Shown one piece after another: positions 1 through 64,000 of a DNA stretch of 64,000 nucleotides. Both the position numbers and the translations under genes were made by a program. The DNA is taken from contig JAYZQT010000056.1 of NCBI GenBank assembly GCA_036136335.1, positions 25,797-89,796 on the forward strand. Reading direction: 5' to 3'. Position 1 is the first letter of the stretch, and each line of letters starts with the position of its first letter. The stretch comes from Pseudomonadota bacterium. GTDB lineage: Bacteria > Pseudomonadota > Alphaproteobacteria > MPNO01 > UBA830. Under the pieces are notes generated by a model. The model had not been told where the DNA came from. It did not search any database and was given only the letters and a program-made list of their open reading frames with translations.

Positions 1-564
1 TAGCCGGTCGCAGGGTGCGGTATCCCCGGAAAAGACAACAGACTTTCCATCCGCGCTATCGAGCCGTAACCCGAAACAGGGTGAAATTTCTCTTGGGATA
101 TGCTCCACGTAACAGGCCGATACCCTTACGAATTTATCTTCGAAAATCACACCCGGCTTCATTTCACGTACATCTGCGTTCAGTGCCTGCATATTGGCCT
201 GGCGTTGGGGGTACTGCACCCGTGCTTCAATATCCTTTCGATAGGCACCAGTTTTCGGTGACATGAGCGATTCCACGAAATCCGAAGTACCAATTGGACC
301 AATTACGACAGGGGGTTCCTGACGATTAGACATCCAAGTCGTGATCATGAAATAGGGAAAATCTGCTATGTGATCGTAATGAAGATGAGACAGAAAAACG
401 TGCCCGACGGCAGCCGGGTTCACGTTGGCTGCCACAATCTGGTTGGTTGCACCGTGACCACAATCGAAGAGGTAATGTTCGTTACCTGTGGAGATCAAGA
501 TTCCGGAATCGTGGCGGTCCGGGTTAGGCATGGCAGCACTGGTACCCAACATGATTATTCTCAT
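1..564 (-). CDS. MBL-fold metallo-hydrolase (3' end lies beyond the window start)
   Basis: My own translation from the minus-strand ATG at 564 gives MRIIMLGTSAAMPNPDRHDSGILISTGNEHYLFDCGHGATNQ...VFLSHLHYDHIADFPYF. It contains the HxHxDH metallo-beta-lactamase motif. The ORF stays open to position 1, so it is missing from the supplied track. Confidence 0.75.
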   Translation of the reverse strand, partial: MRIIMLGTSAAMPNPDRHDSGILISTGNEHYLFDCGHGATNQIVAANVNPAAVGHVFLSHLHYDHIADFPYFMITTWMSNRQEPPVVIGPIGTSDFVESLMSPKTGAYRKDIEARVQYPQRQANMQALNADVREMKPGVIFEDKFVRVSACYVEHIPREISPCFGLRLDSADGKSVVFSGDTAPCDRL

Positions 565-569
565 AACAA

Positions 570-716
570 CTAACCCACAAATTTTGCCGCTTGCTTGGCG
601 CGAACTTCCCTGAAAATTAACAGTACGGCAACCAGAGCACCAGTTATGTCGGTCCATATGCCCATTTCCACGGCGTTGGCCGGGATCATCAACAACACCC
701 CGGCTAAAATGAACAT
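570..716 (-). CDS. small hydrophobic ORF (48 aa), hypothetical membrane peptide
   Basis: My own translation gives MFILAGVLLMIPANAVEMGIWTDITGALVAVLLIFREVRAKQAAKFVG. The TAG stop lies 5 nt upstream of the MBL hydrolase ATG. It is below the track length cutoff and I recognise no family. Confidence 0.25.
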   Translation of the reverse strand: MFILAGVLLMIPANAVEMGIWTDITGALVAVLLIFREVRAKQAAKFVG

Positions 717-844
717 CAGGCGATGAAGCAAATCGAGTGGTCTGTCTATTGTGAGAGGCAGATACGAAATTTTTGATCAGTCCATCACCGTAACCCGATT
801 AGCGATCTATCCGCCCGCTGTGTCAGATCATTGCCCTTGCGGTT

Positions 845-1558
845 TCAGATTCCGAGATAAGCCTGCTTTATGGAATCGTCCGTCAGAAGTTGTGCACCCG
901 TGCCGGACAACACGACGCGACCATTTTCCATCACATAGGCCTGGTCAGCAATTTCGAGCGTCGAACGGATATCCTGTTCCACGATGAATACGGTCACGCC
1001 GCTGTCACGCACCCGAACCACCGTCTCGAATAGAAGCTGCGAAATAGCCGGCGCCAGTCCCAGGCTAGGTTCATCAAGGAGCAGCATGGTTGGTTCCGAC
1101 ATCAGGCCGCGCGCCAAGGCCAGCATTTGCTGTTCGCCACCCGAGAGAGTTTCGCCATGCTGATTGCGTCGCTCGCGCAGCCTTGGGAACAGTTTAAACA
1201 TCTTTTCCAAATTGGCATCGGTTCGGGTTCGGGCGCGGGTCACGAATGCACCGACCCGCAGGTTCTGTTCGACCGTAAAATCCGGGAAAATCATGCGCCC
1301 CTCCGGCACAAGTGAAATACCCAATGCGACACGCTGGTCGGCAGGTTGGTCGCCGATCTCGACGTCAGCGAACTGAATATCCCCCGCACTATGATGCAAC
1401 AATCCGGAAATTGTCCGCATCAGTGTCGTCTTGCCCGCTCCGTTGCTGCCGACCAACGCTGTAATAGATCCTTCTTTCACCCGCAATGCGACGTCGTGCA
1501 GTACCTTGACCTCCCCATAGCCCGCTGACAGTTTTCGAATTTCAAGCAGCACCGTCAT
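845..1558 (-). CDS. ABC transporter ATP-binding protein, LivF-type (HAAT family)
   Basis: Walker A GSNGAGKTT, signature LSGGEQQ and Walker B LLLDEPS. ATGA overlap with the upstream ATPase gene. Confidence 0.9.
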   Translation of the reverse strand: MTVLLEIRKLSAGYGEVKVLHDVALRVKEGSITALVGSNGAGKTTLMRTISGLLHHSAGDIQFADVEIGDQPADQRVALGISLVPEGRMIFPDFTVEQNLRVGAFVTRARTRTDANLEKMFKLFPRLRERRNQHGETLSGGEQQMLALARGLMSEPTMLLLDEPSLGLAPAISQLLFETVVRVRDSGVTVFIVEQDIRSTLEIADQAYVMENGRVVLSGTGAQLLTDDSIKQAYLGI

Positions 1559-2283
1559 GATCGGGTTCCAAGGTAAGAGTCAATGACCCGCGCGTCATTG
1601 GCGACTTCCTGCGGTGAGCCCTCAGCGATCAGCGCGCCATGGTGCAGAACGACAATTCTTGGACACAGGTCCATCAGAATTCCCATCACATGTTCCACGA
1701 CAATGACTGTCAGATTGCGCGCTTTTTGGAGCCGCCGGATCATGGTGACCGCGTCGGCGCCTTCGGTTGGCGTCAGGCCGGCCATCACCTCATCAAGCAT
1801 CCGCAATTTTGGGTTAGTAGCGAGCGCACGAGCGATTTCCAGACGTTTCCGGCCAGAAAGCGTAAGAGCGCTGGCATAATCTCCCGAGCGAGCGGCGAGC
1901 CCCACCTCCTCCAAAACCTCCTTGGCGTCGGCGTTGGCGCGCGTCATTGACTTTGTTCTGGAGCTGCCGAAAAGAGCGCTAATAGTCACATTTTCGAGCA
2001 CGGTAAGTCCGGCAAACGGACGGACAATCTGAAATGTTCGCGCTACGCCGAGACTGCTGATCTGATCGGGACGCAGTCGATCAATCCGCCGACCGTCGAA
2101 CAGGATCTCACCCGCTGATGGCCGAAGATTACCGGCGATCAGGCTGAACAACGTCGTTTTGCCGGCGCCGTTTGCGCCCATTAACCCTACGATTTCACTC
2201 GGTTCGATTGCAAACCCAACGCTGTTGACGGCAACTACCCCTCCGAAACGGCGGCTGACATCCGTGAGACGAAGCAAGGTCAT
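1555..2283 (-). CDS. ABC transporter ATP-binding protein, LivG-type
   Basis: MTLLRLTDVSRRFGG..., Walker A GANGAGKTT, signature LSGRKRLEIARAL. I chose the start at internal Met 38 of the track ORF because it forms an ATGA overlap with the upstream permease stop. Confidence 0.9.
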   Translation of the reverse strand: MTLLRLTDVSRRFGGVVAVNSVGFAIEPSEIVGLMGANGAGKTTLFSLIAGNLRPSAGEILFDGRRIDRLRPDQISSLGVARTFQIVRPFAGLTVLENVTISALFGSSRTKSMTRANADAKEVLEEVGLAARSGDYASALTLSGRKRLEIARALATNPKLRMLDEVMAGLTPTEGADAVTMIRRLQKARNLTVIVVEHVMGILMDLCPRIVVLHHGALIAEGSPQEVANDARVIDSYLGTRS

Positions 2284-3200
2284 CGCGCCTTGCGTCGCTG
2301 AAATGCGGTGAGCCAGCCTTGTATCCCGTCCGGCGCGCGGAGCACGAAGCCGACAAGAAACGCGCCGAGCAGGATCATGTATATCTCCGGCCAATTAGCC
2401 CACAGCAATTCCTGCAACAACACCAGGAAACATGCGCCGTAGACGGGGCCCGGTACGTCATCGCCGCCGCCGATGATTGCCATTGAGACGATGGTGAAAG
2501 ATGTGATTGGGTTGAACACGTCGAGCGGCTCGAAATAGGTCGTACGCAGCACCACGACCGATCCCACCATTCCGGGGATGATCGCTGACAATGCGAACGC
2601 CAGCACCTTGAACCGCGCGACGTTGATACCAACCGTTTCCGCGGCCTCTTCATTCTCGCGGATCGCGCGCAGCCCGGCGCCGAAGCGTGACCGGCGCACC
2701 GTGTAGGTGATTATCATCGAGCTGACCGCGAGAACCAAAATGACATAAAATAGCTGATCGAGGCTCGGCGCACCCATCAGCAGTCGCCCGAACTTGCCGA
2801 GTGCGGCCTCTACATTGATCACTATGTATTTCACCAGTTCGGCGAGGCCGAATGTCAGTATCACGAAGTAGGGACCGCGTACGCGCAGGCAGGGATAGCC
2901 CACCAACAACGCCAGCACCCCGGTTGCCGCGCCGGCAGTCAGAACCGAGATCCAGAACGGCAGCACGCCGAACGTCAATACCATCACATAGGCGCCGGCG
3001 CCGAAGAACACCGCATGGCCGAGCGAGATATACCCAGTCATCGCAGACAGAACGACCCAGCTTTGAGTTAACGCGATCCACATCAGCAAAGTCAGTGCCA
3101 CCCCGGTGATGTAGTCGCTGCCATAGAGCGGGATGGTCGCGCAAACGGCTATGGCGCTGGCCAGGGTCAGTAATACCCGGGATCGGTGATTAGGGTTCAT
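2280..3200 (-). CDS. branched-chain-amino-acid-type ABC permease, LivM-like
   Basis: Polytopic membrane protein. The segment YISLGHAVFFGAGAYV is typical of LivM-family permeases. Confidence 0.9.
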   Translation of the reverse strand: MNPNHRSRVLLTLASAIAVCATIPLYGSDYITGVALTLLMWIALTQSWVVLSAMTGYISLGHAVFFGAGAYVMVLTFGVLPFWISVLTAGAATGVLALLVGYPCLRVRGPYFVILTFGLAELVKYIVINVEAALGKFGRLLMGAPSLDQLFYVILVLAVSSMIITYTVRRSRFGAGLRAIRENEEAAETVGINVARFKVLAFALSAIIPGMVGSVVVLRTTYFEPLDVFNPITSFTIVSMAIIGGGDDVPGPVYGACFLVLLQELLWANWPEIYMILLGAFLVGFVLRAPDGIQGWLTAFQRRKAR

Positions 3201-3422
3201 GGAGATGGTCTGCCGGAGGAATTGTGTTTCGTCGGGACCTTAAAGGGTCTGAATGCCAACACAGGTGGCCGTTTCGGCCGCGTAGGCAAACCATTCGAGC
3301 GCGTTGGAAAGTCTTGATGATGCATCGCAGTGCCTGCAATTTCTCCCGTGCTCGTTGGGTCGCCGCGGTCCCCATGGGCCTTCATCAGTGATCCTTGGTA
3401 TAAGAGGTCATCGGAAACTTTA

Positions 3423-4316
3423 TCACCGCGCAGCACCGCGAGCACCGAACAGGCCGTGCGGCCGCCATACCAGAATGCCAATGAACACGCCATATAACAG
3501 AATCGAGCGCATGCTAGCCGAGGTCAAGGCGACGCCGTAGACCTCAATGACGGCCAGAAGGAACGCCCCTGCGAGGCCGCCATACAGGTTGCCAAGCCCG
3601 CCAAGGATGATCACGACAAAGGCGGCGATGGTGAAAGGAAATCCCATGAATGGTGAAATCTGTTCAAGCATGCTGATAAGCCCGCCGGCGAGCCCCGCGA
3701 TGCCGAAACCGAGCGAAAAGCTGATCAACCGCACGCGCTCCACATTGATGCCAACCAGTGCCGCCGCGTCCGGGCGCTGGATAAGGGCGCGTATCGCAAG
3801 ACCTGTCATGGACATCCGGAAATACAGGATACAGGCAGCGCAAACGGCCAGGCCGATCACCAGCACGACCAGCCGGTTTGCGGTCACCTGAAAATCCCCA
3901 ATGGGGATAATCTGATCGAGATAGGGATAGGCCCGGGCCGTCGCGGTGAAAGACAGCGCAACCACATTCTGCAGTATGATAGAACCGCCAAACAAAAGCA
4001 GGAGCGAGTTCGCCTCTATTTGCTCAACCAGCTTGGAGGCCGTCAGAACCCGCCGGCAGAGAAAATGATATACCAATGCGCCCAACGCGGCCGCCAGTGC
4101 CATGGCGACAAACATCGAATAAAGCGGCCCGATCCCGATCAGGGTAAAGGACCAAAACGACAAATATGCCCCCAGCATCAGTATCTCACCGTGCGCAACG
4201 TTCAGCAGGCGCATGGTGCCGTAAATCAGATTTAGTCCCAGAGCCACCAGGCCGTATATCACCCCAAGGACAAGGGTCGCGACTGCCAATTGGCCGGATA
4301 ACAGGTCACCCATCAT
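3423..4316 (-). CDS. branched-chain-amino-acid-type ABC permease, LivH-like
   Basis: Polytopic membrane protein. The N-terminal region GVIYGLVALGLNLIYGTMRLLNVAHGE is typical of the LivH family. Confidence 0.9.
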   Translation of the reverse strand: MMGDLLSGQLAVATLVLGVIYGLVALGLNLIYGTMRLLNVAHGEILMLGAYLSFWSFTLIGIGPLYSMFVAMALAAALGALVYHFLCRRVLTASKLVEQIEANSLLLLFGGSIILQNVVALSFTATARAYPYLDQIIPIGDFQVTANRLVVLVIGLAVCAACILYFRMSMTGLAIRALIQRPDAAALVGINVERVRLISFSLGFGIAGLAGGLISMLEQISPFMGFPFTIAAFVVIILGGLGNLYGGLAGAFLLAVIEVYGVALTSASMRSILLYGVFIGILVWRPHGLFGARGAAR

Positions 4317-4388
4317 GATGTCCTGAAGAGGAGGGTCGCCCTACCGCTATTCCGCGCAACAAGGCGGCCGTGCCTCCGATCGATAGGC

Positions 4389-5567
4389 TTATTTCCAGAC
4401 CGGCTTGGCGATAATTTTCGACGTTGCCTGATCAGCGGGCCACACAATATGCTGCTGCCCATTCTGGATTTGCGAGATCATCGTCGGCAGAGCAATGTTT
4501 TCGACTCCCTTAAATCGCACCGGACCGTTTATGGATTTGAACGTGGTCGAAGAGATGACCTGGCGCAGCTTGTTTTTATCGAGGCCCGCCTTGGCGACTG
4601 CCTGCTGCAAAATCTGGACCGACATATAGGCAAGTGGCGCATCGAGATAATCGGCGTTGGTTTTCCAGCGCGCCTTGAAATCATCGAAGAAAACCTTTGC
4701 CGTCGGCCAGTCCTTGCGCAGCGGCGTCCAATGTCCCATCGTCACCAGACCGTTGCGTGTCGGTCCGAAAATTTTCGCGAAGAAATCATACTGCGGCCCG
4801 AGCAGAACAACCTGAGTCGCTGCGTTGAGGCCAACTTCGCGAGCGCCCTTGACGTAGAGCACTGCGTCGCCGGGATAGGTGTATGCGAGCACCGCATCGG
4901 GCTTAGCCTTCTTGACCTTGTTGAGCAGTGCGGTCATGTCCTTGACGTTGGGGGGATAGTCCTCGTTGACCAGCAGCTTGATCCCAGCTGCTTTGAGCGC
5001 CGGAACCACGAACTTTTTGTTTTCCTGGGTATAGGGTAACTGGTTGGTGATCAACGCCGCTGAGGCCACGCCTTGTTTCTTGAGAAGCTTGGCGAGTTCC
5101 ACGCTTTGGCGGTCGGGGAACAGTGAGGTCGGGAACCAGATATTGCCTGCCTTGAGATCGCGAAGCTGCACCGAAGCGGCGGTGTTGCCGATAACAGGAA
5201 ATTTATACCGCGATATGACGCCAACGATTGCGAAATGAAGCGAGGTCCCCCAGGGTGCCAGCAGCAGGTCGACCTTGTCGTCGGTAATGAGCTTTTCATA
5301 TATCTGGACTGCCTTTCCCGAATTTGACTGGTCGTCATAATGGACGAATTCAATTTCGCGCCGGGATCCAGCGACATCGAGCCCACCGAGCGCGTTCATC
5401 TGTTCCCGCCAGAGTTCATAGGACTGCAGCTGCGAGGTAGCCGCTGCCGCGAAGATGCCGGTCTTCGAGTGGGAAAATCCGATCTTGATCGGATCCGCTG
5501 CGCCAACCGCTGTCGCAATCAGCAGCGCAGTCAGCCCCGCGAGGGTGGGTACAATTCGTTTGAACAT
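4389..5567 (-). CDS. ABC transporter periplasmic substrate-binding protein (LivK/type 1 PBP family)
   Basis: Signal peptide MFKRIVPTLAGLTALLIATAVGAADP. The start at 5567 is preceded by a GGAGG ribosome binding site (caaggaggcaaccATG). The track ORF extends 16 codons further upstream. Confidence 0.85.
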   Translation of the reverse strand: MFKRIVPTLAGLTALLIATAVGAADPIKIGFSHSKTGIFAAAATSQLQSYELWREQMNALGGLDVAGSRREIEFVHYDDQSNSGKAVQIYEKLITDDKVDLLLAPWGTSLHFAIVGVISRYKFPVIGNTAASVQLRDLKAGNIWFPTSLFPDRQSVELAKLLKKQGVASAALITNQLPYTQENKKFVVPALKAAGIKLLVNEDYPPNVKDMTALLNKVKKAKPDAVLAYTYPGDAVLYVKGAREVGLNAATQVVLLGPQYDFFAKIFGPTRNGLVTMGHWTPLRKDWPTAKVFFDDFKARWKTNADYLDAPLAYMSVQILQQAVAKAGLDKNKLRQVISSTTFKSINGPVRFKGVENIALPTMISQIQNGQQHIVWPADQATSKIIAKPVWK

Positions 5568-5658
5568 GGTTGCCTCCTTGTTGGTTTTTGGCCTCGTGGT
5601 GACACACGAGGCCATTATGGGAAATTATGGCGAAATCCGCCGCCGCCGTAAACCGGCG

Positions 5659-6732
5659 TCAGGGTTCGAACAGTCCTGGCCCGGGTTCACGGATAAGCTG
5701 CATGGTGTTGCATCGGATACCGCCACCATATTTATGAACCTCGTCATAGGGAATGGCTATAACCTCAACGCCCGCCGCTTCCAGCAGCGCGCGCGTCTTG
5801 ACCGCGCTCTCGTTCATGATGACCTGCCGGGGTTCGGTTGTGATGCCATTCGTCGGGTAAAGGTTGATCTCGTCGCGAGGGGCCTCAATCAGCTCATAGC
5901 CGAGTTCGTGTAAGTCGCGGATGGTCTGGTAATTGCACCAGGGCGGATAGATCATGGCTAGCCTGACATCAAGCGGCATGATCCACATGTCGGCATGCAT
6001 CCAACCGGGAACTTCCTCATGGTAGTCGTATAGCGGACCCGGACTGTGGGCTAGAAGCACCTTCTCGTATCCTGCTCGCCTCAGTACCGGCATGACCTGT
6101 TCCGCCCCCTCACGATTGCAGTCGGTCGACAGCATCAGCACGATAAAATCATCGGCCATCCGCACCGCGGCGCCGATCTCACAGACGCCGTGACCGTGCA
6201 CGGTATGCAGAATCGGGCAACCGAGATCCATTAAAGCCTTGGAAACGTATCGCGATCGTCCGCGCCAATAGGGCGGGGCCTCGCGCGGAATAATAGCGCC
6301 GCCGTTGATCACAAATCCGGCGGCCGCTGAAATCGAGCGTTTCATTGGCCCGTACGCCGACATGGGTGGATCGTCCGCCCACCGGATTTCGTGAACTGTC
6401 ACGCCCATAGACTCATATGTCTTGACCAGGCCCGCATGTTGTTCCTGCATCAGCTCCAGATTGGGGGTGATGCCGTTGAAGACGAAGAACGCGGAATCCT
6501 GTTCATAAAGCTCGAGCACTTCGCTTTCGGTTGGCTTGACCATTGCGACCTCGCGCAATTTCCCGATTCCCTGCGCGCCCCATGGCTTGCCCCAGATGCG
6601 CTCGAGCTCGTCGAGATAGGAGACCTCTGTGTGATAACGTTGATATTGAGGGACCCTGCCTTCTTCGTAGTAAGGAAAGTCGTCGAATGTCTCAGCGACC
6701 GACGGTTGATCGCTTTCATCTTCGTCCGTCAT
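5659..6732 (-). CDS. amidinotransferase / arginine deiminase / DDAH-fold (guanidino-group-modifying) enzyme
   Basis: The C-terminal YGGGIRCNT segment matches the conserved nucleophile-Cys context of this fold. ATGA overlap with the upstream amidohydrolase. Family-level call only. Confidence 0.65.
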   Translation of the reverse strand: MTDEDESDQPSVAETFDDFPYYEEGRVPQYQRYHTEVSYLDELERIWGKPWGAQGIGKLREVAMVKPTESEVLELYEQDSAFFVFNGITPNLELMQEQHAGLVKTYESMGVTVHEIRWADDPPMSAYGPMKRSISAAAGFVINGGAIIPREAPPYWRGRSRYVSKALMDLGCPILHTVHGHGVCEIGAAVRMADDFIVLMLSTDCNREGAEQVMPVLRRAGYEKVLLAHSPGPLYDYHEEVPGWMHADMWIMPLDVRLAMIYPPWCNYQTIRDLHELGYELIEAPRDEINLYPTNGITTEPRQVIMNESAVKTRALLEAAGVEVIAIPYDEVHKYGGGIRCNTMQLIREPGPGLFEP

Positions 6733-8261
6733 GTCGGGTCTCCTGTCCGCAGTGCGCCCCCCGGCGGAGTGTTGCCGAATTCGAGCGCGGCAATTCTGGA
6801 CCGCTGGTGAATTTCCTCAAAATAGGGTGCAAGGCGCATGGAGCCCGCTTTCATGACCGGCACGAAATCCCGGACATAGCGGTCTGCCGCCTCGCAAATT
6901 TCGCTGCGCAGGGCATCTTCGTCGATGTTTTGAATTTTACGATTTCGCATGACCACGCCACCCTCGACAATCACTGTCTGGACAGCCTCCGAGGTCACCG
7001 AAAACGCGAGTTGGCGTATGGGGTTTGTCAGGGGGACGAAGCCCCAGTGGTCGCGGTCGAGCAGGATCACATCAGCGCGCTTCCCGACCTCGAGGCTGCC
7101 GACTTCACGCTCCATCATCCCACTTTGGGCCCCCCCCATGGTTGCCATGCGGAAAACGTCCGCGCCCGCGACCCAGTCGCCGTGATGCGTGGCCGGGTTT
7201 TTGTGCATCAGGCTCGCCGCGCGGATTGCTTCGATCAGATCGGCGGTGTCGCTGGTCGCCAGGCCATCGGTGCCGAGCGCGACGTTAATGCCGGCATCGA
7301 GCAGCTTTCGTAATGGACAGATGCCGCTGCCAAGCTTCATGTTGGAAAGCGGGTTGTGCACGACCGAGCACCCATTGTCGGCCAGCAGACCGATGTCCCG
7401 GTCGTTCAGCCATATGCCGTGAACAATGGTCAGCCGCGGTGACAGGAAGCCAATGTCGTCGAGGTATTCGATCGCCGTTTTGCCCCATTGATCCTGGGCC
7501 TGAACGGCTTGCAGCCGGGTTTCCAACGTGTGGCTGTGCAGCGGAACGTCATGGCGGGCCGAAAGCTCGTTGATCTCCTCCATGAGCTTGATTGTGCAGC
7601 GCTGGGGTCCGCATGGCGCGAGGATGATGCGGATGCGGTCGTCATGGCCATGCCAGTTGTCGAACTGTAGACGAAACAGGTCGAGCTGAGCTGCGAAATC
7701 GGCTAATGGTAACGCATTAATTTCATGCTGTTCCACCGCCGGAATGATGTCCCGCGCATAGGGTACGCAGTCGAGCAGCGGTACGTCCCACATATCGACC
7801 GCGACCCAGGCGCGCAGTCCAATATCGGCATAGGCCCGAATCGCGGCATCCATCGCTCCAGGCGTCGCGGGTGGATGGACATAGTCGTCCTGAACCGTGG
7901 TCACGCCGGCTCGCACCGATTCGATCGCAGCGAGCATGGTGCGGAGATAATAATCGTGCTCGCTCAACAACGGGAACCCAAAGGGCGGATAGCTCTCACC
8001 GAGCCAGATTTCGAGCGGCAGATTATCGTAGACGCCCTGTTGGAACGCTTCGTTCGAATGGAGATGTGCGTTGATCAGCCCCGGCATGATGATCGAGCCC
8101 GAGGAATCAATCACCTCGCCGTCGTATCCTTCGCCGACGTCCGGGCCGATCGCTTCGATACGTCCGGCTTCGATAACGACGTCGGCGCGTGGCAATTCGG
8201 TCTCCACCGCGTCGCCAGTTACCACCCAGCCATTTTTGAGGATCAGCGCGTCATCCGCCAT
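6729..8261 (-). CDS. amidohydrolase-superfamily deaminase/chlorohydrolase-like enzyme
   Basis: MADDALILKNGWVVTGD...PGLINAHLHSNE (HxH metal-binding motif), with downstream HSHTLE and TDG segments typical of guanine/cytosine-deaminase-like amidohydrolases. I moved the start to Met 58 of the track ORF. That start overlaps the upstream stop by 11 nt. Confidence 0.8.
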   Translation of the reverse strand: MADDALILKNGWVVTGDAVETELPRADVVIEAGRIEAIGPDVGEGYDGEVIDSSGSIIMPGLINAHLHSNEAFQQGVYDNLPLEIWLGESYPPFGFPLLSEHDYYLRTMLAAIESVRAGVTTVQDDYVHPPATPGAMDAAIRAYADIGLRAWVAVDMWDVPLLDCVPYARDIIPAVEQHEINALPLADFAAQLDLFRLQFDNWHGHDDRIRIILAPCGPQRCTIKLMEEINELSARHDVPLHSHTLETRLQAVQAQDQWGKTAIEYLDDIGFLSPRLTIVHGIWLNDRDIGLLADNGCSVVHNPLSNMKLGSGICPLRKLLDAGINVALGTDGLATSDTADLIEAIRAASLMHKNPATHHGDWVAGADVFRMATMGGAQSGMMEREVGSLEVGKRADVILLDRDHWGFVPLTNPIRQLAFSVTSEAVQTVIVEGGVVMRNRKIQNIDEDALRSEICEAADRYVRDFVPVMKAGSMRLAPYFEEIHQRSRIAALEFGNTPPGGALRTGDPT

Positions 8262-10578
8262 CGGTTTTTTCGCGCAACGCGCGTAGAACGTTTTCGGACG
8301 ACATGGGCAGACGCCGTAACCGAATTCCGCTGGTATGTGCCAAGGCATTTGCGATGGCCGGCGCGATCCCGACAATTGGTGGCTCACCGATGCCCTTGGC
8401 CCCGAATGGGCCGGTCTCGTCGGGCTCTTCAATCAGAATGGTATTGATCTTTGGAGGAGACTCGACTGTTCCCGGAATTTTGTAATCCATCAGCGAGGGG
8501 TTCGCGAGTCGTCCAGTGTCCCAGACCATTTCTTCGTAAAGTGCGTATCCGATGCCCTGAACCACCCCCCCTTCGACCTGCCCGGCCACTGATGAGGGAT
8601 TTATCGCTTTGCCAATGTCATGGGCTGACCAGACTTCGAGCGGCGTAATCTTGCCGGTTGCTTCGTCCAGTTCGATCTCTACTGCCTGTGCGGCAAAGAT
8701 CCACGCCCCAATCTTGCCGAATGGGAAACCCTTGATGAAACCGCGTTTGGGATCGAAGCTTTCCCCATCAAATGCCAGTGAATTACTGCCAATTACCGGG
8801 CCACCCTCGACCCAGTGTGCAAATCCGGAAATCTCGCCAAAGGTAACTTTTGCTTCCGGAACACCGCTGATTCCGATTATTCCGCCAGGCCTCATTTCAA
8901 GATCTTCGGGTGCACACTCCATCATCGAGGCGGCGCGTTGTTTGAGCTGCTCAATAACAGAATCTGCAGCGGCCACCACAGCGCGCCCGGTCATGTAGGT
9001 CACCCGGCTGGCTGTGGTGCCCCAGTTATATGGAGAAGAATCGGTATCTGGGGTTGCGAGGCTGATTTTATCGACGTCGATGCCCAGCGCGCCCGCACAC
9101 ATCTGTACCAGGACCGTGTCTGATCCCTGCCCGTTGTCAACCGCACCTGTGTTCAGTACGGCAGTACCGTCTTCGAGAATCCGGATGATCGCGCCGGAGG
9201 TTAAAAGACCCGAAATATGGGGCATGCAAGCGATGCCGATGCTTCGGCGTTTGCCGTCGACGGGCGGTCCCAAGGCTGCCGCGCGGCGATTTTGCCAGTC
9301 GCTTGAATCACGTACCTGTGTCAGGCATTCACTCATCGCGTCATTAGAAGCCGCCAGACCACCAAGCCATTCTTCGTTTGGCCTCGCCGCATTTTTCAGC
9401 CGCAGGTCAATCGGATCCATGCCAATTTTGTCAGCAATTTCGTCTATCTGTGTTTCGCCCGCAATCGCCACCTGTGGGCCGCCGAAGCCTCGAAACGCTC
9501 CCGCCCGGAGTTTGTTGGTATAGACCGCCCGCGATTCTACCGACACATTTTGGATGTGGTACGGACCCCGGCAGAACAGCGCACAAATGCCCGCAACGCC
9601 GGGGCTGTCATCACCGTAGGCGCCTGCGTCAAGACGAATATCGACTTTTCGGGCGACCAACGTGCCGTCTTTCGTGGCTCCGGTCTTCATCCAAACCCTG
9701 GACGGATGCCGAGACCGGATCATCTCAAAGTCCTGCTCGCGGCTCAGGGTAAGTTTGACCGGGCGGTTTGCCTTGATGGTCAGGCCTACAACAATAGGCT
9801 GAATTGTCTGTTCCATCTTGCCGCCGAACGCGCCGCCCACCCGTGGGGTAACACAGCGTACTTTCGACATGGGCATATCAAGGGACTGTGCAATATTCGC
9901 CTGCAGGTGAAACACTGACTGATTGCCGGACCAGACGGTGACCTTGCCGTTAGCGTCAATATCTGCAAGCGCCGAGCAGGGTTCCATATATGTATGGCAC
10001 TGCGCCTGTGTCTCATATTCACCTTCGACGATTACGTCGCATTGCGCCCATGCGTTTTCCGCGTCACCTTCCTCGACCTCCATGATTGACATTACGTTGG
10101 GTGCGTGTTCGGATTCATAGGTCTTCAAGAGTTCTTCAAAATTGTCATGCACCATTGGGGCATCTTCCGCCATGGCCTGGTCAATCGACAGGACGGCGGG
10201 CAGTTCTTCATATTCGATTTCGATTAGCGCGACAGCGCGCCGTGCGGTCAGTTGATCGACCGCGGCAACGGCCGCTACCGGTTCGCCGATATAGCGCACT
10301 TTGCCTTTGGCAATAGCAGTTTCGTCGTGCACGAAGGGACCAATGTAATTGTACCCAATGTCGTCACCGGTGAAGGATGCGACGACGCCTGGAACTTCCA
10401 GCGCGGCGGAAACATCGCAGGATACAATACGCGCATGTGCGTAGGGGCTTTGCTGAACGGCTGCGTGCAGCATGCCAGGTCGCGATAGGTCGTCTGTGTA
10501 TTCCGCGCGGCCAGTGATTTTTTCTCGGGCTTCGAGGCGGGGCAGGTCCTGCCCCACAGGATTTTGATAAACGGTCAT
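8251..10578 (-). CDS. xanthine dehydrogenase family molybdopterin-binding large subunit
   Basis: 781-aa track ORF. Contains GAFRGFGGPQ and AKGIGEPP, typical of XDH / aldehyde-oxidoreductase-type Mo subunits. The start at 10578 gives an ATGA overlap with the 2Fe-2S subunit stop. Confidence 0.9.
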   Translation of the reverse strand: MTVYQNPVGQDLPRLEAREKITGRAEYTDDLSRPGMLHAAVQQSPYAHARIVSCDVSAALEVPGVVASFTGDDIGYNYIGPFVHDETAIAKGKVRYIGEPVAAVAAVDQLTARRAVALIEIEYEELPAVLSIDQAMAEDAPMVHDNFEELLKTYESEHAPNVMSIMEVEEGDAENAWAQCDVIVEGEYETQAQCHTYMEPCSALADIDANGKVTVWSGNQSVFHLQANIAQSLDMPMSKVRCVTPRVGGAFGGKMEQTIQPIVVGLTIKANRPVKLTLSREQDFEMIRSRHPSRVWMKTGATKDGTLVARKVDIRLDAGAYGDDSPGVAGICALFCRGPYHIQNVSVESRAVYTNKLRAGAFRGFGGPQVAIAGETQIDEIADKIGMDPIDLRLKNAARPNEEWLGGLAASNDAMSECLTQVRDSSDWQNRRAAALGPPVDGKRRSIGIACMPHISGLLTSGAIIRILEDGTAVLNTGAVDNGQGSDTVLVQMCAGALGIDVDKISLATPDTDSSPYNWGTTASRVTYMTGRAVVAAADSVIEQLKQRAASMMECAPEDLEMRPGGIIGISGVPEAKVTFGEISGFAHWVEGGPVIGSNSLAFDGESFDPKRGFIKGFPFGKIGAWIFAAQAVEIELDEATGKITPLEVWSAHDIGKAINPSSVAGQVEGGVVQGIGYALYEEMVWDTGRLANPSLMDYKIPGTVESPPKINTILIEEPDETGPFGAKGIGEPPIVGIAPAIANALAHTSGIRLRRLPMSSENVLRALREKTDGG

Positions 10579-11051
10579 TTCGGCTCCGTGCCGCACACCG
10601 AGCGAACAGCATCAATCACTTTTACATAGCCCGAACAACGGCACAGATTACCAGACAGACCTTCGCGGATCTCATCGTCCGACAGCTTTCTGTTGCTGGA
10701 AGCCAATGCTGTCGCTGCAATGATCATACCGGGTGTACAGAATCCGCACTGGGCGGCGCCACAATCCAGAAAGGCCTGCTGGACTGGCGACAACGTATCG
10801 TTTGATTCAATCCCTTCAATGGTTTTGATTTCCTTGCCCGTGCAATTGGCTGCGAGCGACAGGCATCCACGAACGATCTTTCCCTCGATCATCACGGTGC
10901 AGGCACCACAGACGCCCTGGTTGCACCCACGTTTTGTACCGGTGAGGTGCATTTCATCCCGCAGTACATGAAGCAGGGTATCGTTTGCGCGCACAAAGGC
11001 CTGCCGTATCTGGCCGTTTACCGATAGGCCAAGGGGTATTTTGTCGCTCAT
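10575..11051 (-). CDS. (2Fe-2S)-binding small subunit of the molybdoenzyme
   Basis: CNQGVCGACTV, QCGFCTPGM and NLCRCSGY cysteine clusters. Confidence 0.9.
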   Translation of the reverse strand: MSDKIPLGLSVNGQIRQAFVRANDTLLHVLRDEMHLTGTKRGCNQGVCGACTVMIEGKIVRGCLSLAANCTGKEIKTIEGIESNDTLSPVQQAFLDCGAAQCGFCTPGMIIAATALASSNRKLSDDEIREGLSGNLCRCSGYVKVIDAVRSVCGTEPK

Positions 11052-11902
11052 ACCTCTCCTTTCTGCGAATTACGGGCACGCGCCAACGCACGGGTGATCA
11101 GGACTGGTATAAGATTTAACCGGTATTCAGCGGTACCGCGAAAATCGTCTACAGGGTCAGCTGCCGCGATAATTTTTTCGGAGGCCAACGCAATCGTCTG
11201 GTCGGAAATTCCATCGACGCGCAACATGTTTTCCACCTCGATTGACCGGATAGGGGTCGGTGCGCAAGCGCCCACTGCAAGCCGTATATAATCGATGTTT
11301 CCTTGCCGTTCTTTCAGAACGACTGCCACCGACACAGTTGCGAAGTCCCCTTCGACACGGGCGAACTTTTCATAGGCAACCGCACCGTCTGGAGCTGGGG
11401 GAATAAGGACCGATGAGACCATTTCACCCTCTTGCAGCGCTGTCTCCAGGTAATCGACGAAGAATTCACCAGCCGGGATGTCCCGTTCGCCCTGTCCACC
11501 AGCGGTCCTTATTACGGCTTCAGCCGCAACCAGCGCTGCCGGATAATCTGCGGCGGAATCAGCATGCGCAATCGCGCCACCGATCGTTCCCATATTGCGG
11601 ATCGCAGGATGCCCTATCACGGACGCTGCCTCGGCGACGATGCGCTGTCCTTTATCGAAATCATTTGTTTCGGCGAGTGTGACGTGGTTTGTCATTGCGC
11701 CGATTACTGCGGTACCGTCGGAGGTCAGAGATATGCCTTTCAGGGTCTCGACATCGCGCAGGCTGACAAGCGCAGTTGGAGCAAGCAGGTCCGCATTCAT
11801 CATCGCAACAAGCGTGGCACCGCCGGCAAGGCAGCGAGCATCCTGGTCTTCGGCCAATAGCGCCACAACCTGATCAACCGTGCGTGGGTGGTGCAGCTTC
11901 AC
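11048..11902 (-). CDS. FAD-binding medium subunit (CoxM-like) of the molybdoenzyme
   Basis: The size (284 aa), the AGGATLV and NMGTIGG segments and its position directly upstream of the 2Fe-2S subunit (overlapping junction) match the FAD_binding_5 family. Confidence 0.9.
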   Translation of the reverse strand: MKLHHPRTVDQVVALLAEDQDARCLAGGATLVAMMNADLLAPTALVSLRDVETLKGISLTSDGTAVIGAMTNHVTLAETNDFDKGQRIVAEAASVIGHPAIRNMGTIGGAIAHADSAADYPAALVAAEAVIRTAGGQGERDIPAGEFFVDYLETALQEGEMVSSVLIPPAPDGAVAYEKFARVEGDFATVSVAVVLKERQGNIDYIRLAVGACAPTPIRSIEVENMLRVDGISDQTIALASEKIIAAADPVDDFRGTAEYRLNLIPVLITRALARARNSQKGEV

Positions 11903-11925
11903 GTCATGTCCCTGTTTTGCATATT

Positions 11926-12378
11926 TCAGTCTGCCAATTCGATCTGTGATCTAAAACTGTTAGCGAATTCCTCGCCGATCGCCTTGGCTTTTTTCTTCAT
12001 TATTCCGAGGCCGAACTTGCCGAGACGGCCAACCAGCGACACCTCTGACATATAATAGACCTCCGTTTCATTCGTATTAACACGCGTGAGACGCAATTCA
12101 CTGTTGGCTGTCAACATACTCGCCTTGCCTCCTTCTTCGCCGCGCGTGGTTGATTTGGCATAGATAGGAGCGTCCTGTTCAGTAAGTTCGACCGAAACGT
12201 TGAATGACGTTTTAATCGGACCGACCGCCACTTTTACGTTTGCTCGGTATTTGTTTTCCCCGAGCACTTCCACTTCGCCGCACCCGGGTATGCACGGCGC
12301 CATAAGGTCAGGTGCCATCATGAATTCCCAAACACGTTCGACCGGTGCTTTTACGGAAAATGTTTCCTCTATCTTCAT
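11926..12378 (-). CDS. CoxG / SRPBCC-family protein
   Basis: 150 aa, MKIEETFSVKAPVERVWEFMMAP.... This is the pattern of carbon monoxide dehydrogenase subunit G-like proteins, and the gene is adjacent to coxMSL-type genes. Confidence 0.8.
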   Translation of the reverse strand: MKIEETFSVKAPVERVWEFMMAPDLMAPCIPGCGEVEVLGENKYRANVKVAVGPIKTSFNVSVELTEQDAPIYAKSTTRGEEGGKASMLTANSELRLTRVNTNETEVYYMSEVSLVGRLGKFGLGIMKKKAKAIGEEFANSFRSQIELAD

Positions 12379-12390
12379 AACATTATTGGT

Positions 12391-13455
12391 TTAGCGATGC
12401 TCGCGGGCGACTACCATCTCGGGTTCGGTTAACCGCCCCTTGTCGACAATCAGTTTGTTGTCGAGCATGATTGAACAATCACGCATAGGGACATCGTAAT
12501 GCCCGGTTGTGGTGCGCTTGCCGCCGCCTTGCGAATTTGGTCCGGTCGAGAAAAGGAAGTTACCCGCAAAGGACCGCAGTGTCCCATTACTGCGATCCGG
12601 GTCGTCTCCATACAGCGCTACGTTGTCCCAGCGGCATTGTGGATTTAACCCCCAGCCAAGGTGGGAAATGGCGTGACCGTCCATGTCATCCGGATCGTCG
12701 CGGTTGTCTTCGAGCCAGTTATGCATCAGCTTTGCGTCGAGTCCGCCGTCAATCTTGCGAATGAAGCCGTCACGAACCTCGAGGCGGATTTCGTCGGTTA
12801 CGTAGCGGTTGTATGGCAGTACCACAAAATCCCCCGGACTGATCACCACAGTGCCATTTGCCGAGCCCTCGTTGGGAAATGTGTGCACGTGGCCACCCCC
12901 CCAGTGGTCAAAACGCCCAGGTTCATCTGCGTACCCGTACTGACTCATAACCGGGTATTCTCCGAGGGAAACCGTCAGATCCAGTCCGACGTCGTTAAAC
13001 ATTCGCATTGTTTTGCTCTCGGCGAGCCTTTTTTCTGCATGTAACACCGCCTCCTTTAGACCGGCGGGCGCCTGCGCCTGTTCGAGGTCATCAGGGTGGT
13101 CGACAATCATCTGTACCCGGGTTCCGGCGTCACGTACCTGCTTAAGCCAGCTGGTAAATAGGGGGACATGAAGACAGACCAGCATGTCGGCGGCAGAGAG
13201 CGCTTCCAACGTGCCCTTGCAGGCACCAATTGTGGCAACACCGACTTTAGTCCAGCTCGGCACCGAATTCACGCACATTGCGTAAGCATCGGCACCAAGA
13301 TCCTTGGCTGCGGCAAACGAAGCCTGAACGTATTCCTCTCGGGTCGCAAGGTCACTTAGCAATGCGACTGTCTCGCCCGGTTTTACGTTGCAAAGTTCGA
13401 ATTGCTTTCGAAAGAGAGCGGTTAATGCCGCAGGATTGGTCTGTTGAGGGCGCAT
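12391..13455 (-). CDS. 2,5-dihydroxypyridine 5,6-dioxygenase (NicX)-like, aminopeptidase-T-fold enzyme
   Basis: 354 aa. The segments YGYADEPGRFDHW, ISHLGWGL, FAGNFLFSTGPNSQGGGKR and GHYDVPMRDC resemble my recollection of NicX-family ring-cleavage dioxygenases (HxD iron ligands). An M29 aminopeptidase cannot be excluded without a search. Confidence 0.6.
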   Translation of the reverse strand: MRPQQTNPAALTALFRKQFELCNVKPGETVALLSDLATREEYVQASFAAAKDLGADAYAMCVNSVPSWTKVGVATIGACKGTLEALSAADMLVCLHVPLFTSWLKQVRDAGTRVQMIVDHPDDLEQAQAPAGLKEAVLHAEKRLAESKTMRMFNDVGLDLTVSLGEYPVMSQYGYADEPGRFDHWGGGHVHTFPNEGSANGTVVISPGDFVVLPYNRYVTDEIRLEVRDGFIRKIDGGLDAKLMHNWLEDNRDDPDDMDGHAISHLGWGLNPQCRWDNVALYGDDPDRSNGTLRSFAGNFLFSTGPNSQGGGKRTTTGHYDVPMRDCSIMLDNKLIVDKGRLTEPEMVVAREHR

Positions 13456-13480
13456 CCCATGGAGCTCCAGCTGGAATATT

Positions 13481-13497
13481 TGAAGGTAAAACCTTCA
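13481..13497. promoter_or_regulatory. perfect 7-3-7 palindrome TGAAGGT-AAA-ACCTTCA, candidate TetR operator
   Basis: Seen directly in the divergent intergenic region between the NicX-like gene (start 13455) and the TetR gene (start 13603). Confidence 0.35.
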
Positions 13498-13602
13498 CAC
13501 GCTGACCCAAACCTGTCAATAGTGTATAGGCTTCACTTTTGGTGTTGGCATTGGGAACTTCGTCGTACCCAATTTGTGGGCCGGTGATTGCGCGGGAAAA
13601 TC

Positions 13603-14217
13603 ATGGTTCAGGTAAAAAAAGTAGCAATACGCGAAGCCATTACCCGAAGTGCTCTCGGCCTTTTTTCAGAAAAGGGGTATTCCAGAACAACTATTGCCCA
13701 GATTGCCGAGCGCGCTGAAATTACGACATCTAATTTTTATCGATACTACGATTCCAAACTTGATGTGTTTTTCGCCGTATTTGGCCCCTGGCTGCGTTCC
13801 CACCTTGATGCGCTTGAACAGAGAGTTATGGGAATAAGTGATCCACGCGAAAGACTCAGAGAGGTTTTTATTGGTTTGTGGTGCGATATTCCGCGCGCTG
13901 ATAACGGGTTCAATAATAACATCGTGGAAGCCCTGGCTGCGTTCTCACCGGAGCAGCGATATTCAAGGTCGCTTTTGATCGAATCGGAACGGCGGGTATG
14001 GGGAATGGTTGCCGGCTGCGTTCCGGAGAATCGCTGGCAGTATATCAATGACAGCAGGCTGTCACACCTGATGTTTATGGCGGGCGATGGTTTTGCGCTG
14101 AATGTAAAGCTAGGCGGACCGTCTCCGCTTATTGGCCCCATAATTGAAATGATGTGCACCCTTATACTAGGTGAAGATTGCCGCAAACTACCCGAGATCG
14201 AAGGAGAGTTTCAATGA
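13603..14217 (+). CDS. TetR/AcrR family transcriptional regulator
   Basis: N-terminal HTH region ALGLFSEKGYSRTTIAQIAERAEITTSNFYRYYDSK. The first ATG is at 13603. The track ORF begins at a TTG at 13588. Confidence 0.85.
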   Translation: MVQVKKVAIREAITRSALGLFSEKGYSRTTIAQIAERAEITTSNFYRYYDSKLDVFFAVFGPWLRSHLDALEQRVMGISDPRERLREVFIGLWCDIPRADNGFNNNIVEALAAFSPEQRYSRSLLIESERRVWGMVAGCVPENRWQYINDSRLSHLMFMAGDGFALNVKLGGPSPLIGPIIEMMCTLILGEDCRKLPEIEGEFQ

Positions 14218-14978
14218 CCGAGAATGTTCTTGAAGGGGTCGCTCTGGTAACCGGTGCCGGTAGTGGAATAGCGCGAGCGCTTGCGCTACAGCTCGGTACT
14301 GCTGGTGCGGTTGTTGCCGTTGCCGATGTAAACCAGAAAACTGCTGCAGAAACTGCCAACGCTATCAACGCCGCAGGCGGTACATCTGCACCCTTCGCCT
14401 TGGATGTTGCCGACTCGCGTGCCGTGGACGATGTGGTTAACGTGATCGAGCGCGATCTCGGCCCGGTCACCCGTCTGGCAAACGTGGCGGGGGTATTTTC
14501 GACGTCTGCGCTCGCTGACATCTCCGACGATCAGTGGGCGCAGATCCTGTCTGTTCACCTTAACGGGACCTTTCACCTCTGCAGGCGGCTCGTACCTGCC
14601 ATGGCAAGTCGTGGTGGTGGCGCGGTTGTTAACACTTCGTCCATCTTCGCACTCAGGGGGCAGTCAGAAGCGTCCCACTACGCCGCCGCAAAGGGGGCAA
14701 TTATCGGATTTTCAAAATCGATAGCCCGCGAAGTAGGTGATGCGAATGTTCGGGTCAATGTGGTAGCACCTGGCCCGGTGGATACACCCTTTTTTGCCCA
14801 AGGCCTGTCCGGTGAGCAACTTGCCCGAGTGCGCGAGGAACGGGCCCGAATCATTCCTCTAGGCAAAATTGGGAGTGCAGAAGAGGTGGCCAGCGTAATA
14901 CTTTTTTTTCTCGGAGAGGGCAGCACACATATCACAGGTCAGGTCATTCCCGTCGATGGAGGCGAGGTGATGCGCTAG
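14214..14978 (+). CDS. SDR family oxidoreductase
   Basis: TGAGSGIA cofactor motif, NVAG, and the catalytic YAAAK (YxxxK). ATGA overlap with the TetR stop. Confidence 0.9.
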   Translation: MTENVLEGVALVTGAGSGIARALALQLGTAGAVVAVADVNQKTAAETANAINAAGGTSAPFALDVADSRAVDDVVNVIERDLGPVTRLANVAGVFSTSALADISDDQWAQILSVHLNGTFHLCRRLVPAMASRGGGAVVNTSSIFALRGQSEASHYAAAKGAIIGFSKSIAREVGDANVRVNVVAPGPVDTPFFAQGLSGEQLARVREERARIIPLGKIGSAEEVASVILFFLGEGSTHITGQVIPVDGGEVMR

Positions 14979-15439
14979 AGACCGGAGAGGGTGAGTTTTT
15001 AATGTTTAATGAGTGGGTTTACACGCCATCTTCCGAACTGGATTTTCAGCGATTTCCGGCTTGGACCAAGGACATACAGCAAACTTTTTACACCAGCATG
15101 CCCAACAGCATTTGCACATCAAATGACACCCGAATTCTGGTTTGCCATCGTGTGACACTAGATCGCGCATTCAATTCAGGTAAAGGATCCTCAGTCGGCC
15201 TCACTTCTAGGCATTGTTGCTGGGGTCTGTAGGTTGTCAAATTTGCACAAATCCCACACTCTGCGCACTTGATCAAAGAATTGGGCAAGCCAGTGGACAC
15301 CTGAGGACTAAACTTTGTGATGACAGGATTAGCATTATCCGGCAATCCTGCCTTCGGTGGATCGTTGAGCAAAGAATAGCGAGAGGCCCTAGAAGTTGGC
15401 CATGCCGGCTGCGACCACCTTACAAATGAATCGAAGGCC

Positions 15440-16507
15440 ATGAGTACGTACAGACTGGATCGGAGCTTTGAATGGAACTTCAGGAATGGGCCTGACTATC
15501 ACAGACGCTTCCCCAGTCTGCCTGTGACATCCAAAAAGGAATTCCTTGGCATTCCCACAAATTCAAGGGTGGGACTGGCCGCTAGCGTTCTGGTAAATGA
15601 CCGGTGGGTCGAGACATATAGCCGTCTTGGATATGATCTCCTAACCTATAAAACGGTGCGCCTCACTGAAAGACGCTGTCATTCTTTTCCAAACTGGGTA
15701 TTCGTCAAAGGTGACGTTTCCGAGGCGTCTCTAGAAAAGTCAACAGCTCTTCTAAAGCGCCGCAGAGACCACACAGACCCGCTGGAACTGACTGGGGCTG
15801 GTTCATTTGGAATGCCATCCAAGTCCCCGGATTTCTGGATTGAGGATATCGCGAAGTCCCGCAAAAACCTCCTCAAGAATCAGATTTTGATTGTTTCAGT
15901 TGTTGCTACACCCAGACCAGGCATGTCAGGACAGTCCGTAATTGATGAGTATGGGACCTTGGCGGCAATGGTTGTTGGTGCCGGTGCTCAGGTCGTGGAG
16001 GCAAACCTTTCCTGTCCAAACGTAACAACCGGTGAGGGCGAGCTATATCTGGATACAACTATGGTTGGTCTAATTGCCAAAACACTTCGAGAAAGGGCAG
16101 GGGGCGTTCCCGTCACCTTGAAGCTGGGGTATGTGGCGGATGACAAACTGCTCGCGTCAATCCTGCAATCTGCGAATGGATTTGGTGATGCCATCGTTTT
16201 AATGAATGGCGTCAACAGCAGAGTCATCAACCAGAAAGGACGCCCTGTCTTCGGCCCTGGAAGAGAAACCTGCGGTGTTACGGGTGCGGGGATCCATAAA
16301 CTGGCAGCTGGTTTTGTTAGAAGGGCAATCAGGATCATTGAACGGGACAGACTGGAAATAAAGATTATTGCAAATGGTGGGGTTAATTCGCCAGAAAGCG
16401 CCGCGACATTTTTTGATTCGGGCGCATATGCAGTCACCATAGCATCTGGCGCGATTTTTGATCCCCATCTGGGAATTAAAATCAAAAACAAACATCCCGA
16501 GTGGTGA
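15440..16507 (+). CDS. dihydroorotate dehydrogenase-like / dihydropyrimidine dehydrogenase-like FMN TIM-barrel protein
   Basis: NLSCPN motif with an active-site Cys, as in class 1 DHOD/DPD domains. C-terminal IIANGGV...GA..V FMN-phosphate binding pattern. The N-terminal extension is unusual. Confidence 0.7.
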   Translation: MSTYRLDRSFEWNFRNGPDYHRRFPSLPVTSKKEFLGIPTNSRVGLAASVLVNDRWVETYSRLGYDLLTYKTVRLTERRCHSFPNWVFVKGDVSEASLEKSTALLKRRRDHTDPLELTGAGSFGMPSKSPDFWIEDIAKSRKNLLKNQILIVSVVATPRPGMSGQSVIDEYGTLAAMVVGAGAQVVEANLSCPNVTTGEGELYLDTTMVGLIAKTLRERAGGVPVTLKLGYVADDKLLASILQSANGFGDAIVLMNGVNSRVINQKGRPVFGPGRETCGVTGAGIHKLAAGFVRRAIRIIERDRLEIKIIANGGVNSPESAATFFDSGAYAVTIASGAIFDPHLGIKIKNKHPEW

Positions 16508-16715
16508 AATTGTAGAAAGTCTCTCCAGAGCAGTCAAAATGGAATTCGTGCGGCGCTCCTTTGCGACCTTCGGCATATGGTCTGTAAAAACCGAAAATTT
16601 TGTAATTGAGCTGCGCTCGATCAGAGTAGGTAATCCCGATGAAAAGGGAGAGTTTGTATGAAGGCTTAAACTTGTTAGTCTCCGAGCCCCGAATAATTTA
16701 AAAGGAGTACAGTGC

Positions 16716-17396
16716 ATGCCGGGTACTGTCAGCGAAAGTCCCGTTACATTGGAAGAATATGCTGCGATGGATATGCAGGAGCGGCAAGCACTATGGCTTC
16801 AGATCTCCGATATATCCGAGGATGAATTCAAGGCACATATGGCGGGGGAGAAGGCCCGCGAGGCCATGGTTCCGAAAATCGGTGCCGAGGCACCGAATTT
16901 TGTCGCGGATGTTCTTGGTGCGAACCGTCAGAGAACTGGCGAACAGGTTCGGTTGTCGGACCTACGAGGTAAACCAGTCGGCATAGCATTCGGGTCTTTC
17001 ACGTGACCGCCATTTCGTGGGAAGGCCGTGCGCCTTAACGAACTATATGCCAAATACAAAGACCAGGTTCACTTCTACATCATATACATTCGCGAAGCGC
17101 ATCCCGCTGCAGGTTGGCAGGTGCCAAACAACCTGATCGAAAATGTAATTTTTGATGAACCCACCACTGATGAAGAACGCACCGAGGTAGCGGCCGCATG
17201 TCAAATCAGTCTGGGCCTTGATATGCCAATGCTGGTTGATGCAATCGATAACGATATTGACAAACAGTATGTCGGACTCCCGATGCGGCAGTTCCTGATT
17301 AACGCCGACGGAATGATCGTGTATGCGGGACAAAAAGGACCGTTTGGGTGGGATGACCAGGCTTTTGAAGTGGAACTTAAAAAACTAATTTTCTGA
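16716..17396 (+). CDS. iodothyronine deiodinase-like thioredoxin-fold selenoprotein (TGA 17004-17006 read as selenocysteine)
   Basis: Track ORFs 16716-17006 and 17028-17396 share one frame and are separated only by one TGA. Read-through gives IAFGSFT-U-PPFRGKAVRLNELYAKYKDQVHFYIIYIREAHPAAGW. This matches the deiodinase signature FGS(A/C)T-U-PPF and the YI.EAHP.DGW box. An AAGGAG ribosome binding site precedes the ATG at 16716. Confidence 0.8.
17014..17042 (+). promoter_or_regulatory. candidate bacterial SECIS stem-loop
   Basis: UUCGU(17014-18) pairs with ACGAA(17038-42). AAGGC(17022-26) pairs with GCCUU(17032-36). There is an internal GGG/A asymmetry and a 5-nt apical loop CGUGC. The stem starts 8 nt after the UGA. 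Confidence 0.55.
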
Positions 17397-17542
17397 AGCC
17401 GGCTATATTGGGAACGACTCTACAGGGGCGCCCAGAGGTTTTACCTTAAGCGGGCTTGACCATTTGTATATTTAGGGGGTGTTCCGTGGGTGAAATATCA
17501 GGGAATACTTTGTTAGGATCAGTTTATTGATATTGGGTCCGA

Positions 17543-19015
17543 ATGGCAGACATTAGAAATTACGAAACCGAAGTGGCTATTATAGGTTCTGGCGGTGCGG
17601 GTATCGCGGCCGGTATCGAGGCACTAGATGTTGGGGCCGCGGTAATATCCTTTGAGAAGGCCAATATGCCTGGCGGCGCCGCAATTATCTCTGGTGGTGG
17701 ATGCTGCATTGTAGGGTCACCGGTCCAGAAGGCGCTTGGTATAAACGATAGTCCGGATCTTGCATTTGGCGACTGGACAAAATGGGGCGGACCTTCCGTC
17801 GATGCCGTCTGGGCACGTTATTACCTGGAACATTCTCTTCATGACCTTTATTTCTGGGCTGAATCCCTCGGGGTCGAGTGGGTGGATTTGAAGCCACAAG
17901 AGGGAAATTCGGTAATGCGCTGGACCCGCCCCGTAGGGAATGGACAGGGTTTGACACAAAAGCTGATTGATGCCTTTGAGAATAAGGGTGGCGAGGTCGT
18001 AACTAAAACCAAAATAACCAAGCTGAAAATTGAAGATGGGCGGGTGGTTGGCTTCAGTGGGAAGGATCTGGAAACTGGGGGTGGTGTATGCGTGCGGAGC
18101 AGGACCGTGGTTGTAACTACTGGTGGCTTCAACTCCAATTTGGATATGGTTCTTGACGTTAAACCGGAACTCCAAAACTACAGGGTTATGGAAGGATCAG
18201 GTCGTGGATCGACGGGAGACGGTCACAATATGGTATCCAGGGCAGGCGGGTACCTGACCCACATGGAACATGTCTGGTTCTATTGCTATGCAACGCCCGA
18301 TTATCTTGATGACGAGGGCAAACGCGGTCTCGTCTGTCGGCAGATCCCCGGTTACATCTGGATTAACCAGCAGGGTAAGCGTTTTCATAATGAGTCCCTT
18401 TCAGGCGGTAATTCCATGAGTCCTGCGATGCTTGCACAGAAACCCCCGCATGCCTGGGCTATTGTTGACACTCCAATGAAGCAAAATCTGGAAATTGCCG
18501 ATCCCTATTACCGAGATGGGGATCAGGTTATACGGGAAAAGGTCGAGGAACTTCTTAACCATTCTCCCTACATAAAAAAAGCCGAAACGCTAGAGCAACT
18601 GGCGGATCAAATCGGCGTAGATAAAACAATATTTCTTGGTGAAGTTGACGCATATAACGATGCTGTGAAAAAAGGTCTCCAGCACGAGCCTGGGTATGGC
18701 AAACCACTCGACAAATCGAAGGAATTTGACACACCGCCGTATTTCGCCATTCAGTTTTTTCCGCTTGCGCGCAAGAATTTTGGTGGCATCAAGACAGATT
18801 TGTTCTGTCGTATTCTGGACAAGCATTTTGAACCGATACCCGGTCTCTATGGTGCAGGTGAAGCCTGCGGCATGGCAGGTGGTCATATCAATGGTGCCGC
18901 TGGCCTGGAAGGTACCATGCTTGGTCCATCGTTATTCAGCGGAAGGGTCGCCGGCGCCTGGTCTGCACACGAAGCGGGATTCGGCGACGGGTTCAAAGGA
19001 GTGCCGAACCGGTAA
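17543..19015 (+). CDS. FAD-dependent oxidoreductase (fumarate reductase / KstD-like flavoprotein family)
   Basis: N-terminal dinucleotide fold VAIIGSGGAGIAAG and C-terminal GLYGAGEACGMAGG. 490 aa. Confidence 0.85.
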   Translation: MADIRNYETEVAIIGSGGAGIAAGIEALDVGAAVISFEKANMPGGAAIISGGGCCIVGSPVQKALGINDSPDLAFGDWTKWGGPSVDAVWARYYLEHSLHDLYFWAESLGVEWVDLKPQEGNSVMRWTRPVGNGQGLTQKLIDAFENKGGEVVTKTKITKLKIEDGRVVGFSGKDLETGGGVCVRSRTVVVTTGGFNSNLDMVLDVKPELQNYRVMEGSGRGSTGDGHNMVSRAGGYLTHMEHVWFYCYATPDYLDDEGKRGLVCRQIPGYIWINQQGKRFHNESLSGGNSMSPAMLAQKPPHAWAIVDTPMKQNLEIADPYYRDGDQVIREKVEELLNHSPYIKKAETLEQLADQIGVDKTIFLGEVDAYNDAVKKGLQHEPGYGKPLDKSKEFDTPPYFAIQFFPLARKNFGGIKTDLFCRILDKHFEPIPGLYGAGEACGMAGGHINGAAGLEGTMLGPSLFSGRVAGAWSAHEAGFGDGFKGVPNR

Positions 19016-19144
19016 CTAAGCAGGTTTTGGCTGCGTTCGGTCGTTCAAACAAACATGTTCCGGGCCGCGCCAGAAGTTTGTAAATTCGTCCTCACTAGCA
19101 CGCGAGCCTCCATATTTTCAGATAGTGTGCAGTGCTCGCACACC

Positions 19145-20251
19145 TTATTGCAGGGCCTTCTTGCGGACCCCGGCTTTTTCAAGTCGGGGCAAAACCTCGT
19201 CCCTGAAAAGTGGAAAATGCTCTACATAGTTGGCAAAACCCATTGCGAAGGCATCTATTCCCTGCCTGTGGAGACACAGCAGCAGTTCTGTAACGTCATC
19301 GGGGTCACCGACGATCGGGTAGGCTCCATTGCCACCCGCGGCACGCTGGTTGAGGTTTTTGATCAGGTTTGGTGGCAGGTTGTCCAAGTGCCCTCTGGTC
19401 AATCGACCCATAATGAGGTTGTCCGCGGCCTTTTTATCTGCCATCTCGACAGCATAATATTCGTGATATTCCTGTGCCTCTTTTCGCGTCGGACGGCAAA
19501 CGACGTAACAATTGGTGAAAACCCCTATTGTACGCCCATAGTTGCGGGCCATATTTTTCAACCGGGCGATTTCGGTGCCTATATCCTGGATTTCTGAGTT
19601 GATCCCGGTGAACATCATGTCTGAATTCCGGGCAGCAAAATTGCGCCCTGTCTCCGAGCTTCCGGCGCTAACTATCATGGGGCGTTTTCTGGAGTAAGGC
19701 TTTGGCTTTGCAAGGACACCCTTCACCGAATAGAACTCGCCTTGGAAGTCAAAAGGCTTTGTCTCTGACCAGGCACGGGTCATGATTTCAATCCATTCCT
19801 GACCCTGGTCATACCGGCGATCGTGTTCGTTCAACCTGACGCCAGCCATATCAAATTCTTTCTGATTCCAACCGCAGACAATGTTCAGTCCAAAGCGGCC
19901 CTGACCAATTTGGTCTGCAGTCACCATTTGTTTTGCAGCAACGACCGGGTTGAACAACGCCACATGAACGGTTCCAAACGCCATGATGTTTTTTGTGGAT
20001 GCAAGGATACCTGCTGCCCAGCTTAGAGTTTCAAGTACACCGCCATTATGATCAGTTTCACCTCCGTAGCCGCGCCAGCGTCCGAGAGGTAAAAGAAAAT
20101 CCAGGCCCGCCTTGTCCGCGAGTCGTGCGGCTGCAAGGTTTTCCGCCCATGTACCTTCCCAACGTTCCGGAACCAGTGTCGCCGAAAGACCACCCGAACA
20201 GTTCAGGCCGAAGAACCCCAGTTTGAGTTTATTTAGATCAAAAGAGCGCAC
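19145..20251 (-). CDS. LLM-class (luciferase-like) flavin-dependent monooxygenase, RutA/SfnG-like
   Basis: FGLNIVCGWNQKEF and overall resemblance to RutA-type LLM enzymes. My preferred start is the GTG at 20251, 8 nt after the upstream stop. The ATG at 20332 would overlap the upstream gene by 74 nt. Confidence 0.8.
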   Translation of the reverse strand: MRSFDLNKLKLGFFGLNCSGGLSATLVPERWEGTWAENLAAARLADKAGLDFLLPLGRWRGYGGETDHNGGVLETLSWAAGILASTKNIMAFGTVHVALFNPVVAAKQMVTADQIGQGRFGLNIVCGWNQKEFDMAGVRLNEHDRRYDQGQEWIEIMTRAWSETKPFDFQGEFYSVKGVLAKPKPYSRKRPMIVSAGSSETGRNFAARNSDMMFTGINSEIQDIGTEIARLKNMARNYGRTIGVFTNCYVVCRPTRKEAQEYHEYYAVEMADKKAADNLIMGRLTRGHLDNLPPNLIKNLNQRAAGGNGAYPIVGDPDDVTELLLCLHRQGIDAFAMGFANYVEHFPLFRDEVLPRLEKAGVRKKALQ

Positions 20252-20258
20252 GCGTTTC

Positions 20259-21230
20259 TCAATATGTACGGTTGTACATTTCGCGCAGATGGGCTTCGAC
20301 GGTAGTCGGCGGATATTTCGGATTTTCACCATCTTTCAGACAACATTCCAGAGTCACTACCTTGTGGGCGAGGTTGCCATTATAAAAAAATGGTACGGAA
20401 TATCGTTCCTTGCCAGACATATTGATTACACGATGTAATGTTGAGCGATAGGTATCGTTGGTCCATCTCGACATCATGTCGGCGAGGTTGATCACATAGG
20501 CATTGGGGATAGGTGGCGCAGATATCCAAATATCGTCCTTACCCAGAACCTCCAGGCCCCCATTGGCGTCCTGCATCAACATAGTGATGCCCCCAAAATC
20601 CGTGTGTGCCCCGCAGCCTTTCTCGTTTGGGCGCGGATTGGCCGGTTGCGGTGGGTAGTGCAACAGCTTCAGAGCGGTGAGAGGTTCATGACAGAATGCC
20701 GTGAAATAGTTATCCGGTAGTCCCAGTGACAGTGCGATACCGCTCATAAGCGTCTTTCCAAGCGACAGCATGTCAACATAATACCGCATCATGGTCTTCT
20801 CAAAACCAGGAAGCCCCTCTGGCCACTGGTTAGGGCCTAGGTTGAAACTCCCATGTCTGAGGCGCGGATGATCAGCAGGAATTTCTTCTCCGATGTAAAG
20901 TCCTTCCTTGAGGTCCGGCGGACTGCCGTCTTCAAGTGTCTGCCCGCCTAGTGGCTCATAACCTCGATTATGAGGAGAAAGTGACATGTCAATGGCGCGC
21001 TTATGGTTTTCCGGGAGCAGAAAAAATGCGGCTGCTTGCGAAAACACATTTGCCTGCAGCTCGGGATCGATACCATGGCCAACAATGTACATAAAACCAA
21101 GATTATGGCACGCCTCTCTCATATCATCTGCTACTGATTGGCGGGCGCTTTCGTTTGTGCCTCTCAGGGGCGACATGTCGATGACGGGCAGGCTGGCATC
21201 CGAACGCTGTCCATTACTTGGCTTGGCCAT
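20259..21230 (-). CDS. 2-oxoglutarate/Fe(II)-dependent oxygenase (isopenicillin N synthase-like)
   Basis: LPVIDMSPL N-terminal pattern. HTD facial-triad motif in CGAHTDFGGITML, the distal His in STLHRV, and RYSVPFF. I chose the start at Met 23 of the track ORF. Confidence 0.85.
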   Translation of the reverse strand: MAKPSNGQRSDASLPVIDMSPLRGTNESARQSVADDMREACHNLGFMYIVGHGIDPELQANVFSQAAAFFLLPENHKRAIDMSLSPHNRGYEPLGGQTLEDGSPPDLKEGLYIGEEIPADHPRLRHGSFNLGPNQWPEGLPGFEKTMMRYYVDMLSLGKTLMSGIALSLGLPDNYFTAFCHEPLTALKLLHYPPQPANPRPNEKGCGAHTDFGGITMLMQDANGGLEVLGKDDIWISAPPIPNAYVINLADMMSRWTNDTYRSTLHRVINMSGKERYSVPFFYNGNLAHKVVTLECCLKDGENPKYPPTTVEAHLREMYNRTY

Positions 21231-21350
21231 CAACACCTCATCTAGGTATCCACAAACCCATTTAAAAAGGATATGTGCAAAACATCCACCCCGCATGGTG
21301 CATAAAATCTTTTTCAGTTAAATCCATGCAAACACATTGCTGGAGTTCCC

Positions 21351-22580
21351 ATGTCCCGAGCCTGGTTCAAGAGTCCCTACGTAGTTCTGTTCTGTGCCGT
21401 GGGTATAGTATTTTTTGCCTATGGAAGCCGGCAAAGTCTTGGGATTTATCTTAAGCCTATCACTGCGGATCTCGGGTGGGGTCGTGAAAGCCTGTCCATC
21501 GTATTTGGTGCCCAGGCCCTTATTTACGGAATGGCAGCGCCATTTGTTGGTGCAATAGCCGATAAGTGGGGACCAATAAAGGTAATGATTGTATCCGCGT
21601 TTATGTATTCCGCGGGCATATTTCTCATGACAGAAGCAACAACCCCGGCTGGCATGTTAATGAGTGCAAGTTTCCTTGGTGGTGTAGGTTCTGCCGGGTG
21701 TGCTCTCTCGCTCATCCTCGCTGTTGCAAGCCGGGTTGCACCGGAAGAAAAACGTGGTCTGTGGCTTGGAATTATCACGTCGGGCGGAACAGGTGGGCAA
21801 CTTGTTCTCCTGCCAGCCGGTCAATTGGTCATGAACGAATATGGGTGGGTGATTGCGATTATTGCAATGTCCCTGTTCGTATTGATGATCCTCCCACTGG
21901 TATTGATGATGGGGGCTTCGGCGGGAGAAAGGGTAAACAGCAAAAAAGATGGCCAGAGTCTAGCTCAGGCCCTGAATGAAGCTCTTGCACATCGTGGTTT
22001 CTGGCTTCTTGTACTCGGCTTTTTCACCTGTGGATTTCAGGTTCAATATATCAATAATCACCTTCCCGCCTATCTCACCGACATGGACCTTGACCCCATC
22101 ATTGGCGCGACCGCGATTTCGGTAATCGGACTTTTCAATATGATCGGAACATGGTGCGCTGGTTGGCTCGGAGACCGATACCGTAAGAAGTATATTCTTG
22201 CGTTGCTCTATTTCTTCCGTTCACTGCTGTTTATGATCTTTATTCTTGCGCCTTTAAGCCCCTGGTCGGTGTACTTGTTCTCGGCAAGTATCGGACTGCT
22301 ATGGCTGGCGACAGTGCCCCTGACGTCAGGAATTGTATTTGGGATGTTTGGTCCAAGGTATATGGCGACGTTGTACGGAATTGTTTTTCTGAGCCATCAG
22401 GTAGGTAGTTTTGCAAGTGTGTGGCTCGGTGGGTTCATCTGGGACCGGACAGGTTCTTATGAAATCGCCTGGTGGATCGTAATAATCGGTGGCGCACTAG
22501 CGTCGCTGTTGCACTGGCCTATAGATGATCGGCCCGTTCAGGAAGTGTTGAAAGATCGTGCGCGCGAAGCTGCGCGGTAA
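21351..22580 (+). CDS. MFS transporter
   Basis: 409 aa with about 12 hydrophobic segments. GAIADKWGP-type loop between TM2 and TM3. Confidence 0.85.
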   Translation: MSRAWFKSPYVVLFCAVGIVFFAYGSRQSLGIYLKPITADLGWGRESLSIVFGAQALIYGMAAPFVGAIADKWGPIKVMIVSAFMYSAGIFLMTEATTPAGMLMSASFLGGVGSAGCALSLILAVASRVAPEEKRGLWLGIITSGGTGGQLVLLPAGQLVMNEYGWVIAIIAMSLFVLMILPLVLMMGASAGERVNSKKDGQSLAQALNEALAHRGFWLLVLGFFTCGFQVQYINNHLPAYLTDMDLDPIIGATAISVIGLFNMIGTWCAGWLGDRYRKKYILALLYFFRSLLFMIFILAPLSPWSVYLFSASIGLLWLATVPLTSGIVFGMFGPRYMATLYGIVFLSHQVGSFASVWLGGFIWDRTGSYEIAWWIVIIGGALASLLHWPIDDRPVQEVLKDRAREAAR

Positions 22581-23339
22581 TCAAAGCATACGCCGGAACA
22601 TTGAAAAGATTTCCTGCCAGTCGGCATTCGTTGCATCTGAATTATAAATGTCCCGATCAGGGATGGCATAGCCATGATCGGTGTCACCGTGAATGCGAAA
22701 GGTCGCTTTTGCAGGGCTGTCGTCGAATGCTTCCATGAGCGCAGTTACAACTCTCCGGGGTGTGAAGGGATCGTTTTCCCCCATCCCGAAATAGATTTTC
22801 CCCTGTATGTTGGGAGCGCACAGGTGTGGTGAATTGGGTTTTTCCGTTACTAGGTAAGTCCCATGGAAACTGGCGGTAGCACGAAAAATTTCTGGATGGG
22901 CGGCTGCTACCCTGATCACGTGTCGGCCACCCATACAGTACCCGAAACATCCAGCAAACCCGTCAGAAACATTGTCGACTTCCCTTAAACGGGATATCAG
23001 CGTCAAGGTGTCTGCAATCACCATGTCGTCTGTTAGGTGTGCGTTGTAGTCAAGCATTTTCTGGCGGTCTGTCTGCGACAGAACCGAGATTGACTTTGTG
23101 CGGCCATCTGGGTGCTGATGGACGAAATGGGTGTCTCCTTGTCGATAATAGAGGCTCGGTGCTGCACAAGCCAAACCCTGCCGGGCAGCGAAACGTGCAA
23201 TATCACGTAACTGGTCTCGCATACCCCAAATATCCATATAGAGGATAACAGGGGGGAAGGGTCCGCGTCCGTCGGGTAGGGCCAGAAAGGTATCCATCAG
23301 CCCATCCGAGGTCGTGACCTTTATATCGTGTTCAATCAT
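22581..23339 (-). CDS. dienelactone hydrolase family protein
   Basis: Nucleophile motif GYCMGG (G-x-C-x-G) and MIEHDIKVTTSDGLMDTFLALPDGRGPFPPVILYMD. I chose the start at Met 31 of the track ORF. Confidence 0.8.
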   Translation of the reverse strand: MIEHDIKVTTSDGLMDTFLALPDGRGPFPPVILYMDIWGMRDQLRDIARFAARQGLACAAPSLYYRQGDTHFVHQHPDGRTKSISVLSQTDRQKMLDYNAHLTDDMVIADTLTLISRLREVDNVSDGFAGCFGYCMGGRHVIRVAAAHPEIFRATASFHGTYLVTEKPNSPHLCAPNIQGKIYFGMGENDPFTPRRVVTALMEAFDDSPAKATFRIHGDTDHGYAIPDRDIYNSDATNADWQEIFSMFRRML

Positions 23340-23420
23340 CTCGCATTCCAGTGGTTCCTGCTGTAATTCTATGCCTGAATACGGTGGCGACGTCCATGCG
23401 CCGCTACCTAAGGAGAGCCA

Positions 23421-24248
23421 ATGGCACAAACATCAACGAAAAATGAATCCACAATCCATGCCGCGCTGACCTTTGCTGTTGATACAGGAGTAAGGATAGT
23501 CAACGAAACCATGGGGCCCGGCGACATGAGTCGTCGTCGGACAGGCGTTGTTGAGGAAAGAATGATGCCCATCCGGAACGGAAGGGCGTTAAGGGATAAA
23601 TTCGAACTTGAAATCCACGGATTTGAGTTTGTCAAACATCCAACCGCAATGGTCAATTTTTTTGATGAGAATGAAGTCCTATCTGTTTACTACGAAGAGG
23701 CAGCTGAACTGATCAGACAAAGAAGTGGTGCCAAAAGAATCCATGTATTTGATCACACCCTGCGCTCCGGTGACGAAAAAACCCGGAACGAAAGGCATGT
23801 GCGCGAACCTGTTACGCGTGTGCATAACGACTACACCGAGTGGTCCGGTCCCAACCGTGTACGAGATCTTTTACCCAATGAAGCAGAAGGATTGCTTGAA
23901 CGGCGTTTTGCAATTGTACAGGTCTGGCGCGCCATCCGGAATCCCATTGAAGCTGATCCGCTCGCTATTTGCGATGCGAGGACGTTGACTCAGGGTGATC
24001 TTGTCGTTTCCGAGCGTCGCTATCCCGATCGGATCGGTCAGACCTATCAAATCGCTTACAGCCCCGATCAAGAATGGTATTACTTTCCAAAGATGACACG
24101 GAATGAAGCCGTGGTTTTCAAGGTATTCGACTCCGCTACTGATGGTCGTGCCCGGTTCACGGCGCATACCGCATTCGTCGACCCTATGAGCCCGGTTAAC
24201 GCGGGTCCTCGGGAGAGCATAGAGATGCGGGCACTCGTATTTTTCTGA
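23421..24248 (+). CDS. CmcJ/NvfI-family oxidoreductase-like protein
   Basis: Family-level resemblance only (about 275 aa, VHNDYT segment, overall pattern). No motif check was possible. Confidence 0.5.
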   Translation: MAQTSTKNESTIHAALTFAVDTGVRIVNETMGPGDMSRRRTGVVEERMMPIRNGRALRDKFELEIHGFEFVKHPTAMVNFFDENEVLSVYYEEAAELIRQRSGAKRIHVFDHTLRSGDEKTRNERHVREPVTRVHNDYTEWSGPNRVRDLLPNEAEGLLERRFAIVQVWRAIRNPIEADPLAICDARTLTQGDLVVSERRYPDRIGQTYQIAYSPDQEWYYFPKMTRNEAVVFKVFDSATDGRARFTAHTAFVDPMSPVNAGPRESIEMRALVFF

Positions 24249-24366
24249 CGGATTTGATCAAAGCATTAATTCATCCCGCCGCGATTCGACTGAGCGAGGG
24301 GACCTGCTTCTTTGCGTTGTGCAGATGCGGTGCATATAAAAAGGTGAATAAAACGGAGTTTCGTGA

Positions 24367-26034
24367 ATGGACGGCTTTGCCGGTAAGCGCACATACCGCG
24401 ATCTTCAGCAACATATTGAAGAGCTTAAGGATCGAGATCTGCTTTATGTTATTGACGAGCCTGTTAACAAGGACACTGAAATGTCGCCTCTGGTCCGCTG
24501 GCAATTTCGAGGCGGGTTACGTGAAGAGGAGCGTAAGGCGTTTCTTTTCACTAACATTACGGATTCCAGAAATCGAGTGTACAACATACCGGTTGTGATT
24601 GGTGCGCTGGCGGCAAACCAGGATATCTACGCTACTGGCATGGGCTGCAACGTGGAGGGGATCGCTGGCAAGTGGGAAAATGCGATTGCCAATCCTATTG
24701 CGCCGCGGCTGGTAAATGACGCACCCTGTCATGACGTAATCATTGAGGGCGAAGAGCTGTTGAGCGAAGACGGTGGGCTTATCCATCTGCCTATTCCCTT
24801 GTCGACCCCCGGTTTTGATTCGTCCCCAACCCTGGCGGCCACCAATGTAATTACCCGTCACCCCAAAACCGGCACGCAGAATATGGGTACTTACCGCGCA
24901 GGACTCAAATCCTCTAACCGGCTGGTTGTGAGGATGGCAACCCGTGTCGGTGGCGCGGAGGGTTATCTGCACTGGAAAACGCAAAAGGAACGAGGTGAAA
25001 AGTTACCCTGCGCCATTGTTGTTGGCTGTCCGCCGTACGTCGCCTTTATGGGTCCACAGAAGCTTCCGGCAGGAGTGGAAGAGTTGCATGTTGCGGGTGG
25101 TCTGGCGGGAGAACCGATCAATGTTGTTCGCGCCCGAACCGTCGATCTGTTGGTGCCTGCGGAGGCGGAGGTGGTCATTGAGGGTTTTGTAGATACCGAG
25201 CTGCTGGAACCGGAGGGGCCATTTGGAGAAAGCCATGGGCATGTCGCCTTGGAAGAGTTGAACCTCCCAATGCAGGTGACCGCAATTACACGCCGCGAGC
25301 ATGCGATCATCCCCTCCTACATCTCACAGGTTGCACCCTCCGAAAGTTCAGTTATCAAGCGTGTTGCCTATGAGCCGTTGTTTAAGGCGCATTTGCACGA
25401 CCATCTTGGGATTAAAGGAGTTAAAAAAGTTCAACTGCACGAGCCCCTGACAGGCCTGCTCCGTGTAACGATCATATCGCTTGATCCCGAGACCCCACGT
25501 ACAGAGGTGTGGCGTGCGCTTTATGGAGCGGCGAGCTTCAAGGCTGATTGTGGCAAGATAACCATCGCAGTTAATGAAGATATTGATGTTGATAACGCTG
25601 ATGCAATCTTGTGGGCAATGGCCTATCGCCTGAACCCGTCGGAGGACGTAAATATTTTACGGCATCGTGGACAGGGTCATGGTCCAAAGCGGGAAACACA
25701 TGGTGAAGAAGATTCGACCCTTCTGATTGACGCCACAATGAAGGCCCCCATGCCCCCTCTGGCGCTACCCACCAAGCCTTACATGGAGGCTGGAAAAGTA
25801 CTTTGGGAAAAACTGGGGCTACCCGCCCTTCGTCCAGAGTCCCCGTGGCACGGGTATTCCCTTGGGGACTGGTCCGAAGTCTGGACAGACGCCGCGGAAC
25901 GCGCAACAGCTGGCGCCTGGCCGGAAAATGGTCGCCGGACCTTGCAGCGGCAGGTCCCCGCCGACGTAACGCCGGAAACCTCCGTTCGGGACGTAGAGGA
26001 CGGTTGGGAAGACGAACTGGAGTGGAAGAAATAA
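24367..26034 (+). CDS. UbiD-family (prenylated-FMN-dependent) decarboxylase
   Basis: N-terminus YRDLQQHIEELKDRDLLYVIDEPVNKDTE and length are typical of UbiD. It has a C-terminal extension of about 60 aa relative to typical UbiD length. Confidence 0.85.
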   Translation: MDGFAGKRTYRDLQQHIEELKDRDLLYVIDEPVNKDTEMSPLVRWQFRGGLREEERKAFLFTNITDSRNRVYNIPVVIGALAANQDIYATGMGCNVEGIAGKWENAIANPIAPRLVNDAPCHDVIIEGEELLSEDGGLIHLPIPLSTPGFDSSPTLAATNVITRHPKTGTQNMGTYRAGLKSSNRLVVRMATRVGGAEGYLHWKTQKERGEKLPCAIVVGCPPYVAFMGPQKLPAGVEELHVAGGLAGEPINVVRARTVDLLVPAEAEVVIEGFVDTELLEPEGPFGESHGHVALEELNLPMQVTAITRREHAIIPSYISQVAPSESSVIKRVAYEPLFKAHLHDHLGIKGVKKVQLHEPLTGLLRVTIISLDPETPRTEVWRALYGAASFKADCGKITIAVNEDIDVDNADAILWAMAYRLNPSEDVNILRHRGQGHGPKRETHGEEDSTLLIDATMKAPMPPLALPTKPYMEAGKVLWEKLGLPALRPESPWHGYSLGDWSEVWTDAAERATAGAWPENGRRTLQRQVPADVTPETSVRDVEDGWEDELEWKK

Positions 26035-26064
26035 CACCAATACACGGAATGAGGGGGCCACAAG

Positions 26065-26550
26065 ATGAATGGAAGCGAAAGACGCGAATTCGTGCGTAAC
26101 CACCGGACCTGCGTATTTGGCTATCCCCGCATGGTGCACGGGCCATCACTGTCATGCGTCTACTATGTTATGGATGGGGATGATGTGCTTGTATCGTCGA
26201 TGCTCGGGCGCGCCAAGCCGAAGGCCGTAAATCGGGATGGGCGTGTATCTCTGTGCATATTGGATGAGAAGTGGCCACCAACATATATCACAGTCTACGG
26301 CACCGCCACAGTAGAGGAGAAAGGCGGCGACGATCTCCTGATTGCGGTGTGCGAGTTGATGGCAGAGCAGCCCATGCCTGCGGAGGAGCGGGAAAAGCTG
26401 CGCCAGCTAGCAATAGAAGAAGAACGCTGCGTCATAAGGGTTCGGCCCGAGTCTACCTTCGAGACGCCGCCTCGTCACGTCTATAACCCGGAAGATGTTG
26501 ACAAGCTCAGCCATTCGCTCGGTAACACGTTGCCGTGGGACGCGGAATGA
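26065..26550 (+). CDS. pyridoxamine 5'-phosphate oxidase-family (split-barrel flavin-binding) protein
   Basis: 161 aa. The pattern of PPOX-class flavoproteins (FVRNHRTCVFGY...VSLCILDE...YITVYGTATV). A GAGGGGG ribosome binding site lies upstream. Confidence 0.6.
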   Translation: MNGSERREFVRNHRTCVFGYPRMVHGPSLSCVYYVMDGDDVLVSSMLGRAKPKAVNRDGRVSLCILDEKWPPTYITVYGTATVEEKGGDDLLIAVCELMAEQPMPAEEREKLRQLAIEEERCVIRVRPESTFETPPRHVYNPEDVDKLSHSLGNTLPWDAE

Positions 26551-27071
26551 CTGCGTTCGCTGAGCCGGAGAGTTTCTCGCGGCGTATTTTCGAAAAGCTT
26601 GCCGGTGTGGGCGTGACGCTGTTCTCCTACGTACCGGATTTCGGCAATGCTTCTATCGTTGAAATGGCAGAAGCTGACAACCGGACGACAGCGGTTCTTC
26701 TGTCGAGTGAACAGGAAGGAGTTGCGTTATGTGCCGGTGCTGATCTGGTCGGTGGGCGGGGGGTACTGCTGATGCAATCCTCTGGCGTGGGCAATTGCCC
26801 CAATATGCTATCGTTGATCAAGGCCGGGAAGTTTCCAATGCTTATGATTGTAACCATGCGCGGTGATTACGGCGAGCAGAACCCTTGGCAGTACCCCATG
26901 GGTCAGGCGGTGGAACCCGTTTTAAACGCGATGGGCGTTCAGTGCATCCGAGTTGAAAGAGACGACGAACTGGACGTGGCAATAGATGCAGCGCTTTCTG
27001 CAGCGTTCCAGGCCGAGCAGGGTGTTGCGTTAGTTCTCTCGCAGAAATTTATTGGCGCGAAGGTGTTCTGA
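26547..27071 (+). CDS. thiamine-diphosphate enzyme, alpha (PYR-domain) subunit, sulfopyruvate decarboxylase ComD-like
   Basis: About 175 aa with SEQEGVALCAGA (the conserved Glu of the PYR domain). ATGA overlap with the upstream gene. Confidence 0.7.
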   Translation: MTAFAEPESFSRRIFEKLAGVGVTLFSYVPDFGNASIVEMAEADNRTTAVLLSSEQEGVALCAGADLVGGRGVLLMQSSGVGNCPNMLSLIKAGKFPMLMIVTMRGDYGEQNPWQYPMGQAVEPVLNAMGVQCIRVERDDELDVAIDAALSAAFQAEQGVALVLSQKFIGAKVF

Positions 27072-27072
27072 C

Positions 27073-27669
27073 ATGACGTTGTCTTTGCCGGAAGCGACCA
27101 TTGATAGGAGAACCCTGTTACCGCAGCTGTTTTCCAATCCTGAGGACTACCTTCTTGTTACCGGGCTTGCGGGCGCCGCCCGGGACACGGCTGCCTGGAC
27201 TCATGATGGTGATAATCTTCTAGCCTTCGGTGGAGCAATGGGAGGTGCGTTATCAGCCGCAATAGGTATAGCCCTGTGTGCCAGAGACCGGAACGTTGCA
27301 GTAATTACTGGTGATGGTGAATTATTGATGAACGCCGGCGCTCTTGCCACGGTCGCCTCGTCGGGCCCGGCAAACCTGTCGGTCGTTTGTATTGATAATG
27401 GGCAACATGGTGAAACTGGCGGTCAGCCCGGCCACACGGCTCGGCGCACCAATCTCTCGTTATTGGCGGAGGGCGCGGGAATACTGTCGGTCATGACGGT
27501 GTCAGCACCAGAAGATTTGCCTGAGGCTCGGAAGTTTTTGATCGAAACGGTGGCCCCTCGTTTTCTTTGCGTGCGTGTTAAGCCCGGACCACCATCCGAC
27601 TACCGGCGCAACTGGAACCTTGCGGAATGCCGGCTAAGGTTCAAGGCAGCACTCAGCTTGGATCCTTAG
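27073..27669 (+). CDS. thiamine-diphosphate enzyme, beta (PP-domain) subunit, ComE-like
   Basis: TPP-binding motif ITGDGELLMN...VCIDNGQHGETG (GDG-x24-27-N). The start is 1 nt after the alpha subunit stop. Confidence 0.7.
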   Translation: MTLSLPEATIDRRTLLPQLFSNPEDYLLVTGLAGAARDTAAWTHDGDNLLAFGGAMGGALSAAIGIALCARDRNVAVITGDGELLMNAGALATVASSGPANLSVVCIDNGQHGETGGQPGHTARRTNLSLLAEGAGILSVMTVSAPEDLPEARKFLIETVAPRFLCVRVKPGPPSDYRRNWNLAECRLRFKAALSLDP

Positions 27670-27857
27670 ACAAACCAGAAACAAATTGGGGTGACGAGCA
27701 GGCTGTTGATCAGGTTTTTAGTTAATCCGGTGTTTTTTTCGCGGCGGCCGTACTGAAAATTTTTCGTCTCAAGCCGGCTCGGTGTGATAGCGTCATCCGC
27801 CATACTCTGCTGGAGAGAACTGCTCTTGCGGTAATAATGTCAGCAAAAGTTGGATAA

Positions 27858-29948
27858 ATGGCTCGAAAAACTTTTACCAAATTGAACATTAACCCGGCGA
27901 TTGCCAATTGGACGGGAGCACTCGGTCTACCCGATTTTGTGAGTATTGCAGATTGTGATTTTGAGGCAGCCTTCGCAGCAGCGTATCCAGCCCATTTGGC
28001 CGAAATCCAGGCGATTGCGAATAATCCCCGGTTGCCTACGTTTAAGAACACCATCGTAGCGCTCGAAATGGCTGGTGGGTTGTTGACAAGGACATCGCGC
28101 CTGTTCTGGAACCTGGCAGGTGCGCATACCAATGAAGTGCTGCAGAAACTGGAACGCAAAATTTCCCCCGAAATGTCCGTGCACCACTCTACGATTATGA
28201 TGAACCGTCCATTGTTCAACCGAATTGACGCACTATACCGGAAGCGCGAAAGCCTCGGTTTGGACGCCGAAGCCGATCGGGTTCTTGAACTGAAATGGAA
28301 ATCCTTTGTTCAATCAGGCGCGAAACTGGAAAAGGGCGGCCAGCTGCGGCTCGCCGCTATCGACGAACGTCTTTCCATACTCGGGACGCTGTTTTCACAA
28401 AACATTCTGGCAGACGAGCAGGAATTTACCTTGATTCTCGAGCCCGGTGATGATCTGGCGGGACTCCCCGATTTTTTGGTCCATAGCACTAGTGCGGCTG
28501 CCGAGGAACGGGGCCACAAGGGCAAGTATGTGGTAACGCTGTCCAGATCAATAATTGAGCCATTTCTCACTTTTTCCGCCAGGCGCGATCTTCGCGAGAC
28601 AGTGTTCCGGGCGTGGGTCAAACGGGGAGAAGGTACAGGCAAACGCGACAATCGACCGCTGGTCGCGGAAATGGTGCACCTTCGTGCCGAGAAGGCGGCC
28701 CTGTTAGGCTATTCCAGCTTCGCAGATTTAAAGCTCGCAGACACTATGGCAAAAAAACCAGTGAACGCCCGCTTGCTGCTTGAGACTGTGTGGGAAAAGG
28801 CGCGCGTTCGGGCGGAGCGCGAGGCGGGCGAGATTTCGAAAATGATTGTGGTCGAAGGGCATAACCATGATGTTGCTCCGTGGGACTGGCATTACTATTC
28901 GGAAAAGGTCCGCGCAGAGCGATATAATTTCAACGAGGGGGAAATAAAGCCCTACCTGCAGCTGGATAAAATGATTGAGGCTGTCTTTTATGTGGCTGAG
29001 ATGCTTTTCGGGATCACTTTTCGCCAGGTTGTCGATTTGGCCACCTATCATCCCGATGTTCGAACTTTTGAAGCTCTGGATGTGAATGGGAAGCGTATTG
29101 CTGTCTTTCTAGCAGATTATTTTGCGCGGCCGTCCAAGTGTTCCGGTGCGTGGATGAGTGAGTTTCAGGAGCAGCATAAACTTACGACCAATCGCGATGG
29201 CGTTGGCCAAGTGCCCATCATCCTCAATGTGATGAACTTTGCAAAGGCTCCGGTCGGCGAACCGGTTTTGATCACCATGGACGATGCAAAAACCCTTTTT
29301 CATGAGTTTGGGCATGCGCTGCACGGTATGCTTTCCGATGTCACATATCCCTCGATCTCGGGCACGGCCGTCAGTCGGGATTTTGTAGAACTGCCATCGC
29401 AGCTTTTTGAACATTGGCTGACAGTGCCGGAGGTGCTAAACCGGTTTGCGGTTCATCATCGGACCGGCAAAACAATACCGCGGGCTCTCCTAGAGAAGAT
29501 GCATGCGGCAGCAAAATTCAACAAGGGCTTTGCTAATGTGGAATTTATTTCTTCCGCGCTCGTTGATATGGCATTTCATTCAATCTCCTCCGAAACATGG
29601 GAAAAGGAAAAGGTTGATCCGATAGTGTTCCAGACTAAAGTTCTGGCTGGCCTATTTATGCCTGACACGATTGTCATGCGGCATGCGACACCCCATTTTG
29701 GACATGTTTTCTCGGGCGACAGCTACGCAGCCGGTTATTATTCGTATATGTGGTCAGGCTTGCTCGACGCTGATGCGTTCAATGCATTCAAGGAGTCGGG
29801 GAATGCGTTTGACAGCACTACAGCAGAAAAGCTTAGGAAGTACATTTATTCCTCGGGAGGTTCAATGGATCCGGAAGAGGCATATATTGCATTCCGTGGC
29901 AGACTTCCGTCTTTGGACCCCTTCCTCGAAAAAGAAGGTTTGTCATAG
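27858..29948 (+). CDS. dcp: M3-family peptidyl-dipeptidase Dcp
   Basis: HEFGHALH zinc motif. The N-terminal FKNTIVALEMAGGLLTRTSRLFWNLAGAHTNEVLQ closely parallels E. coli Dcp. 696 aa. Confidence 0.85.
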   Translation: MARKTFTKLNINPAIANWTGALGLPDFVSIADCDFEAAFAAAYPAHLAEIQAIANNPRLPTFKNTIVALEMAGGLLTRTSRLFWNLAGAHTNEVLQKLERKISPEMSVHHSTIMMNRPLFNRIDALYRKRESLGLDAEADRVLELKWKSFVQSGAKLEKGGQLRLAAIDERLSILGTLFSQNILADEQEFTLILEPGDDLAGLPDFLVHSTSAAAEERGHKGKYVVTLSRSIIEPFLTFSARRDLRETVFRAWVKRGEGTGKRDNRPLVAEMVHLRAEKAALLGYSSFADLKLADTMAKKPVNARLLLETVWEKARVRAEREAGEISKMIVVEGHNHDVAPWDWHYYSEKVRAERYNFNEGEIKPYLQLDKMIEAVFYVAEMLFGITFRQVVDLATYHPDVRTFEALDVNGKRIAVFLADYFARPSKCSGAWMSEFQEQHKLTTNRDGVGQVPIILNVMNFAKAPVGEPVLITMDDAKTLFHEFGHALHGMLSDVTYPSISGTAVSRDFVELPSQLFEHWLTVPEVLNRFAVHHRTGKTIPRALLEKMHAAAKFNKGFANVEFISSALVDMAFHSISSETWEKEKVDPIVFQTKVLAGLFMPDTIVMRHATPHFGHVFSGDSYAAGYYSYMWSGLLDADAFNAFKESGNAFDSTTAEKLRKYIYSSGGSMDPEEAYIAFRGRLPSLDPFLEKEGLS

Positions 29949-30070
29949 AGGTTTTTTGTGAATGACTATCGTAATGCCGATCTTCTTTCAGGAGCTGTTC
30001 CAGTCCAGTCAGCCAGCTCCATTTCACGTTTGAGATACATTTGCTGACCCCAAGGCTACACAGCCATAGC

Positions 30071-31783
30071 CTACTGTCGTTCGAATACGCCAAACCGAGA
30101 AATCAAAAAGTCTACCCGATTTGTTCTGAGTGCTGCCAAAGCTTCCGAAGGGGAATTGATAATTGGTTCCTCGTGTGCGTTAAAACTGGTGTTCACCAGA
30201 ACCGGGATCCCCGTAACCTCGTAAAATCTCTCTAGAACATCGTGGTAAAGAGGGTTTTGTGAACGTGATATTGTCTGTGGGCGCGCAGTTCCGTCGATAT
30301 GGACGACTGCAGGAATACGTTCCCGCCATTGAGATTTTACATCACAGGTAACTGTCATGAAGCGGCAAGCGTATGCGTTTGACTCATTTATATTAAAGAC
30401 ATCTTGCGCCGTTTGCTCCAGCACGACGGGTGCAAACGGCATAAACTCCGTCCTCTGGAGGCGATCATTTAATTCAGCGTTAATGTTTTTATCTGATGGG
30501 CGGGCAAGGATGCTTCTCGCCCCCAACGCGCGAGGTCCAAACTCAGTTCGTCCTTCATATATCGCACCAACGGCACCGTCGGCGAGTTTCTGAGCAGCTA
30601 TATCGGCTGGGCTCCCGGCAATTTGTTTCAAATCGTCGGATGACGAAAGGGCGGCCTGCAAGTCGCGCGAGTAATCACCACCCCAATATACATTTTGTAA
30701 ATGGCGTCGGGATTTCATCCAATTCACGAGCCCGTCTTTTGCCAGTAAATAATGGAGCACATTACCTATCGCTAACCCCTCATCGCCCATTCCCGGAAAG
30801 ATGAAAAAATCTTTTACCCCTGTCCGCTCACCTAGAATTCGGTTCAGGCTTACATTTGCAAACACCCCGCCCGCTAGCGCTAGATGTTCTGCACCCGTTT
30901 GCTCAACAAACCGGCAAACGGAATCAGATACATAATCCTCCAGAAGCTTCTGAATTGATGCTGCTACATTGGCTGGCTCTTCGTCTTTTGAAAGGTCTCT
31001 TATCTGGTTCTTCATTGCCTCAAAACTTGCAAAGCGCGAATGAATCACACCGTCATCCGTAACCGTAAAGTGGGAACTTAAAGATTCATACAGCGTCGGT
31101 TTACCGAAAGCCGCTAATCCCGTTAGTTTTCCCTCGTGTCTGTTGATTTTGTATCCGAGGGATTGTGTTGCATAACCATATGCCAAGCCTAAGCTGTTTA
31201 TTTCACGATCCCTGAGTAACCAGCGGTCATCCCCGTAAAAGGGGGTGATTTGCTTCCCATCAAAAAAACGGACTGAATAGTGGACGTTGTCTCCGCACCC
31301 GTCGGCGGTATAAAGAAGGGCGTTTTCACACTCCGTGTAAAACAACGAGGAAAGCGCATGCGAGAAATGGTGGTTGGCAAAAAATACTGTGACGTCTGAA
31401 CGCAGTCCGAGTTCCCTGATTAGTGTTTCACGTTTCACCAGCCTATCGGCTAGGGGTTGTCCGCTTCGTTTCAGTTCCCCCGCTATGTCCTTATGAACAT
31501 CTGCCCCCATCCGACGCCTCAGGGCATACACAATGTTTCGTTTTAAGCCAAGATCCAGGTGTTTAGTCGGAAGAAACGCGCGCGAAAATGCCACGGCATC
31601 GATTTCAAGCCGCGAAAGTCCAGCTATTCGCAGTACCTCGTCTATACAGGATTGGTTTAATCCGTTTCCATCCCCTTTTATCCTCGTCAGCCTTTCGAGC
31701 TGCACGGCTGCTACCAAACTGTAATCATTGAAGATTGAGGCCGCACCGTCGTGAATTCCAAGGTTGAGCCCAAGTATTATCAA
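30071..31783 (-). CDS. carbamoyltransferase (NodU/CmcH family)
   Basis: MIILGLNLGIHDGAASIF...QLERLTRIK N-terminus and C-terminal NTSFN motif. 570 aa. Confidence 0.85.
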   Translation of the reverse strand: MIILGLNLGIHDGAASIFNDYSLVAAVQLERLTRIKGDGNGLNQSCIDEVLRIAGLSRLEIDAVAFSRAFLPTKHLDLGLKRNIVYALRRRMGADVHKDIAGELKRSGQPLADRLVKRETLIRELGLRSDVTVFFANHHFSHALSSLFYTECENALLYTADGCGDNVHYSVRFFDGKQITPFYGDDRWLLRDREINSLGLAYGYATQSLGYKINRHEGKLTGLAAFGKPTLYESLSSHFTVTDDGVIHSRFASFEAMKNQIRDLSKDEEPANVAASIQKLLEDYVSDSVCRFVEQTGAEHLALAGGVFANVSLNRILGERTGVKDFFIFPGMGDEGLAIGNVLHYLLAKDGLVNWMKSRRHLQNVYWGGDYSRDLQAALSSSDDLKQIAGSPADIAAQKLADGAVGAIYEGRTEFGPRALGARSILARPSDKNINAELNDRLQRTEFMPFAPVVLEQTAQDVFNINESNAYACRFMTVTCDVKSQWRERIPAVVHIDGTARPQTISRSQNPLYHDVLERFYEVTGIPVLVNTSFNAHEEPIINSPSEALAALRTNRVDFLISRFGVFERQ

Positions 31784-32055
31784 TTTGTTATCTCATGTTT
31801 GTTGTGTCTAGAGCCCCACGCCTAGAAATAGTCTCTGCAACGAATTTTCACCAGAGAACAAGACGGCTTGGCTGACCAAGTCGCTGAATTTTGTATAGAA
31901 CTGTGGGCTCCGCAGGCCTGCCCAAGCCTACCGTTTCCGGCGCACACGTTGGGCGGTGCGCATTTTGGGAACGCCTATGGGTAGCAGGGAGGCAATGTCA
32001 AACAGCGATACCTAAATCCATTCGAAATTAAAGCCAAAAACCGCACGAACTTGTA

Positions 32056-33108
32056 TTAAATAAACTTCGGCATTCTGATGCCTACGGATCCGGCTACCGC
32101 TTCAAGCCTTTTCCAAGTGCCCCCGGGCAATGGTATTCCTGAAAGTTGCCGTTTGGCCAGGATAGCGTCGCCCCGTTCTCCCGGGACTAGAACTTCGTCA
32201 ACACCGGCTGCCCGTGGCAAATTTTTTAAAGCGATTGAAAGACGGTCGACCTCCCGGGTGTACTGGCCGACATTACCAAACTTTGCGATATCGATTGCAA
32301 TAACAAGCCCATTTTGCATGTGTTGCCTGCCGTCGGGTGCACCTTCAAGAAATGGTGCAATAAGGGGATTACCTACGATCAGGCTGGTCAGACATTCGAA
32401 CATTAAAGATAAACCTCCTCCCTTATGCCCGCCGAGTGCGGTAGGTACAAACGCCTTCATCGCGTCTGTCGTTGGCTCCCCATCCTGGTCAATTGCCCAT
32501 CCCTCGCCCAGTGGGCGGCCGGTATCGCGGGCCAGCTGAATTTTACCCATTGATTGGGTGGCTGTTGCCATGTCAAGCATTAAGGGTGAATGCTTTGCCC
32601 CCGGTATTGCGATGGCGATGGGACTGGTTGCCAGACCTGCCGCACGTGTACCCGGATAGGCCATATTGGGTCTCGAGACGTTGATAACTATTCCTGCCAT
32701 TCCCTCCGCGACGATTTCCAATGCGAAATAACCGATTGCACCCATATGGGTCGCGCCGCAAATCAGGCATAAACCAATACCGGCTCCACCGGCTTTTTCC
32801 ATTGCGATGCTGGTTGCGCGGGCGAGTGCCACCTGTCCGAATGCATGATCTGCATCGAGAACGGCTGCGGCCGGTAAATCCGTTGTGACCCGCATGCGGG
32901 GTGCCGGGTTGTTTGCTCCACTATCGATGCGTGCAAGATAACCCGGAATCCGGAGGACACCGTGTGAGTCCACGCCACGCAGGTTTGCCCACACCAAGCC
33001 ATCGGCCACCAGCACGGCATCTGTCTGTGGCAATCCTCTGGCAGTCAATAGGGACACCGCAAAATCAGCAAGTGCCTCTTGCCTAACGAACCTGGTTCCC
33101 TGTTCCAT
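32056..33108 (-). CDS. Ldh_2 family (malate/L-lactate/sulfolactate-type) dehydrogenase
   Basis: RGVDSHGVLRIPGY and HKGGGLS motifs are characteristic of the type 2 malate/lactate dehydrogenase family. Confidence 0.85.
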   Translation of the reverse strand: MEQGTRFVRQEALADFAVSLLTARGLPQTDAVLVADGLVWANLRGVDSHGVLRIPGYLARIDSGANNPAPRMRVTTDLPAAAVLDADHAFGQVALARATSIAMEKAGGAGIGLCLICGATHMGAIGYFALEIVAEGMAGIVINVSRPNMAYPGTRAAGLATSPIAIAIPGAKHSPLMLDMATATQSMGKIQLARDTGRPLGEGWAIDQDGEPTTDAMKAFVPTALGGHKGGGLSLMFECLTSLIVGNPLIAPFLEGAPDGRQHMQNGLVIAIDIAKFGNVGQYTREVDRLSIALKNLPRAAGVDEVLVPGERGDAILAKRQLSGIPLPGGTWKRLEAVAGSVGIRMPKFI

Positions 33109-33200
33109 AACTGATCTAATATCAACGGCGGCTCCGCTGGTCCAGAGTTGTGGTAGACCGCGAGGCCGGCGTATAAATTGTTATAATTTGGAGATACCTT

Positions 33201-34094
33201 ATGGAGAAACGGGTTGAATTCAGGTCCGGCAAGTCGGGTAACCTAAACATATCGGGTATTGTTCACATGCCCGATGATCTGGACCCCGGTGAAAAGCGGC
33301 CAGCTGTCCTTGTGTTGCACGGGTTCGGAAGTCGTAAAGATGCTGACAACGTTACCGGCCCTACAAACATGTTCATGAACTGGGGTTACATCGTCCTGCG
33401 TTTCGATATGCGAGGTTGCGGGGAAAGCGATGGATTGTTCGGGCATTTACTTTGCCTTGATCAGGTGGAGGATACCCAAGCCGGGGTAACATTCATGCAG
33501 TCCTTGCCGCAAGTAGATCCAAATCGCATTGCTGTTGTAGGTTCCAGTTTTGGGGCGGCTGTCGCTGTCTATACCGCGGGGGTCGACAACCGTATATCAG
33601 CCGTGATCTCTTCCGGCGGCTGGGGAAATGGTGAACGCAAGTTTCGTGGACAGCACCCTGCGCCGGATGAATGGGCTGCCTTCACCAATCTTCTCCAAGA
33701 AGGAAAAAAACATAGAGCCGAAACAGGCGAACCAATGATGGTTGACCGTCACGCAATCGTTCCCATTCCTGAACATTTGCGAAAGAATATGCCTGCGGGT
33801 TCGGTTCAGCAGTTTACCGCTGATACCGCTCAGGGAATGATGGAATTTAACGCTGAGAACGTTATTGGAAACATCGCGCCGCGGCCGGTGTTGCTGCTGC
33901 ACAGCTCAATCGATTCGGTGACGCCGACCGAGCAATCGGTGGAAATGTTCAAGCGATCCGGACAACCGACGGATCTGCATCTTACAGCTGATACGGACCA
34001 TTTCATGATGGCAGAGTCTAATACGCGCGTGATTAACATCATAAATGACTGGCTCGCAAAATACTTTCCAGTAAAGGTGGCAGGCGATGCTTGA
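33201..34094 (+). CDS. alpha/beta hydrolase
   Basis: Nucleophile elbow VGSSFGA, an Asp in SIDSV and a His in TDHF. The HGFGS oxyanion region is present. Confidence 0.75.
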   Translation: MEKRVEFRSGKSGNLNISGIVHMPDDLDPGEKRPAVLVLHGFGSRKDADNVTGPTNMFMNWGYIVLRFDMRGCGESDGLFGHLLCLDQVEDTQAGVTFMQSLPQVDPNRIAVVGSSFGAAVAVYTAGVDNRISAVISSGGWGNGERKFRGQHPAPDEWAAFTNLLQEGKKHRAETGEPMMVDRHAIVPIPEHLRKNMPAGSVQQFTADTAQGMMEFNAENVIGNIAPRPVLLLHSSIDSVTPTEQSVEMFKRSGQPTDLHLTADTDHFMMAESNTRVINIINDWLAKYFPVKVAGDA

Positions 34095-35292
34095 AGGGAT
34101 TACGACTACCCCCGCTAAAGCTGCAGCTGAAGCCACATTAGTCGAGAAAGCGCGGGCTATGGTGCCAGCACTCAAGGAACGGGCTCATCGGGCCGAATCT
34201 CATCGTCGGATTTCAAAACAAACGAACAAGGAATTCCGCGCGGCCGGATTCTATGCCGCGCTTCAGCCCGCACGCTACGGTGGGCTGGAACTTGATTATG
34301 GTGCGCAAACCGCATTTGCCCGGGAACTGGGCCGCGGCTGTGCTTCCAGTGGGTGGGTGGGTGGTATTCTTGCCTGTCACGGGTGGATTGCCGGAATGTT
34401 TCCAGACGAGGCGCAGGCGGAAATTTGGGGTGACAATTCTGATATCGCAATTGCGACTTCTTTCCTGCCGGTAAATGCAAAACTTCTAAGGACCCGGGGT
34501 GGGCTGAACCTCACCGGCCGGTGGCGGTTTTCAAGTGGTGTAGATTATTGTGGATGGGCGATCCTGCTAGTGATGATGCCCCCGGTTGACGAAGATCAGT
34601 CACCTGACCCCGTCTTTGTCCTAGTCAATTTGGCCTCCTGCAAAGTGGAAGACGCATGGAACAGTGCCGGTCTTGCTGCCACTGGAAGTAACGACATTCT
34701 GGTTGATAATGTTAACGTGCCGCGACACCGGCTCATGCGGGTCCTTCAGCTGCGCGGCGAGGAGACCCCCGGCTCAAGGGCCAATAACAGCTACCTATAC
34801 CGATTGCCCCTTTTCGCGGTGTTTCCATTCAACATACTAGGCCCAGCGCTCGGAGCAGCACGCGGTGCTTTGGAGTCTACTATTTTTGAGTTGACCGATC
34901 GACAGTCCGTCACCGGAGCTGACCTTTCACGGTTAGGCACTGTTCATCAGCGAATAGGCAAGGCCACAGCCTTGCTCGATGCTGCGGAAGCGCTAATCGC
35001 GCGGATCCGTGGCGAGATTGTATCCAAGGGCCGTGGAGGAGAGGATATTTCTATGATTGATCGCGCGCGTTATCGGTTAAGTTTGGGACACATTGCCCAA
35101 AACTGTTGTGATACCGTGGATCTGCTGCTGCCTTTGACAGGCGGTCGAGGGCTGGAAAACACACATCCCATGCAGCGAGCCTGGCGTGATGTTCACGCGA
35201 TTGCCCAACATATCGGTCTTGTATGGGATGTCCAGACAGGCGTTTATGGCAATGTGTTGTTGGGTCACGGTAGCCCGGATCCCAAATTATAA
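34087..35292 (+). CDS. acyl-CoA-dehydrogenase-fold flavin-dependent monooxygenase (HsaA/DszC-like oxygenase component)
   Basis: Family-level resemblance (401 aa, LTGRWRFSSG segment). The start overlaps the upstream stop by 8 nt. Confidence 0.7.
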   Translation: MLEGITTTPAKAAAEATLVEKARAMVPALKERAHRAESHRRISKQTNKEFRAAGFYAALQPARYGGLELDYGAQTAFARELGRGCASSGWVGGILACHGWIAGMFPDEAQAEIWGDNSDIAIATSFLPVNAKLLRTRGGLNLTGRWRFSSGVDYCGWAILLVMMPPVDEDQSPDPVFVLVNLASCKVEDAWNSAGLAATGSNDILVDNVNVPRHRLMRVLQLRGEETPGSRANNSYLYRLPLFAVFPFNILGPALGAARGALESTIFELTDRQSVTGADLSRLGTVHQRIGKATALLDAAEALIARIRGEIVSKGRGGEDISMIDRARYRLSLGHIAQNCCDTVDLLLPLTGGRGLENTHPMQRAWRDVHAIAQHIGLVWDVQTGVYGNVLLGHGSPDPKL

Positions 35293-35294
35293 GG

Positions 35295-36149
35295 CTAACC
35301 TACAACCCCTATGTTGAACTCACCAACCTGGTCACACGAGAAATTCAGTTCGTCCCCAACCTTGACTTCACTGACGCCTTCGGGCGACCCGGTATAAAGA
35401 ACGTCGCCGGGATACAGCGAATAATATTCTGAGGCGTACTCGATCAGTTCCCGCATATTGAGTACCTGATCAGATGTATTGGCATCCTGCTTGATCTCAC
35501 CATTGACTGAGCCACGGAATGCTACATTGTCCGGATCGGGAATTTCGTCAGCTGTTACCAGCCAGGGGCCAAGAACAGCATATCCATCACATGATTTTCG
35601 CGCACTTCGGTCTTCCGGTCCACGGACCGTCATGTCCAGCCCAAGCGTATAGCCCGCAATTACATCCAACGCATCAGCCTGCGAGACCCTGCTGCATTCC
35701 TGACCGATGACAATGACGAATTCAAATTCGTGATCATTGCGCCGGTCAGGAAAACGGACCGGTATCGCATCGGAAGGACCAATCAGAGCGGTATTGGATT
35801 TAAGAAAGATACCAGCCTCCTTGATCTTGGTCGTCCGCTCTATATGGCGGATCCCGGGATCTATTTGAGCTTCGTCAATATGGGCCTTGTAGTTTACGGG
35901 AGCAGCCATAAGCTTGCCCGGACGCGCTATTGGCGGAAGCAGTTTGACCTCTTCTATTGCAACCGGGTCCGCGCTGTTCGCCATTTCATTGAGGCGACTC
36001 CGCCATTCCGACAGAACAGCAATAACCGCATCGGATTTTGAAACATAAGGGTGGGCGGCGCGTATTTCTTCCTGCGCCCGAGTAACGTCCCGGACCGTAC
36101 CGTCGATCACAACACCAAGTCGGTCGTCATTGTATCGACATATCTTCAT
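35295..36149 (-). CDS. fumarylacetoacetate hydrolase (FAH) family protein
   Basis: FEFVIVIG and GDVLYTGSPEGV segments are typical of FAH-family hydrolases, decarboxylases and isomerases. Confidence 0.85.
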   Translation of the reverse strand: MKICRYNDDRLGVVIDGTVRDVTRAQEEIRAAHPYVSKSDAVIAVLSEWRSRLNEMANSADPVAIEEVKLLPPIARPGKLMAAPVNYKAHIDEAQIDPGIRHIERTTKIKEAGIFLKSNTALIGPSDAIPVRFPDRRNDHEFEFVIVIGQECSRVSQADALDVIAGYTLGLDMTVRGPEDRSARKSCDGYAVLGPWLVTADEIPDPDNVAFRGSVNGEIKQDANTSDQVLNMRELIEYASEYYSLYPGDVLYTGSPEGVSEVKVGDELNFSCDQVGEFNIGVVG

Positions 36150-36254
36150 GGAAGCCTCCCATTGCGATCGCAGAGTTTATCTTTCCCCTTGTCGCGCAAA
36201 ATCATACAATTAAAAAGACACTTGGAAAGACATTTAAATTTTAGGGGGTAGTGC

Positions 36255-37130
36255 ATGAGTGATCCGATTGTGACAGGCCTGCGCAGTGTGGAAATTGCCG
36301 TGCCCGACCTTACAACGGCAACCCGGTTCTACGAGGAATGCTGGGGATTGGAGGTTGCTGAAAAACACGGAGCAGCTGTTTATTTGCGTGGTACCGGGTA
36401 TGAACATCACGCTCTGGTACTCCATGAGGTTGGGGAGAAGAAGCTGCTTGCGGTAAATCTCGCTGCTCAGGATAAATCCCAGGTTGACGGCCTTTACGAG
36501 AAAGCGAAAAGTCTTGGTGCTTCCCTCGAAGCGCCCAAAGCGCTGAAAGGTCCCGCAGGCGGTTACGGATTCGTATTTCATGATCTTCATGCCCGTGATT
36601 ACTGCATTTCAGCCGACCTTAAACGGCATGAGCCGAAACCAAATGCAAGGGACTGTCCCATTAAACTTAGCCACGTGGTTCTTAATTCTCCCAACCGCGA
36701 AGCGCAGAGTGCGCAACTCGTTGATCTGTTGGGATTTAAACTGTCCGACCGCACGGGATACATGGATTTCATACGCTGCAGCCGTGATCACCACGCAATC
36801 GCCTATACGATGATCAATACGCCCACCCTCAATCACTGTGCCTTCGAGATGCCCAGCCACGATGCGTTAATGCATGGTTCCGGGCGCATGAAACGCTCGG
36901 GATTTCCGGTCGAGTGGGGGGTGGGTCGCCATGGACCAGGCGATAACATTTTTGCATATTTCATTGATCCGAATAACTATGTGATTGAGTATACAGCCGA
37001 AGTTCAGCAGGTGGACGACAGCTATAAAGTGGGGATGCCAGACGATTGGGTTCGACCGGCGGATTTTAATGGTGATGGCTGGGGTTTTGCCGGGCCAGCT
37101 TCAGATCTTATGCACGCGGCATCTCGATAG
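36255..37130 (+). CDS. type I extradiol ring-cleavage dioxygenase (VOC superfamily)
   Basis: Two-domain VOC architecture. LSHVVLN, HHAIAY and FIDPNNYVIEY segments are typical of catechol 2,3-dioxygenase-like enzymes. Confidence 0.8.
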   Translation: MSDPIVTGLRSVEIAVPDLTTATRFYEECWGLEVAEKHGAAVYLRGTGYEHHALVLHEVGEKKLLAVNLAAQDKSQVDGLYEKAKSLGASLEAPKALKGPAGGYGFVFHDLHARDYCISADLKRHEPKPNARDCPIKLSHVVLNSPNREAQSAQLVDLLGFKLSDRTGYMDFIRCSRDHHAIAYTMINTPTLNHCAFEMPSHDALMHGSGRMKRSGFPVEWGVGRHGPGDNIFAYFIDPNNYVIEYTAEVQQVDDSYKVGMPDDWVRPADFNGDGWGFAGPASDLMHAASR

Positions 37131-37179
37131 GGATTATCCGGGCGCGACGAATGTTCGGGCAGGTCAAGGTACCAAGTAA

Positions 37180-38577
37180 ATGCGTTCTTGTGTGGGGTCG
37201 ATAACGCTTTCGGTTGCTGAATTTTCAGCGGGAACGTCGTATGAAAACCTGCCTGTCACCGTCGTCGAGCGTGCAAAGGTGCACATCCTCGACACCTTGG
37301 GGGTGACGATTGCTGGATCTGTATCAGAAGCGGCCGATGTCAGCTGTCGACATCTCGTTGACCAGGGACTTGGGAGCTGGGGTTCAGTAATCATTGGTTC
37401 TCGTCTCCGAGCGCCACCGCGTTTCGCAGCTTTTGCCAACGCTGTCTCTGCGCACGCATACAATTTTGATGACACTACACCGCAAATTCGGGTTGACCGG
37501 ACCGGTGGCATCCATGCAAGCGGGTCAGTATTGCCAGCAGTGCTGGCGGTGGGAGAAGAGACTGGCGCCTCGGGGGCAGAAATTATTTCCGCATACGTTA
37601 CCGGTGTGGAAATTTCGTCGCGGTTAAACCACGCCATCGCGGCACGGCACTATGAGGATGGATTTCATCCTACCGGAACGCTTAACGGTTTTGGAGCGGC
37701 CTGTGCTGCCGCGCAACTTCGCGGGTTGAATACGGAAGAAATGATTGCCGCGGTGTCACTTTCCGCTAGCCAGGCAAGCGGTGTCCGTCGCAATTTTGGG
37801 ACCGTTGCCGAAATTTTCCATTCTGGCTGGGCGGCCGAAAATGGTGTTCTCGCCGCCGATCTTGCAGGCAGAGGGGTGATGGGTGCGAACGATGCACTGG
37901 AAGGCCCCACCGGGTTTTTCTATGCTGCGGCAGGGGGAAGCGACAAGGAAGAAATTTTAGGGCGGTTAGGTTGTCCCTGGGTATTCGAGAATCCGGGTAT
38001 ATGGATCAAACCTCATCCCAATGGCGCTTTGACGCACCCGGCTGCTGGCTGTTTTCTGGAACTTGTTAGAAAACATAACGTTTTGGCCAAAGACGTTGAA
38101 CAGATTACCGTGCACACCAACGAACGTGTCTGGAAAACGCTGCAGCATCACAATCCCGAGACAGGCATGCAAGCTAGATTCTCTATGGAATTTATTCTTG
38201 CGGTGTTGTTACTCGACCGCGCTGCGGGGCTTGCAACGTTTACCGATCAGACCCTGGCCCGGCGTGAGGTTTGGGAGTTGATGGCAAAGGTGGCATATAC
38301 GCCGTATATCAGAGGCGAAGTGAATTACACAAACGTTACAACGATGATCGAAATAACGCTTGTTGACGGGCGCCGCATTGCGGACCGAGCGGATCACGCA
38401 CGTGGCAGCAGGGCACTACCGATGGAATTTGAAGAGGTTGCTGAAAAATTTCATCTTTGCGCAACATATGGCGGGTGCTCCGATCGAACTATCGATACCC
38501 TCCTGGCCGCTGTAGCCGATCTCGAGCACTCTAGAAATACTGAGAAACTGGTCAACTCCTTGATTTTATTACGTTAA
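37180..38577 (+). CDS. MmgE/PrpD family protein
   Basis: N-terminal FSAGTSYENLPVTVVERAKVHILDTLGVTIAGS is typical of the PrpD family. 465 aa. Confidence 0.85.
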   Translation: MRSCVGSITLSVAEFSAGTSYENLPVTVVERAKVHILDTLGVTIAGSVSEAADVSCRHLVDQGLGSWGSVIIGSRLRAPPRFAAFANAVSAHAYNFDDTTPQIRVDRTGGIHASGSVLPAVLAVGEETGASGAEIISAYVTGVEISSRLNHAIAARHYEDGFHPTGTLNGFGAACAAAQLRGLNTEEMIAAVSLSASQASGVRRNFGTVAEIFHSGWAAENGVLAADLAGRGVMGANDALEGPTGFFYAAAGGSDKEEILGRLGCPWVFENPGIWIKPHPNGALTHPAAGCFLELVRKHNVLAKDVEQITVHTNERVWKTLQHHNPETGMQARFSMEFILAVLLLDRAAGLATFTDQTLARREVWELMAKVAYTPYIRGEVNYTNVTTMIEITLVDGRRIADRADHARGSRALPMEFEEVAEKFHLCATYGGCSDRTIDTLLAAVADLEHSRNTEKLVNSLILLR

Positions 38578-38700
38578 TTTATAGAATATTTTTCTCAAGC
38601 GGGGTGGACCTTTTCGTTAATTTCTATAAAGTCCTGCCGACAAAAGGCTAGAGGCTAGAACAACAAAATAAATTTATACTTTCTCTATAGGGAGATTATT

Positions 38701-40014
38701 ATGACAGCAAAGGCAAAACTACGTCTTTTCGGTGCGGCTATGGTGGGCGCGGCGGCCCTCGGCAGCGGCGCTGTTGGCGCCAAGACAATAAAAGTTGGCG
38801 TCCCCACCTTTCTGACCGGTGCCGGTGCTCCAGCATTTGGAATTCCTGGCAAAAAAGGTGTTCAGCTCATCGTTCGTGGCATCAATAATGGCGAACTGCC
38901 AGCACCCTATAATTCAAAAGGTTTCGCTGGAAGCCAGGTTCAGGCACTCATCTATGATGAGGCAGGTGGTGGCACCAAGCAGGTCACGGAACTGCGCAAC
39001 AAAGTGCAGAAGGATAAAGTGGACGCAATCATCGGTATGATATCATCCGGGACGTGTGCGGCTACTACAAAGGTAGCTGAGGAACTGAAAGTATTAACCA
39101 TTCTGGCCGTTTGTGGTACGCCACGAATTTTTGAAGATATCAATCCGAACCCAAAATATGTTTTCCGCACCATGAACCATGGTACGGCAAACAATGTCTC
39201 CGCGGCGCACTATGTGGCCAGGAAGTTGAGCTCGCATGTGAAGAATGGTTTTACAGGGATCAATCAGAACTACGCTTGGGGTCAGGATTCATGGCGGGAT
39301 TTCAGTCTTGCGATGCACCATCTGGTGCCGAGTGCTAAGCCGTCTAAAAAAAATCAAATGCCCAAGATTTTTGCTGGCCAGTACGGCAGTGAAATTTCGG
39401 CGTTATCCCGGGCGAAGGAGGGCTTGGTGCATTCCAGCTTCTGGGGCGGAGATTTGGAATCCTTCATTGGCCAGTCGTCTGCTCGTGGACTTTTCAAACG
39501 CAAGATGTTTGTTCTGACAGTTGGTGGAACAGTGGCCTACCGACTTGGGAAGAAGTTTCCTGTTGGGCTTATTGCTGGTGAACGCGGACCATATGGTTTG
39601 TATGTCGTTAATAATCCCTCACCGATGAACCAGTGGTTCCAGAAGGAATACCGCAAGGCCTATGGATCACCACCCTCACAGCCGGCCTACCAATATGCTC
39701 AGGGCTTTCTGGCGGCCAAATACGCCTACGACAAGGCGGCTAAGGCAGCAGGCAAGTTCCCGACTACCGATCAAGTGATCGCTGCGTTGGAAAATGCAAA
39801 TTTCCCGACATTCGTTGGGACCGTGCGTATGGGGCTCGGCAAAGGGCACCAGGGGCTTACGAACGATTACTGGGGCGTGACCGTCTGGGATGACAAACGT
39901 AATGAAATGACTGTTAAGGACGTAGTTAAGTTTTCATACAAATGTGTCATGCCGCCAGTTGGCGTGAAGAGCGTCGATTGGATCAAGGGTGGCATGAAAG
40001 GGGCTAAGTGTTAG
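38701..40014 (+). CDS. ABC transporter substrate-binding protein (type 1 PBP, Liv-like)
   Basis: Signal peptide MTAKAKLRLFGAAMVGAAALGSGAVGA. It is followed by the cognate permease and ATPase genes. Confidence 0.85.
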   Translation: MTAKAKLRLFGAAMVGAAALGSGAVGAKTIKVGVPTFLTGAGAPAFGIPGKKGVQLIVRGINNGELPAPYNSKGFAGSQVQALIYDEAGGGTKQVTELRNKVQKDKVDAIIGMISSGTCAATTKVAEELKVLTILAVCGTPRIFEDINPNPKYVFRTMNHGTANNVSAAHYVARKLSSHVKNGFTGINQNYAWGQDSWRDFSLAMHHLVPSAKPSKKNQMPKIFAGQYGSEISALSRAKEGLVHSSFWGGDLESFIGQSSARGLFKRKMFVLTVGGTVAYRLGKKFPVGLIAGERGPYGLYVVNNPSPMNQWFQKEYRKAYGSPPSQPAYQYAQGFLAAKYAYDKAAKAAGKFPTTDQVIAALENANFPTFVGTVRMGLGKGHQGLTNDYWGVTVWDDKRNEMTVKDVVKFSYKCVMPPVGVKSVDWIKGGMKGAKC

Positions 40015-40126
40015 CCATACTCTAAATTCTATCCGGGGGACGGTGCTGCCGTCCCCCGGTTTGATTTCTCCCTCGCACGAATAAACGCCCGACAGGGGTG
40101 TTGCTAATCTTTACAGGGGTCTTACG

Positions 40127-41029
40127 TTGGATTTCGAACTTCTTCTCGTCATCCTTGTCGATGGTCTGGTTTACTCGTCTTACCTTTTTCTGGTGGCAGT
40201 GGGCCTGACGGTTATCTTCGGCGTACAGAAGGTGCTGAACGTCACTCACGGGTCGTTCTACGCCTTTGGCGCCTACCTGACAGCTTACCTCATTGGCCTC
40301 TGGGCCAAAGGCGGATTGCCGGATTCAGGAAGTTTTTTACTGATTTTGTTTAGTGCGATCGTTCTCGGGGTTATCCTAGGAATTGTTATTGAAAGGGGGC
40401 TTTTGCAATTTCTCTATGATCGCGACGAGCATATCATTGTGCTGGCGACCTTTGCGGCGTTCTTGGTTCTTGAGGATGTAATCCTGCTGATATGGGGAAC
40501 CGACCCCTATTTTGCTTTCCAGCCTTTAACTTTGTTAGGTGGAAGCGAAATAGCTGGGCTGCTGTTTGATAATTACGCTCTGACAATGATCGCGCTGTCT
40601 TTCGTCATCGCTTTCGTCCTGTGGTACGGGCTTAACCGCACCCAGTTTGGTAAAGTCCTGCTTGCTGTGATCTTTGACCGCGAGCTCAGCATGGCGATGG
40701 GCATAAATGTAACCAAGGTATTTCTGATCACATTTATGATTGGGACATTTCTTGGGGCTCTTGGCGGAGCATATCATGCCCCGATTATATCGGTGCAGCC
40801 CGGTATCGGTGTCGAAGTGATCGTTTTGGCGTTTGCCGTAGTCGTAATCGGGGGAATGGGTTCTATTCCGGGAGCACTGATAGGTTCAATCGTAGTCGGT
40901 ATCTCCAGGGCGGCGGCCGTCCATATGCTTCCCGAGGTCGAGCTCTTCGTGATCTATGCGATTATGGCCTTGGTTCTAATTTTTCGTCCGGAGGGTTTGT
41001 TTGCCCCCATTAAGGCGAGGAAGATATGA
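40127..41029 (+). CDS. branched-chain-amino-acid-type ABC permease, LivH-like
   Basis: VDGLVYSSYLFLVAVGLTVIFGVQKVLNVTHG. TTG start at 40127 with an AGGGG upstream. Confidence 0.85.
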   Translation: MDFELLLVILVDGLVYSSYLFLVAVGLTVIFGVQKVLNVTHGSFYAFGAYLTAYLIGLWAKGGLPDSGSFLLILFSAIVLGVILGIVIERGLLQFLYDRDEHIIVLATFAAFLVLEDVILLIWGTDPYFAFQPLTLLGGSEIAGLLFDNYALTMIALSFVIAFVLWYGLNRTQFGKVLLAVIFDRELSMAMGINVTKVFLITFMIGTFLGALGGAYHAPIISVQPGIGVEVIVLAFAVVVIGGMGSIPGALIGSIVVGISRAAAVHMLPEVELFVIYAIMALVLIFRPEGLFAPIKARKI

Positions 41030-42024
41030 CCCGTTTGTTCGACAAGACCTTCTGGGGACTGACGATTGGCCTCGTAGGCCTGTTTATTCTTAACTTTCTG
41101 CTGGAAGAATGGATGAGGACGATTGGTCTTCAGTCTCTGTCCCGCGGATTGGTTGCCATCGGCTTGCTTGTTCTCTGGCGGACCGGACTTATTTCATTCG
41201 GGCACGCATTATTCTTTGGGTTTGGTGCATACACCGTCGCTATGCTGCAAATTTTAGGTGTGAGAGACCTGTTTTTGTTAATGATCTGCGGGATCGCGAC
41301 GGCGGGACTTCTAGCGTTCTTTCTCGGCTTTCTTCTCAGGCAGTACAGGGCAATATTCTTCGCGCTTTTAAATATGGCGTTCTCCATGATCCTTTATGGT
41401 GTTCTCGCTAAGGTTGAAGCTTTGGGATCAACCGACGGGATCGGGATTGAACAGGTAACTTTTTTAGGGATTAAACCCGAGGATGAAAGTTACCGCATGT
41501 GCTTGTTTATCTTTGCCATTGCCTTTGCGTACATCTCTGCAGTCGCTGCCCACTGGTATTTGAAATCAACCCTTGGGATGATGACGATGGCGGTGCGGGA
41601 AAACGAGATACGGGTAGAGTATCTCGGTTATTCGGCGGAAAAAGCCATTCACGCCAAATATGTGATTTCGGGAATATTGGCAGGTGCAGGCGGCGTTATT
41701 ATGGCGGTAGCGGTTGGGCATGTGGACCCTGATTCCATGGTCTACTGGCCCGTTTCAGGCGATTTCGTGTTCATTACCATTCTTTCGGGTACGGGCAACG
41801 TCGGCGCTACCTTTATCGGAGCTACCGTCTATGAACTTTTGCGAACCTACGCGTTCGAGTTAGCTCCTGCGATCTGGCAGTTAATCCTAGGCGGGTCGCT
41901 GCTGTTGATCATAATGTTCCTGCCTGATGGTCTTTGGTCTATTCGTAGTGAATGGCGGCATCGGCGGGCAGTGGTCAAAGCGTCACGTGCCCGGAAAACC
42001 CCGGGTGGCGGAGTAGAGAGATGA
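41026..42024 (+). CDS. branched-chain-amino-acid-type ABC permease, LivM-like
   Basis: GLISFGHALFFGFGAYT motif. ATGA overlap with the upstream permease. Confidence 0.9.
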   Translation: MTRLFDKTFWGLTIGLVGLFILNFLLEEWMRTIGLQSLSRGLVAIGLLVLWRTGLISFGHALFFGFGAYTVAMLQILGVRDLFLLMICGIATAGLLAFFLGFLLRQYRAIFFALLNMAFSMILYGVLAKVEALGSTDGIGIEQVTFLGIKPEDESYRMCLFIFAIAFAYISAVAAHWYLKSTLGMMTMAVRENEIRVEYLGYSAEKAIHAKYVISGILAGAGGVIMAVAVGHVDPDSMVYWPVSGDFVFITILSGTGNVGATFIGATVYELLRTYAFELAPAIWQLILGGSLLLIIMFLPDGLWSIRSEWRHRRAVVKASRARKTPGGGVER

Positions 42025-42803
42025 CACGTGTGCTCGAGGTCCATGACCTGGAAAAGAATTTTGGAGGTGTCGTCGCGGCCCACGATATCAATGTGACTGT
42101 AGATAAAGGCGAGACAATTGGGATAATCGGTGCGAACGGAGCGGGTAAAACAACATTTGTCAACATGGTGACCGGCTATTTACCCCCCTCGAGCGGTACG
42201 ATCAAGTTCGATGGACAAGGTGTTATTGGCCTTAAACCAAGGGCCGTTACCAAACTTGGGCTATGCAGATCCTTTCAGGTACCACAGGTTTTCCTGTCGG
42301 AATCCGTATTTGACAATATGCTGGTAGCATATGGAATTGCCGAGAGGTCGGGCTGGGGATTGTTTACGCCGTTGCACACCGAAGATCGGGAAATCAGGGT
42401 TGACGCGCATCTCAAGCGCTACCAGATATCCGATTACCGTGATACTGCGGCTTCCGCGTTACCTCAGGGGATAAGGAAGCTGCTGGATATCGCCATGGCG
42501 ACGGTCCGACACCCAAAGCTTGTTATGCTGGATGAACCAACTAGCGGGATCAGTGCAGAAGAAAAATTTGGTCTGATGGACATCATCATGAAGGCGCTTC
42601 GTGAGGAAGATGCCACAGTTATGTTTATCGAGCACGATATGGAGATTGTTGAGCGGTACGTCGAACGGGTCTGGGCTTTTTATCAAGGTGAAATCATTTG
42701 TGACGCACCAACGGCTGAAGCCATGGTCAATGAGCGGGTGAGGGAATTCGTCATCGGTCAGGAATATCATCCCGGCCATGTCGGAGGAAACACCAGTGCT
42801 TAA
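42021..42803 (+). CDS. ABC transporter ATP-binding protein, LivG-type
   Basis: MTRVLEVHDLEKNFGGV, Walker A GANGAGKTT, Walker B LVMLDEPTSG. I chose the start at Met 24 of the track ORF, which gives an ATGA overlap. Confidence 0.9.
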   Translation: MTRVLEVHDLEKNFGGVVAAHDINVTVDKGETIGIIGANGAGKTTFVNMVTGYLPPSSGTIKFDGQGVIGLKPRAVTKLGLCRSFQVPQVFLSESVFDNMLVAYGIAERSGWGLFTPLHTEDREIRVDAHLKRYQISDYRDTAASALPQGIRKLLDIAMATVRHPKLVMLDEPTSGISAEEKFGLMDIIMKALREEDATVMFIEHDMEIVERYVERVWAFYQGEIICDAPTAEAMVNERVREFVIGQEYHPGHVGGNTSA

Positions 42804-43440
42804 AGTAGATGGTATCGACGTAAACATCGGTGCAACGCCGATCCTTCGTGGTGTCTCCCTCGACGTGCCTGCGGGCACGATGTGTGGCCTGATAGGCCGT
42901 AATGGGGCCGGAAAGACGACGTTTATGCGCGCCATAATGGGTGCACTGCCGGCGCAGGCGGGTGCGATCGAGTTTGACGGTATAAACCTCCGGGATGCGC
43001 CGGCGCACCGGAGGGCACATATTGGTATCGGCTTCATGCCTGAAGACCGGCGCCTTGTGCCGCAGCTAACGGCTGAAGAGAACATCCTGTTACCTACATG
43101 GACAACCAAACAGGTCAACGCAGCCGATCGGTTGGAATGGATTTACAGGTTGATGCCCGAGGTGGAGGAGTTTCGCCATCGTGGGTCCACCGAACTATCA
43201 GGCGGGCAGCAGAAATTCGTTGCATTTGCCCGGGCCCTTATGGCCGGGACCAAGTTTTTGATGCTGGATGAACCCTCGGAGGGGATTGCACCCGTCTTCG
43301 CTCACCGAATGGTGGAAATCATAAAAAGCCTCAAAGAAGAAGGTGAATCAGTGCTGGTGGCGGAATCCAACGACAAGCACATCAGGGATATTCTGGATCG
43401 TTCCTACGTCATTGAGCGCGGCTCGATTATTGACGCCTGA
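42778..43440 (+). CDS. ABC transporter ATP-binding protein, LivF-type
   Basis: Walker A GRNGAGKTT, signature LSGGQQK, Walker B LMLDEPSEG. An alternative GTG start exists at 42796. Confidence 0.9.
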   Translation: MSEETPVLKVDGIDVNIGATPILRGVSLDVPAGTMCGLIGRNGAGKTTFMRAIMGALPAQAGAIEFDGINLRDAPAHRRAHIGIGFMPEDRRLVPQLTAEENILLPTWTTKQVNAADRLEWIYRLMPEVEEFRHRGSTELSGGQQKFVAFARALMAGTKFLMLDEPSEGIAPVFAHRMVEIIKSLKEEGESVLVAESNDKHIRDILDRSYVIERGSIIDA

Positions 43441-43451
43441 AAGTAGTTTTT

Positions 43452-43476
43452 GCAGGGTTAAAACCTGCGGCTTTTG
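43452..43476 (+). terminator. weak intrinsic-terminator-like hairpin after the ABC operon
   Basis: GCAGG-gttaaaa-CCTGC followed by GGCTTTTG, 12 nt after the stop codon. The stem is only 5 bp. Confidence 0.3.
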
Positions 43477-43723
43477 AATTGTCGGAAATTTGCCTTCGGG
43501 CGAGCCAGTGATGTTTCATTGAAACCCGGAACGAAATTCAAGAACTGACAAAAATTAACCTACTGTCCCTGGTTCCGAAGAGCATGAATTGATCACTTAA
43601 CACACTCGCAAGGCGCGTCATTTTGGCTGGTGGCTGGCTATATCCGTCACTACGAATATCTTCGATACCAGAAAGACTCGGGTCGATGGTCATTGGGTGA
43701 TACCCGGTAAGGAATAAATTTGA

Positions 43724-44647
43724 ATGCGGACATCTCCTAACCCCGTTGCCGCTGCGTACTCTGCGGTACCACCTCCAATGAGGGGCGTTATCTTTATGAT
43801 GATCGCCGGGCTCGGGGTGGTGGCCATGAACGTTTCAATTCGCCAGATTGCAGACGACATTCATCCATTCGTGATTGGTTTTTTTCGCCACCTGATTGGT
43901 ATCTGTCTTCTGGCACCGATTTTCATGCGGCCTGGTTACAGGCTCTTTCACACCACCCAGCTGCCATTGCACGGACTGAGGGCGTTTTTCAACGTGATAG
44001 CAATGCTCGCCTATTTCCTTGCACTGACCATGGAACCACTTGCCAAGGTCGTCGCTCTTACCTTTACTGCACCCCTGCTGGCAACGGTCGGGGCTGTTTT
44101 GATACTGGGTGAAAAAGTGAGCATTGCCCGCAGTGCTGCGCTGATTATCGGGCTTGTTGGCGCTCTGATAATTCTCCGGCCGTGGGCTGTCGAGATCAGC
44201 CCTGGCTCACTCCTCCTTCTCCTGTCAGCGTCGACCTGGGCAGCGGCACTGGTGGTGATCAAGGTCCTTTCGCGTCATGATTCACCTATAACCATAGCCC
44301 TTTATGCGTCGCTTTTGCAGCTACCATTTTCCCTGGTGGCGGCAGCGTTCTACTGGCAGTGGCCCACGCAACACGAACTGTTTATTATAGCCCTTGTTGC
44401 GTTTTTCGGTACCACAACCCAGATCTGTCTTGCGCAGGCATTTCGCGAGGCGGATGCTACCGTTGTACTGCCAGCAGATTTTACAAAGCTGGTTTTTGCC
44501 GGCCTAGCCGGGTGGCTGTTTTTTTCCGAACTGCCTGAAATATGGATCTGGCTGGGAGGGACAATTGTATTCGTTGGCGTATTTTTGAACGCGTGGTTTG
44601 AAAAACAGGCTCGATCGGCTGTGTCGCCGGTTGCGCCCAGGGGGTAA
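43724..44647 (+). CDS. DMT-superfamily (EamA-like) transporter
   Basis: 307 aa with about 10 hydrophobic segments in two repeated halves. Confidence 0.8.
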   Translation: MRTSPNPVAAAYSAVPPPMRGVIFMMIAGLGVVAMNVSIRQIADDIHPFVIGFFRHLIGICLLAPIFMRPGYRLFHTTQLPLHGLRAFFNVIAMLAYFLALTMEPLAKVVALTFTAPLLATVGAVLILGEKVSIARSAALIIGLVGALIILRPWAVEISPGSLLLLLSASTWAAALVVIKVLSRHDSPITIALYASLLQLPFSLVAAAFYWQWPTQHELFIIALVAFFGTTTQICLAQAFREADATVVLPADFTKLVFAGLAGWLFFSELPEIWIWLGGTIVFVGVFLNAWFEKQARSAVSPVAPRG

Positions 44648-44700
44648 ATTCCGCAAATCTGGTAGAATGTTATTATGGTGACAGAAAGTGGGAGAACGTC

Positions 44701-45564
44701 ATGAACGAAATCGTATGGGGAAGTTTTACCCAGGAAGAACTGAACAGGAATTACGATCAGTCGTCCCTGGTTCCTAATGTAAACGATCTGATGGAACAGA
44801 ATGCAGAGGACAGTGTTAAAATCCGGGAAGATCTCGAACTAATTCCGGACGTTTCCTATGGCCCGACGGTGCTTGAGCGACTTGATATTTTCCCTGTTCC
44901 CACGAAAGGTGCGCCTGTTGCCCTATATCATCATGGTGGTGCGTGGACGCGGTCCAATAAGGACCAGTGTTCATATGTTGCACCAGGACTGGTGGCTGCA
45001 GGGGTCAACGTACTGGTGCTTGATTTTGCGCTGGCGCCAGTTGTGTCGCTTGATGAGATTATTCGGCAGAACCGGGCAGCAATATCATGGACATGGAAGA
45101 ATGCTGACAGATATGGGTGGGACCGGGATCGAATCCACTGCATTGGACATTCGTCGGGTGGTCACATATGTGGCATGATGCAGGTGACTGATTGGGTATC
45201 CGATTACGGGCTACCGGAAAACGTGATCAAAAGTGCTGCCGCCTGCAGCGGAATGTATGACCTGGAACCTGTGAGGCTTAGCCATCGCAACACATATCTT
45301 GACCTGACCGAGCTGGCAGCTGACCGAAACAGTTCTATCAGGCACATTCCGGCTTATGGAGCCCCAATGACGGTGGCATGGGGAACGGGGGAGCTTGACG
45401 AGTTCCAGCGTCAGAGCCGAGAATTTGCTGCAGCCTGGGGTGCCGCCGGGCACAAGACAGATACCTTTGTTATGGAGGGATTGAACCATTTTGAGGTAGG
45501 GCGTGAAATTTTCAATCCAGATCAGCCGGTGTTTCAGAACATATTGAAAAATATGGATCTTTAG
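44701..45564 (+). CDS. alpha/beta hydrolase (esterase / arylformamidase-like)
   Basis: HHGGAW oxyanion motif and GHSSGGH nucleophile elbow. Confidence 0.75.
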   Translation: MNEIVWGSFTQEELNRNYDQSSLVPNVNDLMEQNAEDSVKIREDLELIPDVSYGPTVLERLDIFPVPTKGAPVALYHHGGAWTRSNKDQCSYVAPGLVAAGVNVLVLDFALAPVVSLDEIIRQNRAAISWTWKNADRYGWDRDRIHCIGHSSGGHICGMMQVTDWVSDYGLPENVIKSAAACSGMYDLEPVRLSHRNTYLDLTELAADRNSSIRHIPAYGAPMTVAWGTGELDEFQRQSREFAAAWGAAGHKTDTFVMEGLNHFEVGREIFNPDQPVFQNILKNMDL

Positions 45565-45614
45565 GCATTGGTTCAGTTTTTCCGGCTGGGGTGAAGTGTT
45601 TGCAACTGTCGGGT

Positions 45615-46349
45615 TTATAGGGATTCTAGAGGTGTGATTGAACGACCGTAACGGTGCAATGTGGCACCGTTAACCCGAAGCCATTTTCGTGATTGAGCGC
45701 TTTCACTGCATAAATCTTGGACGACCGCCCAGAATGCCTCGCTGTGATTGAGTTCCCGAAGATGCGCAACCTCGTGGGCAACCACATAATCAAGAACAGC
45801 TTCTGGTGCCAATACCAGCCGCCAGGAGAAATTCAGATTTCCATTCCGGGAGCAACTCCCCCACCGTGACTTGGTATCGCGCATCCTAATTTGTGCCGGT
45901 GTGCGGTGGATTTTGGTCGCCATCGTGTGTGCCCGGGGTTTTATTTCGGTTAGCGCGCGAGCTATTAGCCACCGGCGAACGCGTCCATTCAGGGCTTCTT
46001 TGTTTCCGCTTACCCATAAATCGTCGCCCTCCAAAACAGGAAGGGCGTTGCGATCCTCAACGCCGCGTATCCTTACCGTTCGGTCAAGCAAGGGAAAACA
46101 CGCGCCGTCCACGAAAGGTATCGCATTTCCTATCAGGGACAATTGGTCAGAAACCCATCGGGCCTGTGTCCGCGCAAACCGGACGCCATCCTGTACTGGT
46201 GCGCCGGGTGGCAGGACTATTTCCAACAGGCCGTCATAGATGCCAATGTGCAACAAGATACGGCGAGCTCGATGGCTGCGACGTATTTTCAGAGGCAAGT
46301 TACGTCCATCCTCAAGGGTCAACGTGACCTGCTGACGGGCGGCCCTCAT
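45615..46349 (-). CDS. M48/YgjP-like (DUF45) zinc metallohydrolase
   Basis: HEVAHLRELNH (HExxH) near the C-terminus and RRILLHI near the N-terminus. I chose the start at Met 15, which gives an ATGA overlap with the upstream MFS stop. Confidence 0.75.
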   Translation of the reverse strand: MRAARQQVTLTLEDGRNLPLKIRRSHRARRILLHIGIYDGLLEIVLPPGAPVQDGVRFARTQARWVSDQLSLIGNAIPFVDGACFPLLDRTVRIRGVEDRNALPVLEGDDLWVSGNKEALNGRVRRWLIARALTEIKPRAHTMATKIHRTPAQIRMRDTKSRWGSCSRNGNLNFSWRLVLAPEAVLDYVVAHEVAHLRELNHSEAFWAVVQDLCSESAQSRKWLRVNGATLHRYGRSITPLESL

Positions 46350-47758
46350 ACCTTGACACCCGGTTTGAGTGAATACATCCGCAGTACGCATAGGCTTCCC
46401 GCTAAAGGAACAACGGATCCGATGCCGAAGACCCAGACGAGCGCATTGCTGACATTTGCTATGCCGGTACCCTCGTCAAGGCCCGCGGCGTTGGCAACAA
46501 GTCCGGCCAAAGCTGCTCCGTATGCTATTCCAATCGAACGCATGGCCGGGGCAGAACTCGCGGTTATCTGTGATTCTTCCTCGCCTGCGGCGGTTAGGGC
46601 CCAAGAGATCGAATGAACGTTAGTCATACCGACGCCGACCCCGGCAAGTGTCATCAACGCCGTAACCATCCAGATGGGGCTCGAGTTGAGCGTAAGAGCT
46701 ATACCCAGAATTGCAGTTGCGGTAAAAAACAATCCGGTTGCACAGGCAACGCGCGCCCACCGGGCGCTCCAGCCAGCCGTGCCAATGGAACCCAATGTCC
46801 AGGCCACCGAAAACACGGTTAACAGATACCCGATCCATAGCGGATCAAGTCCGTGTATTTTTTGAAGCGCCAACGGCATGAAAATCGTTAGCGGGGTATA
46901 GGAAGCCGACATTAGCAGAAACACCCAGTAAGCTGTCCCAATAGGCGCGAATAGTGACAAAGCCCGACGCGGAAAAAGGTTGTCTGCGCCACGGTCCATT
47001 CGAAGAGTTTGCCATAGGCATAGAATGCCCCCTGCGATCAAACCAACCCGCCATGGAAGAGCATCAAACTGACCTGACGCGCCGACCAGTACAACAGAGG
47101 CGCCGAGCAGCAAAAGTCGACGGACGGGTAAACGCTGACGTTCGCCGTCGTCGCCGTCCGGTACCACGCGCCAGGCGGCAATTATGAAAAGGATGGTTAA
47201 CACGCTGGTGGTCAGAAATGCGCCGCGCCACATGCCAATACTTCCCCAAATACCGCCAATGACGGGCCCAACGACGGCCGCAACGCTCCAGGTCGTCGTA
47301 ATGGTCGCCAGTACACGTGTGCGCAGTTTTCCAGCGTAGAGGTCGTTTACGAGTGTGTAGGATTGTGACATGAGAAGACCACCGCCCACGCCTTCAACCA
47401 TACGGAAAAGAAGCAGCACTCCCATGTTTGGTGACAATGCGCATCCAATAGCACCAGTCAGAAAGATCAGTCCACTGGTCACGTAGCTTTTTCGCCGTCC
47501 GAGAACTGATCTTGCGTATCGCCCGCCGGCGGCACCCATTACTGTGCCCACCATGTAGAGCATCGTCGTCCAGGCGTAAAATTCTATCCCACCGATTTCT
47601 GCGACGACAGCGGGCATTACGGTGGTAATGACAAAAATATCGATGGCGTGAACGCCGATCCCGACGTTTAGTACTACGGTGTAAATTCCGCGAATACCAC
47701 GAAACATGTCCGTCCAGCCGGTTCCTTCTTTCTCCCCGGTGTCCAATGGTTGCTGCAT
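46346..47758 (-). CDS. MFS transporter (14-TMS drug:H+ antiporter-like)
   Basis: 470 aa, highly hydrophobic, with many predicted TM segments. Confidence 0.85.
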   Translation of the reverse strand: MQQPLDTGEKEGTGWTDMFRGIRGIYTVVLNVGIGVHAIDIFVITTVMPAVVAEIGGIEFYAWTTMLYMVGTVMGAAGGRYARSVLGRRKSYVTSGLIFLTGAIGCALSPNMGVLLLFRMVEGVGGGLLMSQSYTLVNDLYAGKLRTRVLATITTTWSVAAVVGPVIGGIWGSIGMWRGAFLTTSVLTILFIIAAWRVVPDGDDGERQRLPVRRLLLLGASVVLVGASGQFDALPWRVGLIAGGILCLWQTLRMDRGADNLFPRRALSLFAPIGTAYWVFLLMSASYTPLTIFMPLALQKIHGLDPLWIGYLLTVFSVAWTLGSIGTAGWSARWARVACATGLFFTATAILGIALTLNSSPIWMVTALMTLAGVGVGMTNVHSISWALTAAGEEESQITASSAPAMRSIGIAYGAALAGLVANAAGLDEGTGIANVSNALVWVFGIGSVVPLAGSLCVLRMYSLKPGVKV

Positions 47759-47777
47759 GATTACAGTCTAGTCTGGA

Positions 47778-47794
47778 TTGGGGAGAATCCCCAA
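47778..47794. promoter_or_regulatory. perfect 7-3-7 palindrome TTGGGGA-GAA-TCCCCAA in a divergent promoter region
   Basis: Seen directly between the MFS start (47758, minus) and the LLM oxidoreductase start (47830, plus). Confidence 0.3.
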
Positions 47795-47829
47795 CTTGAC
47801 ACTACTCGCGAAGAGATGGCGTTTTTGGT

Positions 47830-48861
47830 ATGTCTCTTTCCGTGATGTTGCTTAGTGTCCTTGACCAGTCTCCCATCCGTGCCGGATGCACTCCATCAGA
47901 CGCACTGCAGGAAACGCAGGAGCTTGCCGAGTTCTGCGACCGTCTGGGATATCATCGATACTGGCTCGCGGAACACCATTCAACTGGAGGCCTTGCCGGT
48001 TCAGCGCCCGAAATTCTAATCGGACAGATAGCTGCCCGAACGCACAATCTTCGGGTTGGATCTGGTGGCATAATGCTTAGCCATTATTCGGCTCTGAAGG
48101 TGGCAGAAAATTTTCGAATGTTGGAAACCCTGTATCCTGGCAGAATTGATCTCGGAATTGGCCGTGCACCAGGATCGGATGGATTGACTGCGAGCGCGCT
48201 TGCACATGGACCCGGGGCGCTCGGTATAGAACATTTCCCCGCCCAAATACGTGATGTTCAGGCATGGATTAACGGTGACATGCCGGATGACCACCCGTTC
48301 AAGCAGGTAACTGCGATGCCCGCCGGTGAGACTAGTCCTGAAATCTGGTTGCTTGGATCGAGTGACCAATCGGCTGCCTATGCCGCCTATTTCGGAATGG
48401 CATTTTCCTTTGCCCATTTTATTAATGCGCAGGGTGGACCACTGGTTATGGAGGCCTATCGGCGCCACTTTGAACCCTCCCGACAGGTCTCCGTGCCCCG
48501 AGGATCAGTAGGTATTTTCGTGGTCTGTGCAGATACCGAGGAGGAAGCACTCGAACTCCGTTGGAGCCGTGATCTCTGGACATTACGCCTCCGCACGGGT
48601 CAAACCGGCCCTGTTCCAACAGTAGAAGAAGCCAAGAACTATCCCTATACCCAGCAGGAATGGGCGATCGTCCAACAAAACCGGTCACGCACGATAGCTG
48701 GAAATCCGGAACAGTGTGCCGCCCGAATAGGCGTTCTAGGCGATGAATATAATGTTAACGAGTTTGTGATTGTTACAATTTGTGACAAATTTTCAGCACG
48801 ACTTAGATCGTATGAGTTGCTTGCGGATTCTTTTGCCCTCGCGTCTGCCCATACGGCCTAA
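47830..48861 (+). CDS. LLM-class flavin-dependent oxidoreductase (YhbW-like)
   Basis: LSVLDQSPI...YHRYWLAEHH...GSGGIMLSHYS...DLGIGRAPG is characteristic of this luciferase-like subfamily. Confidence 0.85.
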   Translation: MSLSVMLLSVLDQSPIRAGCTPSDALQETQELAEFCDRLGYHRYWLAEHHSTGGLAGSAPEILIGQIAARTHNLRVGSGGIMLSHYSALKVAENFRMLETLYPGRIDLGIGRAPGSDGLTASALAHGPGALGIEHFPAQIRDVQAWINGDMPDDHPFKQVTAMPAGETSPEIWLLGSSDQSAAYAAYFGMAFSFAHFINAQGGPLVMEAYRRHFEPSRQVSVPRGSVGIFVVCADTEEEALELRWSRDLWTLRLRTGQTGPVPTVEEAKNYPYTQQEWAIVQQNRSRTIAGNPEQCAARIGVLGDEYNVNEFVIVTICDKFSARLRSYELLADSFALASAHTA

Positions 48862-49023
48862 AAATGAGATTATCCAAGCACTGTACAAAAAGGTTTGTGC
48901 CACTAATACGGCCTTGGAATCGGAAGGTGCCTAATCCCATTAAAGGGGGTTTCGCCGATAGTGATCAAAGCGTATCAAGAAGCCCTGTAACGGCACCAAC
49001 TTGATGGAATGGTTCTCTAGATA

Positions 49024-49518
49024 ATGGAAAGCTTAATATTCGCCCTCGTTATTGGTCTCACGGTATATTTGTTCATGCGACGCCTACGATTGGTAAAGCG
49101 GAAAAAGCAATTGGAAGCCAGTGAGGCGCAAACCAGTGGTTCACAAAGCGAACAGGGCAGCATGCCCCGGATCGGACAATCCGGAACCATTACGCGGGAA
49201 CAGATCAAACTGCTTAAAGAAAGCGATTTCGAACCATCCCGGCTCTGGAGCAAGGAAGAGGCGCAACTGATACTGGATACCGTCACCTATCTGCGTTCAG
49301 TAATTTATATTGTAACCAACGAGGATGATCCTCCAATTGAGGTTCAGAACAATGTTCTGAAATTTATACTGACAGACGATAGTTTGCGGGAACATGTCTA
49401 TGAGTGGGGGTTAAATCGCCCGCGTGACGAGTCCGCCATGTTAAGTCAAAACCTCGAACGTGATGACTGTTTTGAGCAGGTCAAAATGGCTGTTCTGGAA
49501 CAATGGGAGGCTCAGTGA
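49024..49518 (+). CDS. hypothetical membrane-anchored protein
   Basis: N-terminal TM segment MESLIFALVIGLTVYLF followed by a basic stretch. I recognise no family. The stop overlaps the queA GTG (GTGA). Confidence 0.45.
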   Translation: MESLIFALVIGLTVYLFMRRLRLVKRKKQLEASEAQTSGSQSEQGSMPRIGQSGTITREQIKLLKESDFEPSRLWSKEEAQLILDTVTYLRSVIYIVTNEDDPPIEVQNNVLKFILTDDSLREHVYEWGLNRPRDESAMLSQNLERDDCFEQVKMAVLEQWEAQ

Positions 49519-50591
49519 TAGAGGCGATTAAGGTCACGGATACACTGAATGCAGATCTGCGAACCGATGACTTTGATTTTGATCTGCCGATCAAAAATAT
49601 AGCGAAAGAACCAGCGCGGCCTCGAGGGTCAGCACGAATGCTTGAGGTTGAGCATCAACTAAACGATCTGAATGTTTCAGACCTGCCGAGGATGTTAGAT
49701 TCTGGCGACACGCTTGTCCTCAATAACACCAGGGTCATACCAGCACGACTTCGCGGCACGCGGCGTGGCATAAAGATCGAGGTAACACTTCACAAATCGG
49801 TCATTGGTGGTCTTTGGCGTGCATTTGCGCGCCCAGCCCGCAAACTGTCGCGGGGTGATGTAATCTGTTTTGCGGCTGATTTCGAGGCGCGTGTATGCGA
49901 AAAAGGGGAAGGGGGCGAGGTACTTTTGTCGTTCCAGGGTTCCCGTGACTTTCGAATGGCTCTTGCCGAACATGGGGAAATTCCAATACCACCATACATT
50001 CCGCGTTCCGACGGCGCTATCGAAGCCGACAAGGAAGACTATCAGACGGTTTATGCAAGCCGTGAGGGCGCGGTCGCTGCACCTACCGCTGGGCTCCATT
50101 TCAGCGAAGCTTTGCTGGATGATATCCGTGGCGCTGGTGTAAAAATCGAGATGGTGACCCTCCATGTAGGGGCTGGTACGTTTTTGCCTGTGAAGGCGGA
50201 CCGGATTGCCCATCACCGCATGCACAGCGAATGGGGTGAGATTTCGCCACACGTTGCAGATTGTATCAACGCGACCCGACAGACCGGTAACAGGGTTGTC
50301 GCCGCTGGGACCACCGTATTGCGCCTGCTTGAAGCGGCCGCCGAGCCCGGGGGAAGACTAAAACCCTATTGCGGCGATACGGACATCTTTATAACCCCCG
50401 GATACAGGTTCCGGGTGGTTGATGCGCTACTGACCAACTTTCACCTTCCACGTTCCACCCTGTTCATGCTGGTAGCGGCATTCTCTGGCCTGGAGCGTAT
50501 GAAAGCTGCTTACGCACATGCGATTGATGAGGGGTACCGTTTCTATTCGTATGGTGATTCCAGTTTTCTGCATCGTTTGGATGGACCATGA
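49515..50591 (+). CDS. queA: S-adenosylmethionine:tRNA ribosyltransferase-isomerase
   Basis: DDFDFDLP and [10 protein letters not shown] motifs. The start is uncertain: GTG at 49515 (GTGA overlap) or ATG at 49503. Confidence 0.9.
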
Positions 50592-51715
50592 CCGGTTTTG
50601 GCTTGAAGGTACTTCAAACCGATGGAAACGCGAGACGTGGGCGACTTGAAACCGCTCACGGGATCGTGGATACACCCGCGTTTATGCCTGTTGGGACCGC
50701 CGCGACCATCAAAGGAATGACCTCCGACGCTGTTGCCGGCACCGGCGCCCAGGTTGTCCTCGCAAATACATATCATCTGATGCTGCGTCCAGGAGAGAAG
50801 ACGATCAAGCGTCTGGGCGGCCTTCATCGCTTCATGGACTGGCCAGGCCCGATTCTGACAGATTCAGGCGGCTTCCAGGTGATGTCGTTAGCCGATCTTC
50901 GTAAACTGGATGATGATGGCGTATGTTTCCGGTCCCATATTGACGGCGCGAAATACCAACTCACGCCTGAGCGCGCTGTGAACATACAGAAGCAGCTTGA
51001 TTCAACAATTACAATGGTGCTGGATGAGTGCACCGGCCACGGGGTCGAAAAAAAACAGGCAGCTGAGTCCATGCGGCTATCGATGCGGTGGGCAGACCGC
51101 AGCCGCGATGCCTTTGAACAACGGTCGGGTTACGGCGTTTTTGGAATTGTCCAGGGTAGTATATTTCCCGATCTGAGGGTGGAATCGGTTACAGCACTTA
51201 CGTCGATGGGGTTTGATGGTTATGCGGTTGGTGGACTGGCGGTTGGAGAAAGCCAGGAAGTAATGTTTTCCATGCTTGATGTCACGGTGCCGGCGCTTCC
51301 CCAAACTCGCCCGCGCTATCTCATGGGAGTTGGCACCCCCCGGGACATCGTCGGCGCCGTGCAACGCGGGATCGATATGTTTGACTGTGTCTTGCCTACG
51401 CGGTCGGGTCGCACGGGGCAGGCATTTACCCGTCGCGGCACCGTAAATATAAGAAACGCGCGTCACGCCGAAGACCCTCGTCCACTCGATCCTGACAGCA
51501 ACTACCCGACAGTGAGCGGCCTCAGCCGCGGCTATCTTCATCATCTCTTCAAGGCAAAAGAAATGCTTGGACCAATTCTTCTGACCCTGCACAACCTGCA
51601 TTACTATCAGGAGATAATGCAGAAAGTCCGACATGCCATCGAAACCGCATCCTTACATGAGTTCACGGTAAACTTTGACAGGCAGCAGGCCTCTGGCGAC
51701 ATTGAGGCGCTGTGA
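50588..51715 (+). CDS. tgt: tRNA-guanine transglycosylase
   Basis: [17 protein letters not shown] and the zinc-site region. ATGA overlap with queA. Confidence 0.95.
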
Positions 51716-52893
51716 AAGTGAACGGCCTACCTGATCCACGTTCGTCAATCAGAAAGGTCGCAATTTCACAAGGCTTTGATGCAGTGGGTTTTTCCGAACC
51801 TCAAAATGGCAATGCTGCCAAACGGTTGACCGAATTTCTGGCCGATGGCTTTCATGGCGACATGGGGTGGATGGAGGCGACAGAAGATCGACGCGCGACA
51901 CCACAAAATCTATGGCCTGAAGCCAAAAGCGTAATAGTGGTGGGGACCAACTACGGCCCTGATGAGGACCCATTGTCTTTACTTGAGTTTCCAACGCGCG
52001 GTGCAGTTTCGGCTTATGCGCGCGGTCGCGATTATCATGACGTGATGAAATCAAAACTGCGGCAGGTCGCGTGCTGTATAGCGGACGCATGGGATTGTGA
52101 AGTCAAATATTTTGTGGACACAGCTCCAGTGCTCGAAAAACCCCTCGCGCAACTTGCTGGTGTCGGATGGCAGGGTAAACACACAAACCTGGTATCGCAG
52201 GATTTTGGTTCATGGCTGTTTCTTGGAGAGATCTTTACGACCCTAGAACTTCGCCCCGATAAGATTCACGAAGATCGCTGCGGGAGCTGCCAGAACTGTC
52301 TGGATGTATGTCCGACCAACGCGTTCCCCCAACCATACCGTCTTGATGCCCGGCGCTGTATCTCTTATCTGACCATTGAGCATAAAGGTCACATTGAGGC
52401 AGAATTTCGTGCGGCGATTGGAAACCGGATCTATGGCTGTGATGACTGTCTCGCGGTGTGTCCGTGGAACAAATTTGCAAAACCCACACCACATCAGGCG
52501 CTACGCTCCCACATTCACCTCACACGCCCACTGCTGAGCGATTTTGCACTGCTCAATGATGATGATTTTCGTAACGTGTTTTCCGGTTCGCCGATAAAAC
52601 GCCTTGGCCGCGACCGATTTGTTCGCAATGTGCTGATCGCGATCGGGAATAGCGGAGATACCGGTCTTTCCGAAACATCGCAGAAGCTTTTGAACGATGC
52701 CTCTCCGCTCGTGCGGGCGATGGCGGTTTGGTCCCTGTCGCAACTGCTGGAGAGAGGACATTTTGAAAAGCTCCGAGACCGTTATTTGCCTGTTGAAGAC
52801 GATCTTTATGTTGTGGCGGAATGGGGCGGTAAAATAATTTCTGGAGACGGGGCGATCGGGTGTCAGGTGAAATGGAAATATTCCTGTGATTGA
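51712..52893 (+). CDS. queG: epoxyqueuosine reductase
   Basis: Two 4Fe-4S motifs, [12 protein letters not shown] and [11 protein letters not shown], and the FHGDMGWM segment. GTGA overlap with tgt. Confidence 0.9.
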
Positions 52894-53042
52894 TGTTTGG
52901 CGCAGACGAAGCAAGCAGGACCCTCCCTTTGCTTTGGGGTTCACGGCGCCCCAGTCTGAAAAGGCGAGTAGTACTGTTAAATTCAACACAGGTGACATAT
53001 TTATACGGTTGGGTCGGTATCAGGTGTTTGGGTGATTAAGCG

Positions 53043-54038
53043 ATGTCAGGAAAATACTGGGACGAGATCGAGCCAGACCGCCGCATTTCAGTTGCGCCGA
53101 TGATGAATAGAACCGATCGCCACGAACGATATTTTTTGCGACTGATATCCCGGTCAGTGTTGCTATATACCGAGATGATCACGACCGGCGCCATCCTTCA
53201 TGGCGACACGGCTAGGTTTCTAGAGTTTGACCCGCGGGAGAAACCCCTTGCCCTTCAACTGGGGGGCAGCAAAGCTCCAGAACTGGCCCGCTGCGCGGCA
53301 ATCGCAGAATTACGGGGGTATGATGAGGTAAACCTGAATGTGGGATGCCCGAGTGATCGCGTTCAAAACGCCCGCTTTGGAGCTTGCCTTATGAAGGAGC
53401 CCCAAACTGTCGCGGCCTGCGTAGCCGCGATGATCGGCGCTACTCAAATACCCGTGACAGTGAAGACACGGATTGGTGTCGATGACCAGGATTCCTGGAA
53501 TGATCTTTACCGTTTTATTGACGTGGTCGGGGCTGCCGGTTGCGATACATTTATTATTCACGCGAGGAAAGCTTGGCTGCAGGGCCTCAGTCCCAGGCAA
53601 AACCGTGAAATACCCCCCCTGTCTTATAAAACCGTCTACAAACTAAAGCAGGAACGGCCTGACCTAAACATCATAATAAATGGGGGGATTACCAGCGTCG
53701 CCGAAACCAATGGTCATTTGGCCAGGGTTGATGGGGTCATGATTGGCCGGGCAGTATATGAAAACCCCTGGTTTCTCGCGGAACTGGAGCAATCGGTTTA
53801 TGGAGGCCCCCCTCCCGAAGACCGTCGCAAGGTCCTTGATGAGTATATAACGTATATGGAGCGGCAGATGGGTCTTGGGGTGCCCCTGTATGCGATGGCA
53901 CGTCACGCGCTCGGACTGTTTCAGGGCCAGCGGGGCGCTCGCGCATGGAGGAGACACATAAGTGAGAACGGGCCACGCCGCGGTGTTGGGTGCGAAATTG
54001 TGCGTCAGGCAGCAGAACAGGTTGTGCAGGCCGCCTGA
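53043..54038 (+). CDS. dusA: tRNA-dihydrouridine synthase A
   Basis: VAPMMNRTDRHERYF, NLNVGCPS and HARKA motifs. Confidence 0.9.
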   Translation: MSGKYWDEIEPDRRISVAPMMNRTDRHERYFLRLISRSVLLYTEMITTGAILHGDTARFLEFDPREKPLALQLGGSKAPELARCAAIAELRGYDEVNLNVGCPSDRVQNARFGACLMKEPQTVAACVAAMIGATQIPVTVKTRIGVDDQDSWNDLYRFIDVVGAAGCDTFIIHARKAWLQGLSPRQNREIPPLSYKTVYKLKQERPDLNIIINGGITSVAETNGHLARVDGVMIGRAVYENPWFLAELEQSVYGGPPPEDRRKVLDEYITYMERQMGLGVPLYAMARHALGLFQGQRGARAWRRHISENGPRRGVGCEIVRQAAEQVVQAA

Positions 54039-54159
54039 ATGCCCGGTCCCACGTCAACCATCGGGTTTTCAACAAACCCCTATGATTGGCTAGGTTGGTC
54101 CTTTGGAACTCCTTAAGCCTTCGGCGTCAACGTGCACAGATGTATTTTATGGTTAAGGT

Positions 54160-54639
54160 TCAAACGACGTGACGGGCCCACTCCGGGTCGTCCAGGTGAC
54201 GGTGCACCATGCGCTGGAGTATTTTTGTTGTCCGAGCCGGCGACATGTCCAGCTGAACAAGGGCAAGCCCGGCCGAAAAAACCTCCTGGTAGTTTTGTAT
54301 TAGTCCATTTTTCAAAATCAAATGACTCATTCCGTTGAACGCGACACGTTTGCCTGCGTTGTCCTCCATCGTTGAGGTATAACTGAAAACCCAACGGGCA
54401 TATCCCATCTGTCTATCCGAATCAAAAACCGGGTCCAACATGTCCCATAGAAATGCACTTGCGTCCCCCCAGAACAGGTCTTCAAGCATATGCGTGATAG
54501 CCTCGCGTCCCTCAAATTTTCCATAAAATGTATCGTAATAAACCCCATCATGCGCAAACAGGTCGGCAAGTGCACTGCCATTTCCGGCTTCCACAGCGGC
54601 GGAAAAACGCTCTAGCAGGATGGAAAAACCGTTATCCAT
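54160..54639 (-). CDS. SnoaL-like / NTF2-fold protein
   Basis: 159 aa. The pattern F..AVEAGN...LADLFA.DGVY..... is typical of the SnoaL_2 fold. Family-level call only. Confidence 0.55.
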   Translation of the reverse strand: MDNGFSILLERFSAAVEAGNGSALADLFAHDGVYYDTFYGKFEGREAITHMLEDLFWGDASAFLWDMLDPVFDSDRQMGYARWVFSYTSTMEDNAGKRVAFNGMSHLILKNGLIQNYQEVFSAGLALVQLDMSPARTTKILQRMVHRHLDDPEWARHVV

Positions 54640-54721
54640 ATTCTATTCCTTCTTCTCCCTTGACCGGACGAATGCGACACGGCATTCACAGTGTTTCTGA
54701 TATTAACAGAACGGGTTGTCC

Positions 54722-55069
54722 ATGGCCGTGATGATTTATCATAATCCCAGCTGCTTCAAATCGTGTTCAACGCTGGCATTACCGGAAAAGGTGGAGGTTT
54801 TCTCGAAGGCGTTTGAATACGTCCGTTTGTCTTCCCCACAAACGGAAACAACCCAAATTCCCGACACACTTTGCATGGAGCCCTGGCATTTAATGCGTAA
54901 GCAGGAAGCCCCCTATACAGGTCTCAAACTTGGTTACAGTTCGCTTGATCGAGACGGTCTTATTGAAGCTATGCTGGGACACCCAATTTTAATAAAAAGC
55001 CCTGTGGTGTTGAACGGGGGCAGGTATTCGATTGGCAGGCCACCCGAAAACGTATTGGAGATACGTTAG
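54722..55069 (+). CDS. ArsC/Spx-family thioredoxin-fold protein
   Basis: MIYHNPSC (compare ArsC IYHNPxC), LMRKQEAPY, HPILIKSPVV and GRPPENVLEI are collinear with glutaredoxin-type arsenate reductase. The start could be 54716, 54722 or 54731. Confidence 0.7.
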   Translation: MAVMIYHNPSCFKSCSTLALPEKVEVFSKAFEYVRLSSPQTETTQIPDTLCMEPWHLMRKQEAPYTGLKLGYSSLDRDGLIEAMLGHPILIKSPVVLNGGRYSIGRPPENVLEIR

Positions 55070-55071
55070 TC

Positions 55072-55599
55072 ATGTGCTTGTCACGGGGCGTTATCTCCGG
55101 CGTGGTTGCAATGGCAGTAATCGTGGCCGCTTCAAACGTACTTGTTCAGTATCCTATAAATGACTGGCTGACCTGGGGTGCATTTACCTATCCCGTCGCA
55201 TTTCTTGTTACTGATCTGACCAATCGGGCGCTCGGTCCGGCAACGGCTCGCCGGGTTGTTTACGTTGGTTTTGCAATGGCAGTGGCGCTGTCCATTTCCC
55301 TGTCAGGGGTTCGGATTGCCATTGCGTCCGGCACAGCTTTCCTGCTGGCACAACTTCTTGACGTTCAGATATTCAATCGTCTCCGGACCCGTTCCGTTTG
55401 GTGGACGGCTCCGCTGGTTTCATCGAGCTCGGCTTCCGCAGTCGATACACTGTTATTCTTTACAATAGCGTTCGCTGGTACCGGATTGCCTTGGGTTACA
55501 TGGGGGATTGGAGATTTTGGGGCCAAGATGTGCGTTGCGTTCGCAATGCTGTTACCGTTCAGGGTGCTGATGTACATGACGCGACCAGAGGAGGCATAA
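55072..55599 (+). CDS. yhhQ: queuosine precursor transporter (YhhQ / VUT family)
   Basis: TWGAFTYPVAFLVTDLTNRALG, LLDVQIFNRLR and AVDTLLFFTIAF closely parallel E. coli YhhQ. Confidence 0.85.
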   Translation: MCLSRGVISGVVAMAVIVAASNVLVQYPINDWLTWGAFTYPVAFLVTDLTNRALGPATARRVVYVGFAMAVALSISLSGVRIAIASGTAFLLAQLLDVQIFNRLRTRSVWWTAPLVSSSSASAVDTLLFFTIAFAGTGLPWVTWGIGDFGAKMCVAFAMLLPFRVLMYMTRPEEA

Positions 55600-55602
55600 A
55601 AC

Positions 55603-57972
55603 ATGGCCGATGGCGGTGCCGTTGACGGCAAGGGAATTGGTGCACGCGTCCTTAGAAAGGAGGATGCCCGGCATCTTGCCGGTCGAGGAAAATTTACGTC
55701 GGACTTCCGGCGCCCCGGCCAGCAGGAAATAGCCTTCGTTCGCAGCTCCGTAGCCCATGGCCGGATAAAAGCGATAATCAAGCCCGCCGGCTTCGAGGAC
55801 GCGGTTTTCACCGCGGCGGACATGCCCGATCTCAAGCCTATGCGAGCACCTTCAAAGCTGCCGGGTTATAAGGTTTCGGACTATCCGGCACTCGCGATCA
55901 ACAAGGTACGTTATGCCGGAGAACCCATCGCGGCCTGCGTTGCTGATACTCGCGCGGAAGCCGAAGATATTGCACAGATGGTCGACGTCGATTACGAAAC
56001 CTTGCCGGCACTGACCGATATGCTGGTGGCCAAGGCCGAGGGTGCAACGCTCATCCACGAGGAATGGGAAAACAATATTGTATTTGAAACGTTCTCTGAC
56101 GACGATTTTAGCAAGATCGCAGAAGAAGCAACTGTCGTAATAAAACGCGAATACCGGATGGCTCGCCAGGCGATGAACCCAATGGAAGGCAAAGCGGTCT
56201 TTGCCGAGTGGGATGACCGGACGGATCAGCTGATGATGTGGACATCGACACAGGTGCCACATTTAATACGCACTGGCCTCGCGGAATTTCTAGAATTGGA
56301 GCAACGCCAGGTGCGAGTTATAGCGCCTGATGTTGGTGGTGGTTTTGGGTGCAAGGCGCTTCTACAACCGGAAGAATTGCTTGCTGGCTGGCTGACATGC
56401 AAACTGCAGTGTCCAGTCCGCTGGATTGAAGATCGACGAGAACATCTTGTTACCGGCGCGAATTGTCGAGAACATCACTACTTCGTAACGCTCCATGCGA
56501 CACCCGACGGACGCCTGCTAGGCCTTGATTGCGATGTTACCGTCGATGCGGGCGCCTATTCTGTTTACCCTTTCACAAACGGCCTTGAGGGGGCGATGGC
56601 CCACGGGAATCTTCCCGGCCCATACGATATACAGGCTTATCGATGCCGCACACAGACGACTGTCACCAACAAGCCGGGCCTCATGCCGTATCGCGGTGTT
56701 GCGCGCCCAGGCGTCTGTTTCGCGATGGAAATGACCATTGACGCCCTAGCCCGTGAAATTGGGATGGAACCGCACGAAATTCGTGTCAAAAACATGATCC
56801 CGGAAGACAAAATGCCTTTCATGTCGATCGCCAAGAAACATTTCGATAGCGGCAACTACGCCAAGAGCGTCAGAATGGCTGCCGATATGATCGGACTTGA
56901 AAAAATTCGTGAAAACCAAGGCCAAACTGAGGGTAGTTCTCGACTCATTGGTGTGGGGATGGGTTCTTATGTTGAACAGACAGCGCACGGGACGTCCGTG
57001 TTTTCCAGCTGGGGTGTTGCCATGGTTCCGGGTTACGAACAGGCGACCGTTCGGCTGACGCCGGACGGTGGGCTTGAACTTCGTATCGGTGTGCAAAGCC
57101 ACGGCCAGGGCATGGAAACCTCCATGGCGCAAATGGCGCATGAAGTGCTGGGCATTGATCCGGATCGCGTGGCAGTAACTCACGGTGATACCGGGCTCAC
57201 GCCTTATTCTACCGGCACCTACGCATCCCGCAGCATGGTGATGGCTGGTGGTGCTACGGCTCGAGCCTGCCGGGTGTTGGCCGAACGGATGGAAATAATT
57301 GGTGCCCACCTCCTGCAGTGCGAGCGTTCGGAAGTAAGTATTGTTGGTGGGAGGATCGTTAGCGGAAAGGGTGAGGTTTCGTTCGCAGAAGTCGGACGCG
57401 TGTGGTATTTAAATCCAGACGAACTTCCAGACGATGTTGATCAGGGTGGGGTCGAAGTGACCATGGGATATCGTCCGGAACCTGATTCCGGAGCTTTCAC
57501 ATATGCCAGTCACGCCTGCAGGGTCGCCGTAGATATTGACACTGGTAAGGTAAAGGTTCTCGACTATGTGATTGTTGAAGATTGCGGAACAATGGTCAAT
57601 CCGATGATTGTCGAAGGGCAAACCTACGGTGGAGCAACCCAGGGTATAGGCACAGCGTTGCTGGAAGAAAGCCCTTATGATGAACTCGGGAACCCGGGAG
57701 CGTCCACTTTTGCGGATTACATGATGCCCGGCGCAACCGATGCGCCACACTACCGAATTGACCACCTAGAAAGTCCTTCCCCGTTTACAGAATATGGTAT
57801 CAAGGGAATGGGAGAAGGTGGAACAATCCCCACTCCCGCTGCTATAGGAAATGCGATAAATGATGCGCTCAGGGGTATAGGCGCCGAGGTGACAGAGACG
57901 CCATTTACGCCGCGTCGCGTGCGCGCTGCCATAGGTGTGGCGTTGAAAAAAAATGAAGGAGCCGCAGAATGA
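55603..57972 (+). CDS. xanthine dehydrogenase family molybdopterin-binding large subunit (CoxL form II-like), paralog 1
   Basis: GARVLRKED N-terminus, active-site loop PYRGVARPG, KGMGEGG near the C-terminus. 789 aa. Confidence 0.9.
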   Translation: MADGGAVDGKGIGARVLRKEDARHLAGRGKFTSDFRRPGQQEIAFVRSSVAHGRIKAIIKPAGFEDAVFTAADMPDLKPMRAPSKLPGYKVSDYPALAINKVRYAGEPIAACVADTRAEAEDIAQMVDVDYETLPALTDMLVAKAEGATLIHEEWENNIVFETFSDDDFSKIAEEATVVIKREYRMARQAMNPMEGKAVFAEWDDRTDQLMMWTSTQVPHLIRTGLAEFLELEQRQVRVIAPDVGGGFGCKALLQPEELLAGWLTCKLQCPVRWIEDRREHLVTGANCREHHYFVTLHATPDGRLLGLDCDVTVDAGAYSVYPFTNGLEGAMAHGNLPGPYDIQAYRCRTQTTVTNKPGLMPYRGVARPGVCFAMEMTIDALAREIGMEPHEIRVKNMIPEDKMPFMSIAKKHFDSGNYAKSVRMAADMIGLEKIRENQGQTEGSSRLIGVGMGSYVEQTAHGTSVFSSWGVAMVPGYEQATVRLTPDGGLELRIGVQSHGQGMETSMAQMAHEVLGIDPDRVAVTHGDTGLTPYSTGTYASRSMVMAGGATARACRVLAERMEIIGAHLLQCERSEVSIVGGRIVSGKGEVSFAEVGRVWYLNPDELPDDVDQGGVEVTMGYRPEPDSGAFTYASHACRVAVDIDTGKVKVLDYVIVEDCGTMVNPMIVEGQTYGGATQGIGTALLEESPYDELGNPGASTFADYMMPGATDAPHYRIDHLESPSPFTEYGIKGMGEGGTIPTPAAIGNAINDALRGIGAEVTETPFTPRRVRAAIGVALKKNEGAAE

Positions 57973-58784
57973 AATCTGCCAAATTTGACCATCAACGAAC
58001 GCCTTCGCTGGAGAACGCTCTGGAACTGTTGGGCGGGGCAGAAGGAGAAACCCGCGTCCTTGGGGGGGGGCAGTCACTTGGCCCGATGATGAACCTGCGC
58101 CTCGCCCAGCCGGACCAGTTGATTGACCTTGGTCTTGTTGAGGGACTAGCCGAAATAGAAACCGACAGCGACCGGGTTCGGATTGGAGCCCGGGTTACGC
58201 ATGCTCGGATTGAGGATGGCGAGATACCTGGTGTGACCGGTGCATATATGCAGTTTGTGGCATCTGGAATTTCCTATCGGTCGGTTCGTAATCGGGGAAC
58301 TATTGGTGGCTCTATTGCCCATGCCGACCCGGCGGCGGATTGGCCATCGGCACTTCTTGCACTCGGTGGAGAGGTGATCGTAGCCACCCAGAATGGAAAC
58401 AAAAATCTATCGTTGGACGGCTTTCAGACTGGCCCATTCGCGACGGGTTTGGGCTTTGATGAAATTCTCGTCGGATTTGATCTTCCGGCACTTCTCGATG
58501 ATACCAAGACCGGATACTACAAGGTGAACCGTAAACCAGGGGAGTTTGCTGACGCGATTGGCGCAGTCATTGTTGGCCCGGAGGCTCGGGCGGTTTGCGG
58601 TGCGACAAAATCAGCACCCTTCCGGGTTTCTGGGATTGAGGAAAAACTTGGATCTGGGACGAGTCAGCTCGCTGTAGGTGATGTTCGCGAAATGATCGAG
58701 GTCCATGACCCCGGCTTCGATGATTATGAATTGCAGATTCATGCCGTTGCCCTCAGTCGTTCCATCGAGAGGGCTTTCGCATGA
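57969..58784 (+). CDS. FAD-binding medium subunit (CoxM-like)
   Basis: RVLGGGQSLGPMMNLRL and RNRGTIGGS motifs. ATGA overlap with the upstream large subunit. Confidence 0.85.
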   Translation: MKSAKFDHQRTPSLENALELLGGAEGETRVLGGGQSLGPMMNLRLAQPDQLIDLGLVEGLAEIETDSDRVRIGARVTHARIEDGEIPGVTGAYMQFVASGISYRSVRNRGTIGGSIAHADPAADWPSALLALGGEVIVATQNGNKNLSLDGFQTGPFATGLGFDEILVGFDLPALLDDTKTGYYKVNRKPGEFADAIGAVIVGPEARAVCGATKSAPFRVSGIEEKLGSGTSQLAVGDVREMIEVHDPGFDDYELQIHAVALSRSIERAFA

Positions 58785-59248
58785 GTGCATTGTCGATCAT
58801 TTTGAACGGCGAGGCCGTTGTCGCAGACATAGAACCGCGCCTTTCTCTGGCGGATTTTATTCGTGATCATCGTCGGCTGACGGGTACTCACCTGGGTTGC
58901 GAACACGGTGTTTGCGGTGCGTGCACGGTCCTGATGAACGGCGAGCCGGTTCGCTCCTGCATTACTTTTGCCGTGGTGGCCGACGGGGCGGAAATCACGA
59001 CCATAGAAGGCTTTGACGACGACCAGCCCATGGCCCAATTGCGTCAGGCTTTTCACGAGAATCACGCGCTACAGTGTGGTTACTGCACACCAGGAATGCT
59101 GGTTGCAGCACGGGATATAGTTACACGAATACCCGACGCGGACGAGGCACGCGTGCGACTAGAACTCGCTGGAAATCTGTGCCGATGCACAGGATATGTC
59201 GGGATCGTGAACGCGATCCTGTCGGTCATTCAGCAACGCCAGGGATAA
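58781..59248 (+). CDS. (2Fe-2S)-binding small subunit (CoxS-like)
   Basis: CEHGVCGACTV, QCGYCTPGM and NLCRCTGY. ATGA overlap with the FAD subunit. Confidence 0.9.
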   Translation: MSALSIILNGEAVVADIEPRLSLADFIRDHRRLTGTHLGCEHGVCGACTVLMNGEPVRSCITFAVVADGAEITTIEGFDDDQPMAQLRQAFHENHALQCGYCTPGMLVAARDIVTRIPDADEARVRLELAGNLCRCTGYVGIVNAILSVIQQRQG

Positions 59249-59266
59249 AGCGGTAAAGCGAGTTTA

Positions 59267-61609
59267 ATGGCCGACGAAACTCCAGAATTTGGTATCGGCG
59301 CGCGTGTTTTGCGGAAGGAAGACAAGCGCTTTCTCAATGGAAAAGGGCGTTATGTTGCTGACATCACGCGCCCTGGAATGCTCGAGGCAGCCATCGTTCG
59401 GAGCCCGGTTGCCCACGCTAATTCGCTGTTGGTCAAAAAACCACTCGGCGCTGAGGACAGGGTTTTCATTGCAGAAGACCTAGCAGCCAGCGGGGTTAAA
59501 CCGATCCATGTTGTTTCAAAATACCCAGGCCACCGCGCTGCGGATTATCCACATCTAGCATCCGGGAAACTCCGTTTTGTTGGAGAGGCAGTGGCCGTGT
59601 GTCTCGCGGAGACACGCGCTCAGGCAGAAGATCTCGCAGCTCAAACCAGCGTCGGGTTTGACACCTTGCCTCCGGTTGTCGAGATGCTTGCGGCAGTGGA
59701 AGAAAATTCAACAAAGATCCACGAAGACTGGGACGATAACGTCATCCTCGATTCACTATTTGAGGAAAACGAAAAGGCCATGGGTGACTCTGTGGTTTCG
59801 ATCACTCGGTCGCTTCGCATGAACCGGCAGGCCGTCAATCCACTAGAAGGCGCGGCGGTACTTGCCGAGTGGGACGAGCGTGAAGACCGCCTGGTCGTTC
59901 ACAGTGCATCCCAGATCCCGCATGTGCTAAAGAATGCACTTTGTGAGTGTCTGGGGCTCCGCCAGAACCAGGTGCATGTCATCGCTCCTGACGTAGGTGG
60001 TGGTTTTGGCTACAAGTGTGTTTTAGTACCGGAAGAAATTTTTATCCCTTGGGTTGCGATGCAGATCAGGAAACCTGTTCGCTGGTCGCAGGACCGTCGC
60101 GAACATCTCATTGCGGCCGCAAACGCTCGGGAACACCATTATTCAGTCACGTTGCATGCTGATGCGGAGGGGAATTTTATAGGCGTTGAGGCTGATGTGG
60201 TGGTGGATTCGGGCGCATATTCGGTCTATCCCCACTCCAACATACTTGAATCGACAATGGCTGGTCGGACTTTGCATGGCCCATACAGATTGGCGTCCTA
60301 TAAGGTCCGCTCCCGCGCGGTAGCGACCAACAAACCGCCCATCGTGCCCTACCGCGGTGTGGCCCGGCCCGGAATATGTTTTGCTATGGAACTAGCGGTC
60401 GATGCGCTGGCTCGCAAACTGAATAGAGAGCCAAGTGAATTGAGAGCACAGAATCTCGTTCTTCCTGATGAAATGCCATATAAAACGATCACCGGCGGCG
60501 AGTTTGACAGTGGAGACTATCCAGCGGCGCTGCGCAGGGCGGTAGAGCTAATCGATCTACCTGCCGTAAGGACCCGACAAAAACAGGGCGAGCCAGACGG
60601 CAGGCTGATAGGAGTTGGTTTCGGGAGTTACATCGAAATGACTGCCCTTCAGACGTCCGCCGCGGCACGTGCGGGGCTGGCAGCAAACCCGGGGTATGAA
60701 CAGGCCCATATTCGTTTGACCCCTGATGGCGGGCTGGAGATTGGTGTCGGCGTCCAAAATCATGGTCAGGGAATGGAAACCACACTCGCACAGGTGGCCT
60801 GCGAAAAATTTGGATTAGGTATTGATATGGTCGTTATCCGTCATGGTGACACCGCAACGTCTCCATATTCTACCGGCACATATGCTTCCCGCTCGATGGT
60901 CATGGCGGGTGGGGCTATTGCGCGTACGTGCGATGTTCTGGCCGAGCGTATAAAGAAGATTGGGTCGCATTTACTGCAGTGTGCCACTCCAGATACACGA
61001 ATCGAGAACGCGTGCGTTATTGGTCCAAACGGTGAAGTAACGATGGCCGAGGTAGCTCGCGTCTGGCATCGAAACCCGGAAGAATTGCCTGACGACGTGG
61101 ATCCGGCGGGGGTTGAGGTCACCTCTGGCTATCGGCCATCGCCTGATAAAAGCCCATTCTCCTATGCAACTCATGCAGCGATCGTCGCGGTTGATACTGA
61201 GCTGGGGCATGTGGAGATTCTTGATTATGTTATTTCCGAGGATTGCGGCACGATCGTGAACCCCCTGATTGTGGATGGTCAAATTATTGGCGGTGCGCTG
61301 CAGGGTGTAGGTACTGCTCTGTTTGAAGAATCACGTTTTGACACAGACGGCCAGCCACTGTCTTCAACGTTTGCGGACTATATGATGCCCGGTTCCACCC
61401 ATCTATCAAAGATCCGTCTCGACCATCTTGTGACCCCGTCGCCACTGACCGAATTCGGTGTGAAGGGGCTCGGCGAAGGCGGCGCAATCCCGCCACCCGC
61501 TACAATCGCTAACGCCGTGAACGATGCACTGTATAACCTGGGTGTTGAAGTAGATGAAACGCCGATCACTCCCCGCCGAGTACTTGCCAAACTCGCGTCC
61601 GCGCAATAA
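59267..61609 (+). CDS. xanthine dehydrogenase family molybdopterin-binding large subunit (CoxL form II-like), paralog 2
   Basis: Collinear with 55603-57972 over its full length. It has the same PYRGVARPG loop and KGLGEGG. 780 aa. Confidence 0.9.
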   Translation: MADETPEFGIGARVLRKEDKRFLNGKGRYVADITRPGMLEAAIVRSPVAHANSLLVKKPLGAEDRVFIAEDLAASGVKPIHVVSKYPGHRAADYPHLASGKLRFVGEAVAVCLAETRAQAEDLAAQTSVGFDTLPPVVEMLAAVEENSTKIHEDWDDNVILDSLFEENEKAMGDSVVSITRSLRMNRQAVNPLEGAAVLAEWDEREDRLVVHSASQIPHVLKNALCECLGLRQNQVHVIAPDVGGGFGYKCVLVPEEIFIPWVAMQIRKPVRWSQDRREHLIAAANAREHHYSVTLHADAEGNFIGVEADVVVDSGAYSVYPHSNILESTMAGRTLHGPYRLASYKVRSRAVATNKPPIVPYRGVARPGICFAMELAVDALARKLNREPSELRAQNLVLPDEMPYKTITGGEFDSGDYPAALRRAVELIDLPAVRTRQKQGEPDGRLIGVGFGSYIEMTALQTSAAARAGLAANPGYEQAHIRLTPDGGLEIGVGVQNHGQGMETTLAQVACEKFGLGIDMVVIRHGDTATSPYSTGTYASRSMVMAGGAIARTCDVLAERIKKIGSHLLQCATPDTRIENACVIGPNGEVTMAEVARVWHRNPEELPDDVDPAGVEVTSGYRPSPDKSPFSYATHAAIVAVDTELGHVEILDYVISEDCGTIVNPLIVDGQIIGGALQGVGTALFEESRFDTDGQPLSSTFADYMMPGSTHLSKIRLDHLVTPSPLTEFGVKGLGEGGAIPPPATIANAVNDALYNLGVEVDETPITPRRVLAKLASAQ

Positions 61610-61797
61610 TGCCAGGGAGCAAATTTCTGAACTGGCAAATAATGAACGGGGTCGGAATAGTCCGAATACGCACAGCCAGACTTCGTAGCCTTGAAATTGG
61701 TATTACCTGGGTCTAGTCGGTTTTACTGTTTGGCAGCGACCCGAATTACCTATTAAGGTGCCATTTCTCGCATTGGAAAATCAGGAAAACTTTGACG

Positions 61798-63144
61798 ATG
61801 GGCGGAAAACGGCAAATTAGGCTCAACGCTTTCATGCGGCCGACCACAATTCATACGGGCAGCTGGCGTTGGCCGGGTGCATTTGCGGACGCAAACTTTA
61901 ACTTTGGGCATATAAAAATGTTTGCCCAAAGACTCGAACAAGCGAAGTTCGACAGTTTTTTTATGGCGGATCACCTGGCCGTTCTGAATATGCCACCAGA
62001 GGCACTGAGGAGGTCAACTACGCCGACCTCATTTGAACCATTTACACTTTTATCAGCCCTGTCGATGGCGACGGAGAGGCTTGGTCTAATGGCGACCGGA
62101 TCGACGACGTATGATGAACCCTATCATATTGCCCGGCGATTTGCCTCACTTGACCACATCAGTGCCGGTCGGGCGGGCTGGAATATTGTTACCACCTCGA
62201 ACCCTGATGCTTCAAAGAACTTTGGCAAGGAAGAACACCTTGAGCATGCAGAACGATACACGCGGGCTCGGGAGTTCTATGACGTTGTCACCGGTCTTTG
62301 GGACAGCTGGGCCGAGGACGCATTTGTTAGGGATCAGGACGCCGGAGTTTTTATGAATCCGGAAAGGATGCACGTGCTCGATCATCGGGGTAAATATTTC
62401 AATGTCCGGGGCCCACTGAACATCGCCCGCCCCGTCCAGGGGTGGCCGGTAATTGTTCAGGCCGGTGGATCCGAGGCCGGCCGTCAGCTAGCAGCTGAAA
62501 CAGCGGAAGCAGTTTTTTCCGCGCAAAGTGGCCTTGAGGCAGGGCAGGCGTTTTATAAAGATGTGAAAGGCCGTATGAAATTGGTTGGGCGAAATCCCGA
62601 TCATCTGAAAATCATGCCTGGCTGCCTGATCATCGTGGGCGATACGCTGGAGGAAGCCAGGGCTAGGCGCACCAAACTTGACGGGCTTGTGCACGAGGAG
62701 AGTGCCATTGCCTCCCTGTCGATAACGCTGGGGGTTGATGCATCTTCATTTGATCCGGAAGGATTTCTTCCTGACAATTTACCGGAGAGTAACGCGACCA
62801 AATCGGGTCGTGATCGTGCAATTTTACTGGCGGACAGAGAGCGCCTGACCGTTCGTCAGTTGGCCCAGCGTCTAGGCGGATATTCTGGCCTTGCCATGGT
62901 CGGAACGCCAGAAACGATCGCTGACGAAATGGAAGAATGGCTCGAAACCGACGGAAGTGACGGGTTCACCATTCATTTTCCGTTTCTGCCGGATGGGCTC
63001 AACGATGTGGTTGATCGCGTTATACCGGAAATTCAGAGACGGGGCTTGTTTCGAATGGAATATGAAGGCCAGACCCTGAGGGAAAATCTTGGTTTGCCAA
63101 GGCCCGAAAATCGGTTTTTTTCCGAACGCAACGCCGCCGAATAA
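61798..63144 (+). CDS. NtaA/SnaA/DmoA-family FMN-dependent monooxygenase (LLM class)
   Basis: IRLNAFM...HTGSWRWPG...FDSFFMADHLAV is typical of nitrilotriacetate monooxygenase component A-like enzymes. The ATG is at 61798. The track ORF begins at a TTG at 61792. Confidence 0.85.
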   Translation: MGGKRQIRLNAFMRPTTIHTGSWRWPGAFADANFNFGHIKMFAQRLEQAKFDSFFMADHLAVLNMPPEALRRSTTPTSFEPFTLLSALSMATERLGLMATGSTTYDEPYHIARRFASLDHISAGRAGWNIVTTSNPDASKNFGKEEHLEHAERYTRAREFYDVVTGLWDSWAEDAFVRDQDAGVFMNPERMHVLDHRGKYFNVRGPLNIARPVQGWPVIVQAGGSEAGRQLAAETAEAVFSAQSGLEAGQAFYKDVKGRMKLVGRNPDHLKIMPGCLIIVGDTLEEARARRTKLDGLVHEESAIASLSITLGVDASSFDPEGFLPDNLPESNATKSGRDRAILLADRERLTVRQLAQRLGGYSGLAMVGTPETIADEMEEWLETDGSDGFTIHFPFLPDGLNDVVDRVIPEIQRRGLFRMEYEGQTLRENLGLPRPENRFFSERNAAE

Positions 63145-63147
63145 GTA

Positions 63148-63168
63148 CCCCCCCCCCCGGGGGGGGGG
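63148..63168. repeat. C11 G10 homopolymer palindrome
   Basis: Direct count: 11 C (63148-63158) immediately followed by 10 G (63159-63168), 3 nt after the TAA stop of the monooxygenase. Confidence 0.9.
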
Positions 63169-63412
63169 CTGTCCACAATGTCAAAAAAGGATAAAACAAG
63201 GCTGCTTTCGGGTCTGTTTTAATAAGCTACTGGCGCGATCTAAATGGTTTGGCACTGAGCTGATCTGGAAAACTTTCCTTTAAAAATTCCGCCTTTTAGT
63301 CGCTTTTAATACTTCAACGTCTTATGTTGCCCTGCATCTCGCCTGTCTGGATATGATGTTCTTGCTGCGTCAGAGATCGCTGAAATAAAAATGTTTGAAC
63401 TGGAGAAACACT

Positions 63413-64000
63413 GTGGCCGCCCTGCTGTCCGATATAGATCCCGATGGTCTTCTTGAGTTTTCAGTGGTCTTTAGTGATCGTTCTCTCAATCATATGTCGC
63501 AATCCTTTCAGGGGGTAATGACGGATATCTCTCAAACGCTGAAACGGGTATACAATGCAGCTTCCGTTACAATCGTCCCCGGGGGCGGGACCTACGGCAT
63601 GGAAGCAGTTGCGCGCCAATTTGCCACTGGGAAAAAATGCGTTGTGATCCGTAACGGCTGGTTTAGTTATCGGTGGTCCCAGATTTTTGATGCTGGCAAA
63701 ATTGCAGCGGAAGAAATTGTGCTGAAAGCAAGGCCTTTAGAACAGGGAACCCAGCAGGCTTTTGCTCCGGCGCCGCTCGAAGAAGTGGTCCGAACGATTG
63801 CGTCGGAGAAGCCGGACATCGTGTTCGCGCCACATGTTGAAACGGCATCTGGCATTATTTTGCCGGATGAATATATCCGCGTGGTATCGGACGCGATACA
63901 TGATGCGGGGGGTCTTTTTGTTTTGGATTGTGTCGCTTCAGGCACAGTCTGGCTAGACATGGAAAAACTGGGCATAGATGTCTTGATCAGTGCACCGCAA
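63413..64000 (+). CDS. class V aminotransferase-fold PLP enzyme (5' part; continues beyond the window end)
   Basis: My own translation from the GTG at 63413 (GGAGA 7 nt upstream) gives VAALLSDIDPDGLLEFSVVFSDRSLNHMSQSFQ...FAPHVETASGIILP...VLDCVASG...LISAPQ. This is the pattern of AGXT/PhnW-like aminotransferases. The frame is open to position 64000. Confidence 0.75.
   Translation, partial: MAALLSDIDPDGLLEFSVVFSDRSLNHMSQSFQGVMTDISQTLKRVYNAASVTIVPGGGTYGMEAVARQFATGKKCVVIRNGWFSYRWSQIFDAGKIAAEEIVLKARPLEQGTQQAFAPAPLEEVVRTIASEKPDIVFAPHVETASGIILPDEYIRVVSDAIHDAGGLFVLDCVASGTVWLDMEKLGIDVLISAPQ

Follow-up and report, generated by a model that had tools for sequence, protein, structure and literature searches.

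The 3-hydroxypyridine dehydrogenase HpdA is a four-part molybdenum (Mo) hydroxylase with a separate SRPBCC subunit, which delivers 2,5-dihydroxypyridine straight to the ring-cleavage step (bioRxiv 10.1101/2020.01.08.898148). It is a precedent for a Mo hydroxylase that supplies a NicX-type core. We analysed a 64,000-nucleotide stretch of DNA (the window) from an uncultured alphaproteobacterium, in which a minus-strand operon at positions 845-13455 combines a widespread core, made up of a Mo hydroxylase, a NicX ring-opener, and an importer, with two unusual added hydrolases. One of these, an NnhA-like hydrolase, belongs to an unstudied enzyme family. We tentatively propose, at slightly less than even confidence, that the operon encodes the breakdown, under TetR control, of a small, polar heteroaromatic compound containing nitrogen, which would be imported, deaminated and hydroxylated by the Mo enzyme, cleaved by the NicX-type dioxygenase, and relieved of its nitrogen by the NnhA-like enzyme. 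Gene identities, catalytic residues, synteny, and modular composition are observed; the substrate, the sequence of the steps, and the reaction of the NnhA-like enzyme are inferred.

The operon contains 12 recognisable genes; the thirteenth counted in the sequence-only reading can only be a small unsupported open reading frame (ORF) in the 222-nt spacer between the LivH and LivM permease genes. In gene order from NicX to LivF, the gaps at the junctions are +12, +23, -4, -22, -11, -4, +43, +72, +222, -115, and -4 nt, where the -115 nt of the LivM/LivG junction was measured from the longest LivG ORF, the true start of which probably lies further downstream than the listed TTG. The earlier statement that most junctions overlap or are shorter than 25 nt is true for 8 of the 11. 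A TetR-family regulator (13588-14217, plus strand; Pfam TetR_N) is encoded divergently and co-transcribed with an SDR oxidoreductase (14178-14978, plus strand; Pfam adh_short_C2), and a 7-3-7 inverted repeat is located at 13481-13497. Among 80 related loci, 18 have a divergent TetR gene upstream of NicX, and an SDR with 55-59% sequence identity divergently adjoins NicX in loci L045-L055. The TetR protein is likely the repressor of the operon.

The importer consists of a periplasmic substrate-binding protein (SBP; 4389-5615; 408 residues as an ORF; Pfam Peripla_BP_6, E 1e-52) with a signal-like segment at its N-terminus, permeases of the LivH/UrtB (3423-4316) and LivM/UrtC (2280-3200) types, both matching Pfam BPD_transp_2, and ATPases of the LivG (1555-2394; Pfam ABC_tran and BCA_ABC_TP_C) and LivF (845-1558; Pfam ABC_tran) types. 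The LivM/UrtC permease has the same length as that in the closest relative, locus L001. The best PDB matches of the SBP are urea-binding UrtA proteins (E 1e-21), and the LivH/UrtB permease reaches 173 bits against the NCBIfam UrtB model, which is under the cut-off of 250. In line with the earlier suspicion, these matches place the importer nearer to urea-type (Urt) systems than to those for branched-chain amino acids. Such a Urt/Liv-type ABC importer would take up the compound in the first step of the proposed pathway.

The NicX-type Fe(II) dioxygenase (12391-13455, 354 residues), which would open the ring in the third step, is homologous over its full length to the 2,5-dihydroxypyridine 5,6-dioxygenase NicX from Pseudomonas putida KT2440 (PDB 7cn3; E 9e-66 for residues 8-351; PMC7910607). 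The equivalents of the iron ligands His265, Ser302, His318, and Asp320 are all present, and those of His189, Leu104, and Cys76 are also retained, which agrees with the initial assignment of the protein as a relative of ring-cleavage dioxygenases. An M29 aminopeptidase identity was rejected, since the protein has no M29 Pfam match and aligns with NicX instead. In contrast to P. putida NicX, the operon protein contains Gln172 in place of Glu177 and Phe100 in place of His105. These substitutions run throughout its 'Q-type' subfamily, and the Gln/Phe signature occurs in 77 of the 80 closest NicX homologues. Furthermore, no NicD gene comes after the operon gene. In the same genome, two more remote NicX paralogues each precede an alpha/beta hydrolase gene, and one has Glu and the other Val at the Glu177 position.

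In the conserved cluster, NicX and CoxM are separated by the gene for the accessory CoxG/SRPBCC subunit (11926-12378, 150 residues; Pfam COXG, E 4e-20). This subunit is followed by the FAD subunit of CoxM type (11048-11902, 284 residues; Pfam FAD_binding_5 and CO_deh_flav_C), the 2x[2Fe-2S] subunit of CoxS type (10575-11051, 158 residues; Pfam Fer2 and Fer2_2), and the molybdopterin subunit of CoxL type (8251-10596, 781 residues; Pfam Ald_Xan_dh_C, MoCoBD_1, and MoCoBD_2). The best PDB match of CoxL is the alpha subunit of 4-hydroxybenzoyl-CoA reductase (1rm6, E 2e-118), and XDH is matched with an E-value of 1e-81. The motif GAFRGFGGPQ at residue 366, with its FRGFG loop, and a C-terminal GEPP are present, and a motif check found CoxL to be free of CO-dehydrogenase (CODH) loops. 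The enzyme is an XDH-type hydroxylase with a separate CoxG, as had been read from the sequence.

The first added hydrolase is a TRZ/ATZ (cog0402) metal-dependent amidohydrolase (6729-8261, 510 residues from Met58 of the ORF; Pfam Amidohydro_1, E 4e-53). It matches PDB structures of MTA/SAH deaminase, 8-oxoguanine deaminase, AtzA, and TrzN with E-values down to 1e-53, and its motifs HLH66, HTLE244, VHG280, and GTDG330 form an HxH/HxxE/H/D deaminase-type site. The enzyme shares the full metal and HxxE proton-shuttle site with the characterised family members, which also include isoxanthopterin deaminase and Cch2-type chlorohydrolase, but it falls under every NCBIfam equivalog cut-off, contains insertions, and is fixed beside a Mo hydroxylase. 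In eight other genomes, the amidohydrolase gene directly follows CoxMSL genes, with CoxL 71-72% identical to that of the window, and no NnhA-like or NicX gene was found near the pair in these eight. The amidohydrolase is a partner of the Mo hydroxylase and does not form a unit with the other added hydrolase.

In the second step, the amidohydrolase and the CoxG/CoxM/CoxS/CoxL hydroxylase would produce a 2,5-dihydroxypyridine-type ring by hydrolytic deamination and hydroxylation beside the ring nitrogen. Because a deaminase and a Mo hydroxylase alone cannot add the 5-hydroxyl of a pyridine, this group must be present on the compound when it is imported, unless the ring is something other than a pyridine. 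The ring could instead be a 1,4-diazine of pyrazine or pyrazinone type, with pterins as one conceivable source. An amino-pyrazine would be deaminated to pyrazin-2-one, hydroxylated by the Mo enzyme at C5 to 5-hydroxypyrazin-2-one, and cleaved by the NicX-type enzyme, and the NnhA-like enzyme would hydrolyse an imine- or amidine-type fission product. Judging from the chemistry of the gene content, the deaminase and Mo hydroxylase would suffice to reach a para-dihydroxy ring from a diazine, unlike from unsubstituted pyridine. Pterin and isoxanthopterin deaminases belong to the TRZ/ATZ family (PDB 2paj match), and the NicX residue that contacts N1 and O1 of the substrate, Glu177, is replaced by Gln across the whole subfamily. 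However, Gln can pair with a 2-pyridone no less well than Glu, and some Q-type NicX genes have the neighbours usual in nicotinate clusters, namely NicC-like monooxygenase and NicD-like hydrolase genes. A NicX that cleaves diazines is not known, and we found no direct evidence for a diazine ring. The known chemistry of the pentein family is attack on amidine-type carbons, which an amidine or imine product would match. On balance, we consider a diazine improbable.

The second added hydrolase (5659-6732, 357 residues) is a cysteine hydrolase previously described as having an amidinotransferase/DDAH fold. The guanidino-modifying-enzyme (GME, pentein) fold stands, but the nearest characterised relative is the 2-nitroimidazole nitrohydrolase NnhA from Mycobacterium sp. 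JS330 (PDB 9azg, E 1e-34; PMC11659421). The two enzymes are alike in fold and length, with an identity of only ~30%, and the equivalents of the NnhA triad Cys357, His260, and Glu197, as well as those of Asp262 and Asn311, are kept. In contrast, the NnhA hydrophobic pocket residues G143, F146, W149, M168, Y217, and C352 are replaced by R, S, A, W, C, and G, and the altered pocket contains the invariant Arg132 and a flanking Arg-rich loop with R157, R159, and R161. The mapped pocket is identical in all 30 tabulated family members, from Proteobacteria, Actinobacteria, and Chloroflexi, and the partner CoxL falls to ~30% identity across these loci, which together fit a shared small intermediate. 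A guanidino compound, the other substrate class suggested earlier, is unlikely because the second guanidinium-binding Asp is missing.

In the fourth step of the preferred pathway, the NnhA-like enzyme may free the nitrogen of a small anionic amide or amidine formed by ring fission, with maleamate or N-formylmaleamate as the leading candidate. In favour of this pathway, Q-type NicX is present in 20 of 31 NnhA-bearing genomes; eight have no NicX-like gene at all, which counts against it. NicF-like genes occur in 13 of 25 NnhA-positive and 42 of 45 NnhA-negative Q-NicX genomes, and these counts of the NicF/NicE deficit ignore phylogeny and include many incomplete MAGs. In three loci, the gene immediately before the NnhA-like one encodes a maiA-like GST. 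To our knowledge, no pentein-fold enzyme hydrolyses a plain amide, which argues against the proposed amide step.

The NnhA-like enzyme might instead act before ring cleavage, like NnhA, by hydrolytic displacement of an amino, nitro, or similar leaving group from the carbon beside a ring nitrogen of an anionic aza-arene. The resulting lactam would pass to the Mo hydroxylase and then to NicX, and the NnhA-like enzyme and the TRZ/ATZ deaminase would jointly extend the range of the operon to aminated precursors. This is the sole chemistry shown for NnhA (PMC11659421), and in the riboflavin pathway LumM similarly hydrolyses an amino-azaarene carboxylate ahead of a xanthine-oxidase-type step (PMC12746152). 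Unlike the Streptomyces nnhA locus, with its hydantoinase and M20 hydrolase, the NnhA-like genes sit in Mo hydroxylase/NicX clusters: Mo hydroxylase genes are within 10 kb in 20 of 31 loci, including some without NicX. L003, L041, and L043 have the order NicX-NnhA-ABC and lack a neighbouring Mo hydroxylase; in these loci, the oxo group could come from the NnhA-like enzyme. Nevertheless, the hydrophobic residues of NnhA are missing from the pocket, the pocket is invariant despite widely differing partner hydroxylases and transporters, and the NicF/NicE deficit and GST adjacency suit a downstream role better, so that we regard action before cleavage as rather unlikely.

Consistent with the sequence-only reading, no homologue of NicD, NicF, or NicE was found within the operon. 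The lower pathway is nevertheless predicted to be present in the genome, and the fifth step would proceed in trans, through a cluster-type alpha/beta hydrolase orthologue ~13 kb away on the same contig and a NicF-like/NicE-like pair on contig C57. Given its deaminase-type site, the amidohydrolase more probably acts upstream, as a deaminase, than in place of NicD. The NnhA-like enzyme may replace NicF; the good NicF homologue in the window's own genome counts against the preferred pathway.

We compared ~190 related loci. NicX relatives occur at 403 places in species-representative genomes, and the core, comprising a divergent TetR and NicX-CoxG-CoxMSL-Abhydrolase_3-SBP-LivHMGF, is complete in about one-fifth of the best 80 of these 403 loci. 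The genome-context survey proposed earlier thus found that the core recurs widely and that the amidohydrolase and NnhA-like genes have separate distributions; the operon is a mosaic of modules that occur separately in other genomes. In a replacement series that favours the preferred pathway, L109 contains abH3 and an AS amidase, L006 contains both and the NnhA-like cassette, and the window and L001 contain the cassette only. The cassette looks accessory in L006, since an alpha/beta hydrolase and an AS amidase are present in that cluster anyway, and its addition to an otherwise complete cluster, relative to L109, favours a role before cleavage. The mosaic make-up, the NicF/NicE-like genes in trans, and the many genomes in which the core cluster works without both added genes would also suit an ordinary 3-hydroxypyridine or nicotinate-type maleamate pathway, with the amidohydrolase and NnhA-like genes as passengers on a shared promoter, serving unrelated nitrogen scavenging from an amidino or ureido acid. 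We give this little credence: each of the two genes has overlaps of 4-11 nt with its neighbours, the pairing of amidohydrolase and Mo hydroxylase is repeated in the eight other genomes, NnhA-like genes recur next to a Mo hydroxylase or NicX in most loci, and the second guanidinium-binding Asp is absent.

The operon shares with the 3hpd cluster of Ensifer adhaerens HP1 (HpdA1A2A3A4 and maleamate pathway; bioRxiv 10.1101/2020.01.08.898148) a four-part Mo hydroxylase with SRPBCC/CoxG, a 2,5-dihydroxypyridine dioxygenase, and an ABC transporter, and neither needs a flavin monooxygenase. It differs from the 3hpd cluster in that no plasmid-borne CoxL more than 39% identical was found in PLSDB, and the regulator belongs to the TetR family here and to the GntR family there. 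Moreover, the deformylase, amidase, and isomerase genes are located outside the operon described here, which instead contains the TRZ/ATZ amidohydrolase and the NnhA-like hydrolase.

The operon is real, and the anatomy given by the sequence-only reading is largely right. ORF listing and family scans delineate a co-directional array on the minus strand, from 13455 to 845, with twelve recognisable genes rather than the thirteen counted before. The gene order is NicX-like protein, CoxG, CoxM, CoxS, CoxL, amidohydrolase, GME-fold (pentein) protein, Peripla_BP_6 substrate-binding protein (SBP), two BPD_transp_2 permeases (LivH and LivM), and two ABC ATPases (LivG and LivF). The amidohydrolase contains 510 residues, starting at Met58 of the longest ORF, and the GME-fold protein contains 357. 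The junctions, in gene order, are +12, +23, −4, −22, −11, −4, +43, +72, +222, −115 (for the longest LivG ORF), and −4 nt. The 222-nt spacer between LivH and LivM (window 3201–3422) is single-copy in the window's own genome and is therefore not a repeat element; in the locus of the nearest relative, L001, it is absent, and LivH and LivM overlap. Upstream of NicX, a TetR gene and an SDR gene are arranged divergently. The inverted repeat between NicX and the TetR gene, at 13481–13497, exists, but its form is 7-3-7 (TGAAGGT-AAA-ACCTTCA) and not the perfect 17-bp palindrome described earlier; it is a plausible candidate operator. Scans for consensus promoters and terminators gave results at the level of chance.

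The NicX-like protein matches NicX of Pseudomonas putida (PDB: 7cn3) with an E of 9e-66 over residues 8–351, which is its whole length. It has no match in the copies of Pfam and NCBIfam that were searched, and Peptidase_M29 in particular gave none at E ≤0.001. The full-length match to 7cn3 together with the lack of one to Peptidase_M29 rules out an M29 aminopeptidase, the grouping against which the proposed NicX-like ring-cleavage dioxygenase was checked. The Fe(II) ligands of NicX, His265, Ser302, His318, and Asp320, correspond to H265, S303, H319, and D321, which are kept in all relatives, and the equivalents of NicX His189, Leu104, and Cys76 are also retained. The window protein is predicted to be a NicX-type Fe(II) ring-cleavage dioxygenase. 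Within the substrate network, NicX Glu177 is replaced by Gln172 and His105 by Phe100. In NicX, Glu177 forms hydrogen bonds with N1 and O1 of the substrate, and the H105F variant is still active (PMC7910607). The signature Cys/Leu/Phe/Met/Gln/His is common to 77 of the 80 best NicX relatives. The idea that Q172 marks a new substrate could not be upheld, because NicX proteins with this glutamine (Q-type) also adjoin NicC-like and NicD-like genes, and glutamine can pair with a pyridone.

The Mo hydroxylase has all of the Pfam domains of the Mo, FAD, and 2x[2Fe-2S] subunits. CoxL carries the XDH-type loop GAFRGFGGPQ, recognised earlier and now placed at residue 366, and GEPP near its C-terminus. 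The CO-dehydrogenase loops AYRCSFR and AYRGAGR are absent from CoxL, which, with the XDH-type loop, rules out a CO dehydrogenase. Among PDB structures, CoxL is most similar to 4-hydroxybenzoyl-CoA reductase alpha (E 2e-118), with xanthine dehydrogenases ranking lower. The TRZ/ATZ amidohydrolase contains the full HxH/HxxE/H/D site of cog0402 deaminases (HLH66, HTLE244, VHG280, and GTDG330), the metal and proton-shuttle residues of which are invariant across alignment A1, and it resembles the PDB structures of MTA/SAH deaminase, 8-oxoguanine deaminase, AtzA, and TrzN. In eight Defluviicoccus-like genomes the amidohydrolase gene lies directly 3' of CoxM-CoxS-CoxL, with CoxL 71–72% identical to that of the window, and none of these eight loci has an NnhA-like (see below) or NicX gene nearby; the amidohydrolase is therefore a partner of the Mo hydroxylase. 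By analogy with purine and pterin catabolism, the two would constitute a deaminase-plus-hydroxylase unit. The importer has the architecture of Urt/Liv ABC importers but does not reach the curated equivalog scores. The binding protein and the first permease are closest to urea (Urt) systems, far under the NCBIfam cut-offs (UrtA, 81.7 versus 492 bits; UrtB, 173 versus 250; LivH, 88.7 versus 379). For the binding protein, its resemblance to Urt proteins suggests a ligand that is small, polar, and planar.

Relatives of the NicX-like protein occur at 403 places in species-representative genomes. The best 80, which are 67–84% identical, were examined, and nearly all belong to uncultured Alphaproteobacteria of soil, fresh water, ocean, and sponges. 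The recurrent arrangement is TetR (divergent) / NicX-CoxG-CoxM-CoxS-CoxL-Abhydrolase_3-SBP-LivHMGF. The Abhydrolase_3 alpha/beta hydrolase (abH3) is near NicX in 27 of the 80 loci, CoxL in 24, the full five-gene importer in ~27, and an NnhA-like gene in two. Locus L109 has the order NicX-CoxGMSL-abH3-SBP-LivHMGF-AS amidase. Its close relative L006 contains the same genes at 80–94% identity (binding protein, 87%), with the amidohydrolase and NnhA-like genes placed between abH3 and SBP. In the window and L001, the amidohydrolase and NnhA-like genes are present, and the operon contains neither abH3 nor the AS amidase. In the nearest relatives of the window NicX and importer, L044–L055, NicX and the importer make up one unit with an SDR gene (SDR / NicX-importer); an HpaB-type monooxygenase is close by, and a Mo hydroxylase is lacking. 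From these arrangements, the two unusual hydrolases are read as separate add-ons to the core cluster. Since its modules occur separately in other genomes, the window operon is a mosaic of NicX, CoxG, a CoxMSL-amidohydrolase block, the NnhA-like gene, and an SBP-LivHMGF block. The ORF clusters c10, c12, and c29 are antisense artefacts of crude ORF calling in high-GC loci, and c18 is a read-through of two Amidohydro_2 genes.

The GME-fold protein (window 5659–6732) is a homologue of the 2-nitroimidazole nitrohydrolase NnhA (PDB: 9azg; E 1e-34). The guanidino-modifying fold of the earlier amidinotransferase/DDAH assignment stands, but within it the protein belongs with NnhA and lacks one aspartate of the guanidinium clamp. 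This clamp in ADI and DDAH consists of two aspartates, only one of which, D248, is kept, and Ala138 at the second position makes a guanidino compound an unlikely substrate. The positions of the carboxylate-binding arginines of ADI and DDAH are occupied by W156 and D204. Cys357/His260/Glu197, Asp262, and Asn311 of NnhA align to C341, H246, E185, D248, and N295, a mapping that was checked family-wide. The identity to annotated nnhA is 31% (tblastn), which is under the mark of >50% given by the authors of the NnhA paper for likely isofunctional homologues (PMC11659421). The hydrophobic pocket residues F146, W149, M168, Y217, F250, and C352 of NnhA align to S, A, W, C, D (variable), and G, so that the predicted pocket has smaller and charged residues in their place.

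The pocket residues that Ahmed et al. listed for NnhA were mapped through the alignment with 9azg to R132, S135, A137, A138, W156, E185, A188, A189, D204, C205, D236, H246, A247, D248, M249, N295, G336, and C341. All of these except 189 and 236 are identical in 30 of 30 family members, as is the R157/R159/R161 loop. The partner CoxL falls to ~30% identity in Actinobacteria, and the invariance of the pocket despite this divergence suggests that the substrate is the same wherever the enzyme occurs. The pocket points to a substrate that is more polar and larger than 2-nitroimidazole, and probably anionic. The family was found in 31 species genomes at 59–94% identity, with Mo hydroxylase genes within 10 kb in 20 of the 31 loci and NicX in 13; a Q-type NicX is present somewhere in 20 of the 31 genomes. 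The NnhA-like enzyme and the amidohydrolase are not an obligate pair, as each occurs without the other: 25 of the 31 loci lack this amidohydrolase, and L029 holds only a TRZ/ATZ relative of 32% identity. In L023–L026, from Nanopelagicales and related Actinobacteria, the NnhA-like protein has 345 aa, and its gene stands between a different CoxMSL with a sugar-type ABC importer on the 5' side and two SDR genes on the 3' side; the surroundings include Amidohydro_2, ALDH, Rieske oxygenase, and VOC genes but no NicX. On a plasmid of Streptomyces sp. NBC_01727 (L039), annotated nnhA is followed by dihydropyrimidinase and M20 hydrolase genes, with an XdhC/CoxI gene close by, a set which suggests a route of further imidazol-2-one degradation there.

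The NnhA-like enzyme does not simply replace the alpha/beta hydrolase, since both occur together in L003, L005, L006, L010, and L015. It may act downstream, with maleamate or another ring-fission amide or amidine as a shared substrate. The replacement series from L109 through L006 to the window and L001 fits this placement, as does a maiA-like GST gene that immediately precedes the NnhA-like gene in L015, L016, and L021. The lower-pathway genes are also scarcer where the enzyme is present: among genomes with Q-type NicX, a NicF-like gene is found in 13 of 25 NnhA-positive versus 42 of 45 NnhA-negative ones (Fisher p 1e-4), and a NicE-like gene in 16 of 25 versus 42 of 45 (p 0.006), in both cases with kinship ignored and many genomes incomplete. 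However, in L006 a downstream role would be redundant, because the locus already has the hydrolase and the AS amidase. This redundancy favours an upstream step of the NnhA type, in which the enzyme may replace a substituent next to the ring nitrogen. Such a reaction is the known chemistry of the fold, and it agrees with the general association of the family with Mo hydroxylases and with eight NnhA-bearing genomes without any NicX. It has a precedent in the riboflavin pathway, where LumM hydrolyses an amino-azaarene carboxylate before a xanthine-oxidase-type step (PMC12746152).

We consider it possible, but rather doubtful, that the NnhA-like penteins, with their phylum-spanning distribution and invariant Arg-lined pocket, are new non-homologous nitrogen-releasing hydrolases of heterocycle catabolism, being either the first pentein to act on a ring-fission amide or amidine, as a stand-in for NicF, or a hydrolytic "lactam-forming" enzyme of amino-aza-arene carboxylates. 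In a bolder form, the Q-type NicX of the operon may cleave a diazine and not a pyridine, which, if true, would imply an undescribed pyrazinone or pterin-fragment pathway. The window connects heterocycle metabolism with an uncharacterised pentein branch, in which the sole relative studied, to our knowledge, is an enzyme of nitroimidazole resistance; the connection would extend the range of reactions known for this fold. Of all the parts, the NnhA-like hydrolase family most deserves experimental work.

Family scans found no NicD, NicF, or NicE (deformylase, maleamate amidase, and maleate isomerase) within 845–13455, in agreement with the sequence-only reading, but counterparts are located elsewhere in the genome. 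An Abhydrolase_3 orthologue, 58% identical to that of L003, lies on the same contig at C56:17126–17962, which places it 8.7 kb ahead of the first window position and ~9.5 kb past LivF. A NicF-like isochorismatase on contig C57 (PDB: 3ot4/3uao; E 4e-62) adjoins a gene of the Amdase/maleate-isomerase family. Two further NicX paralogues, more distant, are on contigs C41 and C48, and an alpha/beta hydrolase follows each of them; the one on C41 retains Glu177 and has a NicC-like monooxygenase after it as well. The "missing lower pathway" of an operon can thus be supplied in trans.

Beside the operon, C56:20000–25800 and window 1–657 contain two MBL-fold genes, a RutB/biuret-hydrolase-like isochorismatase (PDB: 8bkd; E 4e-41), a protein with three RidA domains, and an FMO-like flavoprotein, a set resembling Rut-like components of a further N-heterocycle route. 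The split ComD/E-like TPP decarboxylase described earlier at window 24367–27669 is reminiscent of LumK/LumL, which in lumichrome catabolism form a thiamin-dependent heterocycle decarboxylase of a rare, two-subunit type (PMC12746152). The source genome, a MAG of 3.5 Mb in 95 contigs with 90.8% completeness and 7.4% contamination, gave ~48 matches for the large subunit of Mo hydroxylases and 18 for the isochorismatase family, and it has four NicX-like genes; it represents an extreme expansion of N-heterocycle catabolic enzymes. Its 5.8-kb contig C10 is 84% identical in nucleotide sequence to window 11434–14984 (NicX/CoxG/TetR/SDR) and encodes a NicX that is 95% identical as a protein, probably because the bin is contaminated or includes a second strain; a true duplication is less likely.

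Deaminases and Mo hydroxylases of this kind modify a ring only at carbons adjacent to its nitrogen. On chemical grounds, a 2,5-dihydroxypyridine-type ring reached without a monooxygenase would therefore require either that the imported compound is already 3-hydroxylated (3-hydroxypyridine type, possibly aminated) or that the ring is a 1,4-diazine. Among uncultured Alphaproteobacteria from aquatic habitats, soil, and sponges, clusters of Mo hydroxylase and NicX are very common, and these clusters probably handle a widespread small nitrogen heterocycle, freeing its nitrogen. The window holds a compact version, with all modules in one predicted transcript, which makes it a good template for heterologous reconstitution.

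Literature searches found no described pathway with this gene set, and the cluster does not correspond to any such pathway, as the sequence-only reading had expected. The operon is a variant of the Mo hydroxylase/NicX/maleamate theme and introduces no new principle. It and the 3hpd cluster of Ensifer adhaerens are not orthologous, because the best plasmid-borne CoxL is 39% identical to that of the window, and the adjacent maleamate-pathway genes that characterise 3hpd/HpdA are absent from an operon without NicD, NicF, and NicE. The 3hpd cluster is nevertheless the closest characterised parallel: its architecture is alike, with a separate SRPBCC subunit, and its four-part Mo hydroxylase turns 3-hydroxypyridine into 2,5-dihydroxypyridine with no monooxygenase (bioRxiv 10.1101/2020.01.08.898148).

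Follow-up and report, generated by a model that had tools for sequence, protein, structure and literature searches.

A probable deiodinase-like selenoprotein gene in an alphaproteobacterium, with a conserved in-frame UGA, a covarying hairpin and relatives linked to sel genes

Deiodinase-like proteins (Pfam00837) were first found in bacteria among sequences from the Sargasso Sea, where four forms with selenocysteine (Sec) and six with Cys were described together with bacterial SECIS elements, and a redox function was suggested for the family (Zhang, Fomenko & Gladyshev, 2005; PMC1088965). The family was recovered again in the GOS study of 2008, with 22 Sec sequences (PMC2398784), and reviews of 2022 and 2026 list it among the families without known function (PMC9312934, PMC13188914). 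The literature that we searched contained no experimental study of any bacterial member. An initial annotation of the DNA analysed here had noted that such proteins were reported from marine selenoproteome surveys and that the bacterial members were functionally uncharacterised, and these publications agree with it on both points.

We followed up one locus in a 64-kb stretch of alphaproteobacterial DNA, the whole of which is called the window below. Translation of the window sequence gives a single frame of 226 codons, from an ATG at 16716 to a terminal TGA at 17394-17396, with one in-frame internal stop, the TGA at codon 97. Its context is GKPVGIAFGSFT-U-PPFRGKAVRLNELYAKYKDQVHFYIIYIREAHPAAGWQVP, or GKPVGIAFGSFT-stop-PPFRG if the codon is left as a terminator, and a YIREAHPAAGW box lies 27 codons past it. 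A mechanical ORF list cuts the locus into two, 16716-17006 (96 aa) and 17028-17396 (122 aa, GTG start). The sequence and the ORF list are as the initial annotation had described them: the two ORFs share a frame, this TGA is the only stop between them, and it occupies the Sec position of a deiodinase active site, FGSFT-U-PPF, followed by the downstream box. We conclude, with a probability of roughly 0.88, that the locus holds one gene, that its product is a soluble selenoprotein with a thioredoxin fold belonging to the bacterial deiodinase-like family, and that the UGA is read as Sec (Table 1). Of the checks that the initial annotation suggested, all those that we could carry out spoke for this reading. 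A scan of the window for TGA-joined ORF pairs gave no credible candidate for a second selenoprotein of this kind.

The locus shows no essential difference from the published family. Both have the PF00837 domain, an in-frame UGA that is paired with Cys homologues, a downstream SECIS with a small G-containing loop, a marine alphaproteobacterial setting and routine annotation as fragments. Since the family was already published in 2005 from the Sargasso Sea and in 2008 from GOS, the gene is not new in kind. It differs from the general description in one respect: the motif UxxC, which the reviews give for the family (PMC9312934, PMC13188914), does not fit the subfamily of the window, which has U-P-P-F and a Cys 65 residues downstream. 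The family is also larger and broader than the 4 sequences of 2005 and the 22 of 2008 indicate, the best 160 loci in our searches all carrying the TGA.

Table 1. Coordinates of the gene and its features in the window
Feature	Position	Strand	Basis
Shine-Dalgarno-like AGGAG	16703..16707	+	8 nt before the ATG, from sequence; orthologues begin equivalently with MPGTV.ESPVTLEEY
Complete deiodinase-like gene, probable selenoprotein	16716..17396	+	one frame; PF00837 at 85.1 bits; Dio3/Dio2 PDB profile matches
Charged bacteria-specific N-terminal extension, ~50 aa	16716..16865	+	kept in orthologues; three predicted helices in the orthologue model
Active-site motif FGSFT-U-PPF, residues 92-100	16989..17015	+	conservation in 154 distinct Sec forms; Dio3/Dio2 alignment
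UGA codon, predicted Sec97	17004..17006	+	TGA at 168/168 homologous sites; TGT/TGC (Cys) in distant homologues
Candidate SECIS hairpin, stem AAGGC/GCCUU, apical loop CGUGC 17027-17031	17022..17036	+	pairing, covariation, synonymous suppression
Possible lower stem, 17014-17018 with 17038-17042, weakly supported	17014..17042	+	single-sequence fold
YIREAHPAAGW box, residues 124-134	17085..17117	+	invariant residues in 154 Sec forms; Dio3/Dio2 alignment
TGT codon of Cys162, the protein's only cysteine, candidate resolving residue	17199..17201	+	invariant in 154/154 Sec forms

The UGA codon in relatives of the gene

By collecting the DNA of relatives from metagenome and genome collections, we could locate the active-site motif in 167 of 170 sources. 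The homologous codon was TGA at every one of the 168 sites found in these 167 independent sources, which comprise metagenomes and metagenome-assembled genomes (MAGs), and the in-frame UGA, kept far more often than chance allows, is therefore a conserved property of the gene. Protein searches for homologues returned mostly half-length fragments that start or stop at this codon. The N-terminal fragments finish in ...FGS(F/Y)T, a split into 96 + 124 aa is common to all orthologous loci, and almost every database relative that we recovered is a fragment of a split gene; the fragmentation by gene callers that the initial annotation expected affects the two ORFs here and nearly all database orthologues.

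The best 160 loci span soil and marine phyla. In the Alphaproteobacteria, carriers of the TGA include Rhodospirillales and other MAGs (the closest at 79% identity), Hyphomicrobiaceae, and MAGs assigned to Devosia and Beijerinckia; elsewhere they are found in Burkholderiales (Betaproteobacteria), Myxococcota, Binatia, Acidobacteriota, Chloroflexota, Planctomycetota and Gaiellales (Actinomycetota). None of the carriers that we found is an isolate genome. More distant full-length homologues (30-42% identity; P0012, P0028, P0031 and others) align a Cys to the UGA, an alignment that the initial annotation had proposed to look for, and the Cys homologues L308-L310 encode this catalytic residue as TGT or TGC. 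A sense codon for anything other than Cys or Sec, which that annotation had named as evidence against Sec, was seen in no orthologue. One database entry, P0001, has a Trp at this position, and we rejected it as a Trp orthologue: its TGA was translated with genetic code 4, and the same gene call overran the true stop.

In 38 close orthologues, amino acids are kept on both flanks of the TGA and synonymous positions are free to vary. Because the amino acids are conserved on either side of the codon while the codons vary, both halves of the gene are translated.

Downstream hairpin and selenocysteine machinery

A hairpin, AAGGC-CGUGC-GCCUU, begins 15 nt after the UGA; with the U of the UGA as nt 1, the G-U of its loop falls at nt 25-26. 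In a set of 89 distinct sequences sharing a CG(U/G)G(C/A) loop, the five stem positions are paired in 98.2% of cases, three of the five show compensatory double changes and one takes six pair types. None of 500 shuffles reached the covariation score of the hairpin, and all slid controls scored lower. Some of the compensations alter amino acids, as in the change from AAG-GCC...CGC-CUU to CAU-GCC...CGC-AUG. Synonymous variation is suppressed in the same place, the major-codon fraction of close orthologues being 0.97 at codons +6 to +11 (K-A-V-R-L-N) versus 0.62 at 113 other conserved codons, where the maximum was 0.86. The hairpin is conserved and under selection at the RNA level.

Other clades have different hairpins in the same place, for example GCCCA-GGC-UGGGC and CGGGA-GGU-UCCCG. 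All 141 unique sequences carry a G in the apical loop; nearly all of these loops are 3-5 nt long, and 122 are placed 17 or 20 nt downstream of the UGA. This is the arrangement by which bacterial SECIS elements were recognised in the Sargasso Sea study, a stem-loop just past the UGA whose small apical loop includes a G (PMC1088965). Mean folding energy along the gene also has its minimum at +12. Folding of single sequences past the UGA gave structures no stabler than those of shuffled sequences (z-scores of +0.74, +0.22 and –0.30), on a scale where the verified SECIS of E. coli fdhF reaches only –1.28. Rfam models at gathering thresholds had no match in the window. A lower stem, pairing the segments given in Table 1, is not claimed here, since it is paired in 69% of the sequences with no compensatory double change. 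The typical hairpin with a small G-containing loop was seen in none of the three Cys-form loci that we examined, a sample of three.

The element resembles the SECIS of E. coli fdhF in being a coding-region hairpin directly past the UGA with an apical-loop G-U at a similar distance, nt 25-26 here versus nt 23-24 in fdhF, whose GGUC loop occupies nt 22-25 (a sequence that we verified in 5419 E. coli genomes). It differs in that only 5 bp of its stem are supported, with the 5-nt loop CGUGC and no evident bulged U, its lower helix being devoid of covariation support. By analogy with fdhF, the hairpin would act as a bacterial SECIS, its G/U-containing apical loop recruiting SelB-GTP-Sec-tRNA(Sec) to the ribosome, and the UGA at codon 97 would be decoded as Sec during translation. 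We infer both SelB binding and the insertion of Sec from the conservation of codon and hairpin and from the linkage of the gene to sel genes in relatives.

This linkage is direct in four related genomes, in which selA and selB adjoin the deiodinase-like orthologue, with tRNA-Sec in one of them. The latter is a Hyphomicrobiaceae chromosome (L003), where the orthologue (72% identical, at 10001-10672) lies directly beside tRNA-Sec (6331-6426), SelB (6461-8395) and SelA (8392-9831). In L128 and L129, selA and selB follow the orthologue on the same strand, and in L102, a MAG assigned to Devosia equisanguinis, they are found 1.4 kb downstream of it. SelA is also encoded in at least 18 further MAG assemblies with a deiodinase-like gene, including CAZOHS01, the closest relative of the window gene. 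In the window itself, no tRNA was found in the 64 kb, and no selA, selB or selD among the 30 ORFs scanned with Pfam.

The lack of any sel gene or tRNA within the 64 kb, together with the Trp shown at the UGA codon by P0001, could be taken to mean that the UGA is read through in another way, by an alternative code (Trp or Gly), by near-cognate insertion of Trp or Cys, or in a decaying gene whose Sec machinery has been lost. We consider this very improbable. The Trp of P0001 is an artefact of translation with code 4. Alphaproteobacteria use the standard genetic code, and the Tgt encoded in the window is closest to that of Rhodospirillales MAGs (at most 68% identity). Moreover, the deiodinase-like gene itself terminates in TGA, which indicates that this organism uses UGA as an ordinary stop. 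The hairpin of the window is also identical in sequence to the consensus of relatives that carry selA, selB and selC, so that there is no sign of decay. That the TGA is instead a true stop, in a pseudogene, through a sequencing error or between two small genes (a 96-aa N-terminal fragment and a 122-aa C-terminal one from the GTG at 17028), is barely credible. Two ORFs are indeed called at this locus and for almost every database orthologue, and the window has no sel genes. But the same codon is TGA at all homologous sites, which come from many phyla, and both halves are under purifying selection; the break coincides exactly with the catalytic residue, a Cys in homologues; and it is followed by a covarying hairpin, whose loop contains the supposed GTG start.

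Fold, active site and candidate functions

Protein searches were run with U97, the stop, replaced by C. The joined 226-aa protein, for which a comparison with the Pfam T4_deiodinase model had been proposed at the outset, matches PF00837 over profile positions 56-233 of 237 (E=5.9e-24; 85.1 bits, cut-off 27). AhpC-TSA (PF00578) also scores above its cut-off (34.5 versus 26 bits) and Redoxin just under its own. The NCBIfam model NF038285 (deiodinase_rel) gives 162.7 bits, under its curated cut-off of 250, with only model positions 172-338 of 347 aligned; as the window protein lacks the N-terminal half of this model, it belongs to a different subfamily. When a family profile was compared with all PDB sequences, mouse Dio3 (4TR3, 4e-32) and Dio2 (9H48, 1e-31) came first and ResA next (3e-14). 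The AlphaFold model used here is that of the orthologue P0001, which is 79% identical to the window protein (pLDDT 88.8), and its best PDB matches by Foldseek are Dio2 (TM 0.81) and Dio3 (TM 0.70), followed by ResA/TlpA and peroxiredoxins.

Animal DIO1-3 thus provide the nearest structures. They share with the window protein a thioredoxin fold with the Dio-type insertion and the FGSxT-U-PPF and YIxEAHPxxGW motifs, at about 24-26% identity. The differences are several. The N-terminal ~50 aa of the window protein are charged, carry no hydrophobic segment and occupy the place of the animal membrane anchor, with helices predicted at 12-16, 20-31 and 35-51 in the P0001 model; given this charged helical N-terminus and the absence of an anchor, the protein is probably cytoplasmic. 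The candidate SECIS is a hairpin in the coding region, in contrast to the 3'-UTR element of eukaryotes. Thyroid hormone is not an expected substrate of the bacterial protein.

In the alignment, the counterparts of the active-site motif are FGSCT-U-PPF in Dio3 and FGSAT-U-PPF in Dio2. Across 154 distinct Sec forms, S94, U97, P99, Y124, I125, R126, E127, A128, H129, C162 and P189 are invariant, and F92, G93, T96, W134 and R155 nearly so. Several of these have Dio3 equivalents (S94=Ser167, T96=Thr169, U97=Sec170, Y124=Tyr197, E127=Glu200, H129=His202, W134=Trp207, R155=Arg225), and in Dio3 these residues form a network by which the Dio loop is tied to the active site (PMC7506546). By contrast, the two Dio3 residues implicated in substrate binding, His219 and Arg275 (PMC7506546), are replaced by Pro149, kept in 152 of the 154 forms, and by Lys207, which is not conserved (Dio2 also has a Lys here). 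The window protein has no Cys at the positions of Dio3 Cys168 and Cys239; unlike DIO1-3, it has the invariant Cys162, which is located in the preceding helix, 152-166 in the P0001 model.

Cys-type homologues alternate strictly in this respect: six with FGSCTC have no Cys162, and six with F, Y or I at –2 have it. The alternation of Cys162 with a Cys at –2 supports a resolving role for Cys162, and its invariance suggests a Sec97-Cys162 redox cycle. In such a cycle Sec97, at the start of helix alpha-1 and held by the Dio-type network of Tyr124, Glu127, His129, Trp134 and Arg155, would attack as selenolate an electrophilic atom of a small substrate; possible targets are a hydroperoxide, through its oxygen, and an aryl halide, through its halogen. 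Cys162 would resolve the adduct so formed (Se-OH or Se-X) into a selenenylsulfide, to be reduced in turn by a reductant of the thioredoxin type.

Clustering of the genomic neighbours at about 160 loci yielded no consistent partner gene: the top neighbour cluster was the gene's own C-terminal half and another was an antisense shadow ORF, both of which we discarded. TetR, SDR, luciferase-like monooxygenase and 2OG oxygenase genes flank the gene in the window, and the first three are also near it at some other loci; no more than 12-16 of the ~160 loci have SDR and luciferase-like genes, and these belong to very common families.

In a rough weighing of the candidate substrates, a peroxide-type one is slightly ahead of an organohalide, and the rest of the likelihood falls to another redox substrate. 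A peroxiredoxin-like hydroperoxide reductase with an antioxidant role, in which the likeness to deiodinases would reflect common ancestry only, is a tentative possibility. The AhpC-TSA and Redoxin scores, the peroxiredoxin structures among the fold matches of the P0001 model and the mostly redox character of bacterial selenoenzymes are in line with it. So is the pairing of Sec with a distal resolving Cys, which resembles atypical 2-Cys Prx and GPx5-type peroxidases: these, like ResA/TlpA, share the thioredoxin/Prx-like fold with the nucleophile at the N-terminus of helix alpha-1, and the resolving Cys92 of PtGPX5 has a position comparable to that of Cys162, distal in a later helix. However, the Prx signature PxxxT/SxxC is absent, because the Thr sits immediately before the Sec, and the CxxC motif of ResA/TlpA is absent too. 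The Pfam, NCBIfam and PDB matches to Prx, ResA and TlpA are weak, 15 or more orders of magnitude below those to deiodinases, and no peroxide-stress regulator or thioredoxin reductase is conserved beside the gene.

A genuine selenium-dependent reductive dehalogenase, removing I or Br from phenolic organohalogens by Dio-like Se-halogen chemistry, appears unlikely, even though no other thioredoxin-fold family comes nearly as close to the protein as Dio2/Dio3. In its favour, there is little or no variation in the Dio-specific Ser/Thr-Sec motif or in the Tyr-x-x-Glu-x-His...Trp...Arg anchor network, and the gene is flanked in the window by catabolic oxidoreductase genes, of which TetR, SDR and luciferase-like monooxygenase neighbours are shared by other loci. 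These flanking families are very common, though, and no dehalogenation-specific neighbour is conserved across loci; the replacement of Dio3 His219 and Arg275 also argues against it, and bacteria would not be expected to contain thyroid hormones (PMC1088965).

Implications for the deiodinase-like family

The gene is a further member of a known family whose function has not been assigned since 2005, and its classification is unchanged by our analysis. The additions are modest: a minimal SECIS supported by covariation, an invariant Cys162 that alternates with a Cys at –2, several genomes in which the gene is linked to selA, selB and selC, and a distribution across phyla that goes far past the original marine samples. 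For annotation, the locus shows cleanly how standard gene callers split or mistranslate a selenoprotein.

The thyroid-hormone deiodinases have their closest prokaryotic relative in the bacterial deiodinase-like family, and the soluble architecture of the protein should suit expression. It is quite doubtful, on present evidence, that the family as a whole consists of true selenium-dependent reductive dehalogenases of natural iodo- and bromophenolics and is the prokaryotic ancestor of thyroid-hormone deiodinase chemistry. On this reading, the gene, which in some Alphaproteobacteria (L128 and L129) forms one same-strand cluster with selA and selB, may be the main reason that the Sec machinery is retained in those lineages.

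Resolving cysteines and active-site variants

Alignment of 12 Cys-type homologues showed that a cysteine at position –2 and an equivalent of Cys162, the single cysteine of the window's protein, are mutually exclusive and alternate strictly. P0031, P0034–P0036 and P0038–P0039 carry the motif FGSCTC, with the same –2 Cys as in the animal deiodinases Dio1 and Dio3, and have no Cys162 equivalent, whereas P0012, P0028, P0029, P0032, P0037 and P0040 have the Cys162 equivalent and no –2 Cys. Because the two residues alternate in this way, the sequences suggest that the family may have two alternative solutions for the resolving cysteine.

Two of these homologues, P0029 and P0032, bear N-terminal EF-hand domains and the motif FG(N/S)FTCGPF, and the same Gly follows U in the Sec form of L082/L083 (FGSFT-U-GPF, TGA at 3187). 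A Dehalococcoidia MAG (L142) encodes two deiodinase-like Sec genes in tandem (TGA at 2391 and 3160), both with FGSYT-U-PPF. The 2008 marine survey lists the deiodinase-like family without a motif (PMC2398784), and review tables give 'UxxC' (PMC9312934, PMC13188914). In contrast to the reviews, the members found here read U-P-P-F/Y or U-G-P-F, position +3 never being Cys.

Genomic context of the family

Sec insertion genes neighbor deiodinase-like genes in several homologous loci (see table). In L003 they directly adjoin the deiodinase-like gene in divergent orientation, and in L128 and L129 the three genes are separated by gaps of 45 nt and 8 nt, an arrangement that looks like an operon coupling a selenoprotein with its own insertion machinery. 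The cluster around P0012, the nearest Cys-type homologue, has a TetR gene upstream, and TetR, SDR and luciferase-like genes are common to this locus and to the flanks of the window's gene (window 13588–14978 and 19145–20332).

Coordinates of gene clusters and genes at homologous loci and in the window
Feature	Location	Strand	Source or basis
tRNA-Sec, selB, selA beside deiodinase-like gene	L003:6331-10672	– (sel genes)	Hyphomicrobiaceae MAG chromosome OZ244980.1
Deiodinase-like gene, selA, selB (in order)	L128:3001-6620	one strand	marine Rhodospirillales MAG
Deiodinase-like gene, selA, selB (in order)	L129:3-3589	one strand	marine Rhodospirillales MAG
P0012 cluster: MarR, DUF2141, deiodinase-like, DsbA, Fe-S protein, SDR, luciferase-like monooxygenase	L308:2117-6693	same strand	
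Queuosine cluster, contiguous	window 49503-52893		
queA	window 49503-50591		
tgt	window 50588-51715		
queG-like epoxyqueuosine reductase	window 51712-52893		
Dus-family gene, after queuosine cluster	window 53043-54038		
Molybdenum hydroxylase large subunit	window 55603-57972	+	Pfam
Molybdenum hydroxylase large subunit	window 59267-61609	+	Pfam
Molybdenum hydroxylase FAD subunit	window 11048-11902	–	Pfam
Putative molybdenum hydroxylase gene (781-aa ORF)	window 8251-10596	–	size and position only
UbiD-like decarboxylase	window 24367-26034		

Annotation artifacts and other window genes

Because genetic code 4 was applied to its contig, the database protein P0001 (L227:230-931) has Trp in the Sec position and 7 additional C-terminal residues, a second type of mis-annotation besides gene splitting. 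The database protein P0041 (171 aa), in which the deiodinase-like segment after the SECIS is fused to ABC-transporter ATPase-like sequence, is probably a chimeric assembly. Within the N-terminal part of the window's gene, a hairpin that resembles a terminator, with a T-run after it (window 16879–16896), is probably due to chance, since such hairpins were no more numerous than in shuffled sequence.

Elsewhere, the window carries a queuosine cluster and several genes for molybdenum hydroxylases in the xanthine/CO dehydrogenase family, one group, with one putative member, spanning 8251–11902 on the minus strand and the others lying on the plus strand. Together with the UbiD-like decarboxylase, these multiple hydroxylase genes suggest that the window derives from a catabolically versatile alphaproteobacterium.
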